Below, piece after piece: positions 1-64,000 of a stretch of 64,000 bases of DNA. The stretch spans positions 208 through 64,207 of the forward strand of contig SXMN01000316.1 of NCBI GenBank assembly GCA_005777315.1, read 5' to 3'. Below the pieces are notes generated by a model. It did not search any database. It had not been told where the DNA came from and worked only from the letters and a program-made list of their open reading frames with translations. Position 1 is the first letter of the stretch. Each line of letters opens with the position of its first letter. Made by a program: the position numbers and the translations under genes. Source of the DNA: Verrucomicrobiales bacterium. Lineage in GTDB: Bacteria > Verrucomicrobiota > Verrucomicrobiia > Limisphaerales > F1-12-MAGs170.

Positions 1-178
1 GGCTGGTAGCCGCACGGCACAGGCAGGTTGCCTGTGCTACCCCAGCGGCGGCATCGGCCGCCGCTTCGGAATTCGGGATTAACTGAAAGCACGCGCGTTC
101 AACTGACCGGCCAGCGCGCTGGAGGGCAGATTCAAATCCGGACCACCGGAGGAGCAGTAAGGCCCAGCTTTTTTGGAA

Positions 179-1111
179 TTACTCTCTTGGAAACGGAAAC
201 AGCCGTTGCAGCTCGGCACGGTCTGGTTGAGAACCGTACTCGCAGAGTTCAAACGCCTCGATGTGCTGGATCTTAGGCGCGCGTGAGGGGTACCAGTCAG
301 TGACCTTGGCCTTGAATCGCGTGGCAAGCCCTGCATTCCGGCGTGCAAAATTCTCACGCACCTGACGGTCACGCGCGGTGCGTTTGCCAGCATCGTTTGC
401 TGGATACAACTCCGCCGTGCCATTGGCGCCTCCTTCCTGGAACTGTGAAACCATCATTGCCAGCGCGTCCACCTTCCTGGTGATGACGGAGTCGATATCG
501 ACGACAATGTCCGGCTGAAAGGGGTTCGGTTTCTTGAAGGAGTCCGGATAATAGAAGAACGCTGGATTCTTCCGAAGGATCGGTGTGTCCGGGCAGAAGA
601 ATGGAACCGTGACCATGTAGGCGGCGTCCTGCACCAGCACGCCGCTGTATCGATGATCAGGATGATAATCGTTCGGACGGTGACTCATCACAACGTCGGC
701 TTTCCATTCGCGGATCAGTTGCGTGATGGTCCGGCGATTTTCCAACGTCGGCAACAGTTCGCCGTCATGCACATCCATGATGTACCCTTGAATGCCGAGA
801 TGTTTGTGAGCGGCATTGACTTCCTTTTTCCGGCGCACCGCCAGCGGGCCGCCGGCTTCGGCCCAATGGCCAATGTCGCCATTTGTCACGGAAACAAACA
901 AAACGTGATGGCCTTGAGCTGCCCAAAGCGCGCCCGTGCCGCCCGCCTGGAGTTCGCAGTCATCCGGATGAGCGCCAAAACAGATGATCCGAAGTTTGCC
1001 GTCATCCGGTGGAGTGGTGACGAGATTGGCGCGCGCAGCAATGCAGGCTGTCAGCGTGAGTAACAGCGCAAAGAGGGCGCGTGGCGATAGGTTTGGGCTG
1101 GTCAGTTTCAT
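179..1111 (-). CDS. PIG-L/LmbE family deacetylase, secreted
   Basis: ORF 179..1150. The motif FGAHPDDCELQAGG...SVTNGDIGH is typical of LmbE/PIG-L zinc deacetylases. An internal Met opens a signal peptide (MKLTSPNLSPRALFALLLTLTACIAARA), so the start is set to 1111. Confidence 0.8.
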   Translation of the reverse strand: MKLTSPNLSPRALFALLLTLTACIAARANLVTTPPDDGKLRIICFGAHPDDCELQAGGTGALWAAQGHHVLFVSVTNGDIGHWAEAGGPLAVRRKKEVNAAHKHLGIQGYIMDVHDGELLPTLENRRTITQLIREWKADVVMSHRPNDYHPDHRYSGVLVQDAAYMVTVPFFCPDTPILRKNPAFFYYPDSFKKPNPFQPDIVVDIDSVITRKVDALAMMVSQFQEGGANGTAELYPANDAGKRTARDRQVRENFARRNAGLATRFKAKVTDWYPSRAPKIQHIEAFELCEYGSQPDRAELQRLFPFPRE

Positions 1112-1280
1112 ACGTGTTTCCGATTGAGTGGTGGGTTGCCGTGGAATCAAGACGGGATTCGCCTTGATTTGGCAATACGGAATTCAATCCAGATTTCAAA
1201 TCTCCCGGATGCAGGATTGAATTTTGTTTCGATATCGCGGATCACACAACGAGTCCTTCGCCGAGCGGGGGCAACTTCCT

Positions 1281-4200
1281 ATGTTACACAAGCCAGTGAT
1301 GAGCCCAGCACCGGGTGAACGCATGGTGCGCTTTGTCGGAGACAAGCTCCATTTCACTCTTCAAGGCGGCCATGGCCACCCGCTCCCGCCAGGCGTCAAC
1401 GCGAGGCTGCGAACCAATCTTGGCCGCGCCGCCACGATACGGCGGGAAGTCATCGAGTCCTACGCGGGACGAATCCCTCTCGCAGGAGCGTCGTGGCGGG
1501 ACATTCCATTCGACCACACCAATGACGGCTGGGTGATTGATCTGGCACTGACGGAGGTTGGCTTCTTCTGGGCGAAAGCCTATGCAATCGACGCGGAGGG
1601 CCGCCAGTACTGGCCGGACGGGGCGGACGTTGGAATCAGTGTTCATCCATGCGCTTATCGCACCGCAAACACGATCTACTGCGCGTTTCCACGAATGTTC
1701 GGTGCCGGCAAATCCGCGACAACGACTTCGATCCATGCGCTGAACGACCAGCTCGCGCCTCTTGATCAGCAAGGTTTCAGCGTCATCCCGCCCTCCGGAA
1801 AGCTGCGCGATCTCATCCGGCAACTGCCGCACATCATCGATACCCTCGGCTGCCGAATCCTGCATTTGCTGCCGGTGAATCCGACTCCAACCACGTACGC
1901 GCGTTTCGGTCGTTATGGAAGCCCTTACGCCGCCGGTGACCTCACTGCCATCGATCTTGCGTTGGTCGAGTTTGATCGGCGTACCACGGGAGTGGACCAG
2001 TTTCGCGAGTTGACCTACGAGACTCACTTGCGAAGAGGCCGGGTGTTCCTGGACATCGTCATCAATCACACGGGCTGGGGTTCGCGTCAGCAGGAGGAAC
2101 ATCCGGAATGGTTTGTCCGCGATCACACCGGGACATTCGTAAGCCCCGGTGCCTGGGGCAATACGTGGGAGGATCTGGTTGAGCTCAACCACGGCAATCC
2201 TGCGTCATGGGACGCGCTCGCTGAAATGTTCCTCGTCTGGTGCCGGCGCGGGGTGGATGGATTCCGTTGCGACGCGGGATACAAGGTGCCGATGCACGCC
2301 TGGCGCTACATCACCGCGCGTGTTCGCGAGGAATTCCCGGATGCGGTCTTCCTCCTCGAAGGACTGGGAGGCTCCTGGGCCGCCACGGAAAGTTTGCTGA
2401 CGGAAGGTGGAATGCAGTGGGCTTACTCGGAATTGTTCCAGAATTACTCCGGCGGCGAGGTTGCCTGGTACCTGGATTATGCGCTCGAACAGAACCGGCG
2501 CGTCGGACTCTACGCGCATTACAGCGAGACGCACGACAACAACCGGCTCGCGCAGCGGGGACGTGTTTGGTCACTGTTACGCAACCGTCTGTCCGCGCTC
2601 ACCAGCGCCAGTGGCGCGTACGGTTTCACCTGCGGTGTCGAATGGCTGGCTGCCGAGAAGATCAGCGTTCATGGCAACAGCGGGATGGCGTGGGGAAATC
2701 CAGAGAACATCGTTCCTGAAATCGCCGCGCTCAATCGATTGCTCGCGGAGCATCCGTGTTTTTTTGACGACGCGAAGGTCACTCGACTGAGCGCGAAGGA
2801 TTCGGCCGCTTACGCGCTCCTTCGAGAATCGCAGGAAGGCCTCGACCGCGTTCTGGTTTTGGTGAACACGGACTCTGAAAGCGCGCAACAGTTCAGGCTG
2901 GCCGGCGAAGCCCTGCGCGGTTCTGGCATCTTGAAAGTGGATCTGCTTGGCCAGGCGCTGCCGCGAATCGAATCGATGGATGGCGGGTTGTTTTTATTTC
3001 ACCTTCCGGCCGGTGCCACGTTTTGCCTGGCTGAAACACGTGAGCCGCGCGGTCTGCATGGGCACAAGTATCGCCAGGCGCGCGCCTGCGCCAGCTTCGG
3101 CTTTCGGGCGCTGGCGAATGTATTTCAGGTGGAGCAACTGGGGAATTTCGACTGGCGCGGGCTTGCGGAACTCGTGACGAAAGATCCTTGCGCCTTTCTC
3201 GGAGCACTGCGGCATCTGCCTGGGCAGATCGCAAATTCAAATATCGCCGCCGCGACCCAGCAGGTGGCGGGTCGTGTGCGATTTCCACACGTGATTGTCT
3301 GGCGCCCCTCGGATGCGCGTCGAGTAACGATGGTTCCGCCGGGTCATTGGCTCCTGGTGGAGGACTCGGATCGATTTCGCGTGGCGTTGCACGTGCCAGG
3401 GCGTCCGCTCGCAATTCGCGAAGAGTCCATCGGAACACAGTCCTGCCATGCAGCCTGTTTTCCGCCTGCCTCGTTCAATGGCATGGTGTCGCTAGAGATG
3501 GAACGTTATGGGTCAGGCCCGCAACAGTTGAATGCCGGGATCCAATTCCTCCCATCAATCGAGCCGGTATCCTGTGATGGCGAGCTGCAACATCCGGAGG
3601 CGCCTGTGGATCAAGCAAGGATCAACGCGGGAATTGTGCTTCTGACCAACGGCCGGGGTGGCATGGCACGAATCGGCGTCAACCTTGGACAGATCCAGTC
3701 GAAATACGATTGCGTGCTGGGCGCCAATCTTCACGCATCGGTGCCGGTCGATCGCCACATCCTGGTCAAGCGAGTGCGGATGTGGAGCGTGGCGGACGGT
3801 TTTATCACTCCGCTGGATGAACAGAATCTCATCGAGTTTCAAGCCGGCCCTCCGGCCCGCTGGCGATTTGTCGCAAACGCGGGGGATGGCCGCACCGTCG
3901 AGATCCACCTTGAAGCCGACATGATGGAAGATCGAAACACGACGGTACTTCGCTTGCATCGCCCTCCCACCGCGCCATCGCTCGGACGCGATTTGCCGGA
4001 AGACCGCTCAGTCCGGCTTACCGTGCGTGTCGATATCGAAGATCGAAATTTCCATTGGGAAACCAAACGCAATGAGGGAGCGGACCACCACTTTGCGACG
4101 AGCGTTCGGGATCTGCAGGGTCGCGCGGGATTCGAGTTCAATCCCGCGCCGGACCGTCGTTTGTGCGTGACCGCGGATGTCGGCCGGTATCACCACGAGG

Positions 4201-5651
4201 CGGAGTGGTGCGAGAACATTGGTCATCCTGTCGAGGGTTCGCGCGGTCAGACCAGCAGCGGCGATGCTTACAGCCCCGGCTGGTTTAATCTCCCAATCTC
4301 GCGAGAGAAACCCGTGACGATGGTGCTTTGCGCGGATTCCCAGGAGCCGACTGCCGGGGAGCTGGCGTTGTTCGATGCGAATAGACGGGCAATGGTGGCG
4401 CTGTCTGTGTCTCGCGCCGGACTGAGCGAAAACGATCGATTCGGGCAGCGGCTCGCGGCGGCCTTGCAGGCCTTTGTCGTCCGGCGCGATTCGGGAAAGA
4501 CAGTCATCGCAGGTTATCCGTGGTTTCTGGATTGGGGACGCGATTCGCTGATCAGCGCGCGCGGCCTGCTGGCGGCGGGGATGATTGAAGAGGTACGGCA
4601 GCTTCTGCTGACATTTGGAAAATTTGAGAAAGATGGAACTCTGCCGAACAGCATCCACGGTGAGGACGCGTCGAACCGCGATACTACGGACGCGTCGCTC
4701 TGGTTTGGAATCGTCTGCGAAGATTTTGTTGAGTTGACGCGTGAATCACTCGACTCGGTCAAAGTTGGCGCTGTTGGGCGAACGCTGGTCGATGTTCTGG
4801 TTGGGATCGCCGAAGGTTATCTCCGCGGAACGCCGAATGGCATCCGTGTGGATGCGGCAAGTGGTCTGGTATGGAGCCCGAGCCATTTTACCTGGATGGA
4901 CACAAATTATCCGGCCGGAACGCCCCGAACCGGCTACCCGATCGAGATTCAAGTTCTGTGGATTCGACTCCTCCGGCAGTTGGCAAATCTGGGAGTGTCG
5001 CGAGTTGGTGTGTCCTGGCGCGAGCTTGAGGAACTGGCGATGCGCTCGCTGGTTGAACATTTCTGGATGGAGGACAAAGGCTACCTGTCGGACGTGCTAC
5101 TGTCAGAGAACGGTGAGCCTGCCTCCCGTGCGCTGCGTGACGACGCGTTGCGCAGCAACGGACTGTTTGCCGTGAGCCTTGGGCTTCTTTCAGGAGAACG
5201 GGCGCGGCGGCTCGTTGAGGTCTCGCTTCGCCACCTCGTGGTCCCGGGCGCACTTCGCACACTTGCACCTCTGCCTGTTGCCGTGCCGTTGCCGATCCGG
5301 GGCGCGCACGGATTGCTCAACGATCCAGGCAATCCCTACTGGGGCCATTACGAGGGCGATGAAGACACCCGCCGCAAGCCGGCGTATCACAATGGCACCG
5401 CGTGGACCTGGACATTCCCGAGCTGCTGTGAAGCGCTGGCCAGGGCATGGGATCGACATCCAGACGCGCTCGCCGTTGCCAAATCTTATCTTCGGAGCAT
5501 GGAACTGTTATTGGATTCCGGCTGTATCGGGCATCTGCCTGAGATTGTCGATGGAGACGCACCACACACACAGCGCGGTTGCGACGCTCAGGCGTGGAGC
5601 GTCGCCGAGGCGTTGCGTGTTTGGAAACTTCTCAACCGGACCGCGCAATAG
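1281..5651 (+). CDS. GH13 alpha-amylase-family catalytic domain fused to an amylo-alpha-1,6-glucosidase (glycogen-debranching type) domain
   Basis: 1475-aa ORF with first ATG at 1281. GH13 signatures DIVINHTG, GFRCDAGYKVP, LLEGLGG and YSETHDN lie in the N-half. The C-half has GYPWFLDWGRDSLISARGLL and DAQAWSVAE, typical of the GDE_C six-hairpin glucosidase domain. Confidence 0.8.
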   Translation: MLHKPVMSPAPGERMVRFVGDKLHFTLQGGHGHPLPPGVNARLRTNLGRAATIRREVIESYAGRIPLAGASWRDIPFDHTNDGWVIDLALTEVGFFWAKAYAIDAEGRQYWPDGADVGISVHPCAYRTANTIYCAFPRMFGAGKSATTTSIHALNDQLAPLDQQGFSVIPPSGKLRDLIRQLPHIIDTLGCRILHLLPVNPTPTTYARFGRYGSPYAAGDLTAIDLALVEFDRRTTGVDQFRELTYETHLRRGRVFLDIVINHTGWGSRQQEEHPEWFVRDHTGTFVSPGAWGNTWEDLVELNHGNPASWDALAEMFLVWCRRGVDGFRCDAGYKVPMHAWRYITARVREEFPDAVFLLEGLGGSWAATESLLTEGGMQWAYSELFQNYSGGEVAWYLDYALEQNRRVGLYAHYSETHDNNRLAQRGRVWSLLRNRLSALTSASGAYGFTCGVEWLAAEKISVHGNSGMAWGNPENIVPEIAALNRLLAEHPCFFDDAKVTRLSAKDSAAYALLRESQEGLDRVLVLVNTDSESAQQFRLAGEALRGSGILKVDLLGQALPRIESMDGGLFLFHLPAGATFCLAETREPRGLHGHKYRQARACASFGFRALANVFQVEQLGNFDWRGLAELVTKDPCAFLGALRHLPGQIANSNIAAATQQVAGRVRFPHVIVWRPSDARRVTMVPPGHWLLVEDSDRFRVALHVPGRPLAIREESIGTQSCHAACFPPASFNGMVSLEMERYGSGPQQLNAGIQFLPSIEPVSCDGELQHPEAPVDQARINAGIVLLTNGRGGMARIGVNLGQIQSKYDCVLGANLHASVPVDRHILVKRVRMWSVADGFITPLDEQNLIEFQAGPPARWRFVANAGDGRTVEIHLEADMMEDRNTTVLRLHRPPTAPSLGRDLPEDRSVRLTVRVDIEDRNFHWETKRNEGADHHFATSVRDLQGRAGFEFNPAPDRRLCVTADVGRYHHEAEWCENIGHPVEGSRGQTSSGDAYSPGWFNLPISREKPVTMVLCADSQEPTAGELALFDANRRAMVALSVSRAGLSENDRFGQRLAAALQAFVVRRDSGKTVIAGYPWFLDWGRDSLISARGLLAAGMIEEVRQLLLTFGKFEKDGTLPNSIHGEDASNRDTTDASLWFGIVCEDFVELTRESLDSVKVGAVGRTLVDVLVGIAEGYLRGTPNGIRVDAASGLVWSPSHFTWMDTNYPAGTPRTGYPIEIQVLWIRLLRQLANLGVSRVGVSWRELEELAMRSLVEHFWMEDKGYLSDVLLSENGEPASRALRDDALRSNGLFAVSLGLLSGERARRLVEVSLRHLVVPGALRTLAPLPVAVPLPIRGAHGLLNDPGNPYWGHYEGDEDTRRKPAYHNGTAWTWTFPSCCEALARAWDRHPDALAVAKSYLRSMELLLDSGCIGHLPEIVDGDAPHTQRGCDAQAWSVAEALRVWKLLNRTAQ

Positions 5652-5705
5652 TCAGTGCTGGCTGGCCTTGAATCATTCCGGCTTTGCTTTCTTTTCAGCC
5701 GTCGC

Positions 5706-6170
5706 TCAGCGCGAGAGACATCTGAACTGGCGCCAACGATAGCCAATAATCACCACGCAAAAGCCCAGGGCGCACAGGTAAAACCCGTAATCGTCATGGA
5801 CCGGAATCAAGAGACCTTCCGCGAAAATATCCGCGGCAACCGAGGCGTGAAATAGTTTGTCCCATGCATTGACGAAATACGAACGCTTGTTGGCCACCAC
5901 CAGAAGCGTCGCCGACAATACGGTCACGACCAGCGTGCTCGCGATGATCGCCGGACGATCCAGATGCATCCAAAGATGAAACGTCGCGAGGTAAATAATT
6001 CCGAGCGCGAGAGTCCAGCCGTGTGACATGTATTTTCCGATCTTGGATCTTATGTGATGAAGCCGCGGCGGTTCCACAGGAACCAATGTCCTTTTTTCAC
6101 CTGAAGGCGTCATGGGTTGGAAATCCTGGATTTGAATTCTTTTGACAAGGCTACGGACCATCTCATCCAT
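5706..6170 (-). CDS. small integral membrane protein, unknown function
   Basis: 154-aa ORF with 3-4 hydrophobic helices (LALGIIYLATFHLWM, IIASTLVVTVLSATLLVV, FYLCALGFCVVIIGY). It is divergent from the MFS gene. No recognisable family. Confidence 0.4.
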   Translation of the reverse strand: MDEMVRSLVKRIQIQDFQPMTPSGEKRTLVPVEPPRLHHIRSKIGKYMSHGWTLALGIIYLATFHLWMHLDRPAIIASTLVVTVLSATLLVVANKRSYFVNAWDKLFHASVAADIFAEGLLIPVHDDYGFYLCALGFCVVIIGYRWRQFRCLSR

Positions 6171-6205
6171 GTCACGTTCGCAAAGCTTGTATTTTTCATT
6201 CGCCC

Positions 6206-7429
6206 GTGTGTCCTGTGGGGGTGAAGTCCGCTGGCCGCTGGAAAAATTATATCGAACTCACCACCTTGTTCTTCCTTTATGGGATGGCACTGGGAATGTG
6301 GTGGGTGCCGCTGACGACCATCCTCGGCGTCCAAGGATTTGAAGAGATCCGCCCTTATGCCTTTGCCACGTCGGGTCTTGCCGCGCTCGTTTCGCCGTTG
6401 ATACTGGGTGCCCTTGCGGATCGGCATGTCGGCCCGGTACGTGTTTTGGGCTGGGTCACCCTGGCCGCCGCGACGCTCACGGCGCTCACTTCCTGGGGTA
6501 TTCAACAGCGATGGAATCCCTGGCTCGTGCTTGTCCTGATCCAGGGCCTGACCTTGTTTCTAGCGCCAGCATCGAGCATCTCCACGACGATCGTGCTTGC
6601 GCGTCTGGCAGACGCCAGACGCGAGTTCGGCCCCATCCGCTCCGTGGCCACGGTGGGATGGATGACGGGATGCTGGCTTATCAGCGCGCTGAACGCCGAC
6701 TCCTCTCCGGTTGCCGGGTATGTGGGTGCAGCGGTGTGGCTGGCATTGGCCGCGTTCACGAAGGTTCTGCCCCACGTGACACCGCCCAAATCAATCGAGC
6801 AACTGACGCTCAAACAACGGCTCGGCCTGGACGCGCTTTCGCTGCTCAAAAACCATGATCATCGCGTCATTTTCATCACTGCGGCGCTCATCAGTATTCC
6901 ATTGGCGGCGTTTTATCCGTTCACTCCGCCGCACCTGCTCGAACTTGGATTGGAGCGGACGAGCGCCTGGATGACACTCGGCCAGGTGACCGAGATTGTT
7001 GCAATGCTCGGCCTCTCGACACTCCTGCTTCGGTGGCGGTTGAAATGGATCTTCATGCTGGGGATCGGGTTTGCGGTGCTGCGATATGTGTTCTGCGCGA
7101 TGAACGGCACGGGTTGGGTGTTGACCGGCGTGACACTGCATGGGTTCGCCTTCACGCTATTCTTTGTCACGGTGCCGATCTACCTCAACGAACGCATTGA
7201 CGCCGCGTGGCGGGCGCGAGCGCAGGCTTTGTTCACCCTGATGACGAGTGGTGTGGGCAACCTCATCGGGTACCTTGGCACCGGCTGGTGGTTCAATTTC
7301 TGCGCCCGACCGGGAGGAACCCGATGGCCGCTATTTTGGGGCGGATTATCCGCCGCAGTGGCCGTGGTGATGATCTACTTCCTCATCGCGTATCATGGGA
7401 GGGGCAAGCAACCGGCGGTCAAACAGTGA
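6206..7429 (+). CDS. MFS-type transporter (about 12 TM)
   Basis: 407-aa ORF (GTG start) that is hydrophobic throughout, with two 6-helix halves and a central loop (PPKSIEQLTLKQRLG). It looks like the nucleoside/H+ symporter-like MFS branch, but the substrate cannot be told. Confidence 0.7.
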   Translation: MCPVGVKSAGRWKNYIELTTLFFLYGMALGMWWVPLTTILGVQGFEEIRPYAFATSGLAALVSPLILGALADRHVGPVRVLGWVTLAAATLTALTSWGIQQRWNPWLVLVLIQGLTLFLAPASSISTTIVLARLADARREFGPIRSVATVGWMTGCWLISALNADSSPVAGYVGAAVWLALAAFTKVLPHVTPPKSIEQLTLKQRLGLDALSLLKNHDHRVIFITAALISIPLAAFYPFTPPHLLELGLERTSAWMTLGQVTEIVAMLGLSTLLLRWRLKWIFMLGIGFAVLRYVFCAMNGTGWVLTGVTLHGFAFTLFFVTVPIYLNERIDAAWRARAQALFTLMTSGVGNLIGYLGTGWWFNFCARPGGTRWPLFWGGLSAAVAVVMIYFLIAYHGRGKQPAVKQ

Positions 7430-7713
7430 TCCTTGAATAAGCGGTTGGAACCACCAAACAAACGAAAAAAGAAATACGTGAAACCAACAGATCTCTCGTT
7501 CGTTGAGTGAGAAGTGCGGTTTTCCCAAGAGGTTTTGCTTTCGTGTGTTTCGAGGTTCTCGTGGTTGGAATTACCATTTTCGAGATCAAGGCTTCCAGCT
7601 CGGGCGCGGCATTCGATATTGGGAAGCGTGTGGTGAGGGCGTACTGCAACGAAGCTTATCTACATTTTATTTCGGGGGTGCGATTAAAAGCGGGTGAGAC
7701 TGCGCCTGGGAGC

Positions 7714-7789
7714 GCTGGCATCCTTGCCGGCGATTTCCCTCTCCGGGCACCCTTCCGCACTCGCTGCGCGCGCCGGCAGGGATGCCGGC
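7714..7789 (+). repeat. REP-like GC-rich hairpin (19-bp stem, 38-nt loop)
   Basis: GCTGGCATCCTTGCCGGCG (7714-7732) pairs with CGCCGGCAGGGATGCCGGC (7771-7789). There are 17 Watson-Crick pairs plus 2 G.U pairs that work only on the + strand. It lies between convergent genes. Confidence 0.5.
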
Positions 7790-7838
7790 GTTCCCAGGTC
7801 GGACCGGGTTCATCCCTCACCCATTTTTAATCACACCC

Positions 7839-9578
7839 TTATTTCGGCCTCGCCGACAACTCCCGCCTTATCTGGTCCAGCATGTCGCGAGCGATCTCGT
7901 CCCTGGGATTCAACTGAAGGGCGATTTCGAACTGCTGCGCGGCGCCTGCGAGATTGCCCAGTTCCACCAGTACCAGGCCCAGATTGCCACGGGCGCGGGC
8001 GTGCTTGGGGTTGATTCCCAGTACCTTCTCGAACTCGATCCGCGCCGCGCCTGGCTGCTTGCTTGCTCGCAATGCCAGGCCGACGAAGTAATGAGCCTCA
8101 TCCAGTTTAGGATCGATTTGCAGCGCCTGCTTCAAGCGTTCGATGCCCTCGATCTCCTTGCCCGACATGACGAGAGACGATCCGATCTCCAACAGCGCCT
8201 TGGCGTCCCGAGGATTCTGCCGCAGCATCATCTCGCCGTACAGGATGCTGTCCCTGATGTAGCGCGGCTGCAATGCGTACTGCAATTGAGAGAATTCCTC
8301 CCGGCTCTTCATCACCGTGAGCAGCCACAACTCCCCCATCTCATCGGTTGTTTGCATTCCATACCGGACGGTTTGAGGCGGGTGGTTCGGGTTTCGTACG
8401 TTGTTCGTCGAGTTGTCATACGTGTACTCCATCACCAGCTTGGTGCCCTTGGGTAATGAAAGCGGCGTCAGAAACTGGTAGTCGCCCTGCCAGTTGAAAT
8501 CCCAGTCGCGAATCGACATGAGCCACCGCCGGGAACCGTCCGGCAGTTCAGCATAGCCCTTCATCTCCCGACACAGATAATGCGCGTGAGGCAACACACC
8601 ACGAATCTCCACATCAACAGGGAGAACAACTGAATCACTGGCGACGTAATTCGTGACTCCGGCAGGAATCTCGATCGAATAGGAATTGAGCGGTAGCTTG
8701 AAGGCAATCGCCGTGCCCGGCTGATCGGTGAAGTAGAAGGCAAGCTCAGGCGCGATCATTTCCTCCTTTCCGATGGCCTGCAAGTGGAGCTGAAGAACCA
8801 GCACCGTGTTCGTCTCCAGCGGCCATGCCAGATCCGGCTGATAAAATCGCGGTGTCTTCCCCGGCTGCCAGCTCGCGAAAGTGATCGGGCTTTCCGCCGT
8901 CTTCGGAGTATGCAGGCCGTAGAAGCCGGGTTTTCCATCCTTTCCATCCAGGGCAATGACCTCCCCCGTCTTGTCAAAGCGCAGAAACGCGTGATGCACC
9001 GCGCGGCTGTTCGGCCGGAACTCCAGGCCGCGCACATGGCGCCGTGCGCCGACCGGAATGCGAACCGTGAGATTGCGATAGACGTCGCGGCTTTCGGCCG
9101 GCAATGGGAAGGCTCTCTCCGGACGGACCACCAAGTCCGGCTCGCCAAGCCGCCACTTCTCACTCCACTTTGGCAACGATGGCAGATCTTCCGCCTTTCC
9201 CTCCGCTCCACCCTCCTCAGCCCATTGCTTGATCAGACCCAGTTGCTCGACGCTGAGACGCCTCTCCCCCTCGAAATGAACCAGCTCCGGGTCCGGCAGC
9301 CATGGAGGCATGTAGCGCCGCTGCGTAACCTTCACAATTTGTTCCGCCCGCTTCCGCACGTCACCGTATGCCAGCAGATCAAATGGAGCCGACTCGCCCG
9401 GATGATGGCAGGGCGAGCAATTTTGGAAGACGATCGGAGCAATCTCCTTGTTGAAGGTGATCGTGCCCTTCGGACGCGGGACGTAAACATCCGAAGCCGC
9501 CGCGTCACGCTGGCGGCAGCCGAAGAGCGCGAGCCCGGCCAGGACGAAGACAACGGGCATGAGGACGCGAATGTTCAT
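7839..9578 (-). CDS. lipoprotein with CxxCH heme motif, copper type II (DBH/PHM-like) monooxygenase-like core and C-terminal TPR repeats
   Basis: ORF 7839..9620. An internal Met gives the lipobox signal MNIRVLMPVVFVLAGLALFGC. It carries a CSPCH heme-c motif, His clusters HHAFLRF and HAHYLCREM as in Cu monooxygenases, and a C-terminal TPR region (ALLEIGSSLVMSGKEIEGIERLKQALQIDPKLDEAHYFVGLAL...). Confidence 0.6.
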   Translation of the reverse strand: MNIRVLMPVVFVLAGLALFGCRQRDAAASDVYVPRPKGTITFNKEIAPIVFQNCSPCHHPGESAPFDLLAYGDVRKRAEQIVKVTQRRYMPPWLPDPELVHFEGERRLSVEQLGLIKQWAEEGGAEGKAEDLPSLPKWSEKWRLGEPDLVVRPERAFPLPAESRDVYRNLTVRIPVGARRHVRGLEFRPNSRAVHHAFLRFDKTGEVIALDGKDGKPGFYGLHTPKTAESPITFASWQPGKTPRFYQPDLAWPLETNTVLVLQLHLQAIGKEEMIAPELAFYFTDQPGTAIAFKLPLNSYSIEIPAGVTNYVASDSVVLPVDVEIRGVLPHAHYLCREMKGYAELPDGSRRWLMSIRDWDFNWQGDYQFLTPLSLPKGTKLVMEYTYDNSTNNVRNPNHPPQTVRYGMQTTDEMGELWLLTVMKSREEFSQLQYALQPRYIRDSILYGEMMLRQNPRDAKALLEIGSSLVMSGKEIEGIERLKQALQIDPKLDEAHYFVGLALRASKQPGAARIEFEKVLGINPKHARARGNLGLVLVELGNLAGAAQQFEIALQLNPRDEIARDMLDQIRRELSARPK

Positions 9579-9636
9579 TGCGCGGAGAATAGCCATTCGG
9601 AGAGGGAGCGCAACGCGCACGGATGCACTGACGAAC

Positions 9637-10020
9637 TTACTTCTTACCTTTCGCCGCCCATCTTTCCAGGTTCTCCTTCACACGAAACTTCACGATCTTC
9701 GTGACGAGAGCGAATGGAATTGGCTTGTCCAAAGGAAACTGCACCGAGCCTTTTGCTCCCTGATACGCGGACAGCTCACTCTTGAATTCCGTGTGCCCGC
9801 TTGGCGTGGCGTAAAACCCGATGTGGTGCTTGAACGCGCCGAAATGCACCAGATTCCCCTTCAGCACGAAGGTCGGCAAACCATACTTCACCGCTTCCTC
9901 CGCGCCGGGCGCGGATTTCCTGATGGTCGCCCTCATCTTTTCGAGAATCTCACGAACCTCCTTCGGGGCGCACGAGATGTATTCGTCTATCGTCTTCGGA
10001 ACAGTCTGGCCGGTCTTCAT
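9637..10020 (-). CDS. DUF1801 (YdhG-like) domain protein
   Basis: MKTGQTVPKTIDEYISCAPKEVREILEKMRATIRKSAPGAEEAVKYGLPTFVLKGNLVHFGAFKHHIGFY matches the DUF1801 pattern. The internal Met at 10020 is preferred over the ORF start at 10071. Confidence 0.7.
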   Translation of the reverse strand: MKTGQTVPKTIDEYISCAPKEVREILEKMRATIRKSAPGAEEAVKYGLPTFVLKGNLVHFGAFKHHIGFYATPSGHTEFKSELSAYQGAKGSVQFPLDKPIPFALVTKIVKFRVKENLERWAAKGKK

Positions 10021-10654
10021 AATTGGATCGAACAAAGTTTCCGGCAACCTTCCTTGAGCCAGAGCCAGCATGCAAGCGATGCTCCAGTTGAGTCAGTTTC
10101 GCAAACTGCAAATCCCGGCAAACTCCGGACGGTTTGGAATGGAGTTTCCACGCCTGGAAATGAGATTCCTCTTGTGCGCGCCGCCGCCGCCGCCAAGACT
10201 TTGCCAATGAGTGTCAGTTCGTTGAAGCGGTTTTTAGGCCGCTGGTTTGGAGGACACAAATCCAATGCCACGAAATCGGAACTGGTCGGGATTTACCTTA
10301 CCCAGACCAATGGGAGGGAACCGTACTCCCCGGACACGCAGCTAAATCGCCAACGGCGCAACAGTCGCCACAGCCATAATCGCGAGCGCAAGTGATGAGC
10401 ACGCCCTCGGTGAATTGATTTTGACTGGTTCCAGAAGCTTTCTCCCTCCTTGGGGTTTGCCCCACTTTTGAGCGCCACCCAGGATATCGTTGTTCTTATG
10501 GAGGAGTTTTCAAGCTCAGGCATCACTCAGGTCTTGTCCAAAACATTGAAGGGCCAAAAAAGTAAGCAGGCCTTGGCACACACGGATAATTCGCCAAAGC
10601 CCGCCACTTGTAAAGGAGGCTGGCCACAAGGACAGCCCTCTTGAATTGATCTGA

Positions 10655-13567
10655 TTACGGACGGATGCGCGCAAATCTACGCGACTCGTTCGCAGGGAAC
10701 TTCACCCCACTCGCTGCTCCCGGCACGTCCACCCATGGCCCGGTGATATCAGCGGCAGCCTGGAGCGTTCCGCCACCCGACCACTCGACCACTACATCAC
10801 TCCCGACCAGCTTGATGGAGGTGAATTTGAGTTCCGCCGATGGTGGAGGTGTTACAGGCGCCTGAATCCCGAGCAACCAATCCACTGCGGCGTCGAACAA
10901 CTTCCAGCCATTCTCGTTGGCGGCGGCGGCGGTGTTATCCTGGAAGAAGAAGAACGCGCGTCGTGCCGGCATGACGAAGTCGTTGGCACCCTTCTCCCCC
11001 TTGTCATAGTAGAAGATGATCGCCTGTGACGGGTCGGCTGCGAGAGTCGCGATGACGTGGGCGTTCACCGGCTGGGCTTGTGAGTAAGTCTCCGGAGCCG
11101 TCACGGTGAGGAGACCTTTCGGGAAGCCCGCAGCCATCTGATGAGTGTCATCCACAATGTTCACCTGCGACTGGCTTGCTGTGGTTCCTGGAGATGCGTT
11201 CGCCGCCATGAAGCCGAAGGCATCCGTGCTCGAAGCCTCCCAATTCATCGCGGGAATGGTGAGGTTCTTGAATTTCCCAACGCCATCGACTTCAACGGTT
11301 CCGGAGCCGAGGGTTGAGGTTTCAATGATCAGATCCCTGCCGAGGGCGCTGGATCCATCATCAGGCACCCGAGCCCCTTGCATCAAAAAGACGTCGAATC
11401 CACGATCTATGAGATGCTGATTGATGGCGTTGTCGCCAGCAAAGTTGAGTGGTCCGCCTTCCTCAGCCGGATCGGTCGTCACGAGATAAACTCCCTTCTG
11501 GAACCCGATCTCGATGGATGTGCTGGCAGCGACGGCGTTGTTAAACAGATCCTGGACTCCAGTCACGGTCAATTGGTTCTTCGACCCCTTGGCGATGGCC
11601 GAGGTCGTCAGCTCCACAATTTTCGGGTTGGCAGTGAGCTTCGCCGTGCTGACCGTGATGCCATTGTTGATTTTGTAATTACCTGCAGTGTTGGCGCTGG
11701 TAGCAGAAACCGCTTCCGAGAAGATTACATTGACCTTCGTGTCGCTGGAGAAGCTCTTGAGAGCGTTCGCCAACGTGGGTGCCACCTTGTCAGAGATCAC
11801 TTGCGCGTTTAATTCCACGCTGTTTGCAGACTTCCCACTTGGCGCACTGACCACCGCCCGATAGGTGCCTGAATCGCCCGGAACCACTGACTTGATCGTA
11901 AACGTCTTGCCATTGGCTCCCGGAATGTTGGCGCCGTTCTTCTGCCATTGCACCAGCAGGGGGTAATTGTAGCCGGCTGGAGTCACCACCCCATCCACCG
12001 ACACGCTCCAAGGCTGTCCTTCCTCCATCTTGGCGGGAAGTACGGGTTGTTTGGTGATCTGGGGCTCACCCTTGGTGGGTCTCGCATTGGCCCCGACGAG
12101 CGTTCCAGAGATTGGCTTGAGCGAGCCTGCAGGTGTCGTGTCACCCACTTGCCGCATCGCAAGCTGAAGGTAATCGCCGCCGCCGCCTTCCTTTACGAAG
12201 GCGAGGAACGCGTACTTCTTTCCTGCCACCATTGCAATCGGAGTCTGGGTGGTTTCAGGGGAACCATCAGCTTCGTGAAAAGCGTCGCAGCAACCTGTTT
12301 CCTCGGCAATCACGGGATCGACGGCTGGATCTGGCACCTTCTCACTGGTGCTCAGAAAGAACTGCGAAGCATCATCGCTACGGATGAAGAAGTTGTAACT
12401 GCCGGTCTCTGCAGGAATGATGAATCCGGACACCTTGGCACCGTAATTGTCCGCGTAACCATTGGGCGTATCAGTCGCTGGGAGAAGGCGGATATCATCA
12501 GCCTTGTCCTGGTAGTGTGCATCCTCCAGCAAGGCACTGACCGCAGTGCTGCCGATCCCGGTCCATGCTTCAAATTTGACGACACCCTGCGCGAATTCAC
12601 TCGTGAAGGCGGATACGAACAAGGTGGCCTCGGAACTCGTCAGTGTTCCCGCTGACGTGGTGATCGTGGCCTTCAATTTGGCTCCATCATCACCCGCCCC
12701 CACCCCGCTGAGGGATATGGATGTTTTATCGCTGTCAGGAACGTCCGCGCCGTTTTTCGTCCATTTGATACTGCTGATGGTGACTCCTGGTGGCGCATCG
12801 ACCGCTACTGAGAATGTCGCGGTGCTGCCAACATACACGGCCGCGTCTTGTGGTTGCCCGATGATGGTTGCTACTGTCGGCAGGGAAAACGGTGACAGAT
12901 ACTGCCCTGAGATGGGTTTGCCACCATCCTCGAAGTCCGGATCCCCTTCATAGCGGAAAGCTATGGCCAGGTTATCACCACCACCAAACTCGGTTCCAAC
13001 GCCCTCAATGTAGTAAGGCTTACCCTTCGTAACGTTGATGTAGGCCGACCAATTTTGCGGCCGAGGATTCGGGTCTCCCGTGCTGACCACGGTGCGACGT
13101 GTTGCCACACTACCGTCCCATGTCCCGCCGAAAGCTCGTACGGGATTCCACTGCGATTCGCTCGCGACCAGTGTCTTGTTCGCGGGATTGTCGTCCGTGC
13201 TGAAATACAGCTGACCCGGATCATCGGTTGCGATCGCCAACATCAGCTTGCCAGTCTTTGGCGGATAAAAATAACCCTTCAAGACCATGTTGTAGTTATT
13301 GAGCACATCACCAACGGGGGCCGTGTCGTCATCACCCGAGTCAGGAGCGGGAAAGCCGTTGTAGGGGCCTTCTGCCCGCTTCGGGTAGTAGGAACCATTT
13401 GGCACCGCAGTACCTGCCTGGATGCCTGCCCTTTGATCACCCGCAAAGGTGAAGAAGTTAATAGTCCCCTGTGGAGTGGCAGGCGCAGCCGCCTTGGTGG
13501 CGGCGGCAGCCATGCTCAGAACACAGGCCGTCAGTGTTAGAAGGAGTGTGGATCGTCTGGTTTGCAT
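10655..13567 (-). CDS. large secreted PA14 / Ig-like repeat protein
   Basis: 970-aa ORF with signal peptide MQTRRSTLLLTLTACVLSMAAA. It has two PA14-like segments (..KGYFYPPKTGKLMLAIATDDPGQLYFS.. and ..VSGFIIPAETGSYNFFIRSDDASQFFLS..GGGGDYLQLAMR) and Ig-like modules (ATFSVAV..IKWTKNGADV, YRAVVSAPSGK). Confidence 0.7.
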   Translation of the reverse strand: MQTRRSTLLLTLTACVLSMAAAATKAAAPATPQGTINFFTFAGDQRAGIQAGTAVPNGSYYPKRAEGPYNGFPAPDSGDDDTAPVGDVLNNYNMVLKGYFYPPKTGKLMLAIATDDPGQLYFSTDDNPANKTLVASESQWNPVRAFGGTWDGSVATRRTVVSTGDPNPRPQNWSAYINVTKGKPYYIEGVGTEFGGGDNLAIAFRYEGDPDFEDGGKPISGQYLSPFSLPTVATIIGQPQDAAVYVGSTATFSVAVDAPPGVTISSIKWTKNGADVPDSDKTSISLSGVGAGDDGAKLKATITTSAGTLTSSEATLFVSAFTSEFAQGVVKFEAWTGIGSTAVSALLEDAHYQDKADDIRLLPATDTPNGYADNYGAKVSGFIIPAETGSYNFFIRSDDASQFFLSTSEKVPDPAVDPVIAEETGCCDAFHEADGSPETTQTPIAMVAGKKYAFLAFVKEGGGGDYLQLAMRQVGDTTPAGSLKPISGTLVGANARPTKGEPQITKQPVLPAKMEEGQPWSVSVDGVVTPAGYNYPLLVQWQKNGANIPGANGKTFTIKSVVPGDSGTYRAVVSAPSGKSANSVELNAQVISDKVAPTLANALKSFSSDTKVNVIFSEAVSATSANTAGNYKINNGITVSTAKLTANPKIVELTTSAIAKGSKNQLTVTGVQDLFNNAVAASTSIEIGFQKGVYLVTTDPAEEGGPLNFAGDNAINQHLIDRGFDVFLMQGARVPDDGSSALGRDLIIETSTLGSGTVEVDGVGKFKNLTIPAMNWEASSTDAFGFMAANASPGTTASQSQVNIVDDTHQMAAGFPKGLLTVTAPETYSQAQPVNAHVIATLAADPSQAIIFYYDKGEKGANDFVMPARRAFFFFQDNTAAAANENGWKLFDAAVDWLLGIQAPVTPPPSAELKFTSIKLVGSDVVVEWSGGGTLQAAADITGPWVDVPGAASGVKFPANESRRFARIRP

Positions 13568-14050
13568 ACGAGTTGGTTGGATTGCTCACGGTTTACTTTC
13601 CCATCCCTTGATGCTCGTTGAGGAGGTCACCACTGCAAGCCCTGGCCGACCCGCCAGGTCAAGGTTGGCATGCACAGCTTGGAGGGCTTCGCTCAAAAAG
13701 CTTCGAGTCAAATTTGACAGGGATGTGGGCTTATTAGCAGCGTCGTTTACCCCCTGCAATCGAAAATTGCCGAAATTGTGAGTAAATTGCTTCCTCCGGT
13801 GAATTCCAGTGAAAAGGTTTGGTTTCAGCCCTGCCGTTTGCCCGACATTGCTGGCTACTGTGGTTGCTCGAACGGACGAGGTTCTTTCAAAACTGAAGCA
13901 GCGAGCATCAGCTCGCTCCGACTTTCGGAATGTTTGAGCCGACTCACGTCGGCTGCTACGGAGTTTTGAAAGAGCTTCTGACTTGTACAGTAATCCAGTG
14001 CCTCATGCTTCGTGCTTGATCGGGAATGCGCGGGAGCCTTTGCTTCCTCC

Positions 14051-15004
14051 ATGCAAATAGACCGCCGGAAATTCCTCGGACTCGCCTCAGCCTCAACCGC
14101 AGCCCTGGCACTAGGCGCCCCCTCCGTTCGAGCCGCGTCGCGCAGAACGCAAAAGGTTCGTCTCGGTCTCTCCAGTTACTCCTACTGGCATTTCAGACCA
14201 CCAAAAGTTTCAATCGAGACGGTCATCGAGAAGGCCTCCTCGCTGGGCGCGCAGGGAGTGGACATCCTGCACCGGCAGATGGACATCCCAGAAAAGGAAC
14301 CGCTGGACGCATCAGGACGAGCCTATCTACGCAAACTCAAACGCCATGCGTTCGTGAACGGAATCGATCTGATCTGCGTCTCGACTCATCAGACATTCGT
14401 CAGTCCAAAGGCGGATGAGGTGTCGAGAAATGTCGAACACACGATCAAGTGCATCGAAATCGCTTACGAGCTCGGCGCACCTTGCATTCGCATCAACACG
14501 GGCCGTTGGGGAACTTCCAAAGATTTTGACGAGTTGATGAAGAACCGGGGAATCGAACCCGTGCTGCCCGGCTACACCGAGGAGGAAGGTTTCAAGTGGT
14601 GCATTGATGGGATTCAACGTTGCCTCGCCAAGGCCGAGCAGTGTGGGGTTCTGCTCGCTTTGGAGAATCATTGGGGACTCGCGCGAACACCCGAGGGCCT
14701 CATGCGAATCATCAACGCGATCAATTCACCCTGGCTCGGTGTACTGATGGACACAGGGAACTTCCTCGAAGATCCATATCCCAAGCTGCGGCAGATCGCT
14801 CCAAAGACTGTTTTCGTCCAGGCCAAGACATATCAGGGTGGCGGCGAGTGGTATTCCCTCGACCTGGATTACAAACGTGTTGCCGAAATCCTCGGGACGG
14901 TGAATTACCACGGCTATGTATCGCTGGAGTTCGAAGGGAAGGAAGACCCGAATACCGCAGTGCCCAAGAGCCTCGCTATCTTGAGGAAGGCGTTCGGGCT
15001 TTGA
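14051..15004 (+). CDS. TAT-signal sugar phosphate isomerase/epimerase (xylose isomerase-like TIM barrel)
   Basis: Twin-arginine leader MQIDRRKFLGLASASTAALALGAPSVRA begins at the internal Met (14051). The motifs LALENHWG and LMDTGNF are typical of the AP endonuclease 2 / xylose isomerase-like fold. Confidence 0.75.
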   Translation: MQIDRRKFLGLASASTAALALGAPSVRAASRRTQKVRLGLSSYSYWHFRPPKVSIETVIEKASSLGAQGVDILHRQMDIPEKEPLDASGRAYLRKLKRHAFVNGIDLICVSTHQTFVSPKADEVSRNVEHTIKCIEIAYELGAPCIRINTGRWGTSKDFDELMKNRGIEPVLPGYTEEEGFKWCIDGIQRCLAKAEQCGVLLALENHWGLARTPEGLMRIINAINSPWLGVLMDTGNFLEDPYPKLRQIAPKTVFVQAKTYQGGGEWYSLDLDYKRVAEILGTVNYHGYVSLEFEGKEDPNTAVPKSLAILRKAFGL

Positions 15005-15107
15005 CTGTCGAACGCGTTGGACAGCGACATCTGCGGTCGGCTCATTGCGTGGCAACCCACACCTTGACGCCGGATTGCCGGGACGCCCTGACGGCGCGGC
15101 GAAGCCT

Positions 15108-16286
15108 TCAGTTCCGCTTCCGTGGTTCGAACGCGGCGCTCACATCATTGGCAGCGAGCGCCTGGCCTCGATGAATAAACACTTCGCGATCGCTCCACCG
15201 GACGAGGAACAAAATGTCTTTGGCCCGGGCATGGAAACCGTAAAGCACAGAGCCCTCCTTCCCGTCGGCAATTTCAGCATTGTCCGCCTTGCGGATCGTC
15301 GATTGGAACAATTCAGCAATGCGCGCTTCATGGCCGTCGAAATTGATTAACTGACCTGTGCACAAGGCCGCCGCTGCCAACGGAGCCAATGGCGGCTCAT
15401 TCGACACTGGCTTGAAGAGATACCAATTCTTGTCCCCCGGTTGCCGACTCTGAACCAGAAGAGCCCGGTTATTCAGGTCGTCGGTGAGAGGATACTCATG
15501 CCGATCGAAAGATCTGCCCACCAACCCGATCCCGACGACCGAATGTCCGGCGATGCGCCAGTTTCTGCCGTTCAATTTTCCCTCGCTACCGGGAGTGAGC
15601 ATGGACGGAGGTGCGGCGATGTTCGTAGGCGCAACGTGGCGCCGTGAGTTTCTGCAGGACGAGTTACCCGCGAACACCACTCCGAACATTGCCAGCACAG
15701 CGATGATGGCTGCGATTTGTGGGGGCGAAGTGGACGATGCCTTTTGCATAGTACCAGACGACAGCTCGTTCATCGTCCCAACCGGGATCTTAAACGCGCT
15801 CATCACCATCCCACGCGTTAGATTGATCCCCCGGTAACACTCGACTTCGTCACCCGTCCAGCTCACCGCCAATGTTCGTCCGTCGCCCTCAGCATTGAAG
15901 TAATGAGCAACATCCCCCAGTCCGACTCCCTCAGGCGCTTGGCCCTCGATATGACGCACACATGATTCGTCCACGAGTGCGACGCGCGCATCCACACCAT
16001 CCAGTTGAATCCTGTCCCCCACACGTCTGGCAGCAGCCTCAGCCACGTTCATCCCCTGCCCCGGATCGAAACCGGTAAACATGCGCCATTCGCCGCCACG
16101 CTCCGTCACTTCATAAACCAGCGTCGCAGATGTACCATCATCGCAAACCAGATTGAACTCATTCCAATAATAAGTTGTCCCGGATTCCTCCATGCTCAGG
16201 ACCACACGGCCAGCAACACGATACAAACGTCCGCTGAAGGTGCCCATCATGCCGATACGGATGGGAGTTGGATTTACGGTTTTCAT
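15108..16286 (-). CDS. tandem DUF4178-domain protein with central TM helix
   Basis: The N-terminus IRIGMMGTFSGRLYRVAGRVVLSMEESGTTYYWNEFNLVCDDGTSATLVYE fits DUF4178. A second similar module (GKLNGRNWRIAGHSVVG...YEYPLTDD) follows the TM segment IAAIIAVLAMFGVVFAG. Its ATG overlaps the upstream stop (ATGA at 16283-16286). Confidence 0.65.
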   Translation of the reverse strand: MKTVNPTPIRIGMMGTFSGRLYRVAGRVVLSMEESGTTYYWNEFNLVCDDGTSATLVYEVTERGGEWRMFTGFDPGQGMNVAEAAARRVGDRIQLDGVDARVALVDESCVRHIEGQAPEGVGLGDVAHYFNAEGDGRTLAVSWTGDEVECYRGINLTRGMVMSAFKIPVGTMNELSSGTMQKASSTSPPQIAAIIAVLAMFGVVFAGNSSCRNSRRHVAPTNIAAPPSMLTPGSEGKLNGRNWRIAGHSVVGIGLVGRSFDRHEYPLTDDLNNRALLVQSRQPGDKNWYLFKPVSNEPPLAPLAAAALCTGQLINFDGHEARIAELFQSTIRKADNAEIADGKEGSVLYGFHARAKDILFLVRWSDREVFIHRGQALAANDVSAAFEPRKRN

Positions 16287-17428
16287 GATCTGGAAACTCC
16301 TTCCGCCCCCCTGAAAAAGTGCGGCACGAAACGGCTCAGATTCCCCGTGATGCGCCTTGTGTCTTCCCGTATGCCCAAGCCCGCCGCCTCATGATCCACC
16401 ACCCACACACCGAAAACAGGGTGATGCCCCATAAACTCCGGCAATGGAGCCAGTGCCTGAAACACGTATCCCTCCTCTCCGTAATCGCCGTGCGTCTCCT
16501 CAACCACCACACCGCCTTCCACCCATGTCACGTTGCTGCCTTCGCGGCTCAACCTTGGTTTGCGGATGTAGCGCGCGCTCAACGCGTCAGGAAATTCGTA
16601 AGCTGGCAGAAGATTCGGATGCTCGGGAAAGAGTTCCCAAAGGATCGGCAACAAGCCTTTGTTGCTCAAAAGCATCTTCCATGTCGGCTCGACGAACTGG
16701 GTTGGGGCCGTTGCAAGATGAGGGCCGAATTCCTCGTGCCAGAGCCATTCCCACGGATACAGTTTGAAGCATCGCTCAATAGGCGCGTTATCCAGATCAA
16801 CGAAACAGTTGCGGCATGAATCCCAGCCGATGTCGTCAATATACACTGGCTTCGATTTCACTCCCGCCTGCTCGCAGGTGTCACGAAGATAGAGCACGGT
16901 CATCTCGTCTTCCGAATGCTCCTTAACACTGCAAAAGTGAACCGTTGAGCCAGACCATTTCCGCCACGCTTCGATAAGCCGTTCATGGATTGAATTGAAT
17001 TGGTCCGCGTCCGCGTACGTTTCATTCAACCAGAACCACTGCGCGACTGAAGCTTCGACGAGCGCGGTGGGAGTATCCGCGTTGTATTCGAGAAGCTTGG
17101 GTGGAGTTGTTCCATCAAAGGCGAGGTCGAACCTCCCGTACAAACTGAATTCATCCCGCTCCCATGAACGAATGATGCCGGGCGCAGCGATCGAAGGAAT
17201 TCCAAGGCGCGTCCACCAACCATTCTCAATCACGGCTTCAGCCGCTTCGATGCAGAGGCGGTGCAGCGTGTTGCCGGCGAGTTCGAGGGCCTCAACCTCA
17301 CGCGCTGTCAGTTCGTAGCAGGCGGACTCGTCCCAGTACGGCCCGGAGTCGTGCGAGTGATAAGTCAGGCCGAGCCTTTCCACCTTCGTCCGCCAATCGG
17401 GGCGGGGCTTGCAAACGTGGCGTTTCAT
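16283..17428 (-). CDS. glutathionylspermidine synthase-like ATP-grasp protein (YgiC/YjfC family)
   Basis: PDWRTKVERLGLTYH...YWDESACYELTAREVEALE...LYGRFDLAFDG..PKLLEYNADTPT...WEWLWHE...NKGLLPILWELFP is the GspS synthetase-domain pattern. The start is the internal ATG at 17428, which overlaps the upstream stop by 1 nt (TGATG). Confidence 0.8.
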   Translation of the reverse strand: MKRHVCKPRPDWRTKVERLGLTYHSHDSGPYWDESACYELTAREVEALELAGNTLHRLCIEAAEAVIENGWWTRLGIPSIAAPGIIRSWERDEFSLYGRFDLAFDGTTPPKLLEYNADTPTALVEASVAQWFWLNETYADADQFNSIHERLIEAWRKWSGSTVHFCSVKEHSEDEMTVLYLRDTCEQAGVKSKPVYIDDIGWDSCRNCFVDLDNAPIERCFKLYPWEWLWHEEFGPHLATAPTQFVEPTWKMLLSNKGLLPILWELFPEHPNLLPAYEFPDALSARYIRKPRLSREGSNVTWVEGGVVVEETHGDYGEEGYVFQALAPLPEFMGHHPVFGVWVVDHEAAGLGIREDTRRITGNLSRFVPHFFRGAEGVSRS

Positions 17429-17799
17429 CAGGACCAGATCCGATGGTTTCGCGATGCACTGCCAAATCCGCCTCGCGTGACATCCGTTCGTTGCGCGGAC
17501 GCCTGCTGGACGGCCCCGGCCGTCGGAGGAGATACATTCGTAATGCTTTGATGCGGCGAAGCATCCCATTGGCCGCCGAAGAAATAGCGCCGTGTCTGCG
17601 GATCGAAATGATTGTAACGCATCGGATACCAGGCACGAAACGGCGCGTGGTAATAGCCGACACCCGGCACATGAAAATTGTTGGTGTAAACACCGGCCGT
17701 GCTGACGACGGGCCTTTCACTCGACGGACCGCAACCCGCGAGAGTCCCGGCAGATATTCCGCCAATCAAAACCAGACGGATGCTTCGGCTCCGTTTCAC
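17428..17799 (-). CDS. DUF1190 (YjfM-like) lipoprotein
   Basis: 123 aa. MKRSRSIRLVLIGGISAGTLAGCG is a lipobox leader. The size and position immediately upstream of the GspS-like gene match E. coli yjfM-yjfC. Confidence 0.6.
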   Translation of the reverse strand: MKRSRSIRLVLIGGISAGTLAGCGPSSERPVVSTAGVYTNNFHVPGVGYYHAPFRAWYPMRYNHFDPQTRRYFFGGQWDASPHQSITNVSPPTAGAVQQASAQRTDVTRGGFGSASRNHRIWS

Positions 17800-17822
17800 C
17801 AGGAGTTACGAGTTAGCAGACT

Positions 17823-18134
17823 TCAACCCAGCATTGCAGCGGCAACAATGATGCACATGCCAAGGATCACAGCCGCGGCGACGATGGAAGCCGCCACGTT
17901 CCTGTTCTCCACGATTTCCTTGTGCAGATCACCCGGCGTGCATTTGTCGAATGTCTTGTAACCAACAACAGCGACAACGATCCCGATGAGGGCGAAGATG
18001 AGCATGTGCAAGATCGCCTGCCCAAGTGAGTGCGCATGCCACGTGGATTCCGGAGAGACGTCAGCCGCCGTGAGTGGTGATGCGGATGCCAGCATGAGAA
18101 GGCAACTCTGTGAGAACCTTGAGAATGTTTTCAT
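17823..18134 (-). CDS. DUF350 (YjfL-like) small membrane protein
   Basis: The C-terminal half LIFALIGIVVAVVGYKTFDKCTPGDLHKEIVENRNVAASIVAAAVILGMCIIVAAAM matches the DUF350 pattern. The internal Met (MKTFSRFSQSCLLMLASASPLTA) is preferred to the ORF start at 18242. Confidence 0.65.
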   Translation of the reverse strand: MKTFSRFSQSCLLMLASASPLTAADVSPESTWHAHSLGQAILHMLIFALIGIVVAVVGYKTFDKCTPGDLHKEIVENRNVAASIVAAAVILGMCIIVAAAMLG

Positions 18135-18406
18135 ACCGTACGTGGTTTCAGATTGGATGATTGAATGTCCGGAAGGATAGCCGGTGGCGGTCAAAGCAGT
18201 CGAAGAGAAAATCAATTGAAGCAGGAAAGTCGGGATAATCATCTACGTTCAAAACGTTCAAACCTCTTCGGTCAGACTTCTTCAACGAATTCCCCGTTGG
18301 ACGAAGACCGGATTAACGTACCAGATGACTGAAGCATCACGAACGGTTAATCGATTGAAATCTCTGATGTTGAAAACGTACTCGCGTATCCTGCAATAAG
18401 CCGACA

Positions 18407-18856
18407 TCAGCCAGGGTAGCCGCCTGCGATGTAATTCTCGAGCGAGCAGATTGTCGCATCCTGAGTGCGGATGATCCAGTTCACCAGGTCTCCGATCGAA
18501 AGGACTCCCACAACCCGGTCGCCTCGCATCACAGGGAGATGCCGTACGCGGTTTGAAGTCATCAGTTTCATGCATTCCGAGATCGAACTGTCCGGCGAGG
18601 CGCTCACAATTTCACAGGAGACGATTTCGCCCACTGAAGTCTCCCGGGAATTGCGGCCCTGGAGCGCGATCTTCCGAGTGTAATCCCGCTCCGAAAATAC
18701 TCCCAACAGCCGCGAGCCTTCCATTACAAGCAAAGCGCCCACATTCCTCTCGGAGAGCTGACGGATGGCCTCATAAACCGTTGTTTCCGGTGGAACGGCG
18801 AAGACTTCGCGGCTCTTGGTTTGGAGGATCGATTCTGCCGTGCCGATGGTTTCCAT
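18407..18856 (-). CDS. CBS-pair domain protein
   Basis: 149 aa with two CBS motifs (VYEAIRQLSERNVGALLVMEGSRLLGVFSERD and ISECMKLMTSNRVRHLPVMRGDRVVGVLSIGDL). Confidence 0.85.
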   Translation of the reverse strand: METIGTAESILQTKSREVFAVPPETTVYEAIRQLSERNVGALLVMEGSRLLGVFSERDYTRKIALQGRNSRETSVGEIVSCEIVSASPDSSISECMKLMTSNRVRHLPVMRGDRVVGVLSIGDLVNWIIRTQDATICSLENYIAGGYPG

Positions 18857-19085
18857 GGTGGGGTTGGGTTAGTGGTTAAGAGCAAAGGCTTCCCGCGAGT
18901 TCAGAAATGGACCGCTCGTTTTCAACGGACGAGAGACGATTAGGGCCGTCATAGTGCCGGGGTTTGACGCGACTATCCACCGCCCGGTCTCCACCGTCAA
19001 GCAAGGCGAACGACCTTTGCTTGAATCTTTTTGATCCTGGCCGCGTCATCAGACACGTTACGCGTCCGAAACTAAAACATAATTC

Positions 19086-19499
19086 ATGAACAAATCATTC
19101 ACTCTGGCAGCCGCTGCCTCTGTGCTGCTCTCCGTGAGCGCGTTGGGCGAGGCTGACATCACTAAACTGCCCCCATCTGCGAGTCAGAAGGGCGTCACGT
19201 TCGACAAGGACATCAAACCACTCTTCGAGAAGGCCTGCTTTAAGTGCCATGGTCCTGAAACGGAAAAGCCCAAAGGCAAGTTCCGCGCAGACACCCTCGC
19301 CGCGGTTCTCAAGGGAGGAGAAAATAGTCCCAATGTAGTGGCCGGCGACATCAAGAAGAGCACGCTTCTGCATCAAGTGGCCCTGATCATTGACGAAGAT
19401 GAATGGATGCCACCCAAGGACAACAAAGCCAAAATCGCCCCGTTGACCAAGGAGCAGATCGGCCTGGTCCGGGCGTGGATCGAACAAGGCGCGAAGTAG
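19086..19499 (+). CDS. small secreted c-type cytochrome domain protein (planctomycete cytochrome c, PSCyt1-like)
   Basis: Has a signal peptide. FDKDIKPLFEKACFKCHGPETEKPKGKFRADT contains CxxCH, and WMPPKDN...LTKEQIGLVRAWIEQGA is the usual PSCyt1 tail. Confidence 0.7.
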   Translation: MNKSFTLAAAASVLLSVSALGEADITKLPPSASQKGVTFDKDIKPLFEKACFKCHGPETEKPKGKFRADTLAAVLKGGENSPNVVAGDIKKSTLLHQVALIIDEDEWMPPKDNKAKIAPLTKEQIGLVRAWIEQGAK

Positions 19500-19521
19500 T
19501 TTTTCACATAACGCGATTGTG

Positions 19522-19560
19522 CCCAGGAGCGCTTTGAGCCTGAAAGTGCTCCTGGGTTTC
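19522..19560 (+). terminator. putative intrinsic terminator
   Basis: CCCAGGAGCGC (19522-19532) pairs with GTGCTCCTGGG (19547-19557), giving an 11-bp stem with one G.U, followed by TTT. It lies 23 nt after the cytochrome stop codon. The U-tract is short. Confidence 0.45.
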
Positions 19561-19627
19561 CCGTCGATCCTGAGACATTTGCAGAGTTCCTGTTGCTGAA
19601 CACTGGCTCCGGATCCTTCTCTTTTTC

Positions 19628-20290
19628 ATGGCCCGCGAATCCGCCGCTGCCAAATCTGCCCGCGTTCGAGAGATCATCGCCGCCCTCCGCGCGACGTATC
19701 CGGACGCGCATTGCGAACTCAAGTACACGAACCCGCTCGAACTGCTGATCGCCACGATTCTCTCCGCGCAATGCACCGACAAGCGCGTGAATATCGTCAC
19801 TCAAAAGCTCTTCAAGAAACACCGCACGGCTGACGGGTATGCCCAGGCTGATCCAGCCGAATTGGAGAATGACATCCACTCGACCGGCTTTTTTCGGAAC
19901 AAGGCGAAGAACATCCAGGCTTGCTGCCGCGCGATTGTCGAACAGCATGGTGGCGAAGTCCCTCGCACCATGGATGCGCTCATCGAGCTTGGCGGCGTGG
20001 GACGCAAGACGGCGAATGTCGTCCTCGGAAATGCATTCAACATCAACGAAGGCATCGTCGTGGACACACATGTGGCGCGGCTCTCCCACCGGCTTGGCCT
20101 GACAACGCGGAAGACTCCCGAGAAGATCGAGGAGGATCTACAAAAGCTCATCCCTCACGAGTCATGGACGATGATCAGCCATTGGTTGATCTGGCACGGA
20201 CGGCGTCGGTGCTCCGCGCGCAAACCAGATTGCGAACATTGCGAGGTGCGGGACTTGTGCCCGTTTCCAGGAGCTTCCAAGCGGAGTTGA
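19628..20290 (+). CDS. nth: endonuclease III
   Basis: ELKYTNPLELLIATILSAQCTDKRVN, the HhH-GPD region LIELGGVGRKTANVVL, the catalytic VDTH and the C-terminal 4Fe-4S cluster C-x6-C-x2-C-x5-C (CSARKPDCEHCEVRDLC). Confidence 0.9.
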   Translation: MARESAAAKSARVREIIAALRATYPDAHCELKYTNPLELLIATILSAQCTDKRVNIVTQKLFKKHRTADGYAQADPAELENDIHSTGFFRNKAKNIQACCRAIVEQHGGEVPRTMDALIELGGVGRKTANVVLGNAFNINEGIVVDTHVARLSHRLGLTTRKTPEKIEEDLQKLIPHESWTMISHWLIWHGRRRCSARKPDCEHCEVRDLCPFPGASKRS

Positions 20291-20368
20291 AAGTCGCCAA
20301 CGGCAGCGAATGCCGAACGATTATCGCACTCTTGCCAAGGCCACGGCCTCGATGAAATCACTGCCGGA

Positions 20369-21157
20369 CTACTCGTTACCGCCGCCAACATCCGGCTTCA
20401 GCCAGGGTGTTCCCGCATAGTACCATTTGGAGGCCTTAAGTGTTTCAACATGTGAATCGGCGAACGCCACATTGCTTTTTTCCACATGTCGCAGATGCGG
20501 ACCACCCCAATTGGGATCGCCTGCAGAAATTACGCAACCGGTGCATGGATCGTCCTTGGCCGGGTCATGAACAATCCAGCAGCCGGGTTTCTCCGGGGAT
20601 TTTACGGTTACGCACACATTGGGATCCTTCGAATTCTTCGGCTGCGTTCCGCCATCGGTGAGATAGACCGTGGTGGACGGGCTGCGAATATCGCTGTCGC
20701 GAAGTTGCTTCCAGACGCTCTTGTCCCACGTATCGGGCCAGTCACAACCGCCGAGGCGGAAATTGGCGCTGTAGTTCGAAATCGCCTTGTCCTGCTGGTC
20801 GCTCGGGTAAAGGGCGAGCGCCTCCTTGAATTTCTTCGTCTTGCTCGGGCAGAGGATGAGGTTCGTCGTCTGCTGATAAGGCTGGAGGAAATTGAACCAT
20901 GCCTTGCGGGTGACGTTGGCCCCGCGCACCTGGAAGGTGAACGCGTAACGCCCGCCATGGTCGTCCCCGTAAACACGCGAGGCGATGCTCATCTGGCGCA
21001 AATTGCTCATGCAATTGGCCGACTTGGCCTTCTCCTTCGCTTTCGAAAGCGCCGGCAGCAGCATGCCGGCGAGGATCGCGATGATGGCGATGACGACAAG
21101 GAGCTCGATAAGCGTAAAGCCGCGTGAGCAAGCGCGGTGGCGGAGAGAGAGGGGCAT
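20369..21157 (-). CDS. prepilin-type N-terminal cleavage/methylation domain protein, H-X9-DG (DUF1559-like) family
   Basis: N-terminus [43 protein letters not shown] and C-terminal [10 protein letters not shown]. Confidence 0.85.
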
Positions 21158-21271
21158 ACAGACGTGAGTGATGTACGATTATGTGTGAGAACTCAAGACT
21201 TGCCTGCGGAGCTGGAAGAACAAAATGCAGGTTCCAATCAGGACGTTGCATCAGGAACACACGGGCTCTTG

Positions 21272-21445
21272 ATGTCGGTGCATCTGAAAATTGTCGGTGG
21301 AGCGCTGACATGTGCTGCAAGCCAGTCGCAGCAGTATCAATGGCTCGCTCTCACGCCGAACCTGCTGCGGCTGGTGCTGCGCACACAGCCGCGCTCCTGG
21401 CCGACAGCCAAGTTCACCGACAACTTGTGGATGTACTGCTTGATG
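21272..21445 (+). repeat. structured ~170-nt repeat, copy 1 (rod-like imperfect hairpin)
   Basis: Near-identical to 28077-28250. The inner 13-bp stem pairs CCAGTCGCAGCAG (21322-21334) with CTGCTGCGGCTGG (21362-21374). The outer arms pair GTGCATC..TTGTCGGTG with CACCGACAA..GATGTAC. Confidence 0.7.
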
Positions 21446-21722
21446 TTGTAAGCAGCCGGCAATCGGAGCTTCGCTTCTGGTTGTGCAGTGATCGCAACAA
21501 CACATCGTCAGCACGCCATCGCACTGGCCTGAGTCGGCTGGAGAGTGTGAATGGTTTCTTTAGGAGGCGGTAATGAATAAAGGTTGTAACCGCGCTTGAT
21601 CTTTTGCCCATGAACTTCGTTGCTCAATCGTTGCAGATCCCTTTGGTTATGCGCCTCATTCGCGCCTCGTCCTTGGCCAAAATTCCAGCGCGAACCTGAA
21701 AACCTCATTTATTACCGCCCCC

Positions 21723-24314
21723 TTACTCCACAAGAAGCGCGCGAAAGAAACTCTGATGCCTTTGTTTGTTTGAACTGTCGATGATCACCGCTGTCCCCGT
21801 CGCCATGCTGACGCGATCGAGCGGCGTCCACGACGCGAAATCATCGCTGACTTCGATGCGATAGGGGCCGGGCGGTCCTGTCAGAGTAAGGGCGAAAGCA
21901 GCATCGGGCGGCTGGTGTCCCGTGCTTAAACTAAGGATGAATGGGTAAGTGTGAATCGTCACACCTTGCTTGCCGAGAGCAGCCTGCTCGTCCACCAGGC
22001 TTGTGCGCGACAACTGGGCGGAGAGAACGAATGCGGTCAGCGGGTTCCCGGCAAGATTCAATTCGGTGAGGTTGGTGACGCTCGCCGAGAAGGTGAGGTT
22101 GGTGAGCCGATTGCCGCTTAAATCCAGCGCATTCAAGCTCGCCAGACTGTTTGGCACGATGAAATCCGTCAGGCGGTTTCCTCCGAGTCGTAACGTGGTC
22201 AGACTGGGAAGCGCGCTTGGAAAGGAAAGCTGATCGATCTGATTTCCATCCAGCTCCACCGTACCCAGACTCTCCAGGCCAGGTGGCAGGATGAAGCCAG
22301 TCAGGCGATTGCCGCTGAGACGCAGCGTGCTCAAGCGGCTCAAGCCTGCCGGGAGTGTCAGACTGGTGAACTCATTGTCGTAGAGCTCGAGGGTGGTCAA
22401 ATTGATCAAGCCCGCCGGCAATGTAAGTTCGGCGAGTCGATTCCGCCCGAGATAGAGCGCGTTCAGGTTTGTCAATCCATCGGGCAATCTGAGAGTGCTG
22501 AGTTCATTGCCACCAAGGAAGAGGCTGGAAAGGCGTGTCAGCGTGGCAGGCACGGTGAAAATGGAGAGCCGATTGTTGTAAAGAACCAGCGTACTCAGAT
22601 TCGGCAACTGGTTGGGGAGCGAGAAGCTTGTCAATTCATTGCCGGCCAGATTCAGGGAAGCCAGACCGGTCAATCCATTCAGGAAGGCGAAATTGTTCAA
22701 CCGGTTGGATTGAAGATCGAGTGATGTCAGACGCGCCAGCCCTGGCGGCAACGGAAGCACCGAGAGTTCGTTGTCCCCGAGATTGAGCGAAGTAATGCCT
22801 GGAAGTTCCTGGAGGAAATCGAAGTTGCGCAGGCGGTTTCGCGCGAGACTCAGACTGGTCAGGTTTGGGAGCTCCGCGGGCAGGACAAGTTCGGCTAGCT
22901 GATTGCCATCAAGGTTCAATGTGGAAAGCCTTTTCAGATCAAAGAGGAATGAGAAGTCTGTCAGCCGGTTGCCGCTTAGATCCAGTGCCGCCAGACCAGG
23001 CAGCGCAGTGCCGGTGGTGAGGTTGGTGAGTTGATTGCCACTCAGGTTGAGATAACCCAGGCGTCGAAGCGAGTTTGGCAGAGCGAGACTGGTGAATTGA
23101 TTGCCACCAAGATCCAATAAGCCCACAGGAGGAAGCGCCTCCAGGAATGATGGATCGCTTAAATTATTCCCACGCAAGTTCAGCTCATTCAAATGCGTAA
23201 GGCCCGCGGGAATGGCTGCGTCTGCTAGTCCATTGCTGTTCAAATTCAACGTCGCCAGGCTGGAGAGACCATCGAGAAACGAGAGATCAGTGAGTCGATT
23301 CCCGTCGAGGTTCAACGTCGCAAGATTTGTCAACCCTGCCGGTAACGACAGATCGGTGATCTGATTGCTGTTCAGGTCGAGCCAGGTCAAGCCAGTCAGG
23401 CCATCGAGAAACGTGAAGCTTGAGAGGCGATTTCCACTGACATTCAGGCTTTTCAAACCAGTCAAACCTGGAGGAAACGTCGGGCTGGTGAGCTGATTGT
23501 CGGCGAGCTGAAGCGAGGTCAAATTGCTCAGATCCTTGAGAAAGCTGAAGTCCGTGAGACGATTTCCACGGAGGTTCAGATCCGTCAAAGTCGCAAGGTT
23601 TAGTGATGCTGGGAGGCTCGTCAGTAGATTGTCGGCCAGGGAAAGCGAGTTGAGGTTTGTCAGCTTGGCCAGGAAGGAAAAGTCCGAAAGGCGATTGCCG
23701 GTCAGGTCGAGCGACTTCAGGCCATTCACACCATCGGGCAAAGCGAGGCCGGTTAGTTCGTTGAAGCGGAGATCAAGCCTGGGTAGCGACGGCACCGCGC
23801 TCAAGAAGGAGAAATCGGCCATGCGATTGTTGCTAAGGTCGAGCAGGGCCAGATTGTTGAGACCTTCAGGCAAGGTGAGGTTGGTCAATCCTCCGCACCG
23901 GAGGATCAACACGGTCAAGCTGCTCAAGCCCTGCAATGGTGAAAAGTCTTTCGTGCCCAGGTTGTCCACGCAGGCGGGCGACGACTCCTGACCGGAAAGA
24001 TCCAGGTAGGACAAATTGCTCGCGGTTTGCAGTCCCTCCAGGCTCCGGATAAGTGGCGCTGAAGAGCCTCGCCGTCCACGGCTGGCATCCAACACCGTCA
24101 AACGTTCAATGTCGGCAACGGTGATGTCGCCGGAGGGCTTGTTGAGCGTCTTGCGAATCGCGGCTCTCAGTCCGGCGTCCGGGATTTCCACGACCTGAGC
24201 CGTCGCTGTCGCTGTCAGGAGGATAAGTGCCAGAAGCAATGCTCCGGTCAGCCATCTGGAAATGGAAAATGGTTTCTTCAGACCCCTCGTTTCCTTTGCT
24301 CCAAACGATTTCAT
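21723..24314 (-). CDS. secreted leucine-rich repeat (LRR) protein, about 30 repeats
   Basis: Periodic 22-24 aa units LxxLxLxxNxLTxxxxP (for example LTNLNSLSLADNLLTSLP and LTSLDLQSNRLNNFAF). The signal peptide starts at the internal Met MKSFGAKE...LLLALILLTATATAQ (24314). Confidence 0.85.
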   Translation of the reverse strand: MKSFGAKETRGLKKPFSISRWLTGALLLALILLTATATAQVVEIPDAGLRAAIRKTLNKPSGDITVADIERLTVLDASRGRRGSSAPLIRSLEGLQTASNLSYLDLSGQESSPACVDNLGTKDFSPLQGLSSLTVLILRCGGLTNLTLPEGLNNLALLDLSNNRMADFSFLSAVPSLPRLDLRFNELTGLALPDGVNGLKSLDLTGNRLSDFSFLAKLTNLNSLSLADNLLTSLPASLNLATLTDLNLRGNRLTDFSFLKDLSNLTSLQLADNQLTSPTFPPGLTGLKSLNVSGNRLSSFTFLDGLTGLTWLDLNSNQITDLSLPAGLTNLATLNLDGNRLTDLSFLDGLSSLATLNLNSNGLADAAIPAGLTHLNELNLRGNNLSDPSFLEALPPVGLLDLGGNQFTSLALPNSLRRLGYLNLSGNQLTNLTTGTALPGLAALDLSGNRLTDFSFLFDLKRLSTLNLDGNQLAELVLPAELPNLTSLSLARNRLRNFDFLQELPGITSLNLGDNELSVLPLPPGLARLTSLDLQSNRLNNFAFLNGLTGLASLNLAGNELTSFSLPNQLPNLSTLVLYNNRLSIFTVPATLTRLSSLFLGGNELSTLRLPDGLTNLNALYLGRNRLAELTLPAGLINLTTLELYDNEFTSLTLPAGLSRLSTLRLSGNRLTGFILPPGLESLGTVELDGNQIDQLSFPSALPSLTTLRLGGNRLTDFIVPNSLASLNALDLSGNRLTNLTFSASVTNLTELNLAGNPLTAFVLSAQLSRTSLVDEQAALGKQGVTIHTYPFILSLSTGHQPPDAAFALTLTGPPGPYRIEVSDDFASWTPLDRVSMATGTAVIIDSSNKQRHQSFFRALLVE

Positions 24315-24716
24315 AAATGACAATTCAATGAGTTCAGACCACCGACGGAGGGCAGGACAACACCCGACTCCTGACGAACCTCCTCTGTTCAGAAGCGAGT
24401 GAAGACTCGCCGCGGTAGCTGGAAAACTTGTCGCACAAGCGGGCAGATCGGGCAAGAGGGCTTGTCAGCAAGAGGAATGGCCCTCGAAATCCAGCAAGTA
24501 TCCATACCACAACGTCCATACTGAGTAAGCTGGCTCAGGCACACCTATTCTTGCATTGTCGCCTCAGCAGCGAAAGCGCTGGGGACTGGATGGCGAAGAA
24601 CATGGTGCTGAGCTCTCATTACTGGCTCGTTGTTGAGAACGCTTCCAAGATCCGACCGGAAGGAGACGGTTGCGAAAGATAACCAAGGCCGATGATCGCA
24701 ACCCAAACTGCCACAC

Positions 24717-26402
24717 TCACGGCCACTTCCGGATCAGCCGGATCGAATCAACGTCGAACCACGCAGTTCCTTTGCCGGCCCGCAATTCGCACATCGCTTC
24801 GAAATTCCCCATGCCTTCAGTAATTTCAAAATCGAATGCCAGATTCGTCCAGTCCGTGTCGGCTAGGATCTTCTGAGTCAATCGCCGGGTGGAAAGCCGC
24901 AGGCCGGCACCGGCGCGAGTATCGCCTGGATCAGGCACCACGCCCTGGGTTTTGACCCGGCCCTCCAGACGGTACTTGCCGCTTTCGAGCGCCATGCTAG
25001 CGCGCCAGGATCCGACTCCACTGGCATTCAGATCAATTCGCATCAGCTTCTTTCCACTGGCCTCCTTTACTTCCTCGAAAACGGGCTTGCCGAAATCTCC
25101 CTTGCTCTTCCATCCCTTGAGCTTTGCCACGCCTGCTGCATCGAATGTAAGTAATTCAGCAGGGCTGGCGAGTTGCTGGCGCAGGCTTCGACACCGCTGC
25201 TCGATGCGCGAACACAGCTGCCTTGTCTCATAGTCAAAGCTTTTCGCCATACCCTCGCCATTTTCAGCGAAGGCCGGGCGGATGGCGGCCGCGATGGTCC
25301 GGACTCGATTGGTCAGCGCCTCCACTTGAAAGATATTCGTCATCAACTGGGACATTCGCTGCATGTATTGTCGGCGCCCCTCGGGAGTCTGGATGACGGC
25401 TCGCGCCACGAGTCCGTTCATGGGAGGCATGATGGAGTCATTCGGGTTGCCTCGATGGCCACCGGAACCAAACGTCTGATCGAGTCCATGCGGCATGAAG
25501 ATCATTTTGTCCTGCTCCACGTCGTGAAACACCCGGTAATTATTTCGGTTCATCGCGTAACCATCCCAGTGGCACAACATGGCGTCCATCGCCACGGAGG
25601 TGATGAATCGATTCATGTCCAGGACTTTCTCCAGACGGGCGTAGCGGTTGGTGCGATCGGGGACCATCGCCGCATCAATAACGCGCTGGAGCGCGGAGTA
25701 ATCCTTCGGGTTGTCGCCCGAGTTGACATCGAGTGGCGGCTCGTCGTTGATCTCACGCACGAACCCACCATCGTAGAGATTGCCGGAGACGTTCTTGTAA
25801 TGTTGCCGCAGGAAGTCTTTGCCCCAGCCTTCGACCAGGACGTACATGCCCAGATCGCGGCCGTTGAAGTTTACCTTTGCATGACCAGCTCGCGGTGCAG
25901 GCACCCCGGCTTCGATGAACAACTCACGGCAGAGTTTCTCGGACAGATAACTGGGATCCTGAACTGAATTATTCAGCGAGATCTTGTCCCGGCCGTGGAA
26001 GCTCTGCCCCTTTGCAAACTTGTCAAAGTTCAATGTGAACGCGGGCTGATCATCCACTGGTCTGAAGCTCCCAGCCGCTCCCTTCAAATGCAGCGCCACA
26101 TTGGTGTAAATTTTGTCCCCTTCATAAACCGTGGCTTGAACCACCGGACGCTCCTTCTGACTCTGCATGTCGCGGAAACCCCAGTTTTGCTTTCGAAGCT
26201 TGGTCATGCCCTCCTTGGATACTTCGATCTTCAACCGGAACACCTGTGGTTGGCTGAAGATGTCTTCCATCGGAGCCTTCTTTTTGTCGTTGCCCCCGGA
26301 CTTTTCCTTTTTCGGCGCCTTCTCAGCAGCGGATGCCGTCCATAGCGCGCAGGCAAGGGTCAAACTCAACCAAACAATTGCAGGCAGTGAAGTTAAGGCC
26401 AT
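24717..26402 (-). CDS. CotH kinase-family protein, secreted
   Basis: FTLNFDKFAKGQSFHGRDKISLNNSVQDPSYLSEKLCRELFIEAGVPAPRAGHAKVNFNGRDLGMYVLVE and NNYRVFHDVEQDKMIFMPHGLDQTFG match the CotH fold pattern. The signal peptide starts at the internal Met (26402). Confidence 0.75.
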   Translation of the reverse strand: MALTSLPAIVWLSLTLACALWTASAAEKAPKKEKSGGNDKKKAPMEDIFSQPQVFRLKIEVSKEGMTKLRKQNWGFRDMQSQKERPVVQATVYEGDKIYTNVALHLKGAAGSFRPVDDQPAFTLNFDKFAKGQSFHGRDKISLNNSVQDPSYLSEKLCRELFIEAGVPAPRAGHAKVNFNGRDLGMYVLVEGWGKDFLRQHYKNVSGNLYDGGFVREINDEPPLDVNSGDNPKDYSALQRVIDAAMVPDRTNRYARLEKVLDMNRFITSVAMDAMLCHWDGYAMNRNNYRVFHDVEQDKMIFMPHGLDQTFGSGGHRGNPNDSIMPPMNGLVARAVIQTPEGRRQYMQRMSQLMTNIFQVEALTNRVRTIAAAIRPAFAENGEGMAKSFDYETRQLCSRIEQRCRSLRQQLASPAELLTFDAAGVAKLKGWKSKGDFGKPVFEEVKEASGKKLMRIDLNASGVGSWRASMALESGKYRLEGRVKTQGVVPDPGDTRAGAGLRLSTRRLTQKILADTDWTNLAFDFEITEGMGNFEAMCELRAGKGTAWFDVDSIRLIRKWP

Positions 26403-26603
26403 ATCGAAATATCGTTTCTGAGTGTCCCACTCGACCAACTCCTCTGGAGCCGGAAATTTTGACTCCGGGCGGCTTTGTCGTTCGTTACAATTCAGGCAGC
26501 AAACCCCCGGTTGAGCAACCGAATTATGCCTGCGTGTACAATAATTTCGCGATGCCCCTACGAGGGCTTGTTATCCTCGAAAACTTGGATACATTCGCGC
26601 CCC

Positions 26604-27980
26604 GTGAACACCAGTCATCTCTCCAACGTTGGGTCCTTGAAATTCATCACGCACTGGGTTGCGGCCGTTTCTCTGGCAACAGGCATTGCAGCCACCACCA
26701 CGTCCGCACCCGCCGCCGAGGTCGCTCTCAAGCAGGTCGCCCAGGGCTTCACCGCTCCCATTGCGCTTGCGCCACTCACGGACGGCACCGGCCGTCTGCT
26801 GATCGTTGATCAAGTTGGCACCGTGAGCGTGTTGAACAAGGACGGCTCGGTGGGCGACAAGCTTTTCCTGGATCTGCGCGAGAAACTCACCGAGTTGAAG
26901 AAGGGGTTTGATGAACGCGGGCTCCTAAGTGTCGTGCTGCATCCTCGTTTCAAGGATAACGGCAAAGTCTATGCCGCCTACAGCGCCCCTCTGAGAGCAG
27001 GCGCAACCGCTGGTTGGGATCACACGATGAACATTTCTGAGTTCAAGGCCCATGACAACGATCGTGCCTCGGTGGACGCAGCGACAGAACGGGTTCTCCT
27101 CCGGGTGGACAAACCGTACTTCAATCACAACTGTGGACGCATCGCCTTCGGACCGGATGGGTATCTCTACATCGGTGTGGGAGACGGCGGCGGCGCCAAC
27201 GGCATGGACGGACCGGCAGACAAGGCGGCGGGCCACGTGGCCAAAGGCAACAGCCAGGATATGAATCAACTGCTTGGAAAAATCCTCCGCATCGACGTGA
27301 ACAAGACCGAGGGAGACAAGGCGTACGCGATTCCTTCGGACAATCCGTTCGCCAAAGGAGGCGGGCGTCCGGAGATTTTTGCTTCTGGCCTTCGCAACAC
27401 CTGGGGCATTTCGTTCGATCGTGGAGGCAAGAAAGAGCTTTTTGCGGCCGAGGTCGGGCAGGCTTCATGGGAAGAAATCAACATCATTGTCAAAGGAGCC
27501 AATTACGGGTGGCCTCGACGTGAAGGATTTGTTTGCTTCGACGGCAAGAACCCAAGCAAACCGCCCGCGGATTGCCCAAACGTGGATGACGACGGCAAGC
27601 CCTTCACGAATCCAATCATCGCTTACAAGAACTTCAACAGGTTTCCCAAAGATCCCGAGGCTCGTGGAACAAGTGTGACAGGAGGTTACGTGTATCGTGG
27701 AAAGGCGTTCCCGCAACTTCAGGGCAAGTATGTTTTTGGCGACTGGTCCAAAGCGTTCGTCAAGGCCGACGGCGTGATCTATGTGGCTTCACGTCCGGCC
27801 TCGGGCACTGGCGTTTGGACGATGGAGCCGTTGGCGCTCGCGGGCTTTCCTAATGGCCAGATCGGCACCTACGTCTGGGCGTTTGGTGAGGATGAAGACG
27901 GCGAACTCTATGTCTTCACAAACACCACCAACGCACTCATCGGCAAGAATGGAAAAGTCTGGAAGCTGACACCAATGTGA
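26604..27980 (+). CDS. PQQ-dependent sugar dehydrogenase (soluble glucose/sorbosone dehydrogenase family)
   Basis: HNCGRIAFGPDGYLYIGVGDGG, GLRNTWGISFD and GANYGWP are beta-propeller signatures. The start is uncertain: GTG 26604 or TTG 26637 gives the signal peptide (M)KFITHWVAAVSLATGIAA, whereas the ORF-track start is 26475. Confidence 0.8.
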   Translation: MNTSHLSNVGSLKFITHWVAAVSLATGIAATTTSAPAAEVALKQVAQGFTAPIALAPLTDGTGRLLIVDQVGTVSVLNKDGSVGDKLFLDLREKLTELKKGFDERGLLSVVLHPRFKDNGKVYAAYSAPLRAGATAGWDHTMNISEFKAHDNDRASVDAATERVLLRVDKPYFNHNCGRIAFGPDGYLYIGVGDGGGANGMDGPADKAAGHVAKGNSQDMNQLLGKILRIDVNKTEGDKAYAIPSDNPFAKGGGRPEIFASGLRNTWGISFDRGGKKELFAAEVGQASWEEINIIVKGANYGWPRREGFVCFDGKNPSKPPADCPNVDDDGKPFTNPIIAYKNFNRFPKDPEARGTSVTGGYVYRGKAFPQLQGKYVFGDWSKAFVKADGVIYVASRPASGTGVWTMEPLALAGFPNGQIGTYVWAFGEDEDGELYVFTNTTNALIGKNGKVWKLTPM

Positions 27981-28076
27981 CGCGAACGTAGGGGTTTTGC
28001 TCGTTTGCAGCCAAACCAATTTCGCGTTCCATCACTACAGCGACACTTGCGCCTTAGCGCGAGTTTTCCAACCTGC

Positions 28077-28250
28077 TGCATCGGTGCATCCACAAGTCGG
28101 TGGAGCGCGACTGTGCTGAAAGCCAGTCGCAGCAGTAACGGTGGCTCGCCCTCACGCCAAACCTGCTGCGGCTGGTGCTGCGCACACAACCGCGCTCCTG
28201 GCCGACAGCCAGGTTCACCGCCAACTTGTGGATGCACTGCTGCTGCATCG
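28077..28250 (+). repeat. structured ~170-nt repeat, copy 2
   Basis: Same element as 21272-21445. The outer stem pairs GTGCATCCACAAGT with ACTTGTGGATGCAC (14 bp perfect). P2 pairs GGAGCGCG with CGCGCTCC. The inner 13-bp stem is identical to copy 1. Confidence 0.7.
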
Positions 28251-28509
28251 CTGACGCGGTGCCTCCCGAAGTCGGTGACGAGAAGACCTCAAGACCGGGC
28301 ATGGCCGAACGTGGTGCCGGACCGCGGAATCTATTTTCCGCAGGGAGGTGCGAGTTCTTCGAACCCCGGATGAGAACACGGCGCGAACTCCGGTTCCACG
28401 GTCCGGCGGAATGAATTCCGCGCTCCTGTTGCATAGTTATGGCTGAGGAGCTTCTTCGTGCAGCCTCCCGGCTTGTCAGCTTCAACACTCGGCGACACAC
28501 TCTGCTCCC

Positions 28510-29880
28510 GTGAAAACTCCCTTCCAAAGTTCTGGCTCGTGGCCCATCGCCACTGCTCTCGTTGCGATCATTGTCTCGCATTGCCATTTCTGGATTTCCG
28601 CTCACGCGCAGCCGACGTCGCTTGTGCGGGTTGGCACTTCGGCGATGGAACTTGCCGGTGAGGACTCGATGGTCATTGCCGGCGGCATCGGCCCCGGAAA
28701 AGCCAGCGGACAGGAAGGCAAACTGCGCGCGGTAGCGACGATTCTTGAAAAAGACGGGACCAAACTCGCCATCGTCGCGTGCGATGTGCTGATGATGACA
28801 CGACGCACACTGGACCCGGTGGTGGCGGACATCGAGAAGGCCACCGGCATTCCTGCCCCAAACATTCTCGTCAACTCCACTCACACGCATCATGCACCGA
28901 GCACCATGCGGGTGCATGACTACGATCTCGATCCAGTTTTCACGAAGCGCGTCCAGGAGGCCATTGTCAAAGCAGTGATCGAGGCGGCCAGGAATCTCAC
29001 CGATTGCCGTTTTCAATTCGCGCTCGGATTGGAAAACACGGTCGGGCAGAACAGCCGGCTGTTGCTGGACGACGGCATGATTTACTGGGTCGGGCCTCGG
29101 ACGAACTTCGTTCGCGCCACCGGACCGTTTGATCCGGATCTCCCGGTGCTCGCGTTTCGTGACGGTGCGGACAAGTTGCGCGCTTTGCTCTTCAACCACA
29201 GCACTCACACCATCGGCACCCGCCAGCCAGGGAAACGCTCGCCGAGTTTCTATGGACTCGCCGCGCAGGAGATCGAGGCTGAAAATGGCGGCATCGTGAC
29301 CTTTCTTGAAGGTGCTTCCGGTTCGACACACAACCTGAATCTGAACGGCGACGAATGCGCCCGGCACATCAAAGCCGCCGTTCTCGACACACTTGCCAAA
29401 GCTTCTGACCGCCCAGTGAGCAAACTCGCAGCTCTGAAACGTTCACTGAAATATCGCGTGCGCCAGTTTGATGAAGACGCAGAGGAAGCAGCCGTGGCGC
29501 GCTATTGCCGCAAGTATTCACCCGGCTACGCCGAGTACACCATCAAGGTCTTCCGGAATATGCGTGCTGAACTCGCCCCGCATCGCGGTGAAGAGCGCGA
29601 GACATGGGTGCAAGTGCTGCGCATCGGCGATGTCGCGATTGTCGGCGTGCCTGCCGAGTACTTCACGCAACTCGGCCTCGACATCAAAAACCGTTCACCG
29701 TTCCGCCACACATTCGTCGCCGAACTGGCGAACGATTGGATCGGCTATCTCCCCAACCTCGAAGGTCACAAGCTGGGTGGTTACCAGGTGTGGACCGGAC
29801 ATCACAGCTACGCCGAGCCCGGCACCGGCGAACGCATCGCCGACACCGCCGTCGAGATGTTGAAAGAGCTGGCCAAATAA
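28510..29880 (+). CDS. neutral/alkaline ceramidase-like hydrolase (N-terminal domain family), secreted
   Basis: GTG start with a signal peptide. LRAVATILEKDGTKLAIVACDVLMMT...ILVNSTHTHHAPS resembles the Ceramidase_alk N-domain pattern (...THTHsgP). Family-level call only. Confidence 0.55.
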   Translation: MKTPFQSSGSWPIATALVAIIVSHCHFWISAHAQPTSLVRVGTSAMELAGEDSMVIAGGIGPGKASGQEGKLRAVATILEKDGTKLAIVACDVLMMTRRTLDPVVADIEKATGIPAPNILVNSTHTHHAPSTMRVHDYDLDPVFTKRVQEAIVKAVIEAARNLTDCRFQFALGLENTVGQNSRLLLDDGMIYWVGPRTNFVRATGPFDPDLPVLAFRDGADKLRALLFNHSTHTIGTRQPGKRSPSFYGLAAQEIEAENGGIVTFLEGASGSTHNLNLNGDECARHIKAAVLDTLAKASDRPVSKLAALKRSLKYRVRQFDEDAEEAAVARYCRKYSPGYAEYTIKVFRNMRAELAPHRGEERETWVQVLRIGDVAIVGVPAEYFTQLGLDIKNRSPFRHTFVAELANDWIGYLPNLEGHKLGGYQVWTGHHSYAEPGTGERIADTAVEMLKELAK

Positions 29881-29885
29881 GGAAG

Positions 29886-30587
29886 TTACTTCTTGAACTC
29901 AACCACCAGCACTTCCAGCGGCGTGTCATTGAGATTCTCTTCAATGTGCTTTGTTGGTTCACCCCACGTGACATCGCCCGGAGCCTTCGTCGCAGTCCGG
30001 GATTCGCCATCAGGTGTGGTCACCTTCATCTTGCCTTCGGTGAGGAAGGTTACCAGGAACTTGAAGGGATGTTCGTGCGTCACGCCTTTCTCGTGCGGGC
30101 CATAACGCGCGCGGATTACGCGGACCTGATCGTTCTCGGATTCCACCTTGTAACGCTTCGGATCCACTCTGACCCAATCAAGCTGTGCCGGCTTCGTGGT
30201 GATTGAGTCTCCGGGTTTGGATTTCAGCTCCACCTCTACAATCCGCACAGGATGATCGCTCACGTTCAGACTCACATGGGGTCGCGTCGTCGCCGGGCTC
30301 CACAAGGCTTCCCCCGCCTTGAAATTTAGCGTCTCCACTTTGCCCGCCGTATCCGTGAGGATCATCTTGCCAGGGTCGAGGTAAATCATCACGCGGTTCA
30401 TCTTGTGTTCATGCAACTCGCTCTTCGCGCCCGGCGCGGAAGTAACAACCAGAACCCGCGCCTGATCGTTGTCGATCTTGACACGGTCGTCCGCCACTTC
30501 GGCTGCGGCGGCTCGCAACGCGAATGCGGTGAAAGTAAAAACTGCGATCCCACGGTGGGCCGCGACGGTTGGTGAGAATGTATTCAT
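29886..30587 (-). CDS. secreted two-module cupin-like protein
   Basis: Has a signal peptide. Two similar beta-rich halves each contain an H-E-H type motif (SELHEHKMNRVMIYL and GVTHEHPFKFLVTFL). Weak family assignment. Confidence 0.45.
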   Translation of the reverse strand: MNTFSPTVAAHRGIAVFTFTAFALRAAAAEVADDRVKIDNDQARVLVVTSAPGAKSELHEHKMNRVMIYLDPGKMILTDTAGKVETLNFKAGEALWSPATTRPHVSLNVSDHPVRIVEVELKSKPGDSITTKPAQLDWVRVDPKRYKVESENDQVRVIRARYGPHEKGVTHEHPFKFLVTFLTEGKMKVTTPDGESRTATKAPGDVTWGEPTKHIEENLNDTPLEVLVVEFKK

Positions 30588-30637
30588 GTCGGTGGAGTGA
30601 TTTCAGAGCGTGTCGGAAACTGAGTCGTGTCTTCTCC

Positions 30638-31870
30638 TCAATTGCCCACCGCGCGGTAGAACGACGCAGACTTCACCGTCGTGTCGGTGTCCTCAAAAAC
30701 CGTGTTGCCCGACGCATCCATTGTCACCGGACCAAGGGCGCTCCAATTCAAGCTGGGCACTTTGTTTGCCCGTTGAAGTGTGTAGATTTTTCCAGCGGTC
30801 CCGGAGAGGCGGAATTCAGGATTACCGTTCGGCAACAGCCGGTAATTCGTGAATTTTGCTGGAACCAACTGGACGGTGCCAGCCGGGTCGGTGGTTTTGA
30901 GGGGGAATGTTGTGCTGCGCTGCACCGCTCCATAGCCAGCCATTTGCGGAACATCGGTGACAGAGTTGTAGAAACTCAGACCGAAGACAAGAATCCCGAT
31001 GTTGGTCGATCCAGAATGGAAATGCTTCGTGGGAATCACGATGGAAGTGGCCGTGGGATCGAGTGTCCGGGGCACGCAGGAATTTGGCGCCATGAAAATG
31101 AGATTCCCTCTATCGTCGGTGATGATGAGTGTGATGTACGCGCCCGGGCCTTGCGGGGTGAAGGGATTCCATTTCAACGTAAAATCAGCGGCTGCATCGA
31201 TGGCTTGCGCTTCGTCGTAGTTGTTGATTCTCGGGATGGCGGTGGGGACGGCGGGCATCACCATTGAGACAATGCGCTCTGGTTGTCCCGTTTGATTGAA
31301 GCGCATGGTGTAGGTGCCTTCGGGGTAGGCCCCATCCAGTTCCGCTTCGGTGTTGTAAGCTCCATGAAGGCTGATGACTGCCACCTGGCCTGTGAGATTT
31401 GTTTTTGTTCCCGATGGCAATGTCAGCGAACCGTCGGTGACGGATGGTCCGGCGGGTGGACTTTGCACTGCGGAGCTAAAGATTGCCGGCTTGTCGGATT
31501 GAGGCACCACCGTATCGGCGGAAGTCTGGCGGTGTCCGATGAGCTTCGTGACGGAGTATGACCCCAGCGTGGGTGGTGTAGTAGGAAGGCAGATCTCACT
31601 CTGGGGGCCTCCAGGGCTGGAGGTCGCTTTGATGGAGAATGCGGTGATGCGTTGAACAAAGCCGTTGCCGCTCATCTGCGGCACGTCGGTCGTGGAGCGG
31701 TAGAAATTCGAGCCGACCAGGAGCTGGGCCAGATAGCCGAACCCCGGGCGCAGATAATTCGCCGGAATCACCACGGACGTTGCGTTTGGTTCGAGCGTTC
31801 GAGGAACGCATACATTGGGCGCCGAGAATATCCTGTTTCCGAATTCATCGGATATGATGAGTCTGACCAC
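30638..31870 (-). CDS. C-terminal part of a frameshift-split Ig-repeat surface protein
   Basis: The repeated module ...GxYTMRFNQTGQPERxxxMxxPAxPxxIPxIxNYxEAQAIDAxxDFTLxWN...CVPRTLxPxATSxVIP occurs in this ORF and continues from ORF 31845..32918 in another frame. It ends with the ...SASFYRAVGN tail. Confidence 0.7.
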   Translation of the reverse strand: MVRLIISDEFGNRIFSAPNVCVPRTLEPNATSVVIPANYLRPGFGYLAQLLVGSNFYRSTTDVPQMSGNGFVQRITAFSIKATSSPGGPQSEICLPTTPPTLGSYSVTKLIGHRQTSADTVVPQSDKPAIFSSAVQSPPAGPSVTDGSLTLPSGTKTNLTGQVAVISLHGAYNTEAELDGAYPEGTYTMRFNQTGQPERIVSMVMPAVPTAIPRINNYDEAQAIDAAADFTLKWNPFTPQGPGAYITLIITDDRGNLIFMAPNSCVPRTLDPTATSIVIPTKHFHSGSTNIGILVFGLSFYNSVTDVPQMAGYGAVQRSTTFPLKTTDPAGTVQLVPAKFTNYRLLPNGNPEFRLSGTAGKIYTLQRANKVPSLNWSALGPVTMDASGNTVFEDTDTTVKSASFYRAVGN

Positions 31871-32822
31871 GGCTTCCCCGCCTGTTACGGAAAAAGAGTT
31901 CCATCGCAGTGTGAAATCCTTCGTCGCATCGATCGCTTGCGCCTCGGCATAATTCGCGATCTTGGGGACGACACCCGGGGGGGGCGGGCAGATTCATCGG
32001 GATGACGCGTTCGGGTTCGCCCGTCTGAGTGAAGCGCAAGGTGTAGCTGCCTTGGGGACGGGCCGCCTCCACTGCCGCCTCCGAGGTATACGTTTCGATC
32101 AACCTGAAGACGCCGAATTGGAACGCGAGATTCTTCGTCGTCCCGTCCGGGACTGTTATCGCGCCGCCCGTCACAGCCGGGCCGGCGGGCGGGTTCTGTA
32201 TGGTAACTCCGAAGATTGCGGTGGTGCCCACCGCGGGAACCGGGTCATTGGCCGAGGTCTGGCTGTATTGAAAGTTCTTTGTCACGACGTAAGTGCCCGG
32301 CGCCGGTGTCACCGGAGGACAAACTTCATTCGGACTACCACCTGAATTGATGGCGATCTTGAAACTGCCGGTGATGGTCTCCAGCGGCTGGCCCGAAGCG
32401 CTTTTGATGGGAACCTTCGTCCCCGCCGGATTGAGTGTCCAGGTGATGGCCGTGTTGAGCGCGATGGCGAGGCCAGGCTGGAATGTGAGGATCCGCCGAT
32501 CCGCGCCCCAACGGCCGGTGAACTGCGTGTTCACGAAAGCGGGTGTGAACTGATAATTACCGATGACAACCGTTGAAACAGTAGCCTGCAATGGAGTGGT
32601 GATATCCATGGCCTGATCGAATTCGAAGACGACCGTGCCCTTCGGGGCGGCGTTGGTATCGCCGTCGGCCGGGGAGACTGACACAAGCTTTGGCGCGTTC
32701 TGCGCAAGCAGGACGTTCGTTGCCGTCAGCGCGCAAAGAGCGATTGCGGCTCGAAGAAGATACAGGACTCCGCGGACAAGCCGGGAGATAGAGGACAGGC
32801 GTTCGCCTTGGTGGTGATTCAT
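31845..32822 (-). CDS. N-terminal part of the same frameshift-split Ig-repeat surface protein
   Basis: The signal peptide starts at the internal Met (MNHHQGERLSSISRLVRGVLYLLRAAIALCALTA). It has a Big-like SVSPADGDTNAAPKGTVVFEFDQAMD domain. The frame is lost in the C8 run (plus-strand G8 at 31977-31984). Confidence 0.7.
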   Translation of the reverse strand: MNHHQGERLSSISRLVRGVLYLLRAAIALCALTATNVLLAQNAPKLVSVSPADGDTNAAPKGTVVFEFDQAMDITTPLQATVSTVVIGNYQFTPAFVNTQFTGRWGADRRILTFQPGLAIALNTAITWTLNPAGTKVPIKSASGQPLETITGSFKIAINSGGSPNEVCPPVTPAPGTYVVTKNFQYSQTSANDPVPAVGTTAIFGVTIQNPPAGPAVTGGAITVPDGTTKNLAFQFGVFRLIETYTSEAAVEAARPQGSYTLRFTQTGEPERVIPMNLPAPPGCRPQDRELCRGASDRCDEGFHTAMELFFRNRRGSRGQTHHIR

Positions 32823-33053
32823 GAGCTGGTAATTAGTCGAGCGGCGCTCGAACTTCAATGATTCCTTGGGTGGGTTGTCAGCGACGCAGAGTGCTTCGTC
32901 AACATTTTTGAACGACACAAGATTTCGGTCATCAAGGGAACCGTTCCTTCACAAGCGGTGGAAGAAATCCAGCCCGGCGATATCGCGCTGTGGAATTATT
33001 CTTTAGTAGTTGTCAGATGCGGAAAGACGGCTATCCCATGGAAACCACACCCT

Positions 33054-33818
33054 ATGAAACGACCCATTCCAGCGGGCTTGGCCTTTACCTTGATCGAACT
33101 GCTCGTGGTGATCGCCATCATCGCCATTCTTGCGGGCATGTTGTTGCCGGCGCTCGGACGCGCGAAGGAAAAGGGCAGGACGATCCGGTGCAACAGCAAC
33201 TTGCACCAGCATGCCTTGGGCTTTGCCATGTATGCGGACGACAACCAGGACTTCTATCCCGCCTACGAGGATTGGGCCACGTTGGGTGGCACCACCGGAA
33301 GAATGACGCTTGCCGGCGGCCGCGTTCCCAAAGAGAGGCGTCCCATGAACACCTACGTACCGGCAGCGGAAGCCTGGCATTGCCCTTCAGATAAAGGCGA
33401 CTCTCTCTGGAAAACCATGTTCACGTCCGAGTTCAAGAGCGCCTTTCCGTCAGGACGCCAGAGCAGTTGCTACGAGGCTTACGGCAACAGTTACCTGACG
33501 CCTTGGTCGGTGGAGACACTGCGCATCCAGCACGTCACGGGCAACTCGAAGGCCGCGAAAGGAACTCCGGAAGCGACCCCCATGAAAGCGGGCGAGATTG
33601 GGAAAAGCCCTTCCAACAAACTCGTCTCCGGCGACTGGCCTACGTGGGCTGACCGGGACAAAAAGGACACGTGGAGTCAATGGCACAACGTGAAGGGACA
33701 GTACCGTTTCAACATGCTATTCGGCGATGGCCATACCGAGTTTTTCCAATTTCCTGACGAGGCTTACAAGTGGAACTACACGGGGCCGAAACCGGACCCG
33801 AACTACAAGTGGTGGTAG
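33054..33818 (+). CDS. prepilin-type N-terminal cleavage/methylation domain protein, H-X9-DG family
   Basis: [52 protein letters not shown] and C-terminal LFGDGHTEF. The internal Met start is preferred. Confidence 0.85.
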
Positions 33819-34249
33819 CTGCCCGGTCGAACGGGGCCGCCGTGACCACGGATTGAAGCGCGAGCGAGCACAGGCGAGTTCGAATCAGACTTTCGCCGCA
33901 TGCTGAAGCTGGCGGGCAATCACCCACTCTTCTCTGCAACCGACTTTGTAAGTCGTCCTGCGAGACAAGATCGTTGGAACAAGACGCATGTAAACGAGGC
34001 GGCTGACAAAGATTGCTTGTATCCGTTCTGAAGAACTGCCCCCTTCACTGCCCCCTTCACCCTCTGGCAAGCCCGCTCCGCCCTTTTCGCAGAATCTTGC
34101 AACCAATCCGCGCCCTCCCGTGTCGTTGCCAGAACGGCCCCTTGTCGGGCCGGTGATTTTAACTGAAATTGCTCTTATGAAACTGTTCAACTTCGGCTGC
34201 CTGGCTTCTCTCGCTCCTCTTTAATTGTCGCCACAGTCCTCCAAATACT

Positions 34250-35059
34250 ATGAAAACGAAACTTGTCGCGTTGCTCGTTGCCGCCCTATTCGCTTCCGCC
34301 GGCACGGGATTCTCAGCCGAACCCACCGCTGCCGCCACGGACCTGCAAAATATTGTCTCGAAGATCAAGACCAAACTCAATGAGGGCAAACCCACCGAAG
34401 CCGGTCTGGCCCCGGAACTCAAAGAGTTCGATGCTTTGCTGCAGAAATACAAGACCGACAAATCGGACGATGTCGCCATGATTCTGTTGACGAAATCCGT
34501 GGTCTATTCGGACTTGCTGCATGACGAAGCGAAGGGCGACGCGGTGATGCAACAACTCAAGCGCGACTTTCCCGACTCAGAGGCGGTTGCCACGGTGAAG
34601 CGACAGGAGGAGAGCAAGAAAGTCCGCGCTGACCTGGTGAAGGGTGCCGCGTTCCCTGATTTTGAAGAGAAGGACCTCGACGGCAAGCCTCTCTCCATTT
34701 CCGGCCTCAAAGGCAAGGTCGTGCTGGTGGATTTCTGGGCAACCTGGTGCGGCCCTTGTATCTTCGAGCTGCCCAATGTGCTCACCACGTATGAGAAGCA
34801 TCACGCCAAAGGATTCGAGATTGTCGGCATCAGCTTCGATTCGGACCGCAAGAAACTGGAGAGCTTCATCAAACAAAAGAGCATGCCCTGGCCGCAGTTC
34901 TTTGATGGGAAAGGCTGGGAAAACAAGCTGGGCAAGAATTACAGCGTGAACAACATTCCCCTCACCTTCCTGCTGGATCGCGAGAGCAAGATCATCGGCA
35001 TCGATCTGCGCGGGGACTCACTGGAATCCGCCGTGGCGGCCGCGCTCGCTCAGAAGTGA
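34250..35059 (+). CDS. TlpA/ResA-like thiol:disulfide oxidoreductase (thioredoxin fold), secreted
   Basis: Has a signal peptide. GKVVLVDFWATWCGPCIFELP contains the WCGPC active site, followed by the redoxin body GFEIVGISFDSDRKKLESFIKQKSMPWPQF. Confidence 0.85.
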   Translation: MKTKLVALLVAALFASAGTGFSAEPTAAATDLQNIVSKIKTKLNEGKPTEAGLAPELKEFDALLQKYKTDKSDDVAMILLTKSVVYSDLLHDEAKGDAVMQQLKRDFPDSEAVATVKRQEESKKVRADLVKGAAFPDFEEKDLDGKPLSISGLKGKVVLVDFWATWCGPCIFELPNVLTTYEKHHAKGFEIVGISFDSDRKKLESFIKQKSMPWPQFFDGKGWENKLGKNYSVNNIPLTFLLDRESKIIGIDLRGDSLESAVAAALAQK

Positions 35060-35235
35060 GGGTTCGCATCGGCCACGCTTGGGGTCCGACGGCAAATGCT
35101 CCTCATTCAGGGCGACGACCGAGTCAATTCCTGCTCCATCAGACTGTGAATACCGGAAAAGTAAACGGGGCGGTTTGTAAACGGCGGGTGAAAAGTGCGG
35201 CAGGTGGCGCGTTTACAGGCTGGTCGGCGAAACCA

Positions 35236-35949
35236 ATGCTTGCGAAAATGGTACTCCAGTTTGTGATCTGGATGGCGATGGTTGGCTTGCCGTGGAACTC
35301 GAGTGCCGATGAATCGAATCATCGTGAACTAGCGCTCGTCAAGCAGGCCATCGCTGCAACCGAATCGGTGGTGCTTGGAAAATGGGGCTACACCGTCACC
35401 TCCGTGAACGATGGGAAAACGAGGGTGGAGAAGTTCGACCCGACTGAACCGAAAACAAACCGATGGCAGCTCGTGCTCAAGAACGGAAAAGCCCCCGGTT
35501 CCAAAGACCTGAGGAATTACACTGAAGAACGCCTGCATCGACCTTCGGGAGCAGGTCCGCAAGGCCTTGGCATCCAAATCGACAAATCCAGCCTGCAGGT
35601 TGTTAGCAACGACACCGCCCGGATCATCTGCTCCTTTCGCCTGAAGGCGGACGACGACGAATCCCGGCTCATGGCCGCCAATGCCAAGGGGACGCTTGTC
35701 GTCTCCAGGATGCCGCTGTTTGTGGAAAGCCTCCAGGTCACCAACACGGGTCGTATCAGTAGTTCCGCCAGACTCTCCATCCGCGAGTTCAACACCCGTG
35801 TCCAGTTTCGACCCGATCCCAAGCGGGGCGACCCATTGATGGTCTCCCATGTTACGCGCGTCCGCGGTCGTCTCCTGCTGGTGAAGTCGCTCAACGTGGA
35901 ATCGGCAATTTCCTACAAAGACTTCCGTTGGATGGGAGACAAGCTGTGA
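35236..35949 (+). CDS. hypothetical secreted protein
   Basis: ORF 35056..35949. The internal Met gives the signal-like MLAKMVLQFVIWMAMVGLPWNSSA. No recognisable family. Confidence 0.4.
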   Translation: MLAKMVLQFVIWMAMVGLPWNSSADESNHRELALVKQAIAATESVVLGKWGYTVTSVNDGKTRVEKFDPTEPKTNRWQLVLKNGKAPGSKDLRNYTEERLHRPSGAGPQGLGIQIDKSSLQVVSNDTARIICSFRLKADDDESRLMAANAKGTLVVSRMPLFVESLQVTNTGRISSSARLSIREFNTRVQFRPDPKRGDPLMVSHVTRVRGRLLLVKSLNVESAISYKDFRWMGDKL

Positions 35950-36145
35950 GATCGAGCGGGAAATCTGCGACCCGGGAAGCGGTCAGGAAGGGGCCTTGAG
36001 AATGGCTACAAGCTGTATTTTTCCATCGCCATCAGACCGTGAGTACAGGCCCGGTCTCGCCGCCAATCGCCACCGTCTCAGGTAGCGTTGTCTTCCTTCA
36101 AACCACTGACCTTGAGCCGGCTTGCGGCACAGCCGCCAAGTCACG

Positions 36146-36216
36146 GAGACGCAAAGAGAGGTTCTCCAGTTTATCAGCCGAGGGGCGTCTTTGGGTCTTG
36201 GCGTTGAATCAAAACA
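36146..36216 (+). repeat. partial copy (3' half) of the TA-array repeat family
   Basis: GAGACGCAAAGAGAGGTTCTCCAGTTT...CTTGGCGTTGAATCAAAAC aligns with the 3' halves of R1, R3 and R4 (GACGCAAAGCC..GAAGAGCTTTCCAGTTT..CTTGGCGTTGAATTC / GATTCAAAACC). It ends 40 nt upstream of the antitoxin ATG. Confidence 0.5.
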
Positions 36217-36256
36217 CAGGCTTTGCAAAAGGGCGGGCGCTGGGTATTTTGCAGCC

Positions 36257-36472
36257 ATGAGCACCGTGGCTGAAATCAAAACAGCATTCAAACGACTTCC
36301 TGAATCCGATCGCTCGAAACTCGCCGAATGGATTCGGGAAAGCGTGGAAGAACCGGACCCGAAACTGGAGGCGGCCCTGCGTCATTCGTTACGCAGTCCG
36401 CTGAAAAGATACAAACCCGGCCACTTCGCCGCGCTGGCATCGCGCAACCGCCGTCGCGCAAACGCCGCGTGA
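36257..36472 (+). CDS. putative antitoxin (addiction-module component-like) of a ParE pair
   Basis: 71 aa. MSTVAEIKTAFKRLPESDRSKLAEWIRESV resembles the small addiction module component family. Its stop overlaps the GTG start of the ParE-like gene (GTGA at 36469-36472). Confidence 0.55.
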   Translation: MSTVAEIKTAFKRLPESDRSKLAEWIRESVEEPDPKLEAALRHSLRSPLKRYKPGHFAALASRNRRRANAA

Positions 36473-36795
36473 AGGCGGTGGAAGTCTTCGTCCGTCACGA
36501 TGCCGAGTTGGACGCGTTCGGTTATTTCCAGCGCATCTTCGAACACAATTCGGACGCCGCACTCCGCTTTCTCAAAGCCGTGGATCAAACGGTGGAAAAT
36601 CTGGCGTTGCATCCGCTTAAAGGCAGACTGCGACATTTTCGCGGGCGCGATTTGAAGCACGTCCGCTCATGGCGGGTGGATGATTTTGAAGACTATCTGA
36701 TATTCTATCGGTTTACCGAGCCACATTTAGAAATCCTCCGGGTCAAGCATGGCGCAATGAATTTTCCTGCCGCGTTGCGGCGTTTGCCCGATTGA
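36469..36795 (+). CDS. parE: ParE/RelE-superfamily toxin
   Basis: VKAVEVFVRHDAELDAFGYFQRIFEHNSDAALRFLKAVDQTVENLALHPLKGRL...DYLIFYRFTEPHLEILRVKHGAMN is the typical ParE pattern. The GTG start is coupled to the upstream small ORF. Confidence 0.75.
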   Translation: MKAVEVFVRHDAELDAFGYFQRIFEHNSDAALRFLKAVDQTVENLALHPLKGRLRHFRGRDLKHVRSWRVDDFEDYLIFYRFTEPHLEILRVKHGAMNFPAALRRLPD

Positions 36796-36904
36796 AGGGT
36801 GGTTTGGCGTTGATCGGGTTGAAGCAGTCTTCTCAGGGCTGATTAAGCCTTGTTCGAGGGTGGCGGGCCAACTACCTTTCAGCCATCAGCAGGGTCATTG
36901 TCGC

Positions 36905-38947
36905 ATGAAGAGAGCCCTATCCATCAGCCTTGTGTTCACGCTCCTTTGCGAGGCTGCTTTCGCGGCTGGCTTACCTGATCCGCGCGATCCCGAGGCACGC
37001 AACGTGCAACCGCCTTTGCTCGAAAAGGCGAAAAATTGGTGGGCATTTCAGCCGGTGAAGAAACCAACCGTGCCCGTGACGAGTGATCGCAACACGGTAG
37101 ATGTGTTTCTCGATGAAAAGATCGATGCCGCTGGTCTGGACAAAGCGCCTCCGGCTGACAAACGCACGCTGCTGCGCCGGGCAACCTTCGATCTCAGCGG
37201 ATTGCCTCCAACACCGGAAGAAGTCGCCGCTTTCCTTGAGGATCATTCTTCTGCTGCTTTCGAGCGTGTCGTGGATCGCCTCCTGGCTTCGCCGGCGTAC
37301 GGCCAACGCTGGGCGCGGCACTGGCTGGATGTCGTCCGTTATGCTGACTACCACGATGCCGATCCCAAGGCTCGCACCGCGAGTTGCGAACCGTTGGAAG
37401 CCTGGCGCTATCGCGATTGGGTTGTCGATTCGTTCAATCAGGATCTGCCGTTTGACCAGTTCATCCTGCATCAGATCGCCGGCGATTTGCTTCCGAACCC
37501 GAATGGTGAGGGAATTTATTCGGCGGGGTTGATCGCGACGGGATTTCTGGTCAATGGCGCATGGGATCGCGGCGATGCCGACAAGGAAAAAATGGTCAGT
37601 GACATGGTCGATGACCAGATCGACACGGTGGGCAAGGCGTTCCTCGGGCTGACGCTGGGCTGTGCCCGCTGCCACGATCACAAGTTCGACCCGATTTCCA
37701 ATCAGGATTACTACGCGCTGGCAGGGGTTTTCTACAGCACCCATATCATGGAGAACCTGGGGACGAAGGGTGGCGAAATCACACTCAAACGCGTGCCGCT
37801 GGTCTCACCCTCCGTCGCGGCGCGCAGGGACGGCCTCGCACTTCAACTCGAAGCGGTCAAAGCGAAGCTTGCCGCGCTCGACAAACTATCGCCAAAAGTC
37901 GCCACCAATCATCCCGAGCGGATCATGCTGGAAAAAGAGCGCGATGCCGTGCAGGCGGAATTGCCGCCGCCTTATCCGGTGGCGTTGACGGTTCAGGAAG
38001 GCGGAATGCCCGGTGGACTTTTTCCCAACATCCAGGATGTGCCGATCCATCTTCGCGGCAGCTACGCCAAGCTTGGTGAAATAGTCCCGCGTCGTATGCC
38101 TGCCTTCTTCGCCGGGGACTCACAGCAGTCAATCCGTCAAGGCAGTGGACGCCGCGAATTGGCGGACTGGGTCGCTTCAAAGAACAATCCACTCACCGCG
38201 CGCGTCATCGTCAATCGTGTCTGGCAATGGCACTTCGGCGAGGGGCTGGTCCGCACACCGAACAACTTCGGCTTGCTCTCCGAACCACCGAGTCATCCAC
38301 CGCTGCTCGATTGGTTGGCCGCGCAGTTCATCGATGATGGCTGGTCCCTCAAAAAGCTTCACCGCCGGGTCATGCTTTCTGCCGCTTATCAACGGGCCAG
38401 TGCATATCCGCAGCACGGAGCTGCTCGCGATCCCGAAAATCGCTGGCTCGCGCGCTTCTCCGCACGGCGTCTGGAAGCAGAAGCCATCCGCGATGCGCTG
38501 TTGGTTGCTGGCGGCAATCTGGACACAGCTTCGGGCGGTCCTGCTGGACCGGACATAAACAGCCCGAGACGTTCGCTGTATGTCCAAACCGCCCGATGGG
38601 ACCGAAGTAATTTCGCGACGCTCTTTGACGCGGCGAATCCAGACGCGTCCGTGGAAAAGCGAACCGGCTCAACCGTCGCTCCGCAGGCGCTCTTCATGAT
38701 GAACCACGGCTTCGTTCAAACCCAGGCCGGGCATCTTGCAGCGCGCCTGCTTCGCGAAACCGGGCGCGACGAAACCGCTCGCATCGAGCGGGCCTATCAA
38801 TTGTTGTTCGGACGCGCGCCTCACCCTGACGAAATTCAAATTGGCCGCAACCTGCTCGCGCAATTCGGCGGATCAAAGGAAGAAACCGCGTGGCGTGATT
38901 ACACGCACGTGCTCCTGTGCAGCAATGAATTCATTTATGTGGACTGA
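36905..38947 (+). CDS. DUF1549/DUF1553 (PSCyt2/PSD1) domain protein, secreted
   Basis: Signal peptide MKRALSISLVFTLLCEAAFA. RRATFDLSGLPPTPEEVAAFLED...AYGQRWARHWLDVVRYAD is DUF1549. CARCHDHKFDPISNQDYYALAGVF and NPLTARVIVNRVWQWHFG are DUF1553. Confidence 0.85.
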   Translation: MKRALSISLVFTLLCEAAFAAGLPDPRDPEARNVQPPLLEKAKNWWAFQPVKKPTVPVTSDRNTVDVFLDEKIDAAGLDKAPPADKRTLLRRATFDLSGLPPTPEEVAAFLEDHSSAAFERVVDRLLASPAYGQRWARHWLDVVRYADYHDADPKARTASCEPLEAWRYRDWVVDSFNQDLPFDQFILHQIAGDLLPNPNGEGIYSAGLIATGFLVNGAWDRGDADKEKMVSDMVDDQIDTVGKAFLGLTLGCARCHDHKFDPISNQDYYALAGVFYSTHIMENLGTKGGEITLKRVPLVSPSVAARRDGLALQLEAVKAKLAALDKLSPKVATNHPERIMLEKERDAVQAELPPPYPVALTVQEGGMPGGLFPNIQDVPIHLRGSYAKLGEIVPRRMPAFFAGDSQQSIRQGSGRRELADWVASKNNPLTARVIVNRVWQWHFGEGLVRTPNNFGLLSEPPSHPPLLDWLAAQFIDDGWSLKKLHRRVMLSAAYQRASAYPQHGAARDPENRWLARFSARRLEAEAIRDALLVAGGNLDTASGGPAGPDINSPRRSLYVQTARWDRSNFATLFDAANPDASVEKRTGSTVAPQALFMMNHGFVQTQAGHLAARLLRETGRDETARIERAYQLLFGRAPHPDEIQIGRNLLAQFGGSKEETAWRDYTHVLLCSNEFIYVD

Positions 38948-40364
38948 CTCGCACATTCCCCGGCCGTACTCGCGCCGCGAATGGCTGGCCCGCTCGGGCG
39001 CTGGATTCGGCTTGCTGGCATTGGCTGACCTGCTGGCCGGAGAATCGCCTGATGTTGCTTTGCACACTTTGGAAAGTGCGGCTCAACCTTATGCGGTGCG
39101 TCCACCGCATTATCCAGCGCGGGCCAGGCGAGTGATTTTTCTCTACATGCCCGGCGGTCCATCGCACGTGGACTTGTTCGATCCGAAGCCGCGTTTGATT
39201 CAGGACCAGGGGAAACCGCTCCCATTCGAGAAACCAAAACTCGAACGGACCAAGACAGGCAATCTTCTGGCGTCGCCTTGGAAATTCTCGCGGCATGGCC
39301 AATCCGGCACGGAAGTGAGTGAGTTACTTCCGCGCATTGCCACGCGCATCGATGACATCTGTGTCATTCGTTCGATGGTGGCGGACAATATCAATCACAC
39401 CGGGGCCGCGCTTCAGATGTGTACCGGCGAGCAGGCGTTTTCCCGCCCCAGCATGGGGTCGTGGCTCACTTACGGTTTGGGAACGGAGAATCAGAATCTG
39501 CCGGGATTCGTGGTGGTCAGTCCCGCTGCTGTTTTCCAGGGCGCACAACTTTGGGCCTCGAGCTTCCTCCCGAGCGCTTATCAAGGAACACTCATCCGTG
39601 ATTTGAACCATCCCATCGCCAATCTGAATGATCCTGCCAGCGACCTTGGAAGGCAGCGCATCAAGCTGGATGCGTTGCGGGCGTTGAACGACCTCCACAA
39701 GAAGGATCGTTTGATCGAAAGCGAATTCGACGCGCGGATTTCGTCCTTCGAACTCGCGTTCCGCATGCAGCAGGAGGCCCCCGAGGCATTCGATCTCTCC
39801 CGCGAGAGTACGGCCACTCATCGGCTCTACGGAACGGATCAGCCTGCAACGGAACTTTTTGGCCGCCAATGCCTGCTCGCGCGGCGCCTTGCCGAGCGCG
39901 GCGTGCGTTTCATCCAGCTCTTTGATGCGCCGAAGAACAACGCCTGGGATCATCACAGCGGCCTGCGGGAAGAATTGCCCAAACGCTGCGCCGCCGTGGA
40001 TCAACCCATCGCCGCGCTCCTGACGGATCTCAAGTCGCGCGGTCTGCTTGAAGACACGCTCGTGCTCTGGGGTGGCGAGTTCGGGCGCACTCCCACCGCC
40101 GAAGGCACGAACGGTCGCGAGCATCATCCCTTCGGATTCACCATGTGGATGGCGGGTGGCGGTGTGCGCGGCGGGCTTGTCCACGGCGCGACGGATGATT
40201 TCGGCTGGCACGCCGTTCAGGACAAAGTCCATGTCCACGATCTTCACGCGACGATCCTGCACCTCATGGGACTCGATCACACGCGGCTCACTTACCGATT
40301 TGGCGGGCGCGATTACAGATTGACGGACGTGTACGGCAACGTCGTGAACGAGATCGTTGCATGA
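38925..40364 (+). CDS. DUF1501 (sulfatase-like) protein with TAT-type leader
   Basis: SRREWLARSGAGFGLLALADLL leader, with MPGGPSHVDLFDPKP and GGEFGRTP motifs. The start, ATG 38925 or 38937, overlaps the upstream gene by 23 or 11 nt. Confidence 0.85.
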   Translation: MNSFMWTDSHIPRPYSRREWLARSGAGFGLLALADLLAGESPDVALHTLESAAQPYAVRPPHYPARARRVIFLYMPGGPSHVDLFDPKPRLIQDQGKPLPFEKPKLERTKTGNLLASPWKFSRHGQSGTEVSELLPRIATRIDDICVIRSMVADNINHTGAALQMCTGEQAFSRPSMGSWLTYGLGTENQNLPGFVVVSPAAVFQGAQLWASSFLPSAYQGTLIRDLNHPIANLNDPASDLGRQRIKLDALRALNDLHKKDRLIESEFDARISSFELAFRMQQEAPEAFDLSRESTATHRLYGTDQPATELFGRQCLLARRLAERGVRFIQLFDAPKNNAWDHHSGLREELPKRCAAVDQPIAALLTDLKSRGLLEDTLVLWGGEFGRTPTAEGTNGREHHPFGFTMWMAGGGVRGGLVHGATDDFGWHAVQDKVHVHDLHATILHLMGLDHTRLTYRFGGRDYRLTDVYGNVVNEIVA

Positions 40365-40580
40365 AGATTGACTGACAGGAGAAACTCATAGGAGGAACGT
40401 CGATCTCCGGGCCGCGTTGGAGAAGCCAACCTTGACTGCGCCACGCAGGTGGCCGAACTGAAACGAGGAAAGCAGAGACAAAATCCTTTATCCATTCGAG
40501 ATGGATGGACGTCCCCTTCACAGGCATCGAAATTCTGCAACGCTTGACGACCGCAGGCGGCACTTTCATTCTTCGTCGCC

Positions 40581-41915
40581 ATGAATCAAGCCCTCCGCTT
40601 CCTGTTTTGTCTTGTCGCATCCTGCGTTTGTCTGCGCGCGCAGGTTCCCGCCAATCCGTCCGATGTGAAAGGACCTTTCGAGCAGAAACCCGCTGATGCC
40701 GTCTTCGCCAGGTTCCAGCTCACGCAGGCTCCCAAACCGGAAGGCCTATTGCTCAAGCAAGGCGACCGGCTCGCAATCATCGGAGATTCCATCACAGAGC
40801 AGAAGATGTATTCGCGGATCATCGAGACGTACCTGACCGTTTGCGTGCCCGACTTGCGAGTCACGGCCCGGCAATACGGCTGGAGCGGGGAAACGGCAGA
40901 AGGTTTCCTCCGCCGCATGACCAACGATTGCCTGCGTTTCAGTCCGACGATCGCGACACTTTGCTACGGCATGAATGATCACCGTTATCGCACCTACGAC
41001 ACAACGAATGCCATGTGGTATCGGAACAATTACTCAGGCGTAGTGCGGGCACTCAAGGATGCCGGCGCCCGTGTGGTGCTGGGTTCGCCCGGTTGCGTCG
41101 GCAAGGTGCCATCATGGACCAAGTCCTCTCCCTACACCCTTGGAGACCTGAATTTGAACCTCGCAACGTTCCGAAACATCGACATCGACATCGCTCAAAA
41201 AGAAGGCACGGGATTCGCCGATGTGTTCTGGCCGATGCTCAAGGCGGGTCAGGAAGCGCAGCAGCGTTACGGCGCGGACTACGCGGTTCCTGGCAAGGAC
41301 GGCGTCCATCCTGGCTGGGCCGGGCAGTTGATCATGGCCTACAGCTTCCTCAACGCGATGGGACTCGATGGAGACCTGGGCTCAATCGTGATCGATCTGG
41401 CCGCTGGCAAGGCTGACGGCAAGGGCGGCCATGTCGTGACGGGTTTTGCGAATGGAACGGCAGCCATTCGCAGCTCACGGTATCCGTTCTGCGCGGAAGG
41501 CGCATTGGAAAAGGATGATTCGATCCGTTCCGGCATGACGCTGGTTCCGTTCAACCAGAATTTGAATCGCCTGAAGCTGGTCGTAAAGGGTGGGACGGCG
41601 GCGAATTACAAGGTCACCTGGGGAGCGGATTCAAAGAGCTATTCATCCGCTCAGCTGGCAAATGGCGTGAATCTCGCCGATGAATTTGCAAGGAACCCTT
41701 TCACGGACGCTTTCAAGAAAGTGGACGATGCGGTGGCGAAAAAACAAGCGTACGAAACCCGGCAGATCAAAACCCTCTTCCACGGTGAGGAAGGACGCGC
41801 GGACATGGAGGCGACGGCCGCACTCACTGAAAAGGCTCGCCAACCCCTGGCGGATGCCATCGGCAAGGCGTTCGTGCCGGTGGAACACCAGTTGAAAATC
41901 GAGGCTGCGAACTGA
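40581..41915 (+). CDS. SGNH/GDSL-type hydrolase, secreted
   Basis: Has a signal peptide. LAIIGDSITEQ is the GDS block, GMND is block III and DGVHP is block V. Confidence 0.75.
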   Translation: MNQALRFLFCLVASCVCLRAQVPANPSDVKGPFEQKPADAVFARFQLTQAPKPEGLLLKQGDRLAIIGDSITEQKMYSRIIETYLTVCVPDLRVTARQYGWSGETAEGFLRRMTNDCLRFSPTIATLCYGMNDHRYRTYDTTNAMWYRNNYSGVVRALKDAGARVVLGSPGCVGKVPSWTKSSPYTLGDLNLNLATFRNIDIDIAQKEGTGFADVFWPMLKAGQEAQQRYGADYAVPGKDGVHPGWAGQLIMAYSFLNAMGLDGDLGSIVIDLAAGKADGKGGHVVTGFANGTAAIRSSRYPFCAEGALEKDDSIRSGMTLVPFNQNLNRLKLVVKGGTAANYKVTWGADSKSYSSAQLANGVNLADEFARNPFTDAFKKVDDAVAKKQAYETRQIKTLFHGEEGRADMEATAALTEKARQPLADAIGKAFVPVEHQLKIEAAN

Positions 41916-41922
41916 ACCGACT

Positions 41923-42513
41923 ATGGCCAGTTCCATGAAATCGCGGCTGCTGGCGATGGCTGTCGTCACAATTGCGGTGCTACTCGCCGGGTTCATCCTC
42001 GGGATGAGCCTCTCGCGCTTGATCAACCGGAAGACGACCCCGGCGATCCTCGATACCGCGAGCGTCGTGCAACAGGTCCAATCCCTCTCGCATCTGGTGA
42101 CCGTGAAGTACGTGATCGAAAAGGTCGTGGTGCTCGAAGATGTGAAGTGGTTTGGTGAAAGCCGGGTGCTCTTGCTGGCTCACGGCGTGGTCAAGGCGGG
42201 TGTTGATCTCGGTGGACTGAAACCTGGGGATGTGAAGATCCACGAAAAAAAGATCTCGTTGAGACTGCCGCCGGAACATGTGACCGATGTGTATCTGGAC
42301 GAGAAGCGGACCGAGATTATCGAGCGAAGCACGGGCTTGCTGCGCCTGTTTGACAAGGATCTCGAACAGAACGCGCGCCGTCAGGCGGTGGACGACATCC
42401 GCCGCGCCGCCCGCGCCAGCGGCATCCTGAAAGATGCCAGGGAGCGGGCGCATTTGCAGCTTGGCAACCTGCTGAGAAACCTTGGCTTCGCGGAAGTTGA
42501 GTTTGTGGAATGA
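41923..42513 (+). CDS. DUF4230 domain protein (N-terminal TM anchor)
   Basis: The TM helix LLAMAVVTIAVLLAGFILGM is followed by VQQVQSLSHLVTVKYVIEKVVVLED...LLAHGVVKAGVDL, typical of DUF4230. Confidence 0.7.
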   Translation: MASSMKSRLLAMAVVTIAVLLAGFILGMSLSRLINRKTTPAILDTASVVQQVQSLSHLVTVKYVIEKVVVLEDVKWFGESRVLLLAHGVVKAGVDLGGLKPGDVKIHEKKISLRLPPEHVTDVYLDEKRTEIIERSTGLLRLFDKDLEQNARRQAVDDIRRAARASGILKDARERAHLQLGNLLRNLGFAEVEFVE

Positions 42514-42883
42514 GGGTCCGTGCAAAATAATTTTGAGTTTGGAGTTGGCTGACGGTCTCCTCAGTAGCGCTCCTCTACCGCCAACTTGTCAATGCACGGG
42601 CCGACGTTTGCCAGCGTCCATAGCGGTGCTTGGGAGCCCCGCACATAAGCTTCGCGAGGTTCGAGGTCTTTGACTGCAAAGGAAGTGTTGTCTGTCTCGC
42701 CACCGTACGGAGAGTGCGCCAACAGCAGGCGGCGCGGTTCTCATGGTCGAGCAGGCGCGCCGAAATGAGCTGCAAGGACCGGCTGTTGTCCCGCGTACCT
42801 GGCTGGAGCGCCTGATTCCGCACATCGTGATTGGTTGAAACAAGAATGTTGATCGCGATGCCTGCTCCTCTTACTCATTTTTC

Positions 42884-43672
42884 ATGAACTCCGAACCCAA
42901 GCATGTCCTGATCACCGGCTCGGCGGGCGCAGTGGGACGAGCGGCGGCCAAGGCGCTGCTCGCGCGCGGCCATCGGGTGCGAGGTTTCGACCGCGTGCCC
43001 GGCGCGGTCCAAGGTGAAGGCGTCGTTGGCAACATGACGGAACTCGACGCGCTCGTCGGTGCCAGCGGAGGGGTGGATGCAATCATTCATCTGGCAGCGA
43101 CGCCGGACGATGACGATTTCCCATCGCAATTGCTCCCAAACAATATCCTCGGACTTTACAACGTGCTTGAAGCGGCGCGGCTGTGTCGCGTGCCCCGGGT
43201 CATTCTCGCAAGCACAGGCCAGGTGAACTGGATTCAGCTCCACGCCGGCCCCTGGCCGGTGCGGGTGACGGATCGAATCCAGCCCCGATATTGGTATGCA
43301 GCGACCAAGGTGTTTGCAGAAGCCGCCGGACACGCTTACGCAACCAATCACTCGATCGATGTGCTGGCCGTCCGTCTTGGTTCGGTGCCCCGCTCGCTCG
43401 GCCAGGTCACGGAGATCAGCGGGTCTGAACTGTCGCAGGACGTTTACTTGAGTCCCCGAGATGCCGGGCGCTTTTTTATCGCGGCGATCGAAGCCCGCGC
43501 AGGGTTTGGGTTTGAAGTGGTTTTTGCCACGAGCCAGCCCGTGAAGTCATGGCGCTTCGATCCCGAGCCGGCCAGGCGCCTGTTGGGTTACGAACCTCAA
43601 GATCGTTGGCCGGATGGACTCGAAGAGGAACATCGCCGTTTTGCAGCGGGCCTGACTGTTCCGGGCTCTTGA
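42884..43672 (+). CDS. NAD-dependent epimerase/dehydratase (extended SDR)
   Basis: Rossmann motif VLITGSAGAVGRAAAKALLARGHRVRGFD and catalytic YAATK. Confidence 0.8.
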   Translation: MNSEPKHVLITGSAGAVGRAAAKALLARGHRVRGFDRVPGAVQGEGVVGNMTELDALVGASGGVDAIIHLAATPDDDDFPSQLLPNNILGLYNVLEAARLCRVPRVILASTGQVNWIQLHAGPWPVRVTDRIQPRYWYAATKVFAEAAGHAYATNHSIDVLAVRLGSVPRSLGQVTEISGSELSQDVYLSPRDAGRFFIAAIEARAGFGFEVVFATSQPVKSWRFDPEPARRLLGYEPQDRWPDGLEEEHRRFAAGLTVPGS

Positions 43673-43836
43673 GAAGAATTACGAGGCGTCCCGATGGATC
43701 CGACTCGTTCTGATCCGAGCCGGTCAAATCGCCGCCGCAAGCAAAGGGGCCCGCAACGATGTGACCTCCGTTGTAGATATGTAACCTTGGCGAACGACGC
43801 TTCACTAATGGCACGGCCCGGCTCGATCGGGACAGT

Positions 43837-44006
43837 TACTGAGGAGACCGCAGGATAGCCTACAAATCTCGGAGGTGGCGCGGGCGCATCTGCTGCGTTG
43901 CTCGCTTGGTCAGAGGCCGCTGCGGGCATCCTCCCTCGCTCACGCCTTGCATTTGTGCCCACGGCACTCTCCGGAATTCGTAGGCTATCCCACGGTCTCC
44001 TCAGTA
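43837..44006. repeat. 27-bp inverted repeats separated by about 116 bp (MITE/REP-like or bidirectional terminator)
   Basis: TACTGAGGAGACCGCAGGATAGCCTAC (43837-43863) versus the reverse complement of 43980-44006 (TACTGAGGAGACCGTGGGATAGCCTAC) matches at 25 of 27 positions. The right arm overlaps the stop of the 43985..45439 gene. Confidence 0.6.
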
Positions 44007-45439
44007 CGTGGACGCGGAATCAAGGCCAGAATCGTCAGTCCCGCTGCGCACACGAAGAATGCGAGAGCATTTGGAGTCCGCGCAGTCCATTCCACCCACG
44101 GCCACGGGAAGCGAAAGAACGCGAAGTTCAATCCAAAGAAAACCCACGTTGTCAGTAACAATATCAAACGCAGACTTCGTTCGGCAGGTTCAATGGCAGA
44201 CCGGGTGCGCTGCATCCAGACCGCAATAAGAACGGCGGCGGCCATCGGCAGCACGAATAGAAACATCCATCCCACGACCGGATCGATAGCCGCCTGCCGG
44301 TAAACCAGATCTCGCAGGGTCTTGCCAGCCACCGGTAGAATGGTGATGGGTAAAATCCAGTATGGCCAGCCTCGGTCACCGATGACACACACGATGGGAA
44401 TGAGTCCCAGGATGAGCCCGAAGTCATAGAGAGAATCCACAATCCGCAACGATAGAAACTCAACACTTGCCAGCAGACCGATGTGGATCGCCAACAGCCC
44501 GCACGCGACAACCAGGGGGATGTGGCTCTTGCTTGTTTCATCCACGAGCCGCACGCGACCGTGATTCAGCCAAAGGCCCAGGCCAAGCGCGCCACCCATG
44601 ACGGCGCCGAAAGTGGTCTCCATCCAGTTCCACCAATTTATCCGGGGATCAAGCCAGACCCAGAACCCGCTGCGAAACACCTCGGGGTTCCATGCGTGAA
44701 ACGCCTGCAGGGTTTGACCGAGCGGAAAACCAATCGCTCCTCCAAGCATCCCCCACAGGGCCATTCTGAAAGCCAGCGTGTCCCCGCGTCTCCACATCGC
44801 GTAAACGATCAAGCCGATCAGCGCGAAGAGCAGTCCGCCCCAGACTTCACGACGGGGTTTCAGGCTGGCACCCGGTTCCCACCGCCAGTCGTCGGAGAAA
44901 TAGATTCGTGGCAGGATGTGACGGTCAGGATCGAACGGCTCATTCAGCAGTCGAATGCCGATCCAACAAAGCCCCAGCAATCCCAGCATCACCAGCAACA
45001 TCTCGATCGCGCGGTAACGAATGCCACCCAGGCCGAGGCCGAGAAAAGCGCCGGCAAAACCAATCCAGATGCCACCCTTGACGGCGAGCCCCAGCATGCC
45101 CCAGCGCAGAGCCGGCCAGTTGCCGATCAACTCGACGTCGTGAGTCAGGCCAACCGTTTGCCCATAGGTCATTGAACCACCGAAACCGATTGCAATCGTT
45201 CCTAATGCCGCGGCCCGCATGACGTTGAGAAGCGGGGCGTTAGGACAAATCAAAAGTATGAGAACCAGGCTGACAAGCAGGCCGGCAATCATGGCACCCG
45301 TCTCGTGACCATACTGTCCGCGAATGCCCCATCCCATCGCACCGGCGAGTGCGCCGAAGAGAATCGGCTTCCAGAATGCAACCGGCGAATGCCCGATCTT
45401 TACTGACGGGACCGTGGGGGTGGAGTGGGTTGATTCCAT
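43985..45439 (-). CDS. polytopic membrane protein (about 12 TM), unknown function
   Basis: 484-aa ORF that is hydrophobic throughout (for example GALAGAMGWGIRGQYGHETGAMIAGLLVSLVLILLI). No recognisable family. Confidence 0.6.
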   Translation of the reverse strand: MESTHSTPTVPSVKIGHSPVAFWKPILFGALAGAMGWGIRGQYGHETGAMIAGLLVSLVLILLICPNAPLLNVMRAAALGTIAIGFGGSMTYGQTVGLTHDVELIGNWPALRWGMLGLAVKGGIWIGFAGAFLGLGLGGIRYRAIEMLLVMLGLLGLCWIGIRLLNEPFDPDRHILPRIYFSDDWRWEPGASLKPRREVWGGLLFALIGLIVYAMWRRGDTLAFRMALWGMLGGAIGFPLGQTLQAFHAWNPEVFRSGFWVWLDPRINWWNWMETTFGAVMGGALGLGLWLNHGRVRLVDETSKSHIPLVVACGLLAIHIGLLASVEFLSLRIVDSLYDFGLILGLIPIVCVIGDRGWPYWILPITILPVAGKTLRDLVYRQAAIDPVVGWMFLFVLPMAAAVLIAVWMQRTRSAIEPAERSLRLILLLTTWVFFGLNFAFFRFPWPWVEWTARTPNALAFFVCAAGLTILALIPRPRTEETVG

Positions 45440-45611
45440 TTTTTAGTACTCAATGAGTCGGTTACAGCACACCATTAAAGAAAGAAAGCCCTGTTCCTGG
45501 AACCTCGCCGTTGAAAGCATTACGACTACAGCTTCTCGGTGAACCACTTCTTGCAGGCTGACATTGGGAATTCGCTTGCTCATCAACCGCACCGTCCGCC
45601 AAATCATCAAC

Positions 45612-46874
45612 ATGCGCGCTCACCTTATCCTCACCACAATTTTTGCGTTCTACTTCATTCATGCCGCTGGTGCCGATTGGTCCCAGTTTCGTGGCCCCGG
45701 CGGTTCCGGCATCAGCGAGGTCAAAGGCACCCCGCTTCGCTGGAGCGACACCCGGGGCATCGTTTGGAAGACCGATCTGCCCGGGCCAGGAGCGTCCAGT
45801 CCCGTCGTCATCGGCAACCGGATTTTTCTCACCTGTTACACCGGCTTCGGCCCCGGCATCACGGGTGGCAACATGCAGTCGCTCAAACGGCACCTGCTCT
45901 GCCTCGACCGGACGAATGGCAAGCTGCTTTGGAACACACCGGTGGCCGCCGACCTGCCCGAGCAGGAGGGTATCCGCGAAGACCATGGCTACGCGACAAG
46001 CACACCGGTGTCGGATGCTGAACGTGTGTATGTCTTCTTCGGAAAATCCGGCGTGTTCGCCTTCAACCACGACGGCAGCCAGCTCTGGAATACCAAGGTG
46101 GGATCTGAGTTAAACGGCTGGGGTTCCGCCACCTCGCCGGTGCTTCACAGCGAACTTTTAATCATCAATGCCAGCGTCGAGAGCAGTTCTCTTGTGGCCC
46201 TTGACCGGAAAACTGGGCGGGAAGTGTGGCGAGCAAAAGGTGTCAGCGAATCGTGGCACGCCCCGGCGTTGGTCACTGCGCCGGGAGGAAAGACCGAGGT
46301 GGTTGCAGCAATGAGCAAGCGCGTGCTGGGTTTCGATGCCGACACCGGGGCGCAGTTGTGGAATTGCGATACAGGCATCTCCTGGTACATGTGCCCGACA
46401 CCGGTGGTTCGGGATGGAATCGTGTATCTCATTGGAGGCCGCGGTCCGACGGTTACGATGGCGATTCGCGCCGGCGGTCGAAGCGATGTGAACGCGTCGC
46501 ACGTGCTCTGGAAAACCGGCAAAGGGTCGAACGTCCCTTCTCCCATTTTGCACGAGGGCCATCTCTATTTCGCCCACGAAAACCTGGGCATCGCGCTCTG
46601 TGTCAATGCCACGACCGGCGAAGTGGTTTACGAGGAACGCCTTTCCCCGAGCCCTGGACAGATCTACGCCTCGCCCGTGCTTTCGGACAACCGGATTCAC
46701 TACCTCGGACGGGGCGGCAGGTCGGTGGTGATCGAGGCGTCACCTAAATTGAAAGTCCTCGCCGAGAACACTCTCGAAGGAGGACGCGGAGTCTTTAACG
46801 CCAGTCCCGCATTCGATGGCAGGCGATTGCTTATCCGATCGAATCGCGCGCTCTACTGCCTCGGGGAGGAGTAG
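45612..46874 (+). CDS. PQQ-like beta-propeller repeat protein, secreted
   Basis: Signal MRAHLILTTIFAFYFIHAAGADWSQFRGPGGSG. Repeated ..G..LW.. blades (KLLWNTPV, GSQLWNTKV, GREVWRAKG, GAQLWNCDT) are as in BamB/PQQ-propeller proteins. Confidence 0.75.
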   Translation: MRAHLILTTIFAFYFIHAAGADWSQFRGPGGSGISEVKGTPLRWSDTRGIVWKTDLPGPGASSPVVIGNRIFLTCYTGFGPGITGGNMQSLKRHLLCLDRTNGKLLWNTPVAADLPEQEGIREDHGYATSTPVSDAERVYVFFGKSGVFAFNHDGSQLWNTKVGSELNGWGSATSPVLHSELLIINASVESSSLVALDRKTGREVWRAKGVSESWHAPALVTAPGGKTEVVAAMSKRVLGFDADTGAQLWNCDTGISWYMCPTPVVRDGIVYLIGGRGPTVTMAIRAGGRSDVNASHVLWKTGKGSNVPSPILHEGHLYFAHENLGIALCVNATTGEVVYEERLSPSPGQIYASPVLSDNRIHYLGRGGRSVVIEASPKLKVLAENTLEGGRGVFNASPAFDGRRLLIRSNRALYCLGEE

Positions 46875-47069
46875 TTTCCGGGGGGGGAGTGGTCTGGACC
46901 TGGTGGCGATGCGGGAGAGCCGTCCCGTTCCGATACATCATGACAAAGGTCGGACACGGGCTTCAAACGCACCGCGTGGTGGACCGCGTGCCGGGCTTGT
47001 ATTTTCGGGTTCATGCCAGACTCCTTGTCGCAGCCTTGGAGTTGGCATGTGATTCGCATCGTGCGCCGC

Positions 47070-49460
47070 ATGACGAAGTTTCTTGGCCAGCTCCTCGGCT
47101 TGACATGCCTGTTTTTGGTTCAACTCACCGAAGTGCATGCCGTTTCGAGTCCGTTGCCCCATCCGGTTCTGTATGTGACGCAGGTGCCGCAACCAGCCGA
47201 CTTCACGACCATCGGAGCGCTGTTTGGGAATCATCGAGGCTCCATTCAAAGCGCGCCACGCGGCGGAGCGCTTTGGATCAGGCATCCTGACGGGAGCATT
47301 CGCAATCTCACCAAGGCAGCAGGTTTCGGTGTGGAGGGGGCGCAGCACAGCAGCGGGATCGCCGTTCGGGAACCGGCCATTCACTGGAGCGGCACGAAAG
47401 CCGTCTTCAGCATGGTCGTAGGCGCGCCAGATCGCCGTTATCAGGTGAAGGGGTTCTATTGGCAGCTTTACGAAATCACGAACTTCCTCGAAGCAAACTC
47501 AACTCCGATCATCACGAAAGTTCAGAACCAGCCATCGAACTACAACAACGTGGCGCCCTGCTACGGCACGGACGACCGGATCATCTTCGCTTCGGATCGG
47601 CCGCGCGACGGCCGGCGGCATCTCTATCCACAGCTCGATGAGTACGAAGAAGCGCCGGTTGTCACAGGGTTGTGGAATCTTGATCCAGCAACCGGTGATT
47701 TATTCCTGATGAACCACTCGCCCTCAGGCGTGTTCTCACCGAGCGTGGACAGTTTTGGAAGGGTCGTATTCGTGCGATGGGATCATCTGCAACGTGATCA
47801 ACAGGCCGACTCGGACGGCGCGAACGGCAGCTCCTACGGCACATTCAACTATTCAAGCGAAGCTCCGGATGCGCTGGTTCTCGCGAACAACCGGTCGGAA
47901 ATTTTCCCCGAGCCGCGACAGACTTCCAGCACAGCGAATGGCCACACGTTCAACCATTTCTTCCCCTGGCAGATCAATGAGGATGGAACGGAGGAGGAAA
48001 CATTGAACCATCTTGGCCGCCATGAGCTGGGCGGGAGCTATCGCACCGCTTCGTTCAACAACGATCCGAACATTCGCGAACTCTACTATTTCGGAAACAA
48101 GTTCAACACGAACACGCTGAACAATTTCATTCACCTGCGGGAATCGCCGGTCACTCCTGGGCTTTACTTCGGCATCGATTCGCCAGAGTTCGGCACGCAC
48201 AGCGCGGGGCAGGTGGTCGCGTTGGATTCGCACATCTCGACAAACGCTGATTTGTGCAAATTGCACTACTACACACACCGCGACACCGCCCATGCGAATG
48301 AGTCGCCGGGCGCGACTCATTCCGGCCTTTACCGCAATCCGCTTCCACTCAGCGATGGGCGCGTTGCAGTGATCCACACAGCCGAGACAAGGCAGGATCA
48401 GAACTCTGGCAGCAGCACAGCACCTAAATCGCGTTATGATTTCCGCCTCAAGTTTCTCGTGAAGGCGAACGGGGTTTGGACAGCGGGTGAAACGCTGACG
48501 CCAGGAATCAACGCAAGCGTGAGCTGGTGGTCGCCGGACGAACTCGTCACCTACAACGGGCCGCTTTGGGAACTCGATCCGGTCGAGGTCCGCCCGCGCA
48601 TCCGCCCCGCCCGTATCAATTCGCACGTTGCGGGTCCGGAGCTGGATGTCTTTTCCGAGGAAGGCGTGGATGTGGCAACCGTTCGCGAATTCCTTCGATC
48701 CAGGAACCTCGCATTGATCGTCAGTCGCGATGTGACCACACGTGATGCCGGAGATAAGATCCAGCCCTATAATCTCCGGGTGCCTGGTGGCACACAGACG
48801 ACCGGGACATCAGGAAAAATCTACGACATTGCACACCTTCAGCTTTATCAGGCTGACTTGATTCGCGGCATCGGAATGTACGCTGGCAAAGGCACGCCGC
48901 GCGACGGCCGTCGAGTCCTCGCCCAGCGGATGCATGATCCCGCCGTCGTCAACAATCCGCCCAATCCTGACGGACCGGAGGCCAGCGTGCGCATCTCTGC
49001 GGACGGTTCGGTGGCAGCGTTCGTGCCGGCACGGCGTGCCATGAGCTGGCAGACGACCGCACCCGATGGAACGCCGGTGGTCCGCGAGCGTTACTGGATC
49101 ACGTTTCAGCCGGGAGAAATCCGCGCGTGCCCAAGCTGCCACGGCGTGAACACACGCGACCAGGCCGGGCGTGGCATTCCCATGAACAAACCGCTGGCGT
49201 TGCGCGATCTGCTGCGACAATGGAAAACACAAAATCAGCCCGACTCAGTGCGGATCATTTCCGGCGGAATCGCTGCTGGCGCGTTTCGTTTGAACGTGGT
49301 TGGCAGAGCCGGTGTGCCAAACGTGATCGAATCGACAACTGACTTCTCCAATTGGACGCCAATCAATACAAACACACCCTCCAGCCCGGGTGCCTACTTC
49401 TTCGACGATTCTTCATTTGGCGCACAGCCTCAGCAGTTCTATCGCTTCCGCCTGAAATGA
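47070..49460 (+). CDS. large secreted protein with C-terminal CxxCH motif and ...FYR tail, unknown function
   Basis: Signal MTKFLGQLLGLTCLFLVQLTEVHA at the internal Met. Beta-rich, with a CPSCHG heme-c-type motif near residue 700 and the tail FSNWTPINT...QQFYRFRLK. Confidence 0.6.
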   Translation: MTKFLGQLLGLTCLFLVQLTEVHAVSSPLPHPVLYVTQVPQPADFTTIGALFGNHRGSIQSAPRGGALWIRHPDGSIRNLTKAAGFGVEGAQHSSGIAVREPAIHWSGTKAVFSMVVGAPDRRYQVKGFYWQLYEITNFLEANSTPIITKVQNQPSNYNNVAPCYGTDDRIIFASDRPRDGRRHLYPQLDEYEEAPVVTGLWNLDPATGDLFLMNHSPSGVFSPSVDSFGRVVFVRWDHLQRDQQADSDGANGSSYGTFNYSSEAPDALVLANNRSEIFPEPRQTSSTANGHTFNHFFPWQINEDGTEEETLNHLGRHELGGSYRTASFNNDPNIRELYYFGNKFNTNTLNNFIHLRESPVTPGLYFGIDSPEFGTHSAGQVVALDSHISTNADLCKLHYYTHRDTAHANESPGATHSGLYRNPLPLSDGRVAVIHTAETRQDQNSGSSTAPKSRYDFRLKFLVKANGVWTAGETLTPGINASVSWWSPDELVTYNGPLWELDPVEVRPRIRPARINSHVAGPELDVFSEEGVDVATVREFLRSRNLALIVSRDVTTRDAGDKIQPYNLRVPGGTQTTGTSGKIYDIAHLQLYQADLIRGIGMYAGKGTPRDGRRVLAQRMHDPAVVNNPPNPDGPEASVRISADGSVAAFVPARRAMSWQTTAPDGTPVVRERYWITFQPGEIRACPSCHGVNTRDQAGRGIPMNKPLALRDLLRQWKTQNQPDSVRIISGGIAAGAFRLNVVGRAGVPNVIESTTDFSNWTPINTNTPSSPGAYFFDDSSFGAQPQQFYRFRLK

Positions 49461-49611
49461 GCTGCCGAGTCGGAGGATTACGCAGACAAACCTCACCGAA
49501 GCAACTACTGGAGGAGACCGACAGTTGGGCTTACCCGGAGGGACGAAGGCTGATCGGCTTTCGTTCTGACAAACCAAAACGAGAAGCGACATAGTGCCGG
49601 GCGGTAAACCA

Positions 49612-50066
49612 ATGACAAACAACTCTCCTTTGCTCATCAAAGACAGTGTGAAAGACGGCGTGGACTTCGAGAGCAGCCCATCAAGACTCACGGAAATCCA
49701 GCAGTGGTCGAGTGGCTGGAGAGGGAGCAAGCGGACTGTTTCACCAGCACGGTTGTGATTGCTCAAATCGCCTACTGGATTCGCACCAAAGAAGGATGCG
49801 CCCGTCAACGGTTGCAGGACTGGCTGGCTGAATCTGTGGAAGCTCTTGAAGGAAGGATTCTGTCTTTCAACACAGCGACAGCTCACGTCTGGGCAAACCA
49901 AAAGATCCTGCCTGAAAAGAGCGGGAAGCTCATGTCGGTCGAGGACAGTTATATCGCCGCCACGGCCCGCCGTCACAACCTGACGATTGTGACCGGAAAC
50001 GATGCCGATTTCCGCCGGCCCGGATTGAAGGTCTTCAATCCATTCAAGGAACTGCCTGAGACTTGA
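49612..50066 (+). pseudogene. PIN-domain (VapC/FitB-like) toxin remnant, frame-disrupted, no antitoxin
   Basis: GTG-ORF 49704..50066 encodes the C-terminal two thirds of a PIN toxin (VVEWLERE...FTSTVVIAQIAYWI...SVEDSYIAATARRHNLTIVTGNDADF). The N-terminal part (ATG 49612, MTNNSPLLIKDSVKD...) is in another frame and lacks the usual LDTNV acidic motif. Confidence 0.55.
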
Positions 50067-50232
50067 ACAGTATTGATTCGCTTCGATGACACGACAGGCG
50101 GCCTTCGCATCAAGAGTTACTTGCGCGTCCGGGTCACGCAGGACGCGTGTGATTCGAATTCTTCAGGTTTTTGCCATTGACGGTCAGGAGGCGTTCGACG
50201 CAATCATCCGGCTGACCCGGCTAAACTCGTTT

Positions 50233-51054
50233 ATGAAACTTCTTAAATCCATTTCCGTTGCCACTGCGCTCGCCGCGATGGTGTTCGTTTCCGCCACTCC
50301 TGTTTCCGCCGCTGACGAACCACTGACCATCGGCATGCAAACCTGGACGCTCCGTAATCTCAACTTTGACCAGATGGTCGAGTTCGCCGTGAAGCACAAG
50401 ATCAAGTATCTGGAATTGATCCCGGCGCACATTGATCCGAAGTCGTCCAAGGAGGACTTGCAGAAGAAAAAGGACATCTTCGAGAAGAAGGGACTCGTGC
50501 CCTATACCTTCGGAGTCGCAGGCACTTCGCTGAACAAGGAGGAAAACCGCAAGCTCTTTGAATTCGCCAAGTTCATGGGCATGAAACTTATTGTCGTGGA
50601 GCCGAGCGACTTCAAAATTTTCGACAACCTGGAGGAGCTGGTCAAAGAGTACGACATCAAGATTGCCATTCACAACCACGGCATCAACTCGATGTACGGG
50701 AACCCGCTGGTGGTACGCGCCCTTCTCAAGCATCGTGATTCGCGGATCGGTGTGTGCCTGGATACCGGATGGATCGCGAGCGCGCGTTTCGATCCGTCCA
50801 AAGTGTTCAAGGAATACGAAGGCCGCGTTTATGACATCCACTTGAAGGATAAAAAGGTCAACTCAACCGAGACAGGCGATGTTGCCGTGGACACTTTCAT
50901 TGGGGACGGGAACGCCAGGCTCAAGGAATTTTTCAAGACGCTCAAGGATGCACGTTACACCGGCGTGCTGGCAATCGAGACGGACAACAACCTCAAGGAT
51001 CCGACTGAACACGTCACGAAGGCGCTGAAGTTCTACGCCGATAACAAGCCGTGA
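50233..51054 (+). CDS. Sec-signal sugar phosphate isomerase/epimerase (xylose isomerase-like TIM barrel)
   Basis: Signal MKLLKSISVATALAAMVFVSATPVSA at the internal Met. IAIHNHG and CLDTGW motifs, with the same fold as 14051..15004. Confidence 0.75.
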   Translation: MKLLKSISVATALAAMVFVSATPVSAADEPLTIGMQTWTLRNLNFDQMVEFAVKHKIKYLELIPAHIDPKSSKEDLQKKKDIFEKKGLVPYTFGVAGTSLNKEENRKLFEFAKFMGMKLIVVEPSDFKIFDNLEELVKEYDIKIAIHNHGINSMYGNPLVVRALLKHRDSRIGVCLDTGWIASARFDPSKVFKEYEGRVYDIHLKDKKVNSTETGDVAVDTFIGDGNARLKEFFKTLKDARYTGVLAIETDNNLKDPTEHVTKALKFYADNKP

Positions 51055-51118
51055 TTTTCTGACCAGGCAATCCACTTCTTCGCCTGAAGAGCTCCTGCCT
51101 CATCTCTCGGCGAATTTG

Positions 51119-54100
51119 TTACCGGATGTAAACAAACTCCGTGCTGTTGAGGAGCGCCCAGCACAGATTCTCCAAGCGTGTGGACGCCGCGAGTTTCTCC
51201 GCCTCCTTCAGCTCGTCAGGCGAAGGCTGGCGGGCCAGGCAATGGAGGTAGGCGCGCCGGATGGCTGATCGGGTGTTGTTTCCAGCTTCAGCGCGGACAC
51301 GGTCGGCAAGGCTCTCCGCCTGCCGATGCACGAAGGAGTTGTTCATCAAGCTCAATGCCTGGAGTGGCGTGGTGGTCGAGCCTCGGCGCGGTGTTTTTAC
51401 CGACGGGTCGGGACAATCGAATGTTTCAAGCATCGGATCCTTGCCCGAGTTGATGTTCATGCGATAAACGGTGCGACGATTATACTCCGGACCGGTTTTG
51501 TCGGTGGGAATGTAGAAGGTGGCGTTGAAACTTTTCGTGTCGAACGGACGGAAACTCGGACCGCCCGCCACAAAATTCAGTTCACCGCTGACGGCCAGCA
51601 TGGCGTCGCGCACCGCCTCGGCTGAAAGCCGCTGGGGGGTGAAGCGCCAGAGAAGTTGATTCTCGGCGTCTTTGCCGGCTGCGATCGTGTTATTCGCGGA
51701 TGACTGCCGATACGTGGCCGAGGTGACAATGAGCCGGTGCAATGCCTTCACGCTCCAGCCTTGCCGGATGAACTCGGCCGCCAGCCAGTCGAGCAACTCT
51801 GGATGTGTGGGTTTCGAACCGCTGGCCCCGAAGTCGTTGGCGGTGGCGACAAGTCCCGCACCGAAATGGTGCTGCCAGACACGATTGACCATGACCCGTG
51901 CCGGGATCGGATTGAGTGGATCCGCCAGCCAGTCCGCGAATTTCAGCCGCCGGTCCGCTTCAGGCGCATCCGGGGCGAGCCCGAAGCTGGCTGGCACATG
52001 TTCGATGGCGGCGAGGGCACCAGGATTGACGAGCTCTGCCGGCGAGCGAACGTCTCCGCGCTTCAGGCGATGTGTGGGCTCGGGTTGTTTCCGGATGCCC
52101 GCGTAGGAGACGGGCAATGTTGGCAGCATCTGGAGTTTCTCCCGCTCGGACGAAACGTTCGCCAACAGTGTCTGGTGGCGGTTTCTCTCGTCGTTCGAGA
52201 GTGAGGCGAGGATCTCCGCAGCCGAGACATGATGCGGCGATTTCACGCAGATCGCAGCGATTTCTTCTGCTGTCAACGCTTGGCCGTGGAGCGATGCTTC
52301 CTCGATCTCTCCAGTCAGAAATGGCTTCGCGCCGCCTGAGTGTCGTTTACCTAGGAGGATACGCGCTGCTCCCGCTTTGAAGGTCTGGACGGCTCCGCCT
52401 GGTTTGTAGGTGGAGCCGTATGGTTTCCCATTTCGGTAAAGCGTGATCGAGCCGTCAGCTTGATAGGTGACGGCAACATGCACTAACTCCCTCGCGCTTG
52501 CATGTTCTCCAGTAACGTTGAGATCCTTGGTTCGGGTGAATCCTTCGCTGCCCGCGGTCCACTTGCCGCGCTGCCGTTCTCCGAACACGATGGCGTCAAA
52601 CGGCACACCGCTTACTCCCTCGATCGAGATGACGCCGCCCCCGCCTTGATCGGTGGTAGTCAGCGAAACCCAGGCGGCCAAGGTCTTCTCGCGGACGTCC
52701 ATCTTGACTGGCTCTGTTTCGAGAAAGGCGTCTTTGCCATCGAGAATGAGGCGGCCACGTTCAATCCTGGCACCGCCGCGGAGTTCGCCGGTCATGCCGG
52801 TGATCTCATCGCGCGCGTCGCGTTCAAAGCGCCAGTGTGCGATTGGAGTGGGAAAAGGAAGGACGGGGTTTTGAGTTCTCAATGCTCCCGCTTTTTCGGT
52901 CGAGTTCTGTGAACCCACCTCACCCCGACCCTCTCCCCCCGTCCGACGGGCGGAGAGGGAGAGTGATCCACCGCGTTTTTTGTCGTCGTTGCTCAGATTG
53001 GGTTCCAGGTCTGTGACTTTTCCAGTGGTTGAAGTTTCGTCGGATTGTCGGAGGCGAACACGGTCGGCCTGCACTCTTGCCCTCGCATGAGCTTCGATCA
53101 TCGCAATCTCCTTCTGAAGCGAACCCAAGCTCTCCGTCAATTTCGCGACACGTTCCTCGCGCTCCTTGACCTCGGCGGGGGTGGCAATGACGCGCTCACC
53201 GTGACGAACTCCATCAAAGACAGCTTTTACCTGGTAGTACTCGTAATGCGGAATTGGATCGAACTTGTGCGAGTGGCAGCGGGCACAGTTCAAGGTCAGC
53301 CCAAGGAATGTCTGGCCCACGACGCTCAGGAGATCCTCCATCTCCTCTTCACGCGTTGTCATTCGTTGGGCCACGTTTGCCTGGCCATTTCCAGCCTGAT
53401 CCCATGCGCCACAAACCAGGAGGCTCGTTGCAACAATTCCGTCGGTGGTCACCGGCTCCATGACATCGCCGGCGATCTGTTCGCGCATGAACTCGTCGTA
53501 GGGTTTGTCCTGATTGAACGCGTTGATCACATAGTCGCGGTAGTGCCAGGCGTTTTCCCTCATGTGATCATATTCGAAGCCCTGGCTCTCCGTGTAACGC
53601 GCCACGTCCAACCAGTGGCGACCCCAGCGCTCGCCGTATTGCGGCAGTACAAGCAATCGATCGACAACCTTTTCATAAGCATGTCGTGACTTGTCTTTGA
53701 GAAATGCATCCAACTGGGCCGGCGTCGGTGGCAGGCCGGTCAGATCGAAACATAGCCTGCGCAACAGAGTGGCGCGATCCGCCTCCGGGGAGGGACTCAA
53801 TCCGGCCTTTTCCAACCCAGCTCGGATGAAGAGATCAATGGGATTGACGATTGGCGATTGGCGATTGGCAAGGTGCGGAAGTGGTGGGCGATTGATCGGC
53901 TGAAACGCCCAGTGGGTTCTGCCGGATGAACCTTCCTCTACAGGCTCCGACCAGACCGCACCCTGGTCAATCCATGCGCGAAGCAACTGGATCTGCTCCT
54001 TGCTCAAAGGCTCTCCTTGTTGAGGCATCCGGTGATCGGGGTTCGGGTCGGACACCAATTTAATCAACCGGCTGTCCATGCTCTTGCCCGCCACAAAAGC

Positions 54101-54358
54101 CGGACCAGAATCTCCACCGATCAAAGCGCCAGAACGCGAATCGAGTCGCAGGCCGGACTTCCGCTTCTCCGCCCCGTGGCACCTGACGCATCGTGATTCG
54201 AGGAGGGGGCGGATCTCGGTCGCAAAATCCACAGTTCTCCCTGGCGACTCCAGGGCCTCAGGAGCTCCGGTCGCCATTTCAAGATTGGCGGACACGACGA
54301 GAGCAAACAAGGCGATCAAGAAGCCGAACCGGCGGGGAATGTTTGGTTCATCCATCAT
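51119..54358 (-). CDS. PSCyt1 cytochrome c + DUF1549 + LamG-like + DUF1553 multidomain secreted protein
   Basis: FATEIRPLLESRCVRCHGAEKRKSGLRLDS is PSCyt1. LLRRLCFDLTGLPPTPAQLDAFLKD..YGERWGRHWLDVARY is DUF1549. CARCHSHKFDP is also present. The LamG-like block runs AHWRFE...LAAWVSL...VHVAVTY..ITLYRNGKPYG. NPIPARVMVNRVWQHHFG is DUF1553. Confidence 0.85.
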   Translation of the reverse strand: MMDEPNIPRRFGFLIALFALVVSANLEMATGAPEALESPGRTVDFATEIRPLLESRCVRCHGAEKRKSGLRLDSRSGALIGGDSGPAFVAGKSMDSRLIKLVSDPNPDHRMPQQGEPLSKEQIQLLRAWIDQGAVWSEPVEEGSSGRTHWAFQPINRPPLPHLANRQSPIVNPIDLFIRAGLEKAGLSPSPEADRATLLRRLCFDLTGLPPTPAQLDAFLKDKSRHAYEKVVDRLLVLPQYGERWGRHWLDVARYTESQGFEYDHMRENAWHYRDYVINAFNQDKPYDEFMREQIAGDVMEPVTTDGIVATSLLVCGAWDQAGNGQANVAQRMTTREEEMEDLLSVVGQTFLGLTLNCARCHSHKFDPIPHYEYYQVKAVFDGVRHGERVIATPAEVKEREERVAKLTESLGSLQKEIAMIEAHARARVQADRVRLRQSDETSTTGKVTDLEPNLSNDDKKRGGSLSLSARRTGGEGRGEVGSQNSTEKAGALRTQNPVLPFPTPIAHWRFERDARDEITGMTGELRGGARIERGRLILDGKDAFLETEPVKMDVREKTLAAWVSLTTTDQGGGGVISIEGVSGVPFDAIVFGERQRGKWTAGSEGFTRTKDLNVTGEHASARELVHVAVTYQADGSITLYRNGKPYGSTYKPGGAVQTFKAGAARILLGKRHSGGAKPFLTGEIEEASLHGQALTAEEIAAICVKSPHHVSAAEILASLSNDERNRHQTLLANVSSEREKLQMLPTLPVSYAGIRKQPEPTHRLKRGDVRSPAELVNPGALAAIEHVPASFGLAPDAPEADRRLKFADWLADPLNPIPARVMVNRVWQHHFGAGLVATANDFGASGSKPTHPELLDWLAAEFIRQGWSVKALHRLIVTSATYRQSSANNTIAAGKDAENQLLWRFTPQRLSAEAVRDAMLAVSGELNFVAGGPSFRPFDTKSFNATFYIPTDKTGPEYNRRTVYRMNINSGKDPMLETFDCPDPSVKTPRRGSTTTPLQALSLMNNSFVHRQAESLADRVRAEAGNNTRSAIRRAYLHCLARQPSPDELKEAEKLAASTRLENLCWALLNSTEFVYIR

Positions 54359-54560
54359 GGACCATGGTGCCGGGATCGCTTAAGGCCGTATATCAAAACC
54401 AGCGAGGTCATCAGGCGTAGAAGAGTATCAGGCATAAAAAAGTGTTGCATGGCTGGCAACTGGAGAAACTAGCCGCCAATCCTTCTGAGCCCAATCAAAT
54501 TTTTGATTTGGAAACGAGCTTTACGCGGATGACCAGCAGGAGTAACAAGGGGCTGTTCTT

Positions 54561-55319
54561 ATGAAACCCTCCAAACTCCTCAGGGCATTCACACTCATCG
54601 AACTGCTCGTTGTGATTGCCATCATCGCTATCCTGGCGGGCATGTTGCTCCCGGCACTCTCACGAGCGAAGTTCCGCGCAAAAGTTGTGAACTGCACCTC
54701 GAATTACCGCCAGTGGGGAATCGCGGTGAACTTGTATGCGGTGGACGATACCCGTGGCCGGCTCCCAGCCTTCAAAATGCCGCGAACAGGTTTGAATCCT
54801 TGGGACGTCTCGCTCGACATGGCGCCAAAGCTCGAGCCCTACGGCTTGACGGTGCCAATGTGGTACTGCCCAACCCGGCCCTGGGATTTCGCGGACGCGC
54901 AAAAGTGGTTTTCGACTCAGAAGAAGGGCGAGCAACTGCGCACAATCCAGGACTTGAACAAGTATTTCGTCCGGCAGTACGCCAACTTCGCCATCATCTG
55001 GCATTGCTGGTGGGTGCCTCGTCAGCTTGATGACGGCACCATGTTTCCGACACCCACCACTTCCGGCACGTTCACTCGCACCAAGGATGGGTGGCCCACA
55101 CGTCTGGAGGATCCAGTGGCCTCGCTCCAGCCGGTGATTACTGATCTATGCCTGGCATCAGGCACCAGAACCACCAATGTCGCCAGCGCGCAAGGAGGGC
55201 ATCCCATCGGAAACAAGCCTCAAAGCGTGAACCTCGCCTTCGCCGACGGCCATGTTGAATCGCGCAACTTCAAGCAGATTCAGTGGCAGCAGTCGGGCAA
55301 CTGGACCACATTCTATTGA
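54561..55319 (+). CDS. prepilin-type N-terminal cleavage/methylation domain protein, H-X9-DG family
   Basis: [51 protein letters not shown] and C-terminal [14 protein letters not shown]. Confidence 0.85.
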
Positions 55320-55336
55320 ACTGCCAGCGGGGTTCA

Positions 55337-56104
55337 TCAGGAGAAAAGTCCGGTCCAGACTGGATTCGTCAGTGACATGCGGACCACGTCCTGCCGCCGT
55401 CCTTGAATGACAGCCTCCTCAAAGAACACGCCCTCAAGCGCAAATCCAAAACGGCTGTTCAGATTGAGGTTGCGGATGTTGATGTCCATGGAGTGCAGAA
55501 ACACCTTGTAAAATTTTCGGATGAGGAAGGTGTGGAAGAGGAAGAGGAACGTCGCGCGTTTCCCGATGCCTTTGCCGCGAGCGGAGGGATTCCCAACGAG
55601 CTTGCGCATCTCCAGCCGGGCGGAATGGACATCGATGTTTTCCGCTCCGATGATTCCGGAAGGTTCTCCTTCGTGAAGGATGCAAAAGTAATCCCGCCCC
55701 GCTGAAGTGACGTATTTCCGCAGATCCGCCTCTTTCTCCGGAAATTGCGGATAGAAACTGTCACTCGCCGCCGGCACCTTGAGCCAGTCCAACAGAATTG
55801 GAGTCCAGCGCAGGTCGAAAGGAACAAGGCTCACCTGTTGCAGCGAGAGCTGTTTCGAGGCGTTCCAATCGTCACGCACGTCCTTTATGCCAAACAGGCG
55901 GTTGTAGTGTTCAGGATCGGGACCGGCTTGTTGAGTGCCTTGGAGCACATTGTCCAAAAGATGACCCGCGACAGTCAGGACTTCAGCATGATTGACACCG
56001 TACTTGGTCAACTCATTAAAAAAGCCCTTTGAGACCAACTTCAACATTTGTTCGTGCTGCTTCCTTACTGGTGAAGGTGCCTCCTCGTTCTGAGTCATGG
56101 TCAT
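55337..56104 (-). CDS. GNAT N-acetyltransferase with about 100-aa N-terminal extension
   Basis: The C-terminal GNAT core is LEMRKLVGNPSARGKGIGKRATFLFLFHTF...VFLHSMDINIRNLNLNSRFGFALEG (motif A Q/RxxGxG/A). The N-terminal helical extension is of unknown family. Confidence 0.7.
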   Translation of the reverse strand: MTMTQNEEAPSPVRKQHEQMLKLVSKGFFNELTKYGVNHAEVLTVAGHLLDNVLQGTQQAGPDPEHYNRLFGIKDVRDDWNASKQLSLQQVSLVPFDLRWTPILLDWLKVPAASDSFYPQFPEKEADLRKYVTSAGRDYFCILHEGEPSGIIGAENIDVHSARLEMRKLVGNPSARGKGIGKRATFLFLFHTFLIRKFYKVFLHSMDINIRNLNLNSRFGFALEGVFFEEAVIQGRRQDVVRMSLTNPVWTGLFS

Positions 56105-56220
56105 GAGTACAGGTTGAACCCGGCGGCTCCAGTGTCAATAGTTGCAATGTCCTGTTACTATCCCGATCCTTCTCTCAAAGCCTGTGAAACGGGCTGGCGT
56201 TCTGGAACACATTTGTCATT

Positions 56221-56580
56221 GTGGAGCGAGAAAATCATCGACCAATGTCCATTGGACAGATGTTCGAGCTGGTTTCAAAATTGCTGAAATTCGTTGTCAG
56301 AGGTGACGTTGATGTTAAGTTCTCTCGCGACTCAGCGTTGCTTGTTAGTTCTATGCCTAGCGACAATGACATTAATGCCAATGATTTGGTAAGGAACTCA
56401 TCGCTTTACCGTGAGTTTCAAGCTGAACGGGAAGAGATCCTGAAGCACAAGTGGATCGAATCAGAGAAGGCCGGATATGACATCGGTTTCGAGCAGGCTC
56501 TGACCGAGTGGATCATCAAGCACCGGTCCAAGTGGCGCAAAGCCAGGCAACAGTCCCAAGCGCAGCCAGCCGACGGTTGA
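56221..56580 (+). CDS. hypothetical small protein with conserved-looking KHKWIESEKAGYDIG motif
   Basis: 119-aa GTG ORF. The C-terminal EREEILKHKWIESEKAGYDIGFEQALTEWIIKHRSKWRKARQ looks like a conserved helical motif that I cannot assign to a family with confidence. Confidence 0.4.
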   Translation: MERENHRPMSIGQMFELVSKLLKFVVRGDVDVKFSRDSALLVSSMPSDNDINANDLVRNSSLYREFQAEREEILKHKWIESEKAGYDIGFEQALTEWIIKHRSKWRKARQQSQAQPADG

Positions 56581-56874
56581 ACTGTAGTCTTCCTGCTCTT
56601 CATCCTCGGCACCTATTTGCAATTCCGCAGCTGAACGGGTCGAATTGCTCCAGAAAAGCCCCTCAAAGTTCGCCGCGAAAGGGCAGGGAGTTTTAGAGAT
56701 GTCTGAAAATTGCGTGAGGTCCTGCGGCGAGGGATTTTGGGCGGGCCAAGGCGGCGAGGCCGGAGCATCCCCGCAGCGGGCTGTGAGGGCCGAGCCAACG
56801 CAGGCCACGGCCAAAAGACCCGCCGCCCGAAGGGGTTTCGAGGAAAAGTCCGTCTTGCGGATGAGCCTGCTCAT
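56461..56874 (-). CDS. questionable lipoprotein-like ORF
   Basis: 137-aa ORF with LLAVACVGSALTARCG. Its ATG overlaps (ATGA) the stop of the read-through frame of the upstream small ORF. However, it overlaps 56221..56580 antisense by 120 nt and is compositionally odd. Confidence 0.25.
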   Translation of the reverse strand: MSRLIRKTDFSSKPLRAAGLLAVACVGSALTARCGDAPASPPWPAQNPSPQDLTQFSDISKTPCPFAANFEGLFWSNSTRSAAELQIGAEDEEQEDYSSTVGWLRLGLLPGFAPLGPVLDDPLGQSLLETDVISGLL

Positions 56875-56930
56875 TCACCGCTCTTCTCACGGAGAACCTG
56901 CGCAGCCACGTCTTCGAGATCCTGACGCGA

Positions 56931-57143
56931 TTACGGCGTGAACGGCCCTTTCGCCACTTTCAATAACTCCGCCGCCAGCTCCGGGCTGTCCACTTCCAAG
57001 TCCAATGCTCCACCCTCCCTCACAGCAGCCTCCAATGTCAGACGTCTCTTGCCGTCGGTCAGAACAACCGTGTCGCCTTGATGAGTCTCCGCAATGAGCT
57101 GGCTCATTTGTTCTTTGGCCACATGGACCATCAACGTCTTCAT
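56931..57143 (-). CDS. small antitoxin-like protein (possibly truncated by an in-frame TAA)
   Basis: 70 aa. MKTLMVHVAKEQMSQLIAETHQGDTVVLTDGKRRLTLEA has the shape of Phd/AbrB-type antitoxin N-termini. No recognisable toxin partner. Confidence 0.35.
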   Translation of the reverse strand: MKTLMVHVAKEQMSQLIAETHQGDTVVLTDGKRRLTLEAAVREGGALDLEVDSPELAAELLKVAKGPFTP

Positions 57144-57283
57144 GAAGGCAACTTAGCCGGTGCAAAGTTTCTCAACAAGTCTGGGTCTATTGGTGACTAA
57201 CCCGTTCCGACCCAAACTAGAGCTGCGCCGGGTAGAAACGGGTAGAGAAACTACAACCCAGACGATTGATTCGGTCAGGATTT

Positions 57284-57874
57284 CTAGATTTCCTGTTTTC
57301 CAGTGGCACGCGACTCTCGCTCCTCGAACCATCGCCGCCGATAGTCTGCGGAGAATGCAGCGACGAGCGACACGGCAATAACCAAGAAAAGGAACAGGCT
57401 GAACTGCGCTTTGCCTGCCCCAGAATCAACCTCAAAGGAGTTTGCTACTACACTTCCGAGCGCAGTAGCCCATGCAACGCAATAAAGCAGATGAACCTGA
57501 GACGCCCATTCATCGAGATGCGGTTGAATGCCCTTCTTGTCTTGACGTCTCTTCCATCGAGCTTCGTCACGGATAGCCTCACCTTCGAGCGGCTTAAATG
57601 GATTGAAATGGCGCGCACCGATGCGGCTCCTCGGTCGTAGTCCAAGTGCGAGCCAAAGCGCAGCACGACTAAGCGTCGGATATAGAAGAGAGCGATGGAC
57701 CGCATAAATAATGCTGCCGGCAAGTAGCGCAACAAAGAATAAAGCTGCTGAACTGTCTGTGGCTGGCAGTCCATGTGCGCCTCTGCTGTAGCGATAAGCG
57801 TAAACAAACACGCCTCCACAGAAGAAGTATCGGAGCAATTCAGCGAGGCTAAGTGTTTCGAGCGTCTTCACCAC
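57284..57874 (-). CDS. orphan 4-TM membrane protein
   Basis: 196 aa with helices FFCGGVFVYAY, ALFFVALLAGSIIYAV, VHLLYCVAWATALGSVV and FSLFLFLVIAVSLVAAF. It sits in a visibly more AT-rich stretch. No family recognised. Confidence 0.5.
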   Translation of the reverse strand: MVKTLETLSLAELLRYFFCGGVFVYAYRYSRGAHGLPATDSSAALFFVALLAGSIIYAVHRSLLYPTLSRAALWLALGLRPRSRIGARHFNPFKPLEGEAIRDEARWKRRQDKKGIQPHLDEWASQVHLLYCVAWATALGSVVANSFEVDSGAGKAQFSLFLFLVIAVSLVAAFSADYRRRWFEERESRATGKQEI

Positions 57875-58175
57875 AAATACTGACGGGCTATCACAAAGTG
57901 AAATTGTTCAACCTAGAAAAAGCACTTGAACTGAACAGGAGCGAGCAGAGCAAGCAGAGGCCGAGAGACTTGGGGCTATATTCTGGTGCGAGCAGCCTTC
58001 ACCCAGCGGGCGAGCCTGCGGCGCGACGGTGACTCGATTCAACTTGTTCATTCTCTGCTTCCTCCGCGTCCTCCTGTTCAACTCAACTGCCGAATTTAGG
58101 TTCAATGATTTATCGGCAATTTCATTTTCACTCCGTCCAGACTTCTCTCTGAACCCTTCTCCAGCGAAGATTCCC

Positions 58176-59519
58176 TCAGTTGTAATGGAACACGAACCGG
58201 ACTTCGCGAAAATCCTTCCCAACAATCCGGCGCAACTCCGGGGGCCATGCCCCGTAGGGAGCTGGATCCTGAACGGCGCGCTGGCAGATCAGACCGAGGA
58301 CCGAAGCAACTTCACTCTCCTGTTCCCGCATGTTCGTGATACGTCCGTCTGATGTTATGTGAAATTCCAGAACCACCTTTCCGATCCCGCCCCGCGAGAT
58401 GTCGCGGTCCTCAAGCAGATCGAACCACCTCTTTTGGATGTTTGCCAGGATTGCCGCATGGTAAGCGCCAAATTCAATCGAACGCACATCAAGATTCGAT
58501 TCAATGCTAAATCGCCGGACGCCTCCTGTCTGCCGCACCTTCTCTCCAAGGTTGGCGCTTCGGCTGTCGGGCAGTGGTATCACTGCGGCGAGGCGCCGCG
58601 GCCTGGTTTTAACAGTCGCTGCTGGGTCGGCCTCAGCGTAGAGCAAAGCGGCTTTTTGCCGCTTTTTCTTCTCCGCTTCTTCGGCTGCCGATCGAGCTTG
58701 AGCGCGGGACAGTGCTTCCTTTTCAGCCTCTGCGCTTGCGAACTTGGCACGAGTTCGCGCTTCCTCCACCCATTTAACTAGCTCCGGGTCGGGCTGCATT
58801 TTCTCGATTGAGCGACCAGTCGAAACCCCGTTCGTGCCCATTCTCAGTGCATTGAACAGACTCGCACTCCCTTTCAGTTGATTGTCATTTGCTAACAGCA
58901 TCTGGTCTCCGAGACTGTCAGTGTTCACTACCCAGAAATGTTGCTCGTCACGGTTGTCTGACGTGGTCGTAGTTTCCGCCAAGATCCATGATTTGCCGGG
59001 AGCACGAACGGAAAACTTTCCATCCGCATCCGTCTTGGCATCAGCCAGAGGCAAGGAAGCAAACAATCGATTGGCAGGGCCGTCCTTTTGGAGGAGCGGT
59101 ATCCACAACTTGCTTGATCTGTCTTCAATCTCTGCGGCGATTCTGCGAATTTCTGGAACTGAATAGTCGCTTCGCAGCCGGTTATGCTGAAGGATCAGGT
59201 CTCCTGACTCGGTTGTGCTCTGGTCGGCCTGTTGCACTGGATGATCGCCGAATTGCAGCACAGCTAACTCCTGGCTAAACGACTTTAGCAACGCCCAATT
59301 GGGTTCGGCCGCAGCAACTGCCACAGCGTACTCGTTTCGCAATTCATTTGCTAACTGTTGCAGAATATCGTCCCGAACCACGTGAATTGGAACCAAGCCA
59401 AGCTTGAGATTTTCCTGCTTCTCAGTGACCAAGAACACCTGCCCCTTGAATTCGCGTTCGCGCTGACAGCCCAAAAGCAGAACGACAAACGACGCGATGA
59501 CCGTAAAGTGCAAGCGCAT
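58176..59519 (-). CDS. lipoprotein with coiled-coil region and TonB C-terminal-like domain
   Basis: Lipobox MRLHFTVIASFVVLLLGC at the internal Met. Charged coiled coil AEAEKEALSRAQARSAAEEAEKKKRQKAA. The C-terminus YHAAILANIQKRWFDLL...GKVVLEFHITSDGRITN...GAWPPEL...VRFVFHY is TonB_C-like. Confidence 0.6.
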   Translation of the reverse strand: MRLHFTVIASFVVLLLGCQREREFKGQVFLVTEKQENLKLGLVPIHVVRDDILQQLANELRNEYAVAVAAAEPNWALLKSFSQELAVLQFGDHPVQQADQSTTESGDLILQHNRLRSDYSVPEIRRIAAEIEDRSSKLWIPLLQKDGPANRLFASLPLADAKTDADGKFSVRAPGKSWILAETTTTSDNRDEQHFWVVNTDSLGDQMLLANDNQLKGSASLFNALRMGTNGVSTGRSIEKMQPDPELVKWVEEARTRAKFASAEAEKEALSRAQARSAAEEAEKKKRQKAALLYAEADPAATVKTRPRRLAAVIPLPDSRSANLGEKVRQTGGVRRFSIESNLDVRSIEFGAYHAAILANIQKRWFDLLEDRDISRGGIGKVVLEFHITSDGRITNMREQESEVASVLGLICQRAVQDPAPYGAWPPELRRIVGKDFREVRFVFHYN

Positions 59520-59571
59520 GTGAAGACACATAGCTCATACTGGGGAGCTTTTCAATTACCGTGAAAGGGTC

Positions 59572-59775
59572 GTGAAGAGGCCGGTCAACGTTTCGCTCCC
59601 ATTTGTCGGTTCTCCCGCTCATGCCCCAAGCAGCGAGTGGAGTGCCGCCCGATGAAATCTGGAAACCCTGAAGATTGAACCAACCCTTCTCCTCCCGCCG
59701 AGTTTGTTGATTGGAGCTCTGACGCAAAGCCTTGAAGGATTTTTCAGTTTTCCCTGCGCTTTGGCGTTCAATTCT
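59572..59775 (+). repeat. TA-array repeat R1 (~200 bp)
   Basis: Shares ordered blocks with R2-R5: CCGGTCAAY, CATTTGYYGGTTCTCCC, GAGTGGAGTGCCGCC, GAAATCTGGAAACCCTGAAG, TTGTTGATTGGA..CTGACGCAAAGCC and TTGGCGTTCAATTC. Confidence 0.8.
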
Positions 59776-59851
59776 TTGCTCCGTCGCACTTCGACACTCC
59801 ATCCGCGTCCGGTGGTTGCGCGGATTGGTTTCTTAAAGTAAAAATTGAAAG

Positions 59852-60118
59852 ATGACGATCACACTGACAGCCGAGCAGGAAAAATTCATCGCGGAACAAG
59901 TGGGCAGCGGCCATTACCACTCCACTGCGGATGTCATCGCACAAAGCCTCGGCATGTTGCGGGCACAGGAGGAATTCGTCCGCTCAAACGCAGCCGAATT
60001 GCGCGAGAAAATCGCCAGCGGCATGGAACAAATCCGTCGCGGCGAGGTCGTGGACGGGAAAACAGCCATCAAAAATCTCCGAGAGAAGCTGGGCCAGCGC
60101 GAACGCAGCGCGCGATGA
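59852..60118 (+). CDS. parD: ParD-type (RHH/COG3609) antitoxin
   Basis: MTITLTAEQEKFIAEQVGSGHYHSTADVIAQSLGMLRAQEEF...LREKIASGMEQIRRGEVVDG is the canonical ParD pattern. Its stop overlaps the ParE ATG (ATGA at 60115-60118). Confidence 0.8.
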   Translation: MTITLTAEQEKFIAEQVGSGHYHSTADVIAQSLGMLRAQEEFVRSNAAELREKIASGMEQIRRGEVVDGKTAIKNLREKLGQRERSAR

Positions 60119-60408
60119 GTTCGTATCGCTATTCAGCGGATGCCAACGCTGACATCGAGGAGATAGTCTTCTACATTTTCGACCTCAACCCGGTCGCCGC
60201 GCATCATTTTCTCACTGCGCTGGAAGAAGCTTGTGAATTGCTGGCCGCGCATCCTCTCATGGGGAGGCCACGCCCGGGATTTGGCGAAGGCCTGCGTTCG
60301 TTTTCTATTGGGAACTATTTGATCTTCTACATCCCGGCACCACATGGGATTGACGTTTCTCGCATCATCTATGGCGGTCGTGATTTGCCTAAAATGTTCA
60401 GCCGGTGA
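60115..60408 (+). CDS. parE: ParE toxin
   Basis: MSSYRYSADANADIEEIVFYIFDLNPVAAHHFLTALEEACELLAAHPLMGRPR...NYLIFYIPAPHGIDVSRIIYGGRDL is the canonical ParE pattern. Confidence 0.85.
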   Translation: MSSYRYSADANADIEEIVFYIFDLNPVAAHHFLTALEEACELLAAHPLMGRPRPGFGEGLRSFSIGNYLIFYIPAPHGIDVSRIIYGGRDLPKMFSR

Positions 60409-60431
60409 AAATTCCACCCTTGAAGGGGTCC

Positions 60432-60655
60432 TGAAGGGGCCGGTCAATAGCTTTGATAACTACGCCCTCATTTGTTGGTTCTCCCCCTCTTGAGGCAAGC
60501 TTCGAGTGGAGTGCCCCTCGATGGAATCTGGAATCCCTGAACACTAAGCCTCCTGGTCTCCGGGTTTATTTGATTGGAATTCTGACGCCAAGCTGCGAAG
60601 AGCGTCCCAGTTGTCCTGCGAGTCCGCACTTTGGAGATTTCGCGGTGAAATAAAT
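60432..60655 (+). repeat. TA-array repeat R2
   Basis: Starts 24 nt after the ParE stop. It has the same ordered blocks as R1 and its 3' end, TTGGAGATTTCGCGGTGAAATAA, is shared with R5. Confidence 0.8.
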
Positions 60656-60667
60656 GAGTCACGACCG

Positions 60668-60822
60668 CCCTCATCCCGGCCTTCTCCCCAAGGAGAAGGA
60701 GAACCGTTCGCCGCCTCGCTCGAAAACCAGCGACTGTGCCGACCAAACGGCCACCCCCATGACCAGAGACGGACCATTGCTGTTCCTTCTCCCTGGGGGG
60801 AGAAGGTCAGGATGAGGGCGAG
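60668..60822. repeat. 155-bp hairpin/MITE-like element with 24-bp terminal inverted repeats, each arm also a local hairpin
   Basis: CGCCCTCATCCCGGCCTTCTCCCC (60668-60691) versus GGGGAGAAGGTCAGGATGAGGGCG (60799-60822). Local hairpins pair CCTTCTCC with GGAGAAGG at 60682-60701 and 60787-60808. Confidence 0.7.
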
Positions 60823-60860
60823 TGTTGAAACCGTTTTGAATCGTCTTAACTTTTTCCTGC

Positions 60861-61067
60861 CGGTCAATAGTTCCGAACTCTTAACCGCATTTGCTCGTTC
60901 CCCGCTTGTGCCTTGGGCTTCAAACCGAATGCCGCATGATGAAATCTGGAAACCCTGAAGTCTGAACGAATTCTCCTCCTGCCCTCCGGGTTCTTATTGC
61001 TTGGACTTCTGATGACGAGCCGAAGAGAGATTACCAGCTATTTCAGAGCCTTGGCGTTGAATTCCTC
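60861..61067 (+). repeat. TA-array repeat R3
   Basis: GCCGGTCAATAGTT...GATGAAATCTGGAAACCCTGAAG...CTGCCCTCCGGGTT...CCTTGGCGTTGAATTCC. It ends 20 nt before the MazF stop at 61087. Confidence 0.8.
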
Positions 61068-61086
61068 GCCGCGCCCTTTTACAGCG

Positions 61087-61398
61087 TCAAAGTTGCAGCC
61101 AGTTTCGCAATCGTTGGTCGAGAGTCTGACAGTCAGCGGCAGTGAGCGTGCCGACGATCTTTACGACCAATCTTTCTTCCACTGTGGAGACTTGAGCCTT
61201 GATGCCGGATGGGACGTTCAATCCAGCCGCGCGCCATTCCTTGACTGGAAAGTCCGTGTTGGGAAGCACCGAGGAAATGGGAACGAGAAACAGATCCGCT
61301 CCATTGCGGCCAATGACTATGGCAGGGCGTACCTTGCGGCTGGTCAAGTCCGTGAACGGAATCGGCAGGAGAACGACGTCATTTCTTGAGCAGTTCAT
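61087..61398 (-). CDS. MazF/PemK-family toxin
   Basis: RNDVVLLPIPFTDLTSRKVRPAIVIGRNGADLFLVPISS...GLNVPSGIKAQVSTVEERLVVKIVGTLTAADCQTLDQRL is the PemK pattern. The internal Met (MNCSRND) is preferred. Confidence 0.8.
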   Translation of the reverse strand: MNCSRNDVVLLPIPFTDLTSRKVRPAIVIGRNGADLFLVPISSVLPNTDFPVKEWRAAGLNVPSGIKAQVSTVEERLVVKIVGTLTAADCQTLDQRLRNWLQL

Positions 61399-61582
61399 TG
61401 AAGACGTCATCCGCTTGGTTGTCCCAAACTTTCGTCAAAGATTCCTCGGAGAGTTTGAGCCACGCCTCGCGCGCCGGGTCGGATTCGATGGTCACGCGCA
61501 CGTGGGATCTTTCAGGAAGCGACAGCGGTCGCGGCAACATGAGTTTTCCGTCCTCGTAGATGGCGTCAATTGTCGTTGTCAT
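61379..61582 (-). CDS. DUF104 (AF2212-like) antitoxin
   Basis: MTTTIDAIYEDGKLMLPRPLSLPERSHVRVTIE is the characteristic DUF104 N-terminus. It overlaps the downstream MazF gene by about 20 nt. Confidence 0.7.
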   Translation of the reverse strand: MTTTIDAIYEDGKLMLPRPLSLPERSHVRVTIESDPAREAWLKLSEESLTKVWDNQADDVFNELLKK

Positions 61583-61591
61583 GGCCTAAAA

Positions 61592-61876
61592 TTATCTTTC
61601 CCAACTTGGTTTGCAAGGCGCGTCTCCCGTCATTCCCGTGACTTCTTGGCGCTTGGGGCGAATGAAGCTGTCCACCGCCATACGCCCACGCGTGAAGTCG
61701 GTGTTCGCGAGTGGAACGGAGTAACCATCGGAACGCGCCCGGCTCGTAATCTGACAAAGCACCAAGTCATCGCCCGCAAGATCAGCAACGACCAGCGCGG
61801 GACGGCGTTTGCCGGATTGGAGGTTGGTTTGCGGAAAAGGGAGAACGACGACTTCGCCGACTACAGGCTTGCCCAT
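61592..61876 (-). CDS. MazF/PemK-like toxin (C-terminus atypical)
   Basis: MGKPVVGEVVVLPFPQTNLQSGKRRPALVVADLAGDDLVLCQITSRARSDGYSVPL...DSFIRPKR is the PemK pattern. The last ~20 aa do not look like the family, whereas an alternative frame does. Confidence 0.65.
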   Translation of the reverse strand: MGKPVVGEVVVLPFPQTNLQSGKRRPALVVADLAGDDLVLCQITSRARSDGYSVPLANTDFTRGRMAVDSFIRPKRQEVTGMTGDAPCKPSWER

Positions 61877-62064
61877 GCAGTGTCCTCCACGGGCGTGTTC
61901 CAATCCTTCGCGAGCGCGGATTTGCTCAACAGCAGGCCGTTGAAAGACTCGTCCTCGTTCTTAAGTCGCAGGAAGCGCGCGAAGTCATAGACCTCATAGA
62001 CCTCGCGCTGCAATGGTTCGAGCATAGCGGCTACTTCTTTTTTGATCAACTCGCATGTGCTCAC
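61861..62064 (-). CDS. DUF2281-like antitoxin
   Basis: (V)STCELIKKEVAAMLEPLQREVYEVYDFARFLRLKNE...ALAKDWNTPVEDTAWASL. The EV.DF..FL motif and the WxxPEED..W tail are typical. GTG start at 62064 (alternative ATG 62025). It overlaps the toxin start by 16 nt. Confidence 0.6.
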   Translation of the reverse strand: MSTCELIKKEVAAMLEPLQREVYEVYDFARFLRLKNEDESFNGLLLSKSALAKDWNTPVEDTAWASL

Positions 62065-62120
62065 GGCGGCAACGTATCGAGTTGACCGGGGTCTGGTAAG
62101 ACTGCTGCCGTTCAGGAAGT

Positions 62121-62330
62121 GTGAAAGTTGGTCAGTAATTTCGACCTTCGGCCGCATTGGTTGGACCGCCCGCTGCGGGCCCCATGCTTCGAGTGGAATG
62201 CCGCCATATCGAATCTGGCATCTCTGAAGCCTGAGCGAAATCATTTCCTGCCCTCCGGGTTAATTGATTGGAATTTTGACGCAAAGCCGCGAAGAGCTTT
62301 CCAGTTTTCCCCGCGGCTCGTTGCTTGATT
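62121..62330 (+). repeat. TA-array repeat R4
   Basis: GTTGGTCAGTAAT...CGAGTGGAATGCCGCC...GAATCTGGCATCTCTGAAG...CTGCCCTCCGGGTTAATTGATTGGAATTTTGACGCAAAGCCGCGAAGAGCTTTCCAGTTTTCC. Confidence 0.8.
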
Positions 62331-62376
62331 CAAAACCCCGCTTGCCAGCGTATCGCAACGCCGCTAATTTTTGTCC

Positions 62377-62562
62377 ATGAGCGCGGTAGAAATCCTTGCC
62401 GAACTGCCCAAGCTAACCAGCGAGGAGCGTTCCGTGGTCCGCCGGCGGCTGCGCGAGCTTGACGAGCGGGACGAACTGCAATTCCTCCACGAGTCCGCCG
62501 ACGCGATGTTCCAAGACCTGGACATACAGGATGCCAAGAATGCCCGCCGCGAAACCCGGTGA
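62377..62562 (+). CDS. small antitoxin (addiction-module component-like)
   Basis: MSAVEILAELPKLTSEERSVVRRRLRELDERDE resembles the small helical addiction module component family. It overlaps the downstream toxin gene. Confidence 0.6.
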   Translation: MSAVEILAELPKLTSEERSVVRRRLRELDERDELQFLHESADAMFQDLDIQDAKNARRETR

Positions 62563-62857
62563 AATCTGGATCGTGGACCTGGGCATGGCTGCGAAAGTCC
62601 GCCCCTGCCTGATTCTGACTCCGCAACCGCGTGGTGATGACTTGGACACCTACACCGTTGTCGCCCACACCACTGTCAGTCGCGGCAACCGCTGGGAAGT
62701 TTCAATTCCAAAGCCTTACCTGGATGCGGAAGGCGCGTTTGACGTGCAACGAATCGCCACGGTTGCGAGCGTAAAGCTGGAACGTAAACTTGGTGAGCTC
62801 ACTCGCACGGAATTGGATTCGATCCTCGACCGTCTTGCGGAACGGTTCGGGATCTGA
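62531..62857 (+). CDS. MazF/PemK-family toxin
   Basis: KPGEIWIVDLGMAAKVRPCLILTPQP...VVAHTT...FDVQRIATVASVKLERKLGELTRTELDSILDRL is the PemK pattern. The start is ATG 62531 or 62540. Confidence 0.75.
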   Translation: MPRMPAAKPGEIWIVDLGMAAKVRPCLILTPQPRGDDLDTYTVVAHTTVSRGNRWEVSIPKPYLDAEGAFDVQRIATVASVKLERKLGELTRTELDSILDRLAERFGI

Positions 62858-63070
62858 AGCCCACCCGCAGTTCCACCAAACTTTTTGGTTCTCCCGCTCG
62901 TGCCGCAGGAATTGAGCGCCGTGCCACTCAATGGAATCTGGAATCCCTGAAGAGTGAGCCAATGCTTCTTCTGCCCTCCGAGCTTGTTGATTGAAATTCT
63001 GACGCAACGCCACGAAGAGCTTTCCAGTTGTCCTGCGAGTTCGCCCCTTGGAGATATTGCGGTGAAATAA
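62853..63070 (+). repeat. TA-array repeat R5
   Basis: Begins at the MazF stop. GGTTCTCCCGCTCGTGCC...AATGGAATCTGGAATCCCTGAAG...CTGCCCTCCGAGCTTGTTGATTGAAATTCTGACGCAACGCC..GAAGAGCTTTCCAGTTGTCCTGCGAG..TTGGAGATATTGCGGTGAAATAA. Confidence 0.8.
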
Positions 63071-63270
63071 CCGAAAAACCACTTACACAGACTACTTTAC
63101 AAAACCCCGTGACAGGATGAGCCGCCGCCTAAATCAAATCATCCGCCTGGCAGCCGGTCCCAGCACGTCACTTTAGAACAGCCCTGGTGACTGCGCGTCC
63201 TTGCCATTTCTCACTGGCGGACTTCGGCTCGTTTGCTAGCTTCCGCACTGTTTCCACCAATCGTCACATT

Positions 63271-64000
63271 ATGAAAACGAAACTTTCTCCTTCGCGTCGC
63301 ACCACCACCTCCCAAAAGAAGAATGGCAACGGATCCTGGATTTCCGGCACGCGTCGGATGTTGATCAACGGCAAATGGGTTCTTGCCAGCTCGGGCGAAA
63401 CTTTTTCCACATTCAATCCGGCCACGGCTGAGGTGATTTGCCAGGTTGCGGCGGGCGACAAGGCAGACATCGATGGTGCGGTGAAAGCAGCGCGTGCCGC
63501 CTTCGAGGATGGTCCCTGGCGCCGCATGACGCCATCGGAACGTGGCAAGCTTATCTGGAAACTGGCCGACCTTCTCGAACGTCAACTCGAAGAGTTCGCT
63601 CAACTTGAATCCCTCGACAATGGCAAGCCGCTCGCGGTCGCCCGTGTCGCGGATGTGCCGCTCGCCGTGGACCTGTTCCGCTACATGGCAGGATGGGCAA
63701 CGAAGGTGGTGGGGCACACCATTCCGATATCCGTGCCTTATGCGCCTGGCGCAAAGTTCTTCGCCTACACTCAACGCGAACCAATTGGTGTCGTCGGCCA
63801 GATCATCCCTTGGAATTTCCCGCTTTTGATGGCCGCATGGAAATTGGGACCGGCGCTGGCAACCGGATGCACGGTTGTCTTGAAGCCTGCGGAACAAACA
63901 CCGCTCTCTGCGCTCCGGCTTGGGGAATTGATTCAGGAGGCTGGCTTTCCGGATGGCGTGGTGAACATCGTCACCGGATTTGGTGAAACGGCCGGCGCTG
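63271..64000 (+). CDS. NAD(P)-dependent aldehyde dehydrogenase, 5' partial (runs off window)
   Basis: Absent from the ORF track because there is no stop in the window. My translation from ATG 63271 is [10 protein letters not shown]...[56 protein letters not shown]...[46 protein letters not shown], the canonical ALDH N-half. Confidence 0.85.

Follow-up and report, generated by a model that had tools for sequence, protein, structure and literature searches.

Among known genes whose reading frame turns on a homopolymer are the poly-G/C contingency loci of Campylobacter jejuni, Neisseria, Haemophilus and Helicobacter, which undergo slipped-strand phase variation. A run of about eight G or C residues lies within the ORF of a surface protein, and gain or loss of a single base switches the frame. 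In these genes the tract is retained from strain to strain with a length that differs both among isolates and within them, and many such tracts occur per genome. Within the Verrucomicrobia, G8/C10 runs have been noted in envelope-related genes of Akkermansia muciniphila, for which phase variability was proposed from sequence (PMC3048395). An out-of-frame gene can also be read by recoding, as in the programmed +1 frameshift of prfB (RF2) and at CCC-C sites, where tRNA-Pro can re-pair perfectly in the +1 frame; in E. coli reporters, +1 slippage on CCC-C reaches up to ~1% against a background of <0.003% (PMC4519876). Nascent frameshift pseudogenes are marked by a single indel in a short repeat, by an intact gene in relatives, by the lack of any compensating feature and by independent indels in orthologues.

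Here we analyse a split gene for a putative surface protein in a 64,000-nt stretch of DNA (hereinafter the window) from an environmental metagenome-assembled genome (MAG) of the Verrucomicrobia. Like the contingency genes, it carries a run of eight C in the ORF of a surface protein, and one base restores the frame; unlike them, its tract is found in one lineage only, has the same length in every assembly and lies in a window where G8 runs occur at chance level. It shares the phylum with Akkermansia muciniphila, whose tracts lie in frame in intact genes of an isolate genome, whereas the tract studied here is out of frame. As at prfB and CCC-C sites, a +1 shift would be needed and CCC-C is available, but the gene lacks the conserved site, internal Shine-Dalgarno sequence and 0-frame stop of prfB, its orthologues are read without a shift, and those that are broken are broken elsewhere. 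It resembles the nascent pseudogenes in all four features named above and differs from ordinary ones in having no downstream decay yet and in a type of lesion able to revert at an elevated rate. On balance, the C8 allele is probably a recent, fixed loss-of-function allele that arose by C7 to C8 slippage at a lineage-specific homopolymer hot spot.

Reading frames and the C8 tract

On the plus strand the site reads ACACCC GGGGGGGG CGGGCA, with the G8 run at 31977-31984, and on the coding (minus) strand CTG CCC GCC CCC CCC GGG TGT CGT, encoding L P A P P G C R. Past the tract, frame 0 continues through 45 out-of-frame codons to a TGA at 31845-31847. The features of the two frames are as follows.

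31845..32918, minus strand: upstream ORF, 357 aa from GTG 32918 (the NCBI CDS also has 357 aa), containing the signal peptide, the Big_5 domain, domain 2, a 45-codon out-of-frame tail (31845-31979) and TGA
31977..31984, minus strand: C8 homopolymer (G8 on the plus strand), site of the 1-nt insertion
30638..31978, minus strand: downstream reading frame, from PGVVPKIANY... through domains 3-6 to ...FYRAVGN and the stop codon

Removal of one C fuses the ORFs 32918→31845 and 31870→30638 into a single frame that encodes 759 aa if GTG 32918 is taken as the start and 727 aa if translation begins at ATG 32822, the latter being the likely true start. The junction of the fused ORF is ...LPAPPGVVPKIANYAEAQAIDATKDFTLRWN..., the same stretch also being given as ...NLPAPPGVVPKIANYAEAQAIDATKDFTLRWN..., and the junction peptides in the repaired frame are ...NLPAPPGVVPK... 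and VIPMNLPAPPGVVPK. A tract of C7 or C10 yields one ORF of 759 or 760 aa, and C8 leads to the stop 45 codons on. The original prediction held that the two minus-strand ORFs are halves of one secreted protein and spelled out the junction obtained from C8 less one C; both statements are borne out, the fused ORF (727 aa from ATG 32822) reading precisely as written.

The downstream frame is open from just past a stop at 31994-31996 and has no signal peptide of its own. Start calls for its ORF differ, with GTG 31870 (410 aa) in the ORF list and a product of 378 aa in the NCBI annotation. In gene coordinates, its last upstream stop occupies nt 923-925, 10 nt ahead of the tract (nt 935-942), and the stop of frame 0 lies at nt 1072. 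These two stops confine the switch of frame to a 146-nt interval. A chance G8 run inside this interval has p ~0.006 (our own arithmetic from the interval and the run counts), and the C8 tract is therefore the lesion itself and no bystander. The ancestral state of the tract would be C7, with GCC CCC CCG encoding Ala-Pro-Pro.

Across the 64-kb window G8 runs show no excess over chance, with 2 seen against 2.67 ± 1.94 in shuffled sequences. The second run (46880-46887) is intergenic: a PQQ beta-propeller gene (45564-46874) ends 5 nt before it, and an 815-aa HZS_alpha-like gene (47013-49460) has its ATG 126 nt further on. All of the assemblies compared agree on the length of this run. It is possibly a promoter-region tract, and its intergenic position rules it out as an internal control for frameshift errors.

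The split gene is divergently adjoined by one of three genes for proteins with a prepilin-type N-terminal methylation motif (32958-33818 and 54561-55319 on the plus strand, 20369-21157 on the minus strand), a type typical of Verrucomicrobia and Planctomycetes. Logan contigs stop inside this motif at ~33120, which fits a genome-wide repeat. Elsewhere in the window, an intergenic repeat of ~166 bp occurs in two copies of the same orientation and ~90% identity (21275-21440 and 28081-28241); it has no Rfam match and is possibly a small mobile element or a shared regulatory or leader sequence. By the Pfam labels of sister contigs, toxin-antitoxin-like genes lie at ~60100-62900 (three PemK_toxin matches and a ParE_toxin, with small ORFs upstream), a PIN-domain gene at ~49700-50070 and a second ParE_toxin at ~36470-36800.

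Domain architecture of the repaired protein

The split gene belongs to a conserved family and, when intact, would code for a secreted Ig-like protein of six domains; its source is a Pedosphaera-like member of the Verrucomicrobia. An AlphaFold model built with 26 homologues as input has six beta-sandwich domains (mean pLDDT 82.3), laid out as D1 (Big_5), D2-D3 (module 1), D4-D5 (module 2) and a C-terminal D6.

32703..32822, minus strand: predicted Sec signal peptide (MNHHQGERLSSISRLVRGVLYLLRAAIALCALTATNVLLA / QNAP; ...NVLLA/QNAP), hydrophobic helix 13-37 at low pLDDT in the model
32379..32702, minus strand: N-terminal bacterial Ig-like domain, by Pfam match to Big_5
31598..32327, minus strand: paralogous module 1, domains 2 and 3 (EVCPP...GPQS), by model and module alignment
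30851..31597, minus strand: paralogous module 2, domains 4 and 5 (EICLP...VPAKF), 51% identical to module 1
30638..30850, minus strand: C-terminal beta-sandwich domain (TNYRLL...FYRAVGN) and stop codon, by model

The cleavage site of the signal peptide is a prediction from the sequence pattern, and homologues share an ...A/QSAPKLVSV junction. Residues 41-148 match Pfam Big_5 (PF13205) with 34.3 bits against a cut-off of 23.6 (E 4.2e-8); the other five beta-sandwich domains match no Pfam family. Once the junction is repaired, modules 1 and 2 can be aligned over 243 aa (51% identity, E 8e-85), and the alignment runs gap-free through the junction, in agreement with the earlier claim that the repaired reading is colinear with an internal paralogous module. 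The frameshift falls in the Pro-rich D2-D3 linker, between the two domains of module 1.

Each module contains one pair of cysteines, C168/C338 and C411/C582 in the repaired protein (codons at window positions ~32319-32321, 31806-31808, 31589-31591 and 31076-31078), embedded in the motifs E-x-C-x-P and APN-x-C-V-P-R and invariant or nearly so in the 26 homologues. Each pair may form a disulfide that ties the two domains of its module together.

The N-terminal Big_5 domain and the chain of six beta-sandwiches liken the protein to surface proteins with Big_5 domains, to S-layer proteins of the multi-Ig type and to the MG-domain proteins of the alpha-2-macroglobulin group. In a Foldseek search of the PDB it matches SbsB, SbsC, Sap and the ECAM MG domains with TM-scores of 0.09-0.15, and these low scores mark the matches as generic multi-domain ones (multi-Ig, MG-domain, S-layer). 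An NCBIfam search of the repaired protein matched no model, and a PDB sequence-profile search found no solved relative beyond a weak CopC-like match on domain 1. Homology searching with the repaired protein gave 71 matches, all from Verrucomicrobia, in Pedosphaera-type MAGs and metagenomes. About 27 of the homologues are single proteins, 640-760 aa long, that cover 88% of the query or more, and the repaired protein is colinear with them.

The C8 tract across assemblies and haplotypes

The 357-aa product of the window is present in the NCBI record on a contig of 64,256 bp. We found the same locus in GCA_005800335.1 (SYFQ01000174.1), in an ENA contig, in the NCBI metagenome contig SXGS01742258.1 and in the Logan assemblies of SRR8894381 and SRR8894382. 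Every contig that spans the gene carries C8 (at least 9-10 contigs from NCBI, ENA and Logan, the last with two separate runs), and the identical truncated 357-aa product is encoded by nine contigs from these three sources. The k141_ names of the ENA contigs indicate MEGAHIT, a short-read assembler, and the sequencing platform is deduced solely from such MEGAHIT-style names. In both runs the Logan contigs cross the tract unbroken, in assemblies of a kind that pops small bubbles. A minority of cells in the population may carry C7 or C9.

Over the 58.9 kb shared with SYFQ01000174.1 (window 5108-64000), the window shows only two differences, both G/T on the coding strand, both in the split gene and 177 nt apart, one of them abutting the C8 tract.

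31976, minus strand: SNP at the first coding-strand base after the 3' end of the tract; the window has G, SYFQ01000174.1 and the Logan contigs have T
32153, minus strand: second SNP, GTC (Val) in the window and TTC (Phe) in the sister haplotype

The tract-adjacent SNP is synonymous in the repaired frame (CCG/CCT, Pro) and exchanges Gly for Trp in the broken one; at the site of the second, Phe is the commoner residue among homologues. Two random SNPs would both fall inside this 2.3-kb gene with p ~0.0015; the clustering may stem from selection on the gene, either relaxed or diversifying, or from a local hot spot of errors. Both haplotypes carry C8.

C8 is common to the two haplotypes, to no fewer than two runs and to three or more assemblers, which excludes a random assembly error, and a systematic short-read error at the 8-mer is unlikely. 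Short-read consensus errors at 8-mers are rare. Homopolymers are nevertheless classic sites of indel errors, the record is a MAG, and all of the assemblies may stem from the same few libraries, features that would suit a genome with a true C7 and an intact gene in which the extra C is a systematic miscall. Against such a miscall, different assemblers (the one used by the NCBI submitters, MEGAHIT for the ENA contigs, and Logan) recovered C8; it recurs in each of two runs and in both haplotypes, although the base next to the tract is not the same in the two; the remaining 58.9 kb is identical between records, attesting to precise assemblies; and real frameshifts outside homopolymers in orthologues make the broken state nothing unusual for this gene. 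We regard the artefact as very unlikely. The sequencing or assembly error raised in the original prediction is accordingly disfavoured by the recurrence of C8 in the sister haplotype, in the MEGAHIT assembly at ENA and in the Logan assemblies of both runs.

Orthologous loci and the origin of the broken allele

At the orthologous site, 16 loci read GCC ACT CCC GCC (ATPA), GCC TCA CCG ACG (ASPT), GCC CCG CCC GCC (APPA) and similar. The site tract is present in none of these 16 loci, and no C/G run of 7 or more occurs anywhere in their copies of the gene, the longest being a run of 6 located elsewhere. Comparison of tract length in relatives, proposed with the original prediction, thus returns no tract at all. 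From its absence in orthologues it follows that the run arose in the lineage of the window, by a Thr/Ser to Pro replacement that created C7 and then by the gain of one C.

Among 14 related loci, taken regardless of intactness, 12 have a single intact ORF across the site and two are frameshifted, an outcome at odds with the thought that orthologues might also consist of two separate ORFs. In L001 (Pedosphaera sp. Baikal-deep-G226), the closest relative with 78% aa identity and the only related locus in which the synteny of neighbouring genes is conserved, the frame is lost through a 4-bp deletion between GCC repeats at KSATG/QPLE (L001 6425-6445); in L019 it is lost through a 7-bp deletion (L019 ~2390). 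An extra protein match outside the 14 loci, P0027 of L028, has an out-of-frame N-terminus owing to a 98-bp deletion relative to L016 (L028 ~3077). Deletions of 4, 7 and 98 bp are untypical of sequencing errors. Together with that in the window, the frame-destroying indels are four independent events of four kinds, three of them irreversible. About a quarter (~20-25%) of the orthologous loci examined are independently frameshifted in a gene otherwise under strong purifying selection. These four broken loci, counted without matched control genes, suggest that the surface protein is lost recurrently among orthologues.

The break in the window is young. Compared with L001, dN/dS is 0.138 upstream and 0.147 downstream of it; compared with L002, it is 0.18 on both sides. 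The 447 downstream codons contain no second stop or indel. The even dN/dS on both sides and the lack of a second lesion indicate purifying selection through practically the whole history of the gene, and on the scale of that history the break is very recent. These values and the intact downstream half fit a fresh pseudogene and the OFF phase of a switch alike.

A phase-variable contingency locus would be a selected, reversible switch between C7 (ON) and C8 (OFF), operated by slipped-strand mispairing, so that some cells would display the surface protein and others would not; the assemblies would have caught the OFF majority. Several features speak for it: a C/G run of 8 sits in the ORF of a secreted Ig-like protein whose frame one base restores, the downstream frame is wholly intact at a dN/dS of 0.147, the tract-adjacent SNP is synonymous in the ON frame, the only two haplotype differences in 58.9 kb both fall in the split gene, and for Akkermansia, also a Verrucomicrobium, there is a sequence-based proposal of phase variation at mononucleotide repeats (PMC3048395). 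However, C8 stands in all 9-10 contigs across several assemblers, runs and haplotypes. An exact look-up in ~15 billion proteins of the full-length C7 and C10 and the truncated C6 and C9 products (both alleles, both starts) found none. A scan of JGI metagenome contigs with GATGAATCTGCCCG-N{4,14}-GGTGTCGTCCCCAAGAT, a pattern admitting near-identical strains with any tract length, gave no match. The homology search with the repaired protein listed no intact relative above 78% identity, a result to be read with the fact that the fragment clusters of the window itself are also unlisted and that self-filtering may apply. The tract is kept in none of the 16 orthologous loci, G8 runs in the window are at chance level, and the orthologues have lost their frame by irreversible deletions.

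The suggestion of slipped-strand phase variation in the original prediction has the right substrate but gains no support from the tract length, constant between assemblies, from the 16 orthologous loci, which lack the tract, or from the breaks outside homopolymers in three orthologues. As a mechanism phase variation is possible, but it is unsupported beyond the substrate, and we consider such a locus unlikely. Quite unlikely, too, is a variant with the C tract as a recently arisen contingency switch in a Verrucomicrobium living free in lake or soil, whose surface target would be under strong and fluctuating selection, from phage or grazers for instance. It would explain both the frameshifts of +1, -4, -7 and -98 bp in four lineages and the clustering of the SNPs, with selection in one lineage starting to favour a reversible lesion over irreversible ones.

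Recoding would allow the C8 gene to yield full-length protein, either because tRNA-Pro slips by +1 on CCC-C or because RNA polymerase slips within C8/G8. In frame 0 the site encodes Pro-Pro-Gly, an EF-P-dependent stalling motif. If the shift takes place on the first CCC, the product is precisely ...APPGVV..., the downstream frame is intact, and CCC-C is a documented +1 slippery sequence (PMC4519876). Yet orthologues do not share the site and have a single frame for the protein; the 20 nt before the site contain no Shine-Dalgarno-like GGAGG element, and a 0-frame stop is absent where the shift would occur, the next codon being GGG. The downstream RNA fold is no better than that of shuffled sequences (z = -0.69), an Rfam search gave no match, and the reported unprogrammed efficiency of ≤1% would supply at most a trace of full-length protein. 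Taken together, we find recoding highly improbable.

For the recent, fixed loss-of-function allele favoured here, the course of events is as follows. In the lineage of the window the linker ...LPA(T/S)PA... became ...LPAPPG..., creating GCC CCC CCG (C7). With the tract now at C8, translation runs out of frame past domain 2 and stops 45 codons on, and this null allele is the consensus in every available assembly of the population. The cell would presumably export a two-domain D1-D2 stub with a 45-aa nonsense tail, and domains 3-6, which have no signal peptide, would be either not made or not exported. Fixation may reflect a loss of the surface protein that is tolerated or favoured, as in the three orthologues with other indels. 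The undecayed downstream half and the SNP that is synonymous in the repaired frame are points against a null allele, inasmuch as they also fit a gene expressed some of the time, and the C8 allele could in principle revert to C7.

For annotation, the public CDS pair of 357 aa and 378 aa represents fragments of one frameshifted gene and not two hypothetical proteins, and a frameshift flag is warranted. The split gene is an ordinary but clean case of one Thr/Ser to Pro substitution making a mutational hot spot through which the gene is then lost. Frequent breakage combined with purifying selection is what would be expected if a surface protein were useful at some times and costly at others. If this pattern is upheld against control genes and by read-level data, it would make this uncharacterised family of the Verrucomicrobia a candidate phage receptor or predation target.

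What the first reader, a model, noticed from the sequence alone, without database searches (positions are those of the whole stretch)
36040..36830. A second, solitary ParE TA module 24 kb away is flanked by fragments of the same repeat family
Upstream of the antitoxin/ParE pair (36257-36795), the stretch 36146-36216 aligns with the 3' half of R1, R3 and R4 and ends in CTTGGCGTTGAATC (36197-36210). Immediately after the ParE stop, the sequence ATTGAAGGGTGGTTTGGCGTTGATCGGGTTGAAG (about 36791-36824) combines two motifs. One is TTGAAGGG(G)T, also found just after the other ParE stop at 60421-60430. The other is a second TTGGCGTTGAT copy. The module is therefore bracketed by direct TTGGCGTTGA(A/T) motifs, as expected if the repeat ends are the junctions at which a TA cassette was inserted or excised. 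This links the repeat family specifically to TA genes at an independent locus.
Basis: seen in the sequence. Interest (0 to 1): 0.6.

Follow-up and report, generated by a model that had tools for sequence, protein, structure and literature searches.

The report
Solo toxin-antitoxin cassette beside decayed repeat
A small ParE toxin-antitoxin gene pair forms a discrete 0.6-kb unit next to a worn-down copy of the repeat that separates similar gene pairs in an array 23 kb away, which hints at an integron-like cassette system that does not use the usual integron sites; how the unit moved is not shown.

Summary
The sequence facts hold. A ParE-type toxin-antitoxin (TA) operon lies at 36257-36795. An exact 10-nt direct repeat, TTGGCGTTGA, brackets it at 36198 and 36804, and the same words end repeat R3 in the TA array at 59.5-63.1 kb.

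The claimed similarity of 36146-36216 to the repeat R is weak. A full R1-R5 nhmmer profile finds nothing there. A profile of only the 3' third of R has its best non-self hit in the window at 36150-36209, with E=0.086.

Comparative data add support. The closest TA homologues from other metagenomes lie in unrelated gene contexts. Their DNA homology runs only over 36201-36806 (89% to L141) or 36186-36814 (85% to L125), so it stops at the two motifs. L141 and L125 also carry R-3'-like sequence upstream.

The TTGAAGGG(G)T motif carries no information. The last ~36 nt of the unit are an antisense fragment of a PemK toxin gene.

R fails the tests for an integron attC site. I found no recombinase, no empty site and no R copy outside this genome's own assemblies apart from those two upstream stretches.

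Best reading: this is a solo cassette of an R-bounded TA cassette system. It is integron-like in layout, and its mechanism is unproven.

The parts
35970..36007 (+). Possible 5' start of a decayed full-length repeat copy (R0); suggestive only
   Evidence: It matches 28 of 38 positions of the R2 5' start (60416-60452) and is the best pairwise hit in the window. The span 35970-36208 is 239 nt, against about 214-234 nt for R1-R5. A 5'-start profile and a global alignment do not support it.
36143..36210 (+). Degenerate copy of the 3' third of repeat R, ending in CTTGGCGTTGAATC
   Evidence: It is the best non-self hit of the R 3'-third profile in the window (36150-36209, E=0.086). It ranks 1 of 4800 in the empirical scan. 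The summed pairwise score gives z=8.3 against shuffles. It is collinear with GACGCAAAG / CCAGTTT / CTTTGG..GCGTTGAA of R4 and R5.
36198..36207 (+). Left copy of the TTGGCGTTGA direct repeat, at the junction of the R end and the cassette
   Evidence: Homology to L141 starts at 36201. The stretch 36192-36223 aligns to the junction of R4 and cassette D at 62314-62343, p=0.002.
36201..36806 (+). Conserved TA cassette unit (promoter, antitoxin, ParE, 11-nt tail)
   Evidence: 89.1% identity over 607 nt to L141. Homology to L140 and L142 also ends at 36806. Homology to L125 runs 36186-36814 and to L161 36177-36787. All these copies sit in different gene contexts.
36223..36250 (+). Inferred promoter: TTGCAA, 16-nt spacer, TATTTT, ending 6 nt before the ATG (leaderless-type)
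   Evidence: Read from the sequence and conserved in L141, L125 and L161. It is below the threshold of the consensus scan, so this is inference.
36257..36472 (+). Antitoxin gene (71 aa)
   Evidence: Weak matches to Unstab_antitox PF09720 (E=0.003) and TIGR02574 (E=0.016), both below their cut-offs. Its stop overlaps the toxin start in GTGA.
36469..36795 (+). ParE toxin gene (108 aa)
   Evidence: PF05016, E=8.5e-14. There are 332 homologues at E<=1e-10, up to 89% identical. It is 38% identical to the array ParE at 60115-60408.
36771..36806 (+). Tail of the unit, including ParE codons RLPD and the stop: an antisense fragment of a PemK-like toxin gene
   Evidence: 30 of 36 positions match window 61796-61831 (z=11.9). 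In L142 the same homology continues for 128 nt at 84%.
36804..36813 (+). Right copy of the TTGGCGTTGA direct repeat. The TTG belongs to the unit; GCGTTGA lies beyond all cross-genome homology
59558..59796 (+). R1, the first repeat of the TA cassette array
   Evidence: nhmmer 2.8e-68.
60418..60657 (+). R2
60842..61085 (+). R3, which ends in CCTTGGCGTTGAATTCC (motif at 61051)
62106..62342 (+). R4
62837..63074 (+). R5, the last repeat of the array
61592..61903 (-). PemK-like toxin gene in array cassette C, the in-window homologue of the sequence that forms the tail of the 36-kb unit
   Evidence: PF02452, E=3.9e-6.

Best explanation
The ParE/antitoxin pair is a solo cassette of the same repeat-bounded TA cassette system that forms the array at 59.5-63.1 kb. 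That array is R1-ParDE-R2-(inverted-repeat element)-R3-(two PemK/MazF TA pairs)-R4-(PemK TA)-R5.

What is shown:
- A transferable unit of about 606 nt (36201-36806) carries its own promoter.
- A decayed R 3' third sits immediately upstream of it.
- The R-terminal words TTGGCGTTGA occur at both edges of the unit.
- The unit's tail is a leftover of a neighbouring PemK cassette.

What is inferred:
- The 3' end of R is the junction at which cassettes are joined.
- The locus arose in one of two ways. In the first, a circular cassette recombined with the terminal core of a resident R. In the second, a mini-array of R, cassette and R lost everything between GGTTTG and the last ~7-10 nt of the second R.
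- The conserved R core (AATCTGGAAWCCCTGAA, TTGATTGGAATTCTGACGC) would then be the binding platform of a recombinase that is not encoded in this window.

I put the R-derived solo-cassette reading at about 0.55 and true site-specific recombination at about 0.3.
For: - Five direct R copies, 55-71% identical to each other, separate four unrelated cassettes whose genes lie on both strands.
- TTGGCGTTGAW occurs 3 times against 0.09 expected, at both edges of the module and at the end of R3.
- Homology to L141 (89%) spans exactly 36201-36806, homology to L125 spans 36186-36814, and homology to L140 and L142 ends at 36806, all in unrelated contexts.
- The best non-self hit of the R 3'-third profile in the window is 36150-36209, which ranks 1 of 4800 in the empirical scan.
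- The same profile's best hit among 21 fetched loci is L141:50-89, upstream of the closest TA homologue.
- L141 upstream aligns to R1 over about 75 nt, including CCAGTTTTCCCTGCGC. The z scores are 10.8 for L141, 3.8 for L125 and 8.3 for the window, against 2.0 or below for upstream regions of more distant TA homologues.
- The left edge aligns across the R4/cassette D junction, p=0.002.
- PSD1 orthologues in related genomes have no TA upstream.
Against: - The full R1-R5 profile gives no hit at this locus. The sub-profile hit is E=0.086, and the margins in the rank-based tests are small.
- Only 10 nt downstream resemble R.
- No empty site was found, and no cassette-order polymorphism: other assemblies of both loci are 100% identical.
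- No recombinase was found among the ORFs and called genes checked against Pfam.
- L125, L141 and L161 lack an equivalent direct repeat at both ends.
- In L141 about 100 nt, containing a 20-nt tandem repeat, separate the R-like part from the unit.
- The PemK-derived tail shows a history of illegitimate or homologous recombination.
- Apart from the weak upstream stretches in L141 and L125, R was not found outside this genome. The pattern scans used were crude.
Confidence: 0.55

Rival explanations
1. The locus is a fragment of an array, moved or left behind by ordinary homologous or illegitimate recombination. R is a passive spacer, such as a regulatory, terminator-like or MITE/REP-like element. 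The TTGGCGTTGA repeat is a microhomology scar, not a recombination core.
For: - The unit's tail is a breakpoint inside antisense PemK sequence, and L140-142 keep the rest of that gene.
- The ParE C-terminus after ALR differs in every lineage.
- L161 breaks elsewhere, after GCGGCGTT, and has almost no R upstream.
- No recombinase was found in the window.
- The R copies show no convincing conserved fold.
Against: - The same 10 nt at both edges equal the end of R3.
- The window and L125 share the identical right breakpoint GGTTTG| although their flanks differ.
- R copies are only 55-71% identical yet keep a strictly conserved 17-nt core, which suggests selection on a function.
- All five copies have one orientation, although the cassettes' genes lie on both strands.
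Confidence: 0.27
2. It is a canonical integron remnant. The array would be a cluster of attC sites lacking an integrase (CALIN), R would contain an unusual attC, and the 36-kb module would be a cassette placed at a secondary site by an IntI encoded elsewhere in the genome.
For: - The layout is that of directly repeated sites separating short cassettes, including TA cassettes in either orientation, with no integrase nearby. This is what CALINs look like, and integrons are reported in Verrucomicrobia (PMC4889954).
- GTTGAAT at 36203 and 61056 fits the R' consensus GTTRRRY.
- The 3' third of R4 folds into a 17-bp imperfect hairpin.
Against: - No R copy has both an RYYYAAC box and a GTTRRRY box.
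- Single-strand folding z scores run from -2.0 to +0.8, so a hairpin is not conserved.
- The repeat unit is about 215-240 nt and is conserved in sequence rather than in structure.
- There are n+1 repeats for n cassettes.
- The 36-kb unit carries no site at its 3' end.
Confidence: 0.1
3. It is coincidence. An ordinary horizontally acquired or ancestral TA operon has flanks that happen to contain short words also present in R.
For: The full-profile nhmmer search finds nothing. The sub-profile hit is E=0.086. About two chance 13-mer matches to some R copy are expected in a 64-kb window (my estimate). Direct repeats of 10 nt or more flank 2.5% of random segments.
Against: - The best non-self hit of the 3'-third profile falls within 110 nt of the only other TA operon.
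- Independent homologues L141 and L125 also carry R-3'-like sequence upstream.
- The homology boundaries coincide with the motifs.
Confidence: 0.08

Closest known systems
Integron cassette arrays without a nearby integrase (CALIN), and cassettes at secondary sites (IntegronFinder paper, PMC4889954)
   Same: Short cassettes are separated by directly oriented repeated sites. TA cassettes occur in either orientation and carry their own promoters. No integrase lies nearby. A solo cassette sits elsewhere in the chromosome, and the junction word GCG|TTGAAT resembles G|TTRRRY.
   Different: The repeats are about 215-240 nt and conserved in sequence. They have no R''/R' box pair and no conserved hairpin. 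There are n+1 repeats for n cassettes. The solo cassette has the repeat upstream, not at its 3' end.
TA cassettes of sedentary chromosomal integrons such as the Vibrio cholerae superintegron (PMC13108822, listed; the content is from my own knowledge)
   Same: Several type II TA modules (ParE/RelE, PemK/MazF-like) are stockpiled in one repeat-bounded array.
   Different: Here the array consists almost only of TA modules. It has five sites, and its repeat family is unrelated to VCR-type attC sites.
pdif modules of Acinetobacter plasmids: discrete modules, often TA, bounded by XerC/XerD sites (from my own knowledge, not tested here)
   Same: Small TA-carrying modules have precise boundaries and are found in different contexts.
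   Different: pdif sites are 28-bp sites in inverse orientation on plasmids. Here the repeats are direct, about 230 nt long and chromosomal. No dif-like palindrome is evident at the junctions.
Tandem site-specific integration at an att site with a shared core (lambda-type attP of about 240 bp; from my own knowledge)
   Same: An identical short core lies at both junctions. The site is of similar size and contains several short repeated words (TGRAA 2-4 times per copy against 0.8 expected).
   Different: No integrase is present. The outermost repeats, R1 and R5, are full-length rather than half sites. No tRNA or other gene serves as a target.

Membership tests
Type II toxin-antitoxin module, ParE/RelE superfamily | The toxin matches the ParE_toxin family above its curated cut-off | tested here: met
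   PF05016, 52.3 bits against a cut-off of 23, E=8.5e-14.
Type II toxin-antitoxin module, ParE/RelE superfamily | A small upstream antitoxin gene in the same operon, overlapping or abutting the toxin gene | tested here: met
   The 71-aa ORF at 36257-36472 overlaps the toxin start in GTGA. The pairing is conserved in L125 and L141. The antitoxin's own family assignment is below cut-off (PF09720 18.1 against 23.3; TIGR02574 15.2 against 31.9).
Type II toxin-antitoxin module, ParE/RelE superfamily | Toxicity that the antitoxin neutralises | not testable with these tools
   This needs expression experiments.
Integron attC site | Inverse core R'' (RYYYAAC) and core R' (GTTRRRY) at the two ends of the site | tested here: not met
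   0 of 5 R copies have both boxes on either strand. Only R3 and the 36-kb left edge have GTTGAAT.
Integron attC site | An imperfect palindrome that folds as a single strand into a conserved hairpin with extrahelical bases | tested here: inconclusive
   The 3' thirds folded as single-stranded DNA give z scores of -1.6, -1.3, +0.2, -2.0 and +0.8. R4 and R1 can form bulged hairpins; R3 and R5 cannot. RNAalifold finds no well-supported common helix with only 5 sequences. The IntegronFinder covariance model was not available.
Integron attC site | Size about 57-141 bp (from my own knowledge), conserved in structure rather than in sequence | tested here: not met
   The R unit is about 215-240 nt and has a strictly conserved 17-nt sequence core.
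CALIN (cluster of attC sites lacking an integron integrase) | At least two attC sites on one strand within 4 kb and no intI nearby (PMC4889954) | tested here: inconclusive
   Five direct repeats lie within 3.5 kb, and no integrase is in the window or in the 6.4 kb beyond it. The repeats do not qualify as attC sites by the tests above.
R repeat family of this window (R1-R5) | A significant match to a profile built from R1-R5 | tested here: inconclusive
   Full profile: no hit at 35.9-36.9 kb. 3'-third profile: 36150-36209, E=0.086, the best non-self hit. 5'-start profile: no hit. Pairwise, rank-based and comparative evidence is positive.
pdif (XerC/XerD) module | Pairs of 28-bp XerC-spacer-XerD sites in inverse orientation at the module boundaries | not tested
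   No dif model for this lineage was available. The boundary repeats here are direct, not inverted.

The most novel reading that the evidence does not exclude
R is the recombination site of an undescribed cassette-capture system in Verrucomicrobiota (Pedosphaera-like lineages). The system would be integron-like in logic, but it would use sequence-conserved sites of about 230 nt with a terminal TTGGCGTTGA core and an unknown recombinase, and it would be largely dedicated to shuffling toxin-antitoxin modules. The 36-kb locus would be a cassette inserted at a solo R.
Probability: 0.2. Interest if true: 0.8.

Novelty: new variant of a known kind. Interest (0 to 1): 0.5.

Why it matters
Integrons are the only well-understood system that stockpiles promoterless or self-expressed cassettes between repeated sites. 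If the R-bounded units really are mobile cassettes, this would be a second cassette architecture, in a poorly studied phylum. It would show how TA modules spread as units of about 0.6 kb between unrelated chromosomal contexts.

Even on the conservative reading, the locus documents modular TA evolution at nucleotide resolution. The same ParE gene is paired with different antitoxins: the 71-aa type in the window, L125 and L141, and a ParD-like type in L140. Its last codons are borrowed from the antisense strand of a PemK gene.

Tried and rejected
- **Genome-contig scan.** The 17-nt R core pattern was too short.
- **Metagenome contigs and viral-contig scans.** The gapped R pattern gave 13 chance loci and 0 loci. 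R was therefore not recovered elsewhere by exact-pattern search, which is not proof of absence.
- **Rfam.** Nothing at gathering thresholds over the whole window and nothing at relaxed thresholds over the array. ARAGORN found no tRNA or tmRNA.
- **Plasmid collection.** No match for the module or for R1.
- **Strain variants.** The other assemblies of both loci (L002-4, L157, L158) are 100% identical to the window, so they reveal no polymorphism.
- **Empty-site search.** The 237-aa upstream neighbour has no homologue at all. PSD1 orthologues conserve only the PSD1-DUF1501 pair.
- **R0 as a full-length repeat.** The global alignment is not above background and the 5'-start profile finds nothing. 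Only a pairwise patch of 28 of 38 positions supports it.
- **Homology between the 36-kb antitoxin and the cassette D antitoxin.** Not significant, E=1.8, so I dropped the claim that they share a promoter.
- **Coding potential of R.** Reading frames are not conserved between copies.
- **GC composition.** The module is not anomalous.
- **GGCGTT or GCGGCGT as breakpoint words.** They recur at junctions, but they are common (35 GGCGTT on the + strand of the window; 3 GCGGCGT in 850 nt of L161), so I do not rely on them.

Full report
**Source and setting.** The window is contig SYFQ01000174.1 of the MAG GCA_005800335.1. Named close homologues of its proteins come from Pedosphaera sp. and other Verrucomicrobiota, so I infer a Verrucomicrobiota genome. 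The ORFs and called genes checked against Pfam are ordinary chromosomal genes: PSCyt2/PSD1-DUF1501 pairs, prepilin-type proteins, a glycogen debranching enzyme and an LRR protein. None is a recombinase or transposase. The window has no tRNA or tmRNA gene and no Rfam family.

**The module.**
- The antitoxin is at 36257-36472 and the toxin at 36469-36795. They form a typical overlapping (GTGA) two-gene operon.
- The toxin is a clear ParE (PF05016, E=8.5e-14). The antitoxin has only sub-threshold matches to 'addiction module component' families.
- The toxin is 38% identical to the array ParE at 60115-60408, so the two are different family members.
- GC content is unremarkable.

**The repeat family.**
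- Five direct copies of a repeat of about 240 nt lie at 59558-59796, 60418-60657, 60842-61085, 62106-62342 and 62837-63074.
- They separate four cassettes: ParD/ParE on the + strand; an ORF-less inverted-repeat element; MazF/AF2212-like plus PemK/antitoxin, both on the - strand; and antitoxin/PemK on the + strand.
- The copies are only 55-71% identical to each other but share an invariant core, AATCTGGMAWCYCTGAA.
- R1 and R3 end in TTGGCGTTSAAT. R4 ends in a degenerate version. R2 and R5 end in CTTTGG-N7-GCGGTGAAAT.

**Check of the observation.**
- All quoted strings are at the stated positions, except that TTGAAGGGGT starts at 60420.
- TTGGCGTTGAW occurs three times against 0.09 expected: at 36198, at 36804 and at the end of R3.
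- A direct repeat of 10 nt or more across the flanks of a random 539-nt segment occurs in 2.5% of trials. The bracket alone is therefore weak evidence, and what counts is its identity to an R terminus.
It finds nothing at the locus, even at E<=100 with filters off.
- A profile of only the 3' third of R has its best non-self hit in the entire window, on either strand, at 36150-36209(+), E=0.086.
- In an empirical scan of 4800 real 100-nt segments, 36126-36225(+) ranks first, but only 0.5 points above an unrelated segment.
- Nothing downstream of the module resembles R beyond the 10-nt motif.
- TTGAAGGG occurs six times in the window, so it carries no information.

**Comparative evidence.** ParE has hundreds of homologues. 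I fetched the closest ones.
- L141 (88% amino-acid identity) matches the window only over 36201-36806, at 89.1% DNA identity over 607 nt.
- L140 and L142 match up to 36806. L125 matches 36186-36814 (85%). L161 matches 36177-36787 (80.6%).
- The flanking genes differ in every case: a GNAT acetyltransferase in L125, MazG in L161, PemK remnants in L140-142, and the 237-aa orphan gene and PSD1 in the window.
- The unit therefore starts at the GCGTTGA of the left motif and ends at the TTG of the right motif. The 7 nt after the unit (GCGTTGA, 36807-36813) repeat its first 7 nt.

**R-like sequence upstream of the homologues.**
- The upstream regions of L141 and L125 resemble the R 3' third. L141:46-118 aligns to R1 over about 75 nt, including CCAGTTTTCCCTGCGC.
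- L141:50-89 is the best hit of the 3'-third profile among 21 fetched loci (127 kb), E=0.24.
- Summed alignment scores against shuffles give z=10.8 for L141, 3.8 for L125 and 8.3 for the window. Upstream regions of more distant TA homologues give 1.7, 2.0 and -0.7.
- The different copies keep different parts of R. That is what common descent from R predicts, and chance does not.
- The left edge also aligns across the junction of R4 and cassette D, p=0.002.

**The tail of the unit.**
- Repeat D13 (36771-36806 against 61796-61831, 30 of 36 positions) is not chance.
- In L140-142 the sequence after ParE continues for more than 120 nt, at 84% identity, into the antisense N-terminus of a PemK-like toxin gene homologous to 61592-61903(-) in array cassette C.
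- The last ParE codons (RLPD and the stop) and the 11 nt after them are therefore borrowed PemK antisense sequence.
- Across the ParE family, the residues after 'ALR' differ in every lineage.
- The window and L125 share the same break inside this PemK sequence (GGTTTG|) but continue differently.

**A possible full-length R0.**
- 35970-36007 matches the 5' start of R2 at 28 of 38 positions. It is the best pairwise hit of the R 5' starts anywhere in the window.
- It lies 239 nt before the end of the left motif. The same landmarks are about 214-234 nt apart in R1-R5.
- A 5'-start profile and a global alignment do not support it, so I treat it as suggestive only.

**What R is not.**
- It matches no Rfam family. 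It is not coding, because reading frames are not conserved between copies. It is not a tRNA-derived att site.
- It is not a canonical attC. No copy has both RYYYAAC and GTTRRRY. Single-strand folding of the 3' thirds is not consistently stable (z from -2.0 to +0.8). RNAalifold gives no well-supported helix. The unit is much longer than an attC and is conserved in sequence.

**Empty-site test.** This test failed for lack of material. The upstream neighbour has no homologue in 5.8 billion proteins. PSD1 orthologues at 78% and 73% identity keep only the PSD1-DUF1501 pair, and their upstream genes differ and include no TA. That is consistent with a lineage-specific insertion, but the breakpoints cannot be mapped. 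Other assemblies of the same population are identical to the window.

**Interpretation.**
- Shown: the module is a discrete unit of about 606 nt that occurs in unrelated contexts. Its edges coincide with a word that also terminates array repeats. R-3'-like sequence precedes it here and in two other sources.
- Inferred: the 3' terminus of R is a cassette junction. The locus is a solo cassette formed in one of two ways. In the first, a circular cassette recombined with the terminal core of a resident R; identical cores at both junctions are the classic signature of conservative site-specific recombination. In the second, a deletion collapsed a mini-array of R, cassette, PemK' and R onto the last 7-10 nt of the second R.
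- I cannot tell these two apart, and no recombinase is in view.
- The layout is closest to integron cassette arrays without an integrase and to secondary-site cassettes (PMC4889954), but the defining attC features are not met. I therefore file it as a new variant of a known kind, not as an integron.

**Verdict.**
- Observation: partly confirmed.
- Interpretation: partly supported.
- Interest: moderate (0.5). The evidence comes from one MAG plus short metagenomic contigs, and it needs a proper profile search and read-level tests.

Noticed in passing
window 57264-57316 (-): A weak, inverted fragment resembling the R core (GAGTCGCGTGCCACTGGAAAACAGGAAATCTAGAAATCCTGA). It scores nhmmer E=0.025 and tops the empirical scan for the 5' two-thirds of R. 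It lies about 120 nt upstream of a 70-aa ORF (56931-57143, - strand) that has no family match.
   Followed up: partly
window 60658-60841: Array cassette B has no ORF. It consists of a long inverted repeat (60666-60700 paired with 60784-60820, 89-92% complementary). It has sub-threshold Rfam matches to CRISPR-DR57 and whalefall-1, so it may be a REP-like palindromic element.
   Followed up: partly
window 36771-36806 and 61796-61831; L140, L141, L142: The last codons of ParE (RLPD and the stop) are encoded by the antisense strand of a PemK toxin gene. In L140-142 ParE is fused tail-to-head with a truncated PemK TA module. Across the family, the residues after 'ALR' differ in every lineage.
   Followed up: yes
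L140 (ena:ERZ27267811 k141_1182421): A ParE 89% identical to the window's is paired with a different, ParD-like antitoxin (it starts MKVALTPHQEKFI, in a 95-aa ORF cut by the contig end) instead of the 71-aa type. Antitoxins have evidently been swapped between modules.
   Followed up: no
window 35236-35949 (+): The 237-aa gene immediately upstream of the locus has no homologue other than itself among 5.8 billion proteins, and no Pfam match.
   Followed up: partly
window 36905-38947 (+): This PSCyt2/PSD1 protein (680 aa, with a signal-peptide-like N-terminus) lacks the N-terminal PSCyt1 cytochrome domain found in most of its closest homologues (about 776-800 aa). A minority of homologues, at 666-694 aa, also lack it.
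   Followed up: no
L141:118-180: Three tandem copies of a 20-nt unit (GATTYCRGCGNGACRAGTCN) lie between the R-like stretch and the left edge of the TA unit.
   Followed up: no
window 21311-21440 and 28112-28241: A 130-nt direct repeat, 92% identical, with copies 6.8 kb apart. It is unrelated to R.
   Followed up: no
L161:17600-19400 (GCA_964389025.1): A cluster of 300-nt repeats (87-100% identical) carries four small minus-strand ORFs (96, 105, 101 and 105 aa), about 7 kb from the ParE homologue. It may be a duplicated two-gene module.
   Followed up: no
window 33080-33167 and 54584-54671: An 88-nt repeat, 82% identical, encodes the prepilin-type N-terminal methylation motif of two different proteins. 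This is ordinary paralogy.
   Followed up: no

Follow-up and report, generated by a model that had tools for sequence, protein, structure and literature searches.

Five copies of a long direct repeat, here called R, alternate with compact toxin-antitoxin (TA) units in the genome of an uncultured Verrucomicrobium, which raises the question of what R is and how such an array was put together. The preliminary description had likened the locus to an integron cassette array or a CALIN (an attC cluster lacking an integrase), and had also considered an undescribed recombination-site family or a repeated small RNA (sRNA) or operator module. We analyzed the array within the window (the whole 64,000-nucleotide stretch of DNA), in the adjoining sequence, and in other genomes.

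Anatomy of the repeat R

Five copies of R, all direct and on the plus strand, occupy ~59.56-63.07 kb of the window, essentially where five same-orientation copies had first been placed. The repeat search gave a 99-nt family of five copies with 61-77% identity to the reference copy and sub-families of 65-135 nt, and a MAFFT alignment of the copies had ~270 columns with a mean column identity of 68%. A two-block pattern made from invariant columns matched exactly five times, at the R copies, whereas 100 dinucleotide shuffles gave an expectation of 0.00 matches, and block A with up to three mismatches matched five times against 0.09 expected. No further copy was detected in the remaining 60 kb of the window or in the 8 kb past its right end. 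The array region was 100% identical in three assemblies (NCBI, ENA, and Logan), indicating that the array is not an assembly artefact.

Each copy has a core of ~160 nt, 66-77% identical between copies, and arms that vary more; apart from the R5 arm and the R4 tail, the 5′ arm is 28-46 nt and the 3′ tail ~40-46 nt, for a total length of 200-240 nt. R1 (59558..59797; 5′ arm 59558-59593, core 59594-59751, tail 59752-59797) sits immediately upstream of the start of a gene for a 451-aa protein, which is on the other strand, and also upstream of the ParDE unit. R2 (60417..60653; 5′ arm 60417-60462, core 60463-60614, tail 60615-60653 ending in GCGGTGAAATAA) is the most complete copy, a "long form" that begins 9 nt past the ParE stop codon. 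R3 (60854..61087; core 60882-61041) carries CCTTGGCGTTGAATTC in its tail, which abuts the stop codon of a minus-strand PemK gene. R4 (62108..62322; core 62149-62308) has a short tail, and R5 (62858..63070; core 62873-63031, tail 63032-63070) begins at the MazF stop codon, has no recognizable 5′ arm, and ends in a tail of the R2 type. A 24-nt 3′ motif is located at 59735-59758 in R1 and 62292-62315 in R4. The ordered sequence blocks that all copies had been said to share hold as a consensus, but not in every copy: CCGGTCAAY is absent from R5, the GAGTGGAGTGCC block is diverged in R3, and GGCGTTSAAT is present only in R1 and R3. The five plus-strand copies are spaced by 418-1269 nt, and R is thus co-oriented, present at two or more sites, and less than 4 kb apart, as sites of a CALIN are.

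Judged from their alignment, the R copies are mosaic. For 7 of the 10 pairs of copies the breakpoint was common and fell at the core's 3′ edge (alignment columns ~229-240), and the tail types (R2/R5, 86% identity; R1/R3, 58%) cut across core similarity. Core identities were star-like, with values of 0.717 for adjacent and 0.727 for non-adjacent copies; this lack of a neighbour effect, together with the mutual identity of only 16-37% among the three PemK toxins of the array, disfavors tandem duplication in situ. The invariant fraction of the core, 0.46, equals the expectation under uniform decay of ~14% per copy. Since the clustering of invariant positions was only marginal (p = 0.055), R may evolve without any selection.

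Modules between the repeats and flanking genes

Pfam analysis confirmed the gene content first read between the repeats, namely ParD/ParE on the plus strand, two MazF-type pairs on the minus strand, and an antitoxin/MazF pair on the plus strand. The R1-R2 interval encodes the ParD antitoxin (59852-60118, +; PF03693, E = 3e-5) and the ParE toxin (60115-60408, +; PF05016, E = 5e-18). A candidate ParDE promoter (59816..59844, +; TTGCGC, 17 nt, TAAAAA), read from the sequence, lies outside the R1 core; a strict promoter scan made no call at this position. The R2-R3 spacer contains the gene-less hairpin element noted before (60653..60837), which is MITE/boxC-like and has inverted-repeat arms of 24 nt (60666-60689 and 60797-60820) with 92% complementarity. 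Homologues of this element flank the MazF unit in another locus, L062. Between R3 and R4, two PemK-type TA pairs together span 61087..62040 (-): PemK (61087-61410; PF02452) with an AF2212-like antitoxin (61379-61582; PF01954), and PemK (61592-61903; PF02452) with a putative antitoxin (61861-~62025; weak DUF2281 match, E = 0.24). The R4-R5 interval is a self-contained MazF unit (62325..62862, +) with a promoter (-35 TTGCCA at 62342-62347, -10 TAATTT at 62365-62370), an antitoxin gene (62377-62562, +), and a PemK/MazF gene (62540-62857, +; PF02452, E = 7e-12), around which at most 30 nt of DNA is left unexplained. The TA units have their own promoters, located outside R, and the orientation of R is independent of that of the adjacent genes. 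The cassette-array-like layout is thus borne out, with co-oriented repeats bounding compact self-promoted TA units and almost no other DNA between them.

On the left, the array is flanked by the gene for the 451-aa protein (58176..59531, -), which has a TonB-like C-terminus and whose homologues are named TonB or carry PF03544. On the right lies an aldehyde dehydrogenase gene (63271..64000, +; PF00171, E = 2e-71) that extends past the window end and encodes 507 aa in L003. The array sits in a 12-kb lineage-specific insertion whose two bordering genes are adjacent in relatives; the whole array region is absent from relatives, and its G+C content lies at the lower end of the backbone values. Other TA genes of the window, a ParE gene at ~36.5 kb and a PIN gene at ~49.7 kb, have no R nearby.

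Comparison of R with attC, Xer/dif, and MITE sequences

When both strands of 59400-63300 were scanned with regular expressions, no R″ (RYYYAAC)/R′ (GTTRRRY) box pair fell on any R copy; the single pair in this interval (61924-62166) coincides with none of them. GGTCAAY of R fits the attC box at 6 of 7 positions and is missing in R5, and GTTGAAT is present only in R3. With DNA parameters, none of the five copies formed an attC-like hairpin on either strand (z -1.6 to +1.3), and over all folds, as RNA or single-stranded DNA (ssDNA), R folded no better than shuffled sequence (z -1.6 to +1.5), whereas a control attC-aadA7 sequence gave z = -4.9 and -0.30 kcal/nt. No intI gene was found next to the array among the ~50 window ORFs and 8 kb beyond. 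More broadly, Pfam detected no recombinase domain in the ~50 window ORFs, in agreement with the preliminary description, and precomputed Pfam matches for the 8 kb beyond the window held none either (72 kb in all). The identification of R as an integron attC/CALIN site is not supported by these results: R has no R″/R′ boxes and no fold, is longer than attC, and has no intI. The objections that had accompanied the integron reading from the start (length, lack of an imperfect palindrome, no intI) hold good. The array consists of repeat-bounded TA modules and is almost certainly not an integron.

For the 28-bp Xer/dif core, the best 11-6-11 complementarity in R was 6-8 of 11 positions, compared with a shuffle mean of 7.0-7.2. 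Neither a conserved dyad with 9- to 13-nt arms and 6- to 8-nt spacers nor an internal repeated binding motif was found in R. R is non-palindromic, and no MITE-type terminal inverted repeats join the ends of any copy; the inverted arms in the R2-R3 spacer belong to the hairpin element, which is distinct from R.

Coding and RNA tests

R is non-coding, as had been proposed. No Pfam match was found in R, no ORF is kept in frame across the copies, and substitutions show no 3-nt periodicity. The best ORF candidate, 21-25 aa with a TTG start, is open in all copies, yet its frame changes between them; a Shine-Dalgarno sequence is missing, and the copies of the ORF are less alike in amino acids (68% identity) than in nucleotides (80%). 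A small hydrophobic toxin ORF conserved in each repeat, as in type I TA systems of the LDR and QUAD/Sib-Ibs types, is not present in R. Rfam 15 gave no match at the gathering score in the whole window, and only chance matches, in the hairpin spacer, at E values up to 10 over the array. R showed no excess of promoters or terminators. Long-range pairing of CCGGUCAAY with RUUGAUUGG, including G-U pairs, is possible on the plus strand of R1-R4. The covariation score of R exceeded that of shuffles, but an unrelated minus-strand structure scored equally; because unrelated structures on both strands receive equal support, the covariation is a fitting artefact. The suggestion of an sRNA or operator module is not supported by these results, given the lack of a stable fold, the artefactual covariation, the gene-independent orientation of R, and TA promoters outside R.

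R fragments and the MazF unit in other genomes

No complete copy of R was found elsewhere in 185,579 species-representative genomes, JGI metagenomes, plasmids, phages, and viral contigs; exact-pattern scans catch only a small fraction of diverged copies. Parts of R do occur elsewhere, next to the MazF unit in other genomes. The MazF unit, a discrete ~535-bp segment that extends from promoter to stop codon, shares 80-85% nucleotide identity with units in L005, L007, L011, L062, and L063. As these lie in five unrelated contexts, modules do relocate. The limits of homology coincide with the end of R4 and the start of R5.

The 24-nt 3′ motif of R, with up to four mismatches, occurs twice in L011 and also in L062, both Verrucomicrobial contigs, always on the MazF strand (0.0 expected in 1.36 Mb). 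In L005, L062, and L007, decayed R-like sequence in the same orientation was detected directly upstream of the MazF unit (Fisher's combined p = 1e-4; reverse-strand and downstream controls, p = 0.5, 0.46, and 0.06). The L005 remnant scored 22.5, above all 1,324 real-sequence controls, but the best control windows came close (21.5), and the cross-genome remnants are short and weak. The modules in L011 are bracketed by duplicated fragments of the native flanks: a 133-nt hemC 3′ end (89%), an 83-nt cobA 5′ end (82%), and, around GH97, a pair of 76 nt (83%). The R 3′ module is located at a border of a duplicated fragment, and the R1 tail aligned with the hemC-border region, across the border, at 38 of 53 positions (p < 0.002). 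We take the duplicated gene ends in L011 as the trace left by homology-driven insertion. Wherever the R 3′ module was found (three genomes), it lies beside MITE-like hairpin elements.

How the array may have formed

The array has the same layout as integron cassette arrays, yet its non-integron repeats look like "joint" DNA from recombinational stitching of modules. We tentatively propose, with a probability of roughly 0.4, that R is lineage-restricted, non-coding, hitch-hiking joint DNA and that modules were added by homology-driven recombination at R. R would travel together with small self-promoted TA modules; incoming DNA with one R and one module would recombine with a resident R, and repeated rounds would build the array. 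Joining would most likely proceed by ordinary homology, through a Campbell-type single crossover or through flank exchange after DNA uptake, and would most likely need no dedicated integrase. The outcome would be a series of R and module in alternation, with R in one orientation, modules in either, and R copies that become hybrids; the observed alternation of five co-oriented copies with compact units of either orientation supports this. Deletion of a module by recombination between two R copies would lead to cell death via its toxin, and TA modules would be what persists between the repeats. The anatomy, the lack of attC, RNA, and ORF features, the discrete MazF unit, and the R fragments beside it in other genomes are direct observations; with one array from one strain available, both the way in which the modules recombined and their retention through addiction are inferred, and no polymorphism of module content was seen. 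The present R copies, at 66-77% identity, are too diverged for efficient RecA recombination, so the events would need to be old or to have had more similar partners. R points to homology-driven joining rather than a site-specific core, because flank fragments are duplicated at the related L011 locus and R has no dyad. The earlier idea of an undescribed family of recombination sites that gathers TA genes fits the findings, except that no sign of a dedicated site-specific core was seen.

Alternatively, R may be a dispersed intergenic mosaic repeat of the lineage (BIME-, NIME-, or ERIC-like) that accumulates with hairpin MITEs in gene-poor junctions and has no module-moving role, at most a local one such as transcript insulation. 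This would agree with its modularity (arms, core, and a 3′ module also found in other genomes), the MITE-like elements adjoining the 3′ module in all three genomes, the core fraction expected from uniform decay, and the lack of a recombinase-type core. We consider it unlikely, however, as all five copies fall within 3.5 kb, with none in the other ~68 kb of the genome examined, and share one orientation, each exactly at a module border; remnants elsewhere lie specifically on the 5′ side of the MazF unit and share its strand, and R has neither a palindrome nor terminal inverted repeats. Less probable again is a recombination site of an undescribed, non-attC cassette system, in which a recombinase encoded elsewhere excises and inserts circles of R plus module. 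The CALIN-like layout, the clustering of most pairwise breakpoints at one core edge, and the company of R with the MazF unit in other genomes speak for such a site. The length of R (160-240 nt) also falls within the range of complex recombination sites, attP, res, and cer among them. Against it stand the missing dyad-symmetric core (11-6-11 complementarity as in shuffles), hairpin, and internal binding motif, the lack of a recombinase within 72 kb, and the L011 junctions, which are duplicated gene ends and share no common site. If it were true, Verrucomicrobiota would have a cassette platform with an unlinked recombinase and no attC-type hairpins, and MazF units with and without intact R would be snapshots of cassette birth and decay.

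We find it improbable that one segment of R plus TA genes was duplicated in place and then underwent long divergence and gene replacement. Direct repeats and star-like, uniform core divergence would fit a single burst of copying with neutral decay thereafter, but neighbours are no more alike than distant copies, the toxins come from different families or share just 16-37% identity, the MazF unit resembles units of other genomes (80-85%) more closely than the R copies resemble one another, and relatives lack the entire region. A role of R as an RNA (sRNA, leader, or 3′ UTR element) or small peptide regulating neighbouring TA genes is very improbable: the pairing possible in R1-R4, covariation above shuffles, and the short ORF open in all copies are offset by fold z values near 0 on both strands, equal covariation for the minus-strand structure, the Rfam, promoter, and terminator results, the shifting frame without Shine-Dalgarno sequence or coding periodicity, the lower amino-acid identity, and an orientation unrelated to adjacent genes. 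It is hardly credible that R represents a long, atypical form of attC in a true CALIN left by an integron. Verrucomicrobia do have integrons (PMC4889954), the sites are co-oriented and <4 kb apart, and TA cassettes are typical of chromosomal integrons; nevertheless, no copy has a strict R″/R′ pair, the bottom strand, unlike the control attC, does not fold, the attC-box-like 5′ motif is missing in R5 and its 3′ counterpart in R2, R4, and R5, and intI is lacking.

Likeness to known systems

Integron cassette arrays and CALIN share with this locus co-oriented sites alternating with compact units, enrichment of self-promoted TA pairs, some of them inverted, hybrid or mosaic sites, and an integrase that is not nearby. 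Unlike their sites, R has no imperfect palindrome, R/L boxes, or ssDNA fold, is 200-240 nt long with copies 66-77% identical, and points to homology-based rather than IntI-type joining. In Acinetobacter dif modules, small discrete modules, often TA pairs, are likewise chained between repeated sites (pdif, XerC/XerD), and the recombinase is encoded elsewhere; however, pdif sites are plasmid-borne 28-bp dyads whose orientation alternates, whereas R is dyad-less, direct, ~8 times longer, and chromosomal. Escherichia coli BIME/boxC and Neisseria NIME resemble R as non-coding, modular, lineage-specific intergenic repeats with hairpin elements, but these palindromic-unit families are dispersed genome-wide, whereas the non-palindromic R was seen only at module borders of one island.

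In the orphan toxin/immunity arrays that follow cdi and rhs loci, each module comes after a diverged copy of a shared homology segment, the modules are pairs of toxin and protector, as here, and growth is thought to occur by horizontal transfer and homologous recombination at the segment. Their repeated segment is a fragment of the conserved coding region of the toxin, a property that non-coding R does not have, and they encode secreted toxins instead of type II TA operons. A diverged homology segment before each module is found here as well, in the alternation of R with the units and, in other genomes, in the remnants of R that precede the MazF unit.

A five-copy direct-repeat array with toxin-antitoxin spacers

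The preliminary description reported five same-strand copies of a ~200-nt repeat (R) near the right end of the window, and a repeat search confirmed a direct-repeat family of five copies (R1 to R5), all on the + strand, at 59.56-63.07 kb. The alignment of R1-R5 comprised ~270 columns with a mean column identity of 68%. A pattern of the invariant positions matched only the five R places (0.00 matches expected from shuffles), and block A, one of the conserved blocks of R, gave 5 matches at up to three mismatches versus 0.09 expected. An R profile found no further copies elsewhere in the window, nor in a further 8 kb past its right end, which were taken from a longer ENA contig. The array region was 100% identical in three independent assemblies (NCBI GCA_005801925.1 SXGS01742258.1, ENA ERZ27257032, and Logan SRR8894381). 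No strain variants of the array were found, as every contig carrying these proteins was 100% identical to the window. Judged by the naming of homologous proteins, the organism belongs to Verrucomicrobiota and is Pedosphaera/Limisphaerales-like.

The toxin-antitoxin (TA) gene content assigned to the spacers was borne out by Pfam. Between the R copies lie ParD/ParE (+), a PemK with an AF2212-like antitoxin (-), a second PemK (-), and an antitoxin/MazF pair (+); the mutual identity of the three PemK toxins is just 16-37%. According to the repeat search, the sole content of the R2-R3 spacer is a 24-nt inverted repeat. The statement that the window holds no recombinase also stands, since none was detectable among its ~50 ORFs or in the gene calls beyond it. 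The window contains at least six TA toxins. Four belong to the array; the two others are a ParE-family gene (~36328-36795, at ~36.5 kb) and, by gene call, a PIN (VapC-type) gene (~49704-50066, at ~49.7-50.07 kb) directly 5' of the AP_endonuc_2 gene; there is no R beside either of the two.

Anatomy and divergence of R

Pairwise identity along the alignment delimited a core of ~160 nt in each copy, all on the + strand: 59594-59751 in R1, 60463-60614 in R2, 60882-61041 in R3, 62149-62308 in R4, and 62873-63031 in R5. The cores are 66-77% identical between copies, and the arms vary more. The copies are mosaic, with a sharp change in similarity at alignment columns ~229-240 in 7 of the 10 pairs. 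By type, the 3' tails group as R2/R5 (86%), R1/R3 (58%), and R4 on its own, and a 5' arm common to R1 and R2 is missing from R5. Relationships among the cores are star-like, adjacent copies having an identity of 0.717 versus 0.727 for non-adjacent ones. The invariant fraction of the core (0.46) equals the expectation under uniform decay of ~14% per copy, and clustering of the invariant columns is marginal (p=0.055); for this reason we make no claim that the blocks of R are under purifying selection. With a G+C content of 0.552, the array falls at the lower limit of the backbone range. The 3' module of R reads GACGCAAAG...AAGAGCTYTCCAGTTTTCCCTGCG...CTTGGCGTT; judged by eye, stems around the 3' motif are possible in some copies, at inconsistent positions.

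The MazF unit and R-like DNA in other contigs

The antitoxin/MazF unit is 80-85% nucleotide-identical to units in five other contigs (L005, L007, L011, L062, and L063), with different neighbours in each. Homology begins at 62325-62340, where R4 ends, and stops at 62850-62862, where R5 starts. It opens at a sigma-70-like promoter (TTGCCA, 17 nt, TAATTT; 62342-62370) and closes at the toxin stop codon. Because it spans promoter to stop between R4 and R5, these results indicate that R is separate DNA between self-sufficient units. MazF relatives at E 1e-10 or better numbered 388; among the 120 of these that were listed (P0051-P0170), identity to this MazF was 73-88%, and most are carried on contigs of <5 kb. 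This may mean that such units are often embedded in repeat-rich DNA that assembles poorly.

Scans of genome, metagenome, and viral collections with exact patterns of blocks A and B, which would detect only a few per cent of copies this diverged, returned only seed-length chance matches in place of complete R copies, as did blastn of R against plasmids and phages. Sampling of this lineage is poor: in a conserved enzyme, even the nearest relative sampled shares only ~85% identity. At up to four mismatches, the 24-nt 3' motif AAGAGCTYTCCAGTTTTCCCTGCG has two occurrences in L011 (JGI 3300086394) and one in L062 (ENA ERZ25039456) besides those in R1 and R4; every one shares its strand with the MazF gene, and 0.0 chance matches are expected in 1.36 Mb. 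In R1, R3, and two L011 sites the motif is then followed by CTTGGCGTTNAA.

Furthermore, the MazF unit is preceded in L005, L062, and L007 by 300 nt that are R-like in forward orientation. The L005 score of 22.5 exceeded all 1,324 real-sequence control windows (Gumbel p 1.3e-5); L062 and L007 gave p=0.016 and p=0.05, and Fisher's combined p for the three was 1e-4. Reverse-strand and downstream-flank controls gave p=0.5, 0.46, and 0.06. The tail of the control scores is heavy, with a maximum of 21.5, and a decayed R upstream of the unit is therefore, taken alone, only suggestive. In L062, four tandem copies of a 20-nt TCTGATTTCGGCGCGACGTG-like unit (1995-2075) separate the MazF unit from the R-like 3' motif.

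Duplicated flanks at the L011 heme operon

At L011 1600-6700, an inserted block of ~4.9 kb splits the heme operon between hemA-hemC and cobA-hemD; it carries the MazF unit along with a GH97 gene and a 196-aa ORF. Diverged duplicates of native flank fragments lie on both sides of the modules. Directly upstream of the MazF unit is a 133-nt duplicate of the hemC 3' end (89% identical), which still translates to ...EAAELGEQIAMELK*, and directly downstream is an 83-nt duplicate of the cobA 5' end (82%); a 76-nt pair (83%) surrounds the GH97 gene. The 3' module of R stands directly after the hemC stop codon, at the block border, and an alignment of the R1 tail spans this border with 38/53 positions matching (p<0.002). 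The diverged flank duplicates point to homology-driven insertion; site-specific recombination at a common site would leave none. From its layout, L011 suggests how such arrays can be built.

Insertion site of the array

In four relatives' contigs (L058-L061), the aldehyde dehydrogenase gene lies directly 3' of the AP_endonuc_2 gene with only ~40 nt between them, and R is absent. Here AP_endonuc_2 (50086-51054) and aldehyde dehydrogenase (63271 onward) are 12 kb apart, separated by 51055-63270. The junction seems to be an accessory-gene hot spot. Around the 12-kb insertion as a whole, a search for att-like direct repeats found none, and a synteny search through the 451-aa protein of the left flank (gene at 58176-59531, -) returned TonB paralogues only. 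Directly 3' of that gene is a 59-nt inverted repeat (57901-57959 / 58053-58111), 73% complementary with 93 nt between the arms; the Logan contig L004 (5.1 kb) starts inside it, at window position 58051. A further relative's contig, L057, has a restriction-modification pair between the AP_endonuc_2 and aldehyde dehydrogenase genes.

Origin of R and rival explanations

The best-supported reading, to which we give a probability of about 0.42, takes R to be joint or flank DNA carried along with small TA modules and multiplied by recombination; its mechanism is inferred. A piece made of R and a module would recombine with a resident R, multiplying R, and TA addiction would then select what stays between the recombination-prone direct repeats. 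This addiction step is a proposal drawn from the established behaviour of TA cassettes in chromosomal integrons. The reading as a whole would explain why R keeps one orientation beside genes of either orientation, why the copies are mosaic and diverge in a star-like manner, how tightly the modules are packed, why R-like remnants adjoin this module in other genomes, and why R shows no hairpin, dyad, ORF, or RNA signal.

The proposal of an integron-like cassette array, or CALIN (an attC cluster without an integrase), was contradicted by both a box scan and a folding test. No strict R''/R' box pair was present on any copy, and, whether treated as RNA or as ssDNA, neither strand of any copy folded better than shuffles (z -1.6 to +1.5); the positive control, attC-aadA7, gave z=-4.9. 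A CALIN array works alike, but R fails the attC-defining features, and a true attC array is highly improbable. It is unlikely that R belongs to a new site-specific system whose recombinase is unlinked; searches of R found no dif-like dyad core, internal repeated binding motifs, res-like site, or terminal inverted repeats, and the flank duplicates in L011 are of a kind that recombination at a common site does not leave. The suggested sRNA module likewise found no backing in folding. Covariation was positive on the + strand, yet an unrelated minus-strand structure scored equally, and both are therefore artefacts of fitting to five sequences; R matched no known RNA family, and neither a promoter or terminator excess nor tRNA or tmRNA genes as its origin were found. 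A C-rich tract of the Rho-utilisation type was rejected, as the skew is mild only.

The non-coding nature ascribed to R was upheld. No ORF is conserved in frame, substitutions lack 3-nt periodicity, and protein homologues are absent: a search of 1.84 billion representative proteins found no relatives of the R1 minus-strand ORF, considered as a decayed gene, and ten R-spanning peptides had no Pfam match at E up to 1. The best ORF candidate for a small toxic peptide of a type I TA system has an amino-acid identity below its nucleotide identity. An RNA or peptide function of R is accordingly improbable. We also considered R as a remnant of mazF. The 16-mer CCCGGTGAAATCTGGA at the MazF start (62555-62570, encoding PGEIW) matches R1 block A (59648-59663) at 15/16 positions, a resemblance that is probably due to chance; nucleotide alignment found nothing beyond it, and a 120-homologue MazF profile scored six-frame R translations within the shuffled null. 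In-situ duplication would yield same-strand neighbouring copies such as these, and the near-equal identity of adjacent and non-adjacent copies speaks against it; we consider it rather unlikely. The leading rival, possible although still unlikely, is a BIME/NIME-like intergenic mosaic repeat without a role in mobility, which shares with R its mosaic structure; R-like DNA beside the MazF unit in other contigs is what the joint-DNA reading would explain. If this ordinary rival were true, R would be merely a lineage-specific intergenic repeat.

We regard the array, represented by one locus in one uncultured strain, as a variant, with an unusual anatomy, of a known kind, the repeat-bounded accretion of addiction modules. 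Orphan cdi/rhs module arrays are the closest in logic, each module there keeping a copy of one homology segment; the difference is that R is non-coding. If R is joint DNA, addiction modules can form integron-like arrays with neither an integrase nor attC sites. Hitch-hiking non-coding DNA at which recombination recurs would then suffice, with TA addiction deciding the survivors between repeats, and this would help explain the pile-up of TA genes in islands of many genomes. The MazF unit offers two states to compare, with R fairly intact in one genome and present only in decayed form in others; this testable pair bears on how mobile gene cassettes first gain their recombination sequences.

Hairpin elements and minus-strand features of R

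The hairpin element of the R2-R3 spacer (60653-60837) also occurs in L062, where two copies (1607-1918 and 2801-2881) flank the MazF unit. Its arms, GGGGAGAAGG..GGATGAGGGCG, are boxC-like, and the element is a member of a dispersed MITE-like family; a weak match lies at window 52917-52938. Other hairpin elements adjoin the R 3' motif in L011 (5464-5545, 6271-6352, and 6400-6501). On the minus strand of R4, GGAGG followed by ATG opens a 127-aa ORF (61861-62244, -) that continues, without a change of frame, into the second PemK pair's putative antitoxin. This purine-rich, GGAGGGCAGGAG-like motif is present on the minus strand of every R copy, and the frames downstream of it differ among copies.
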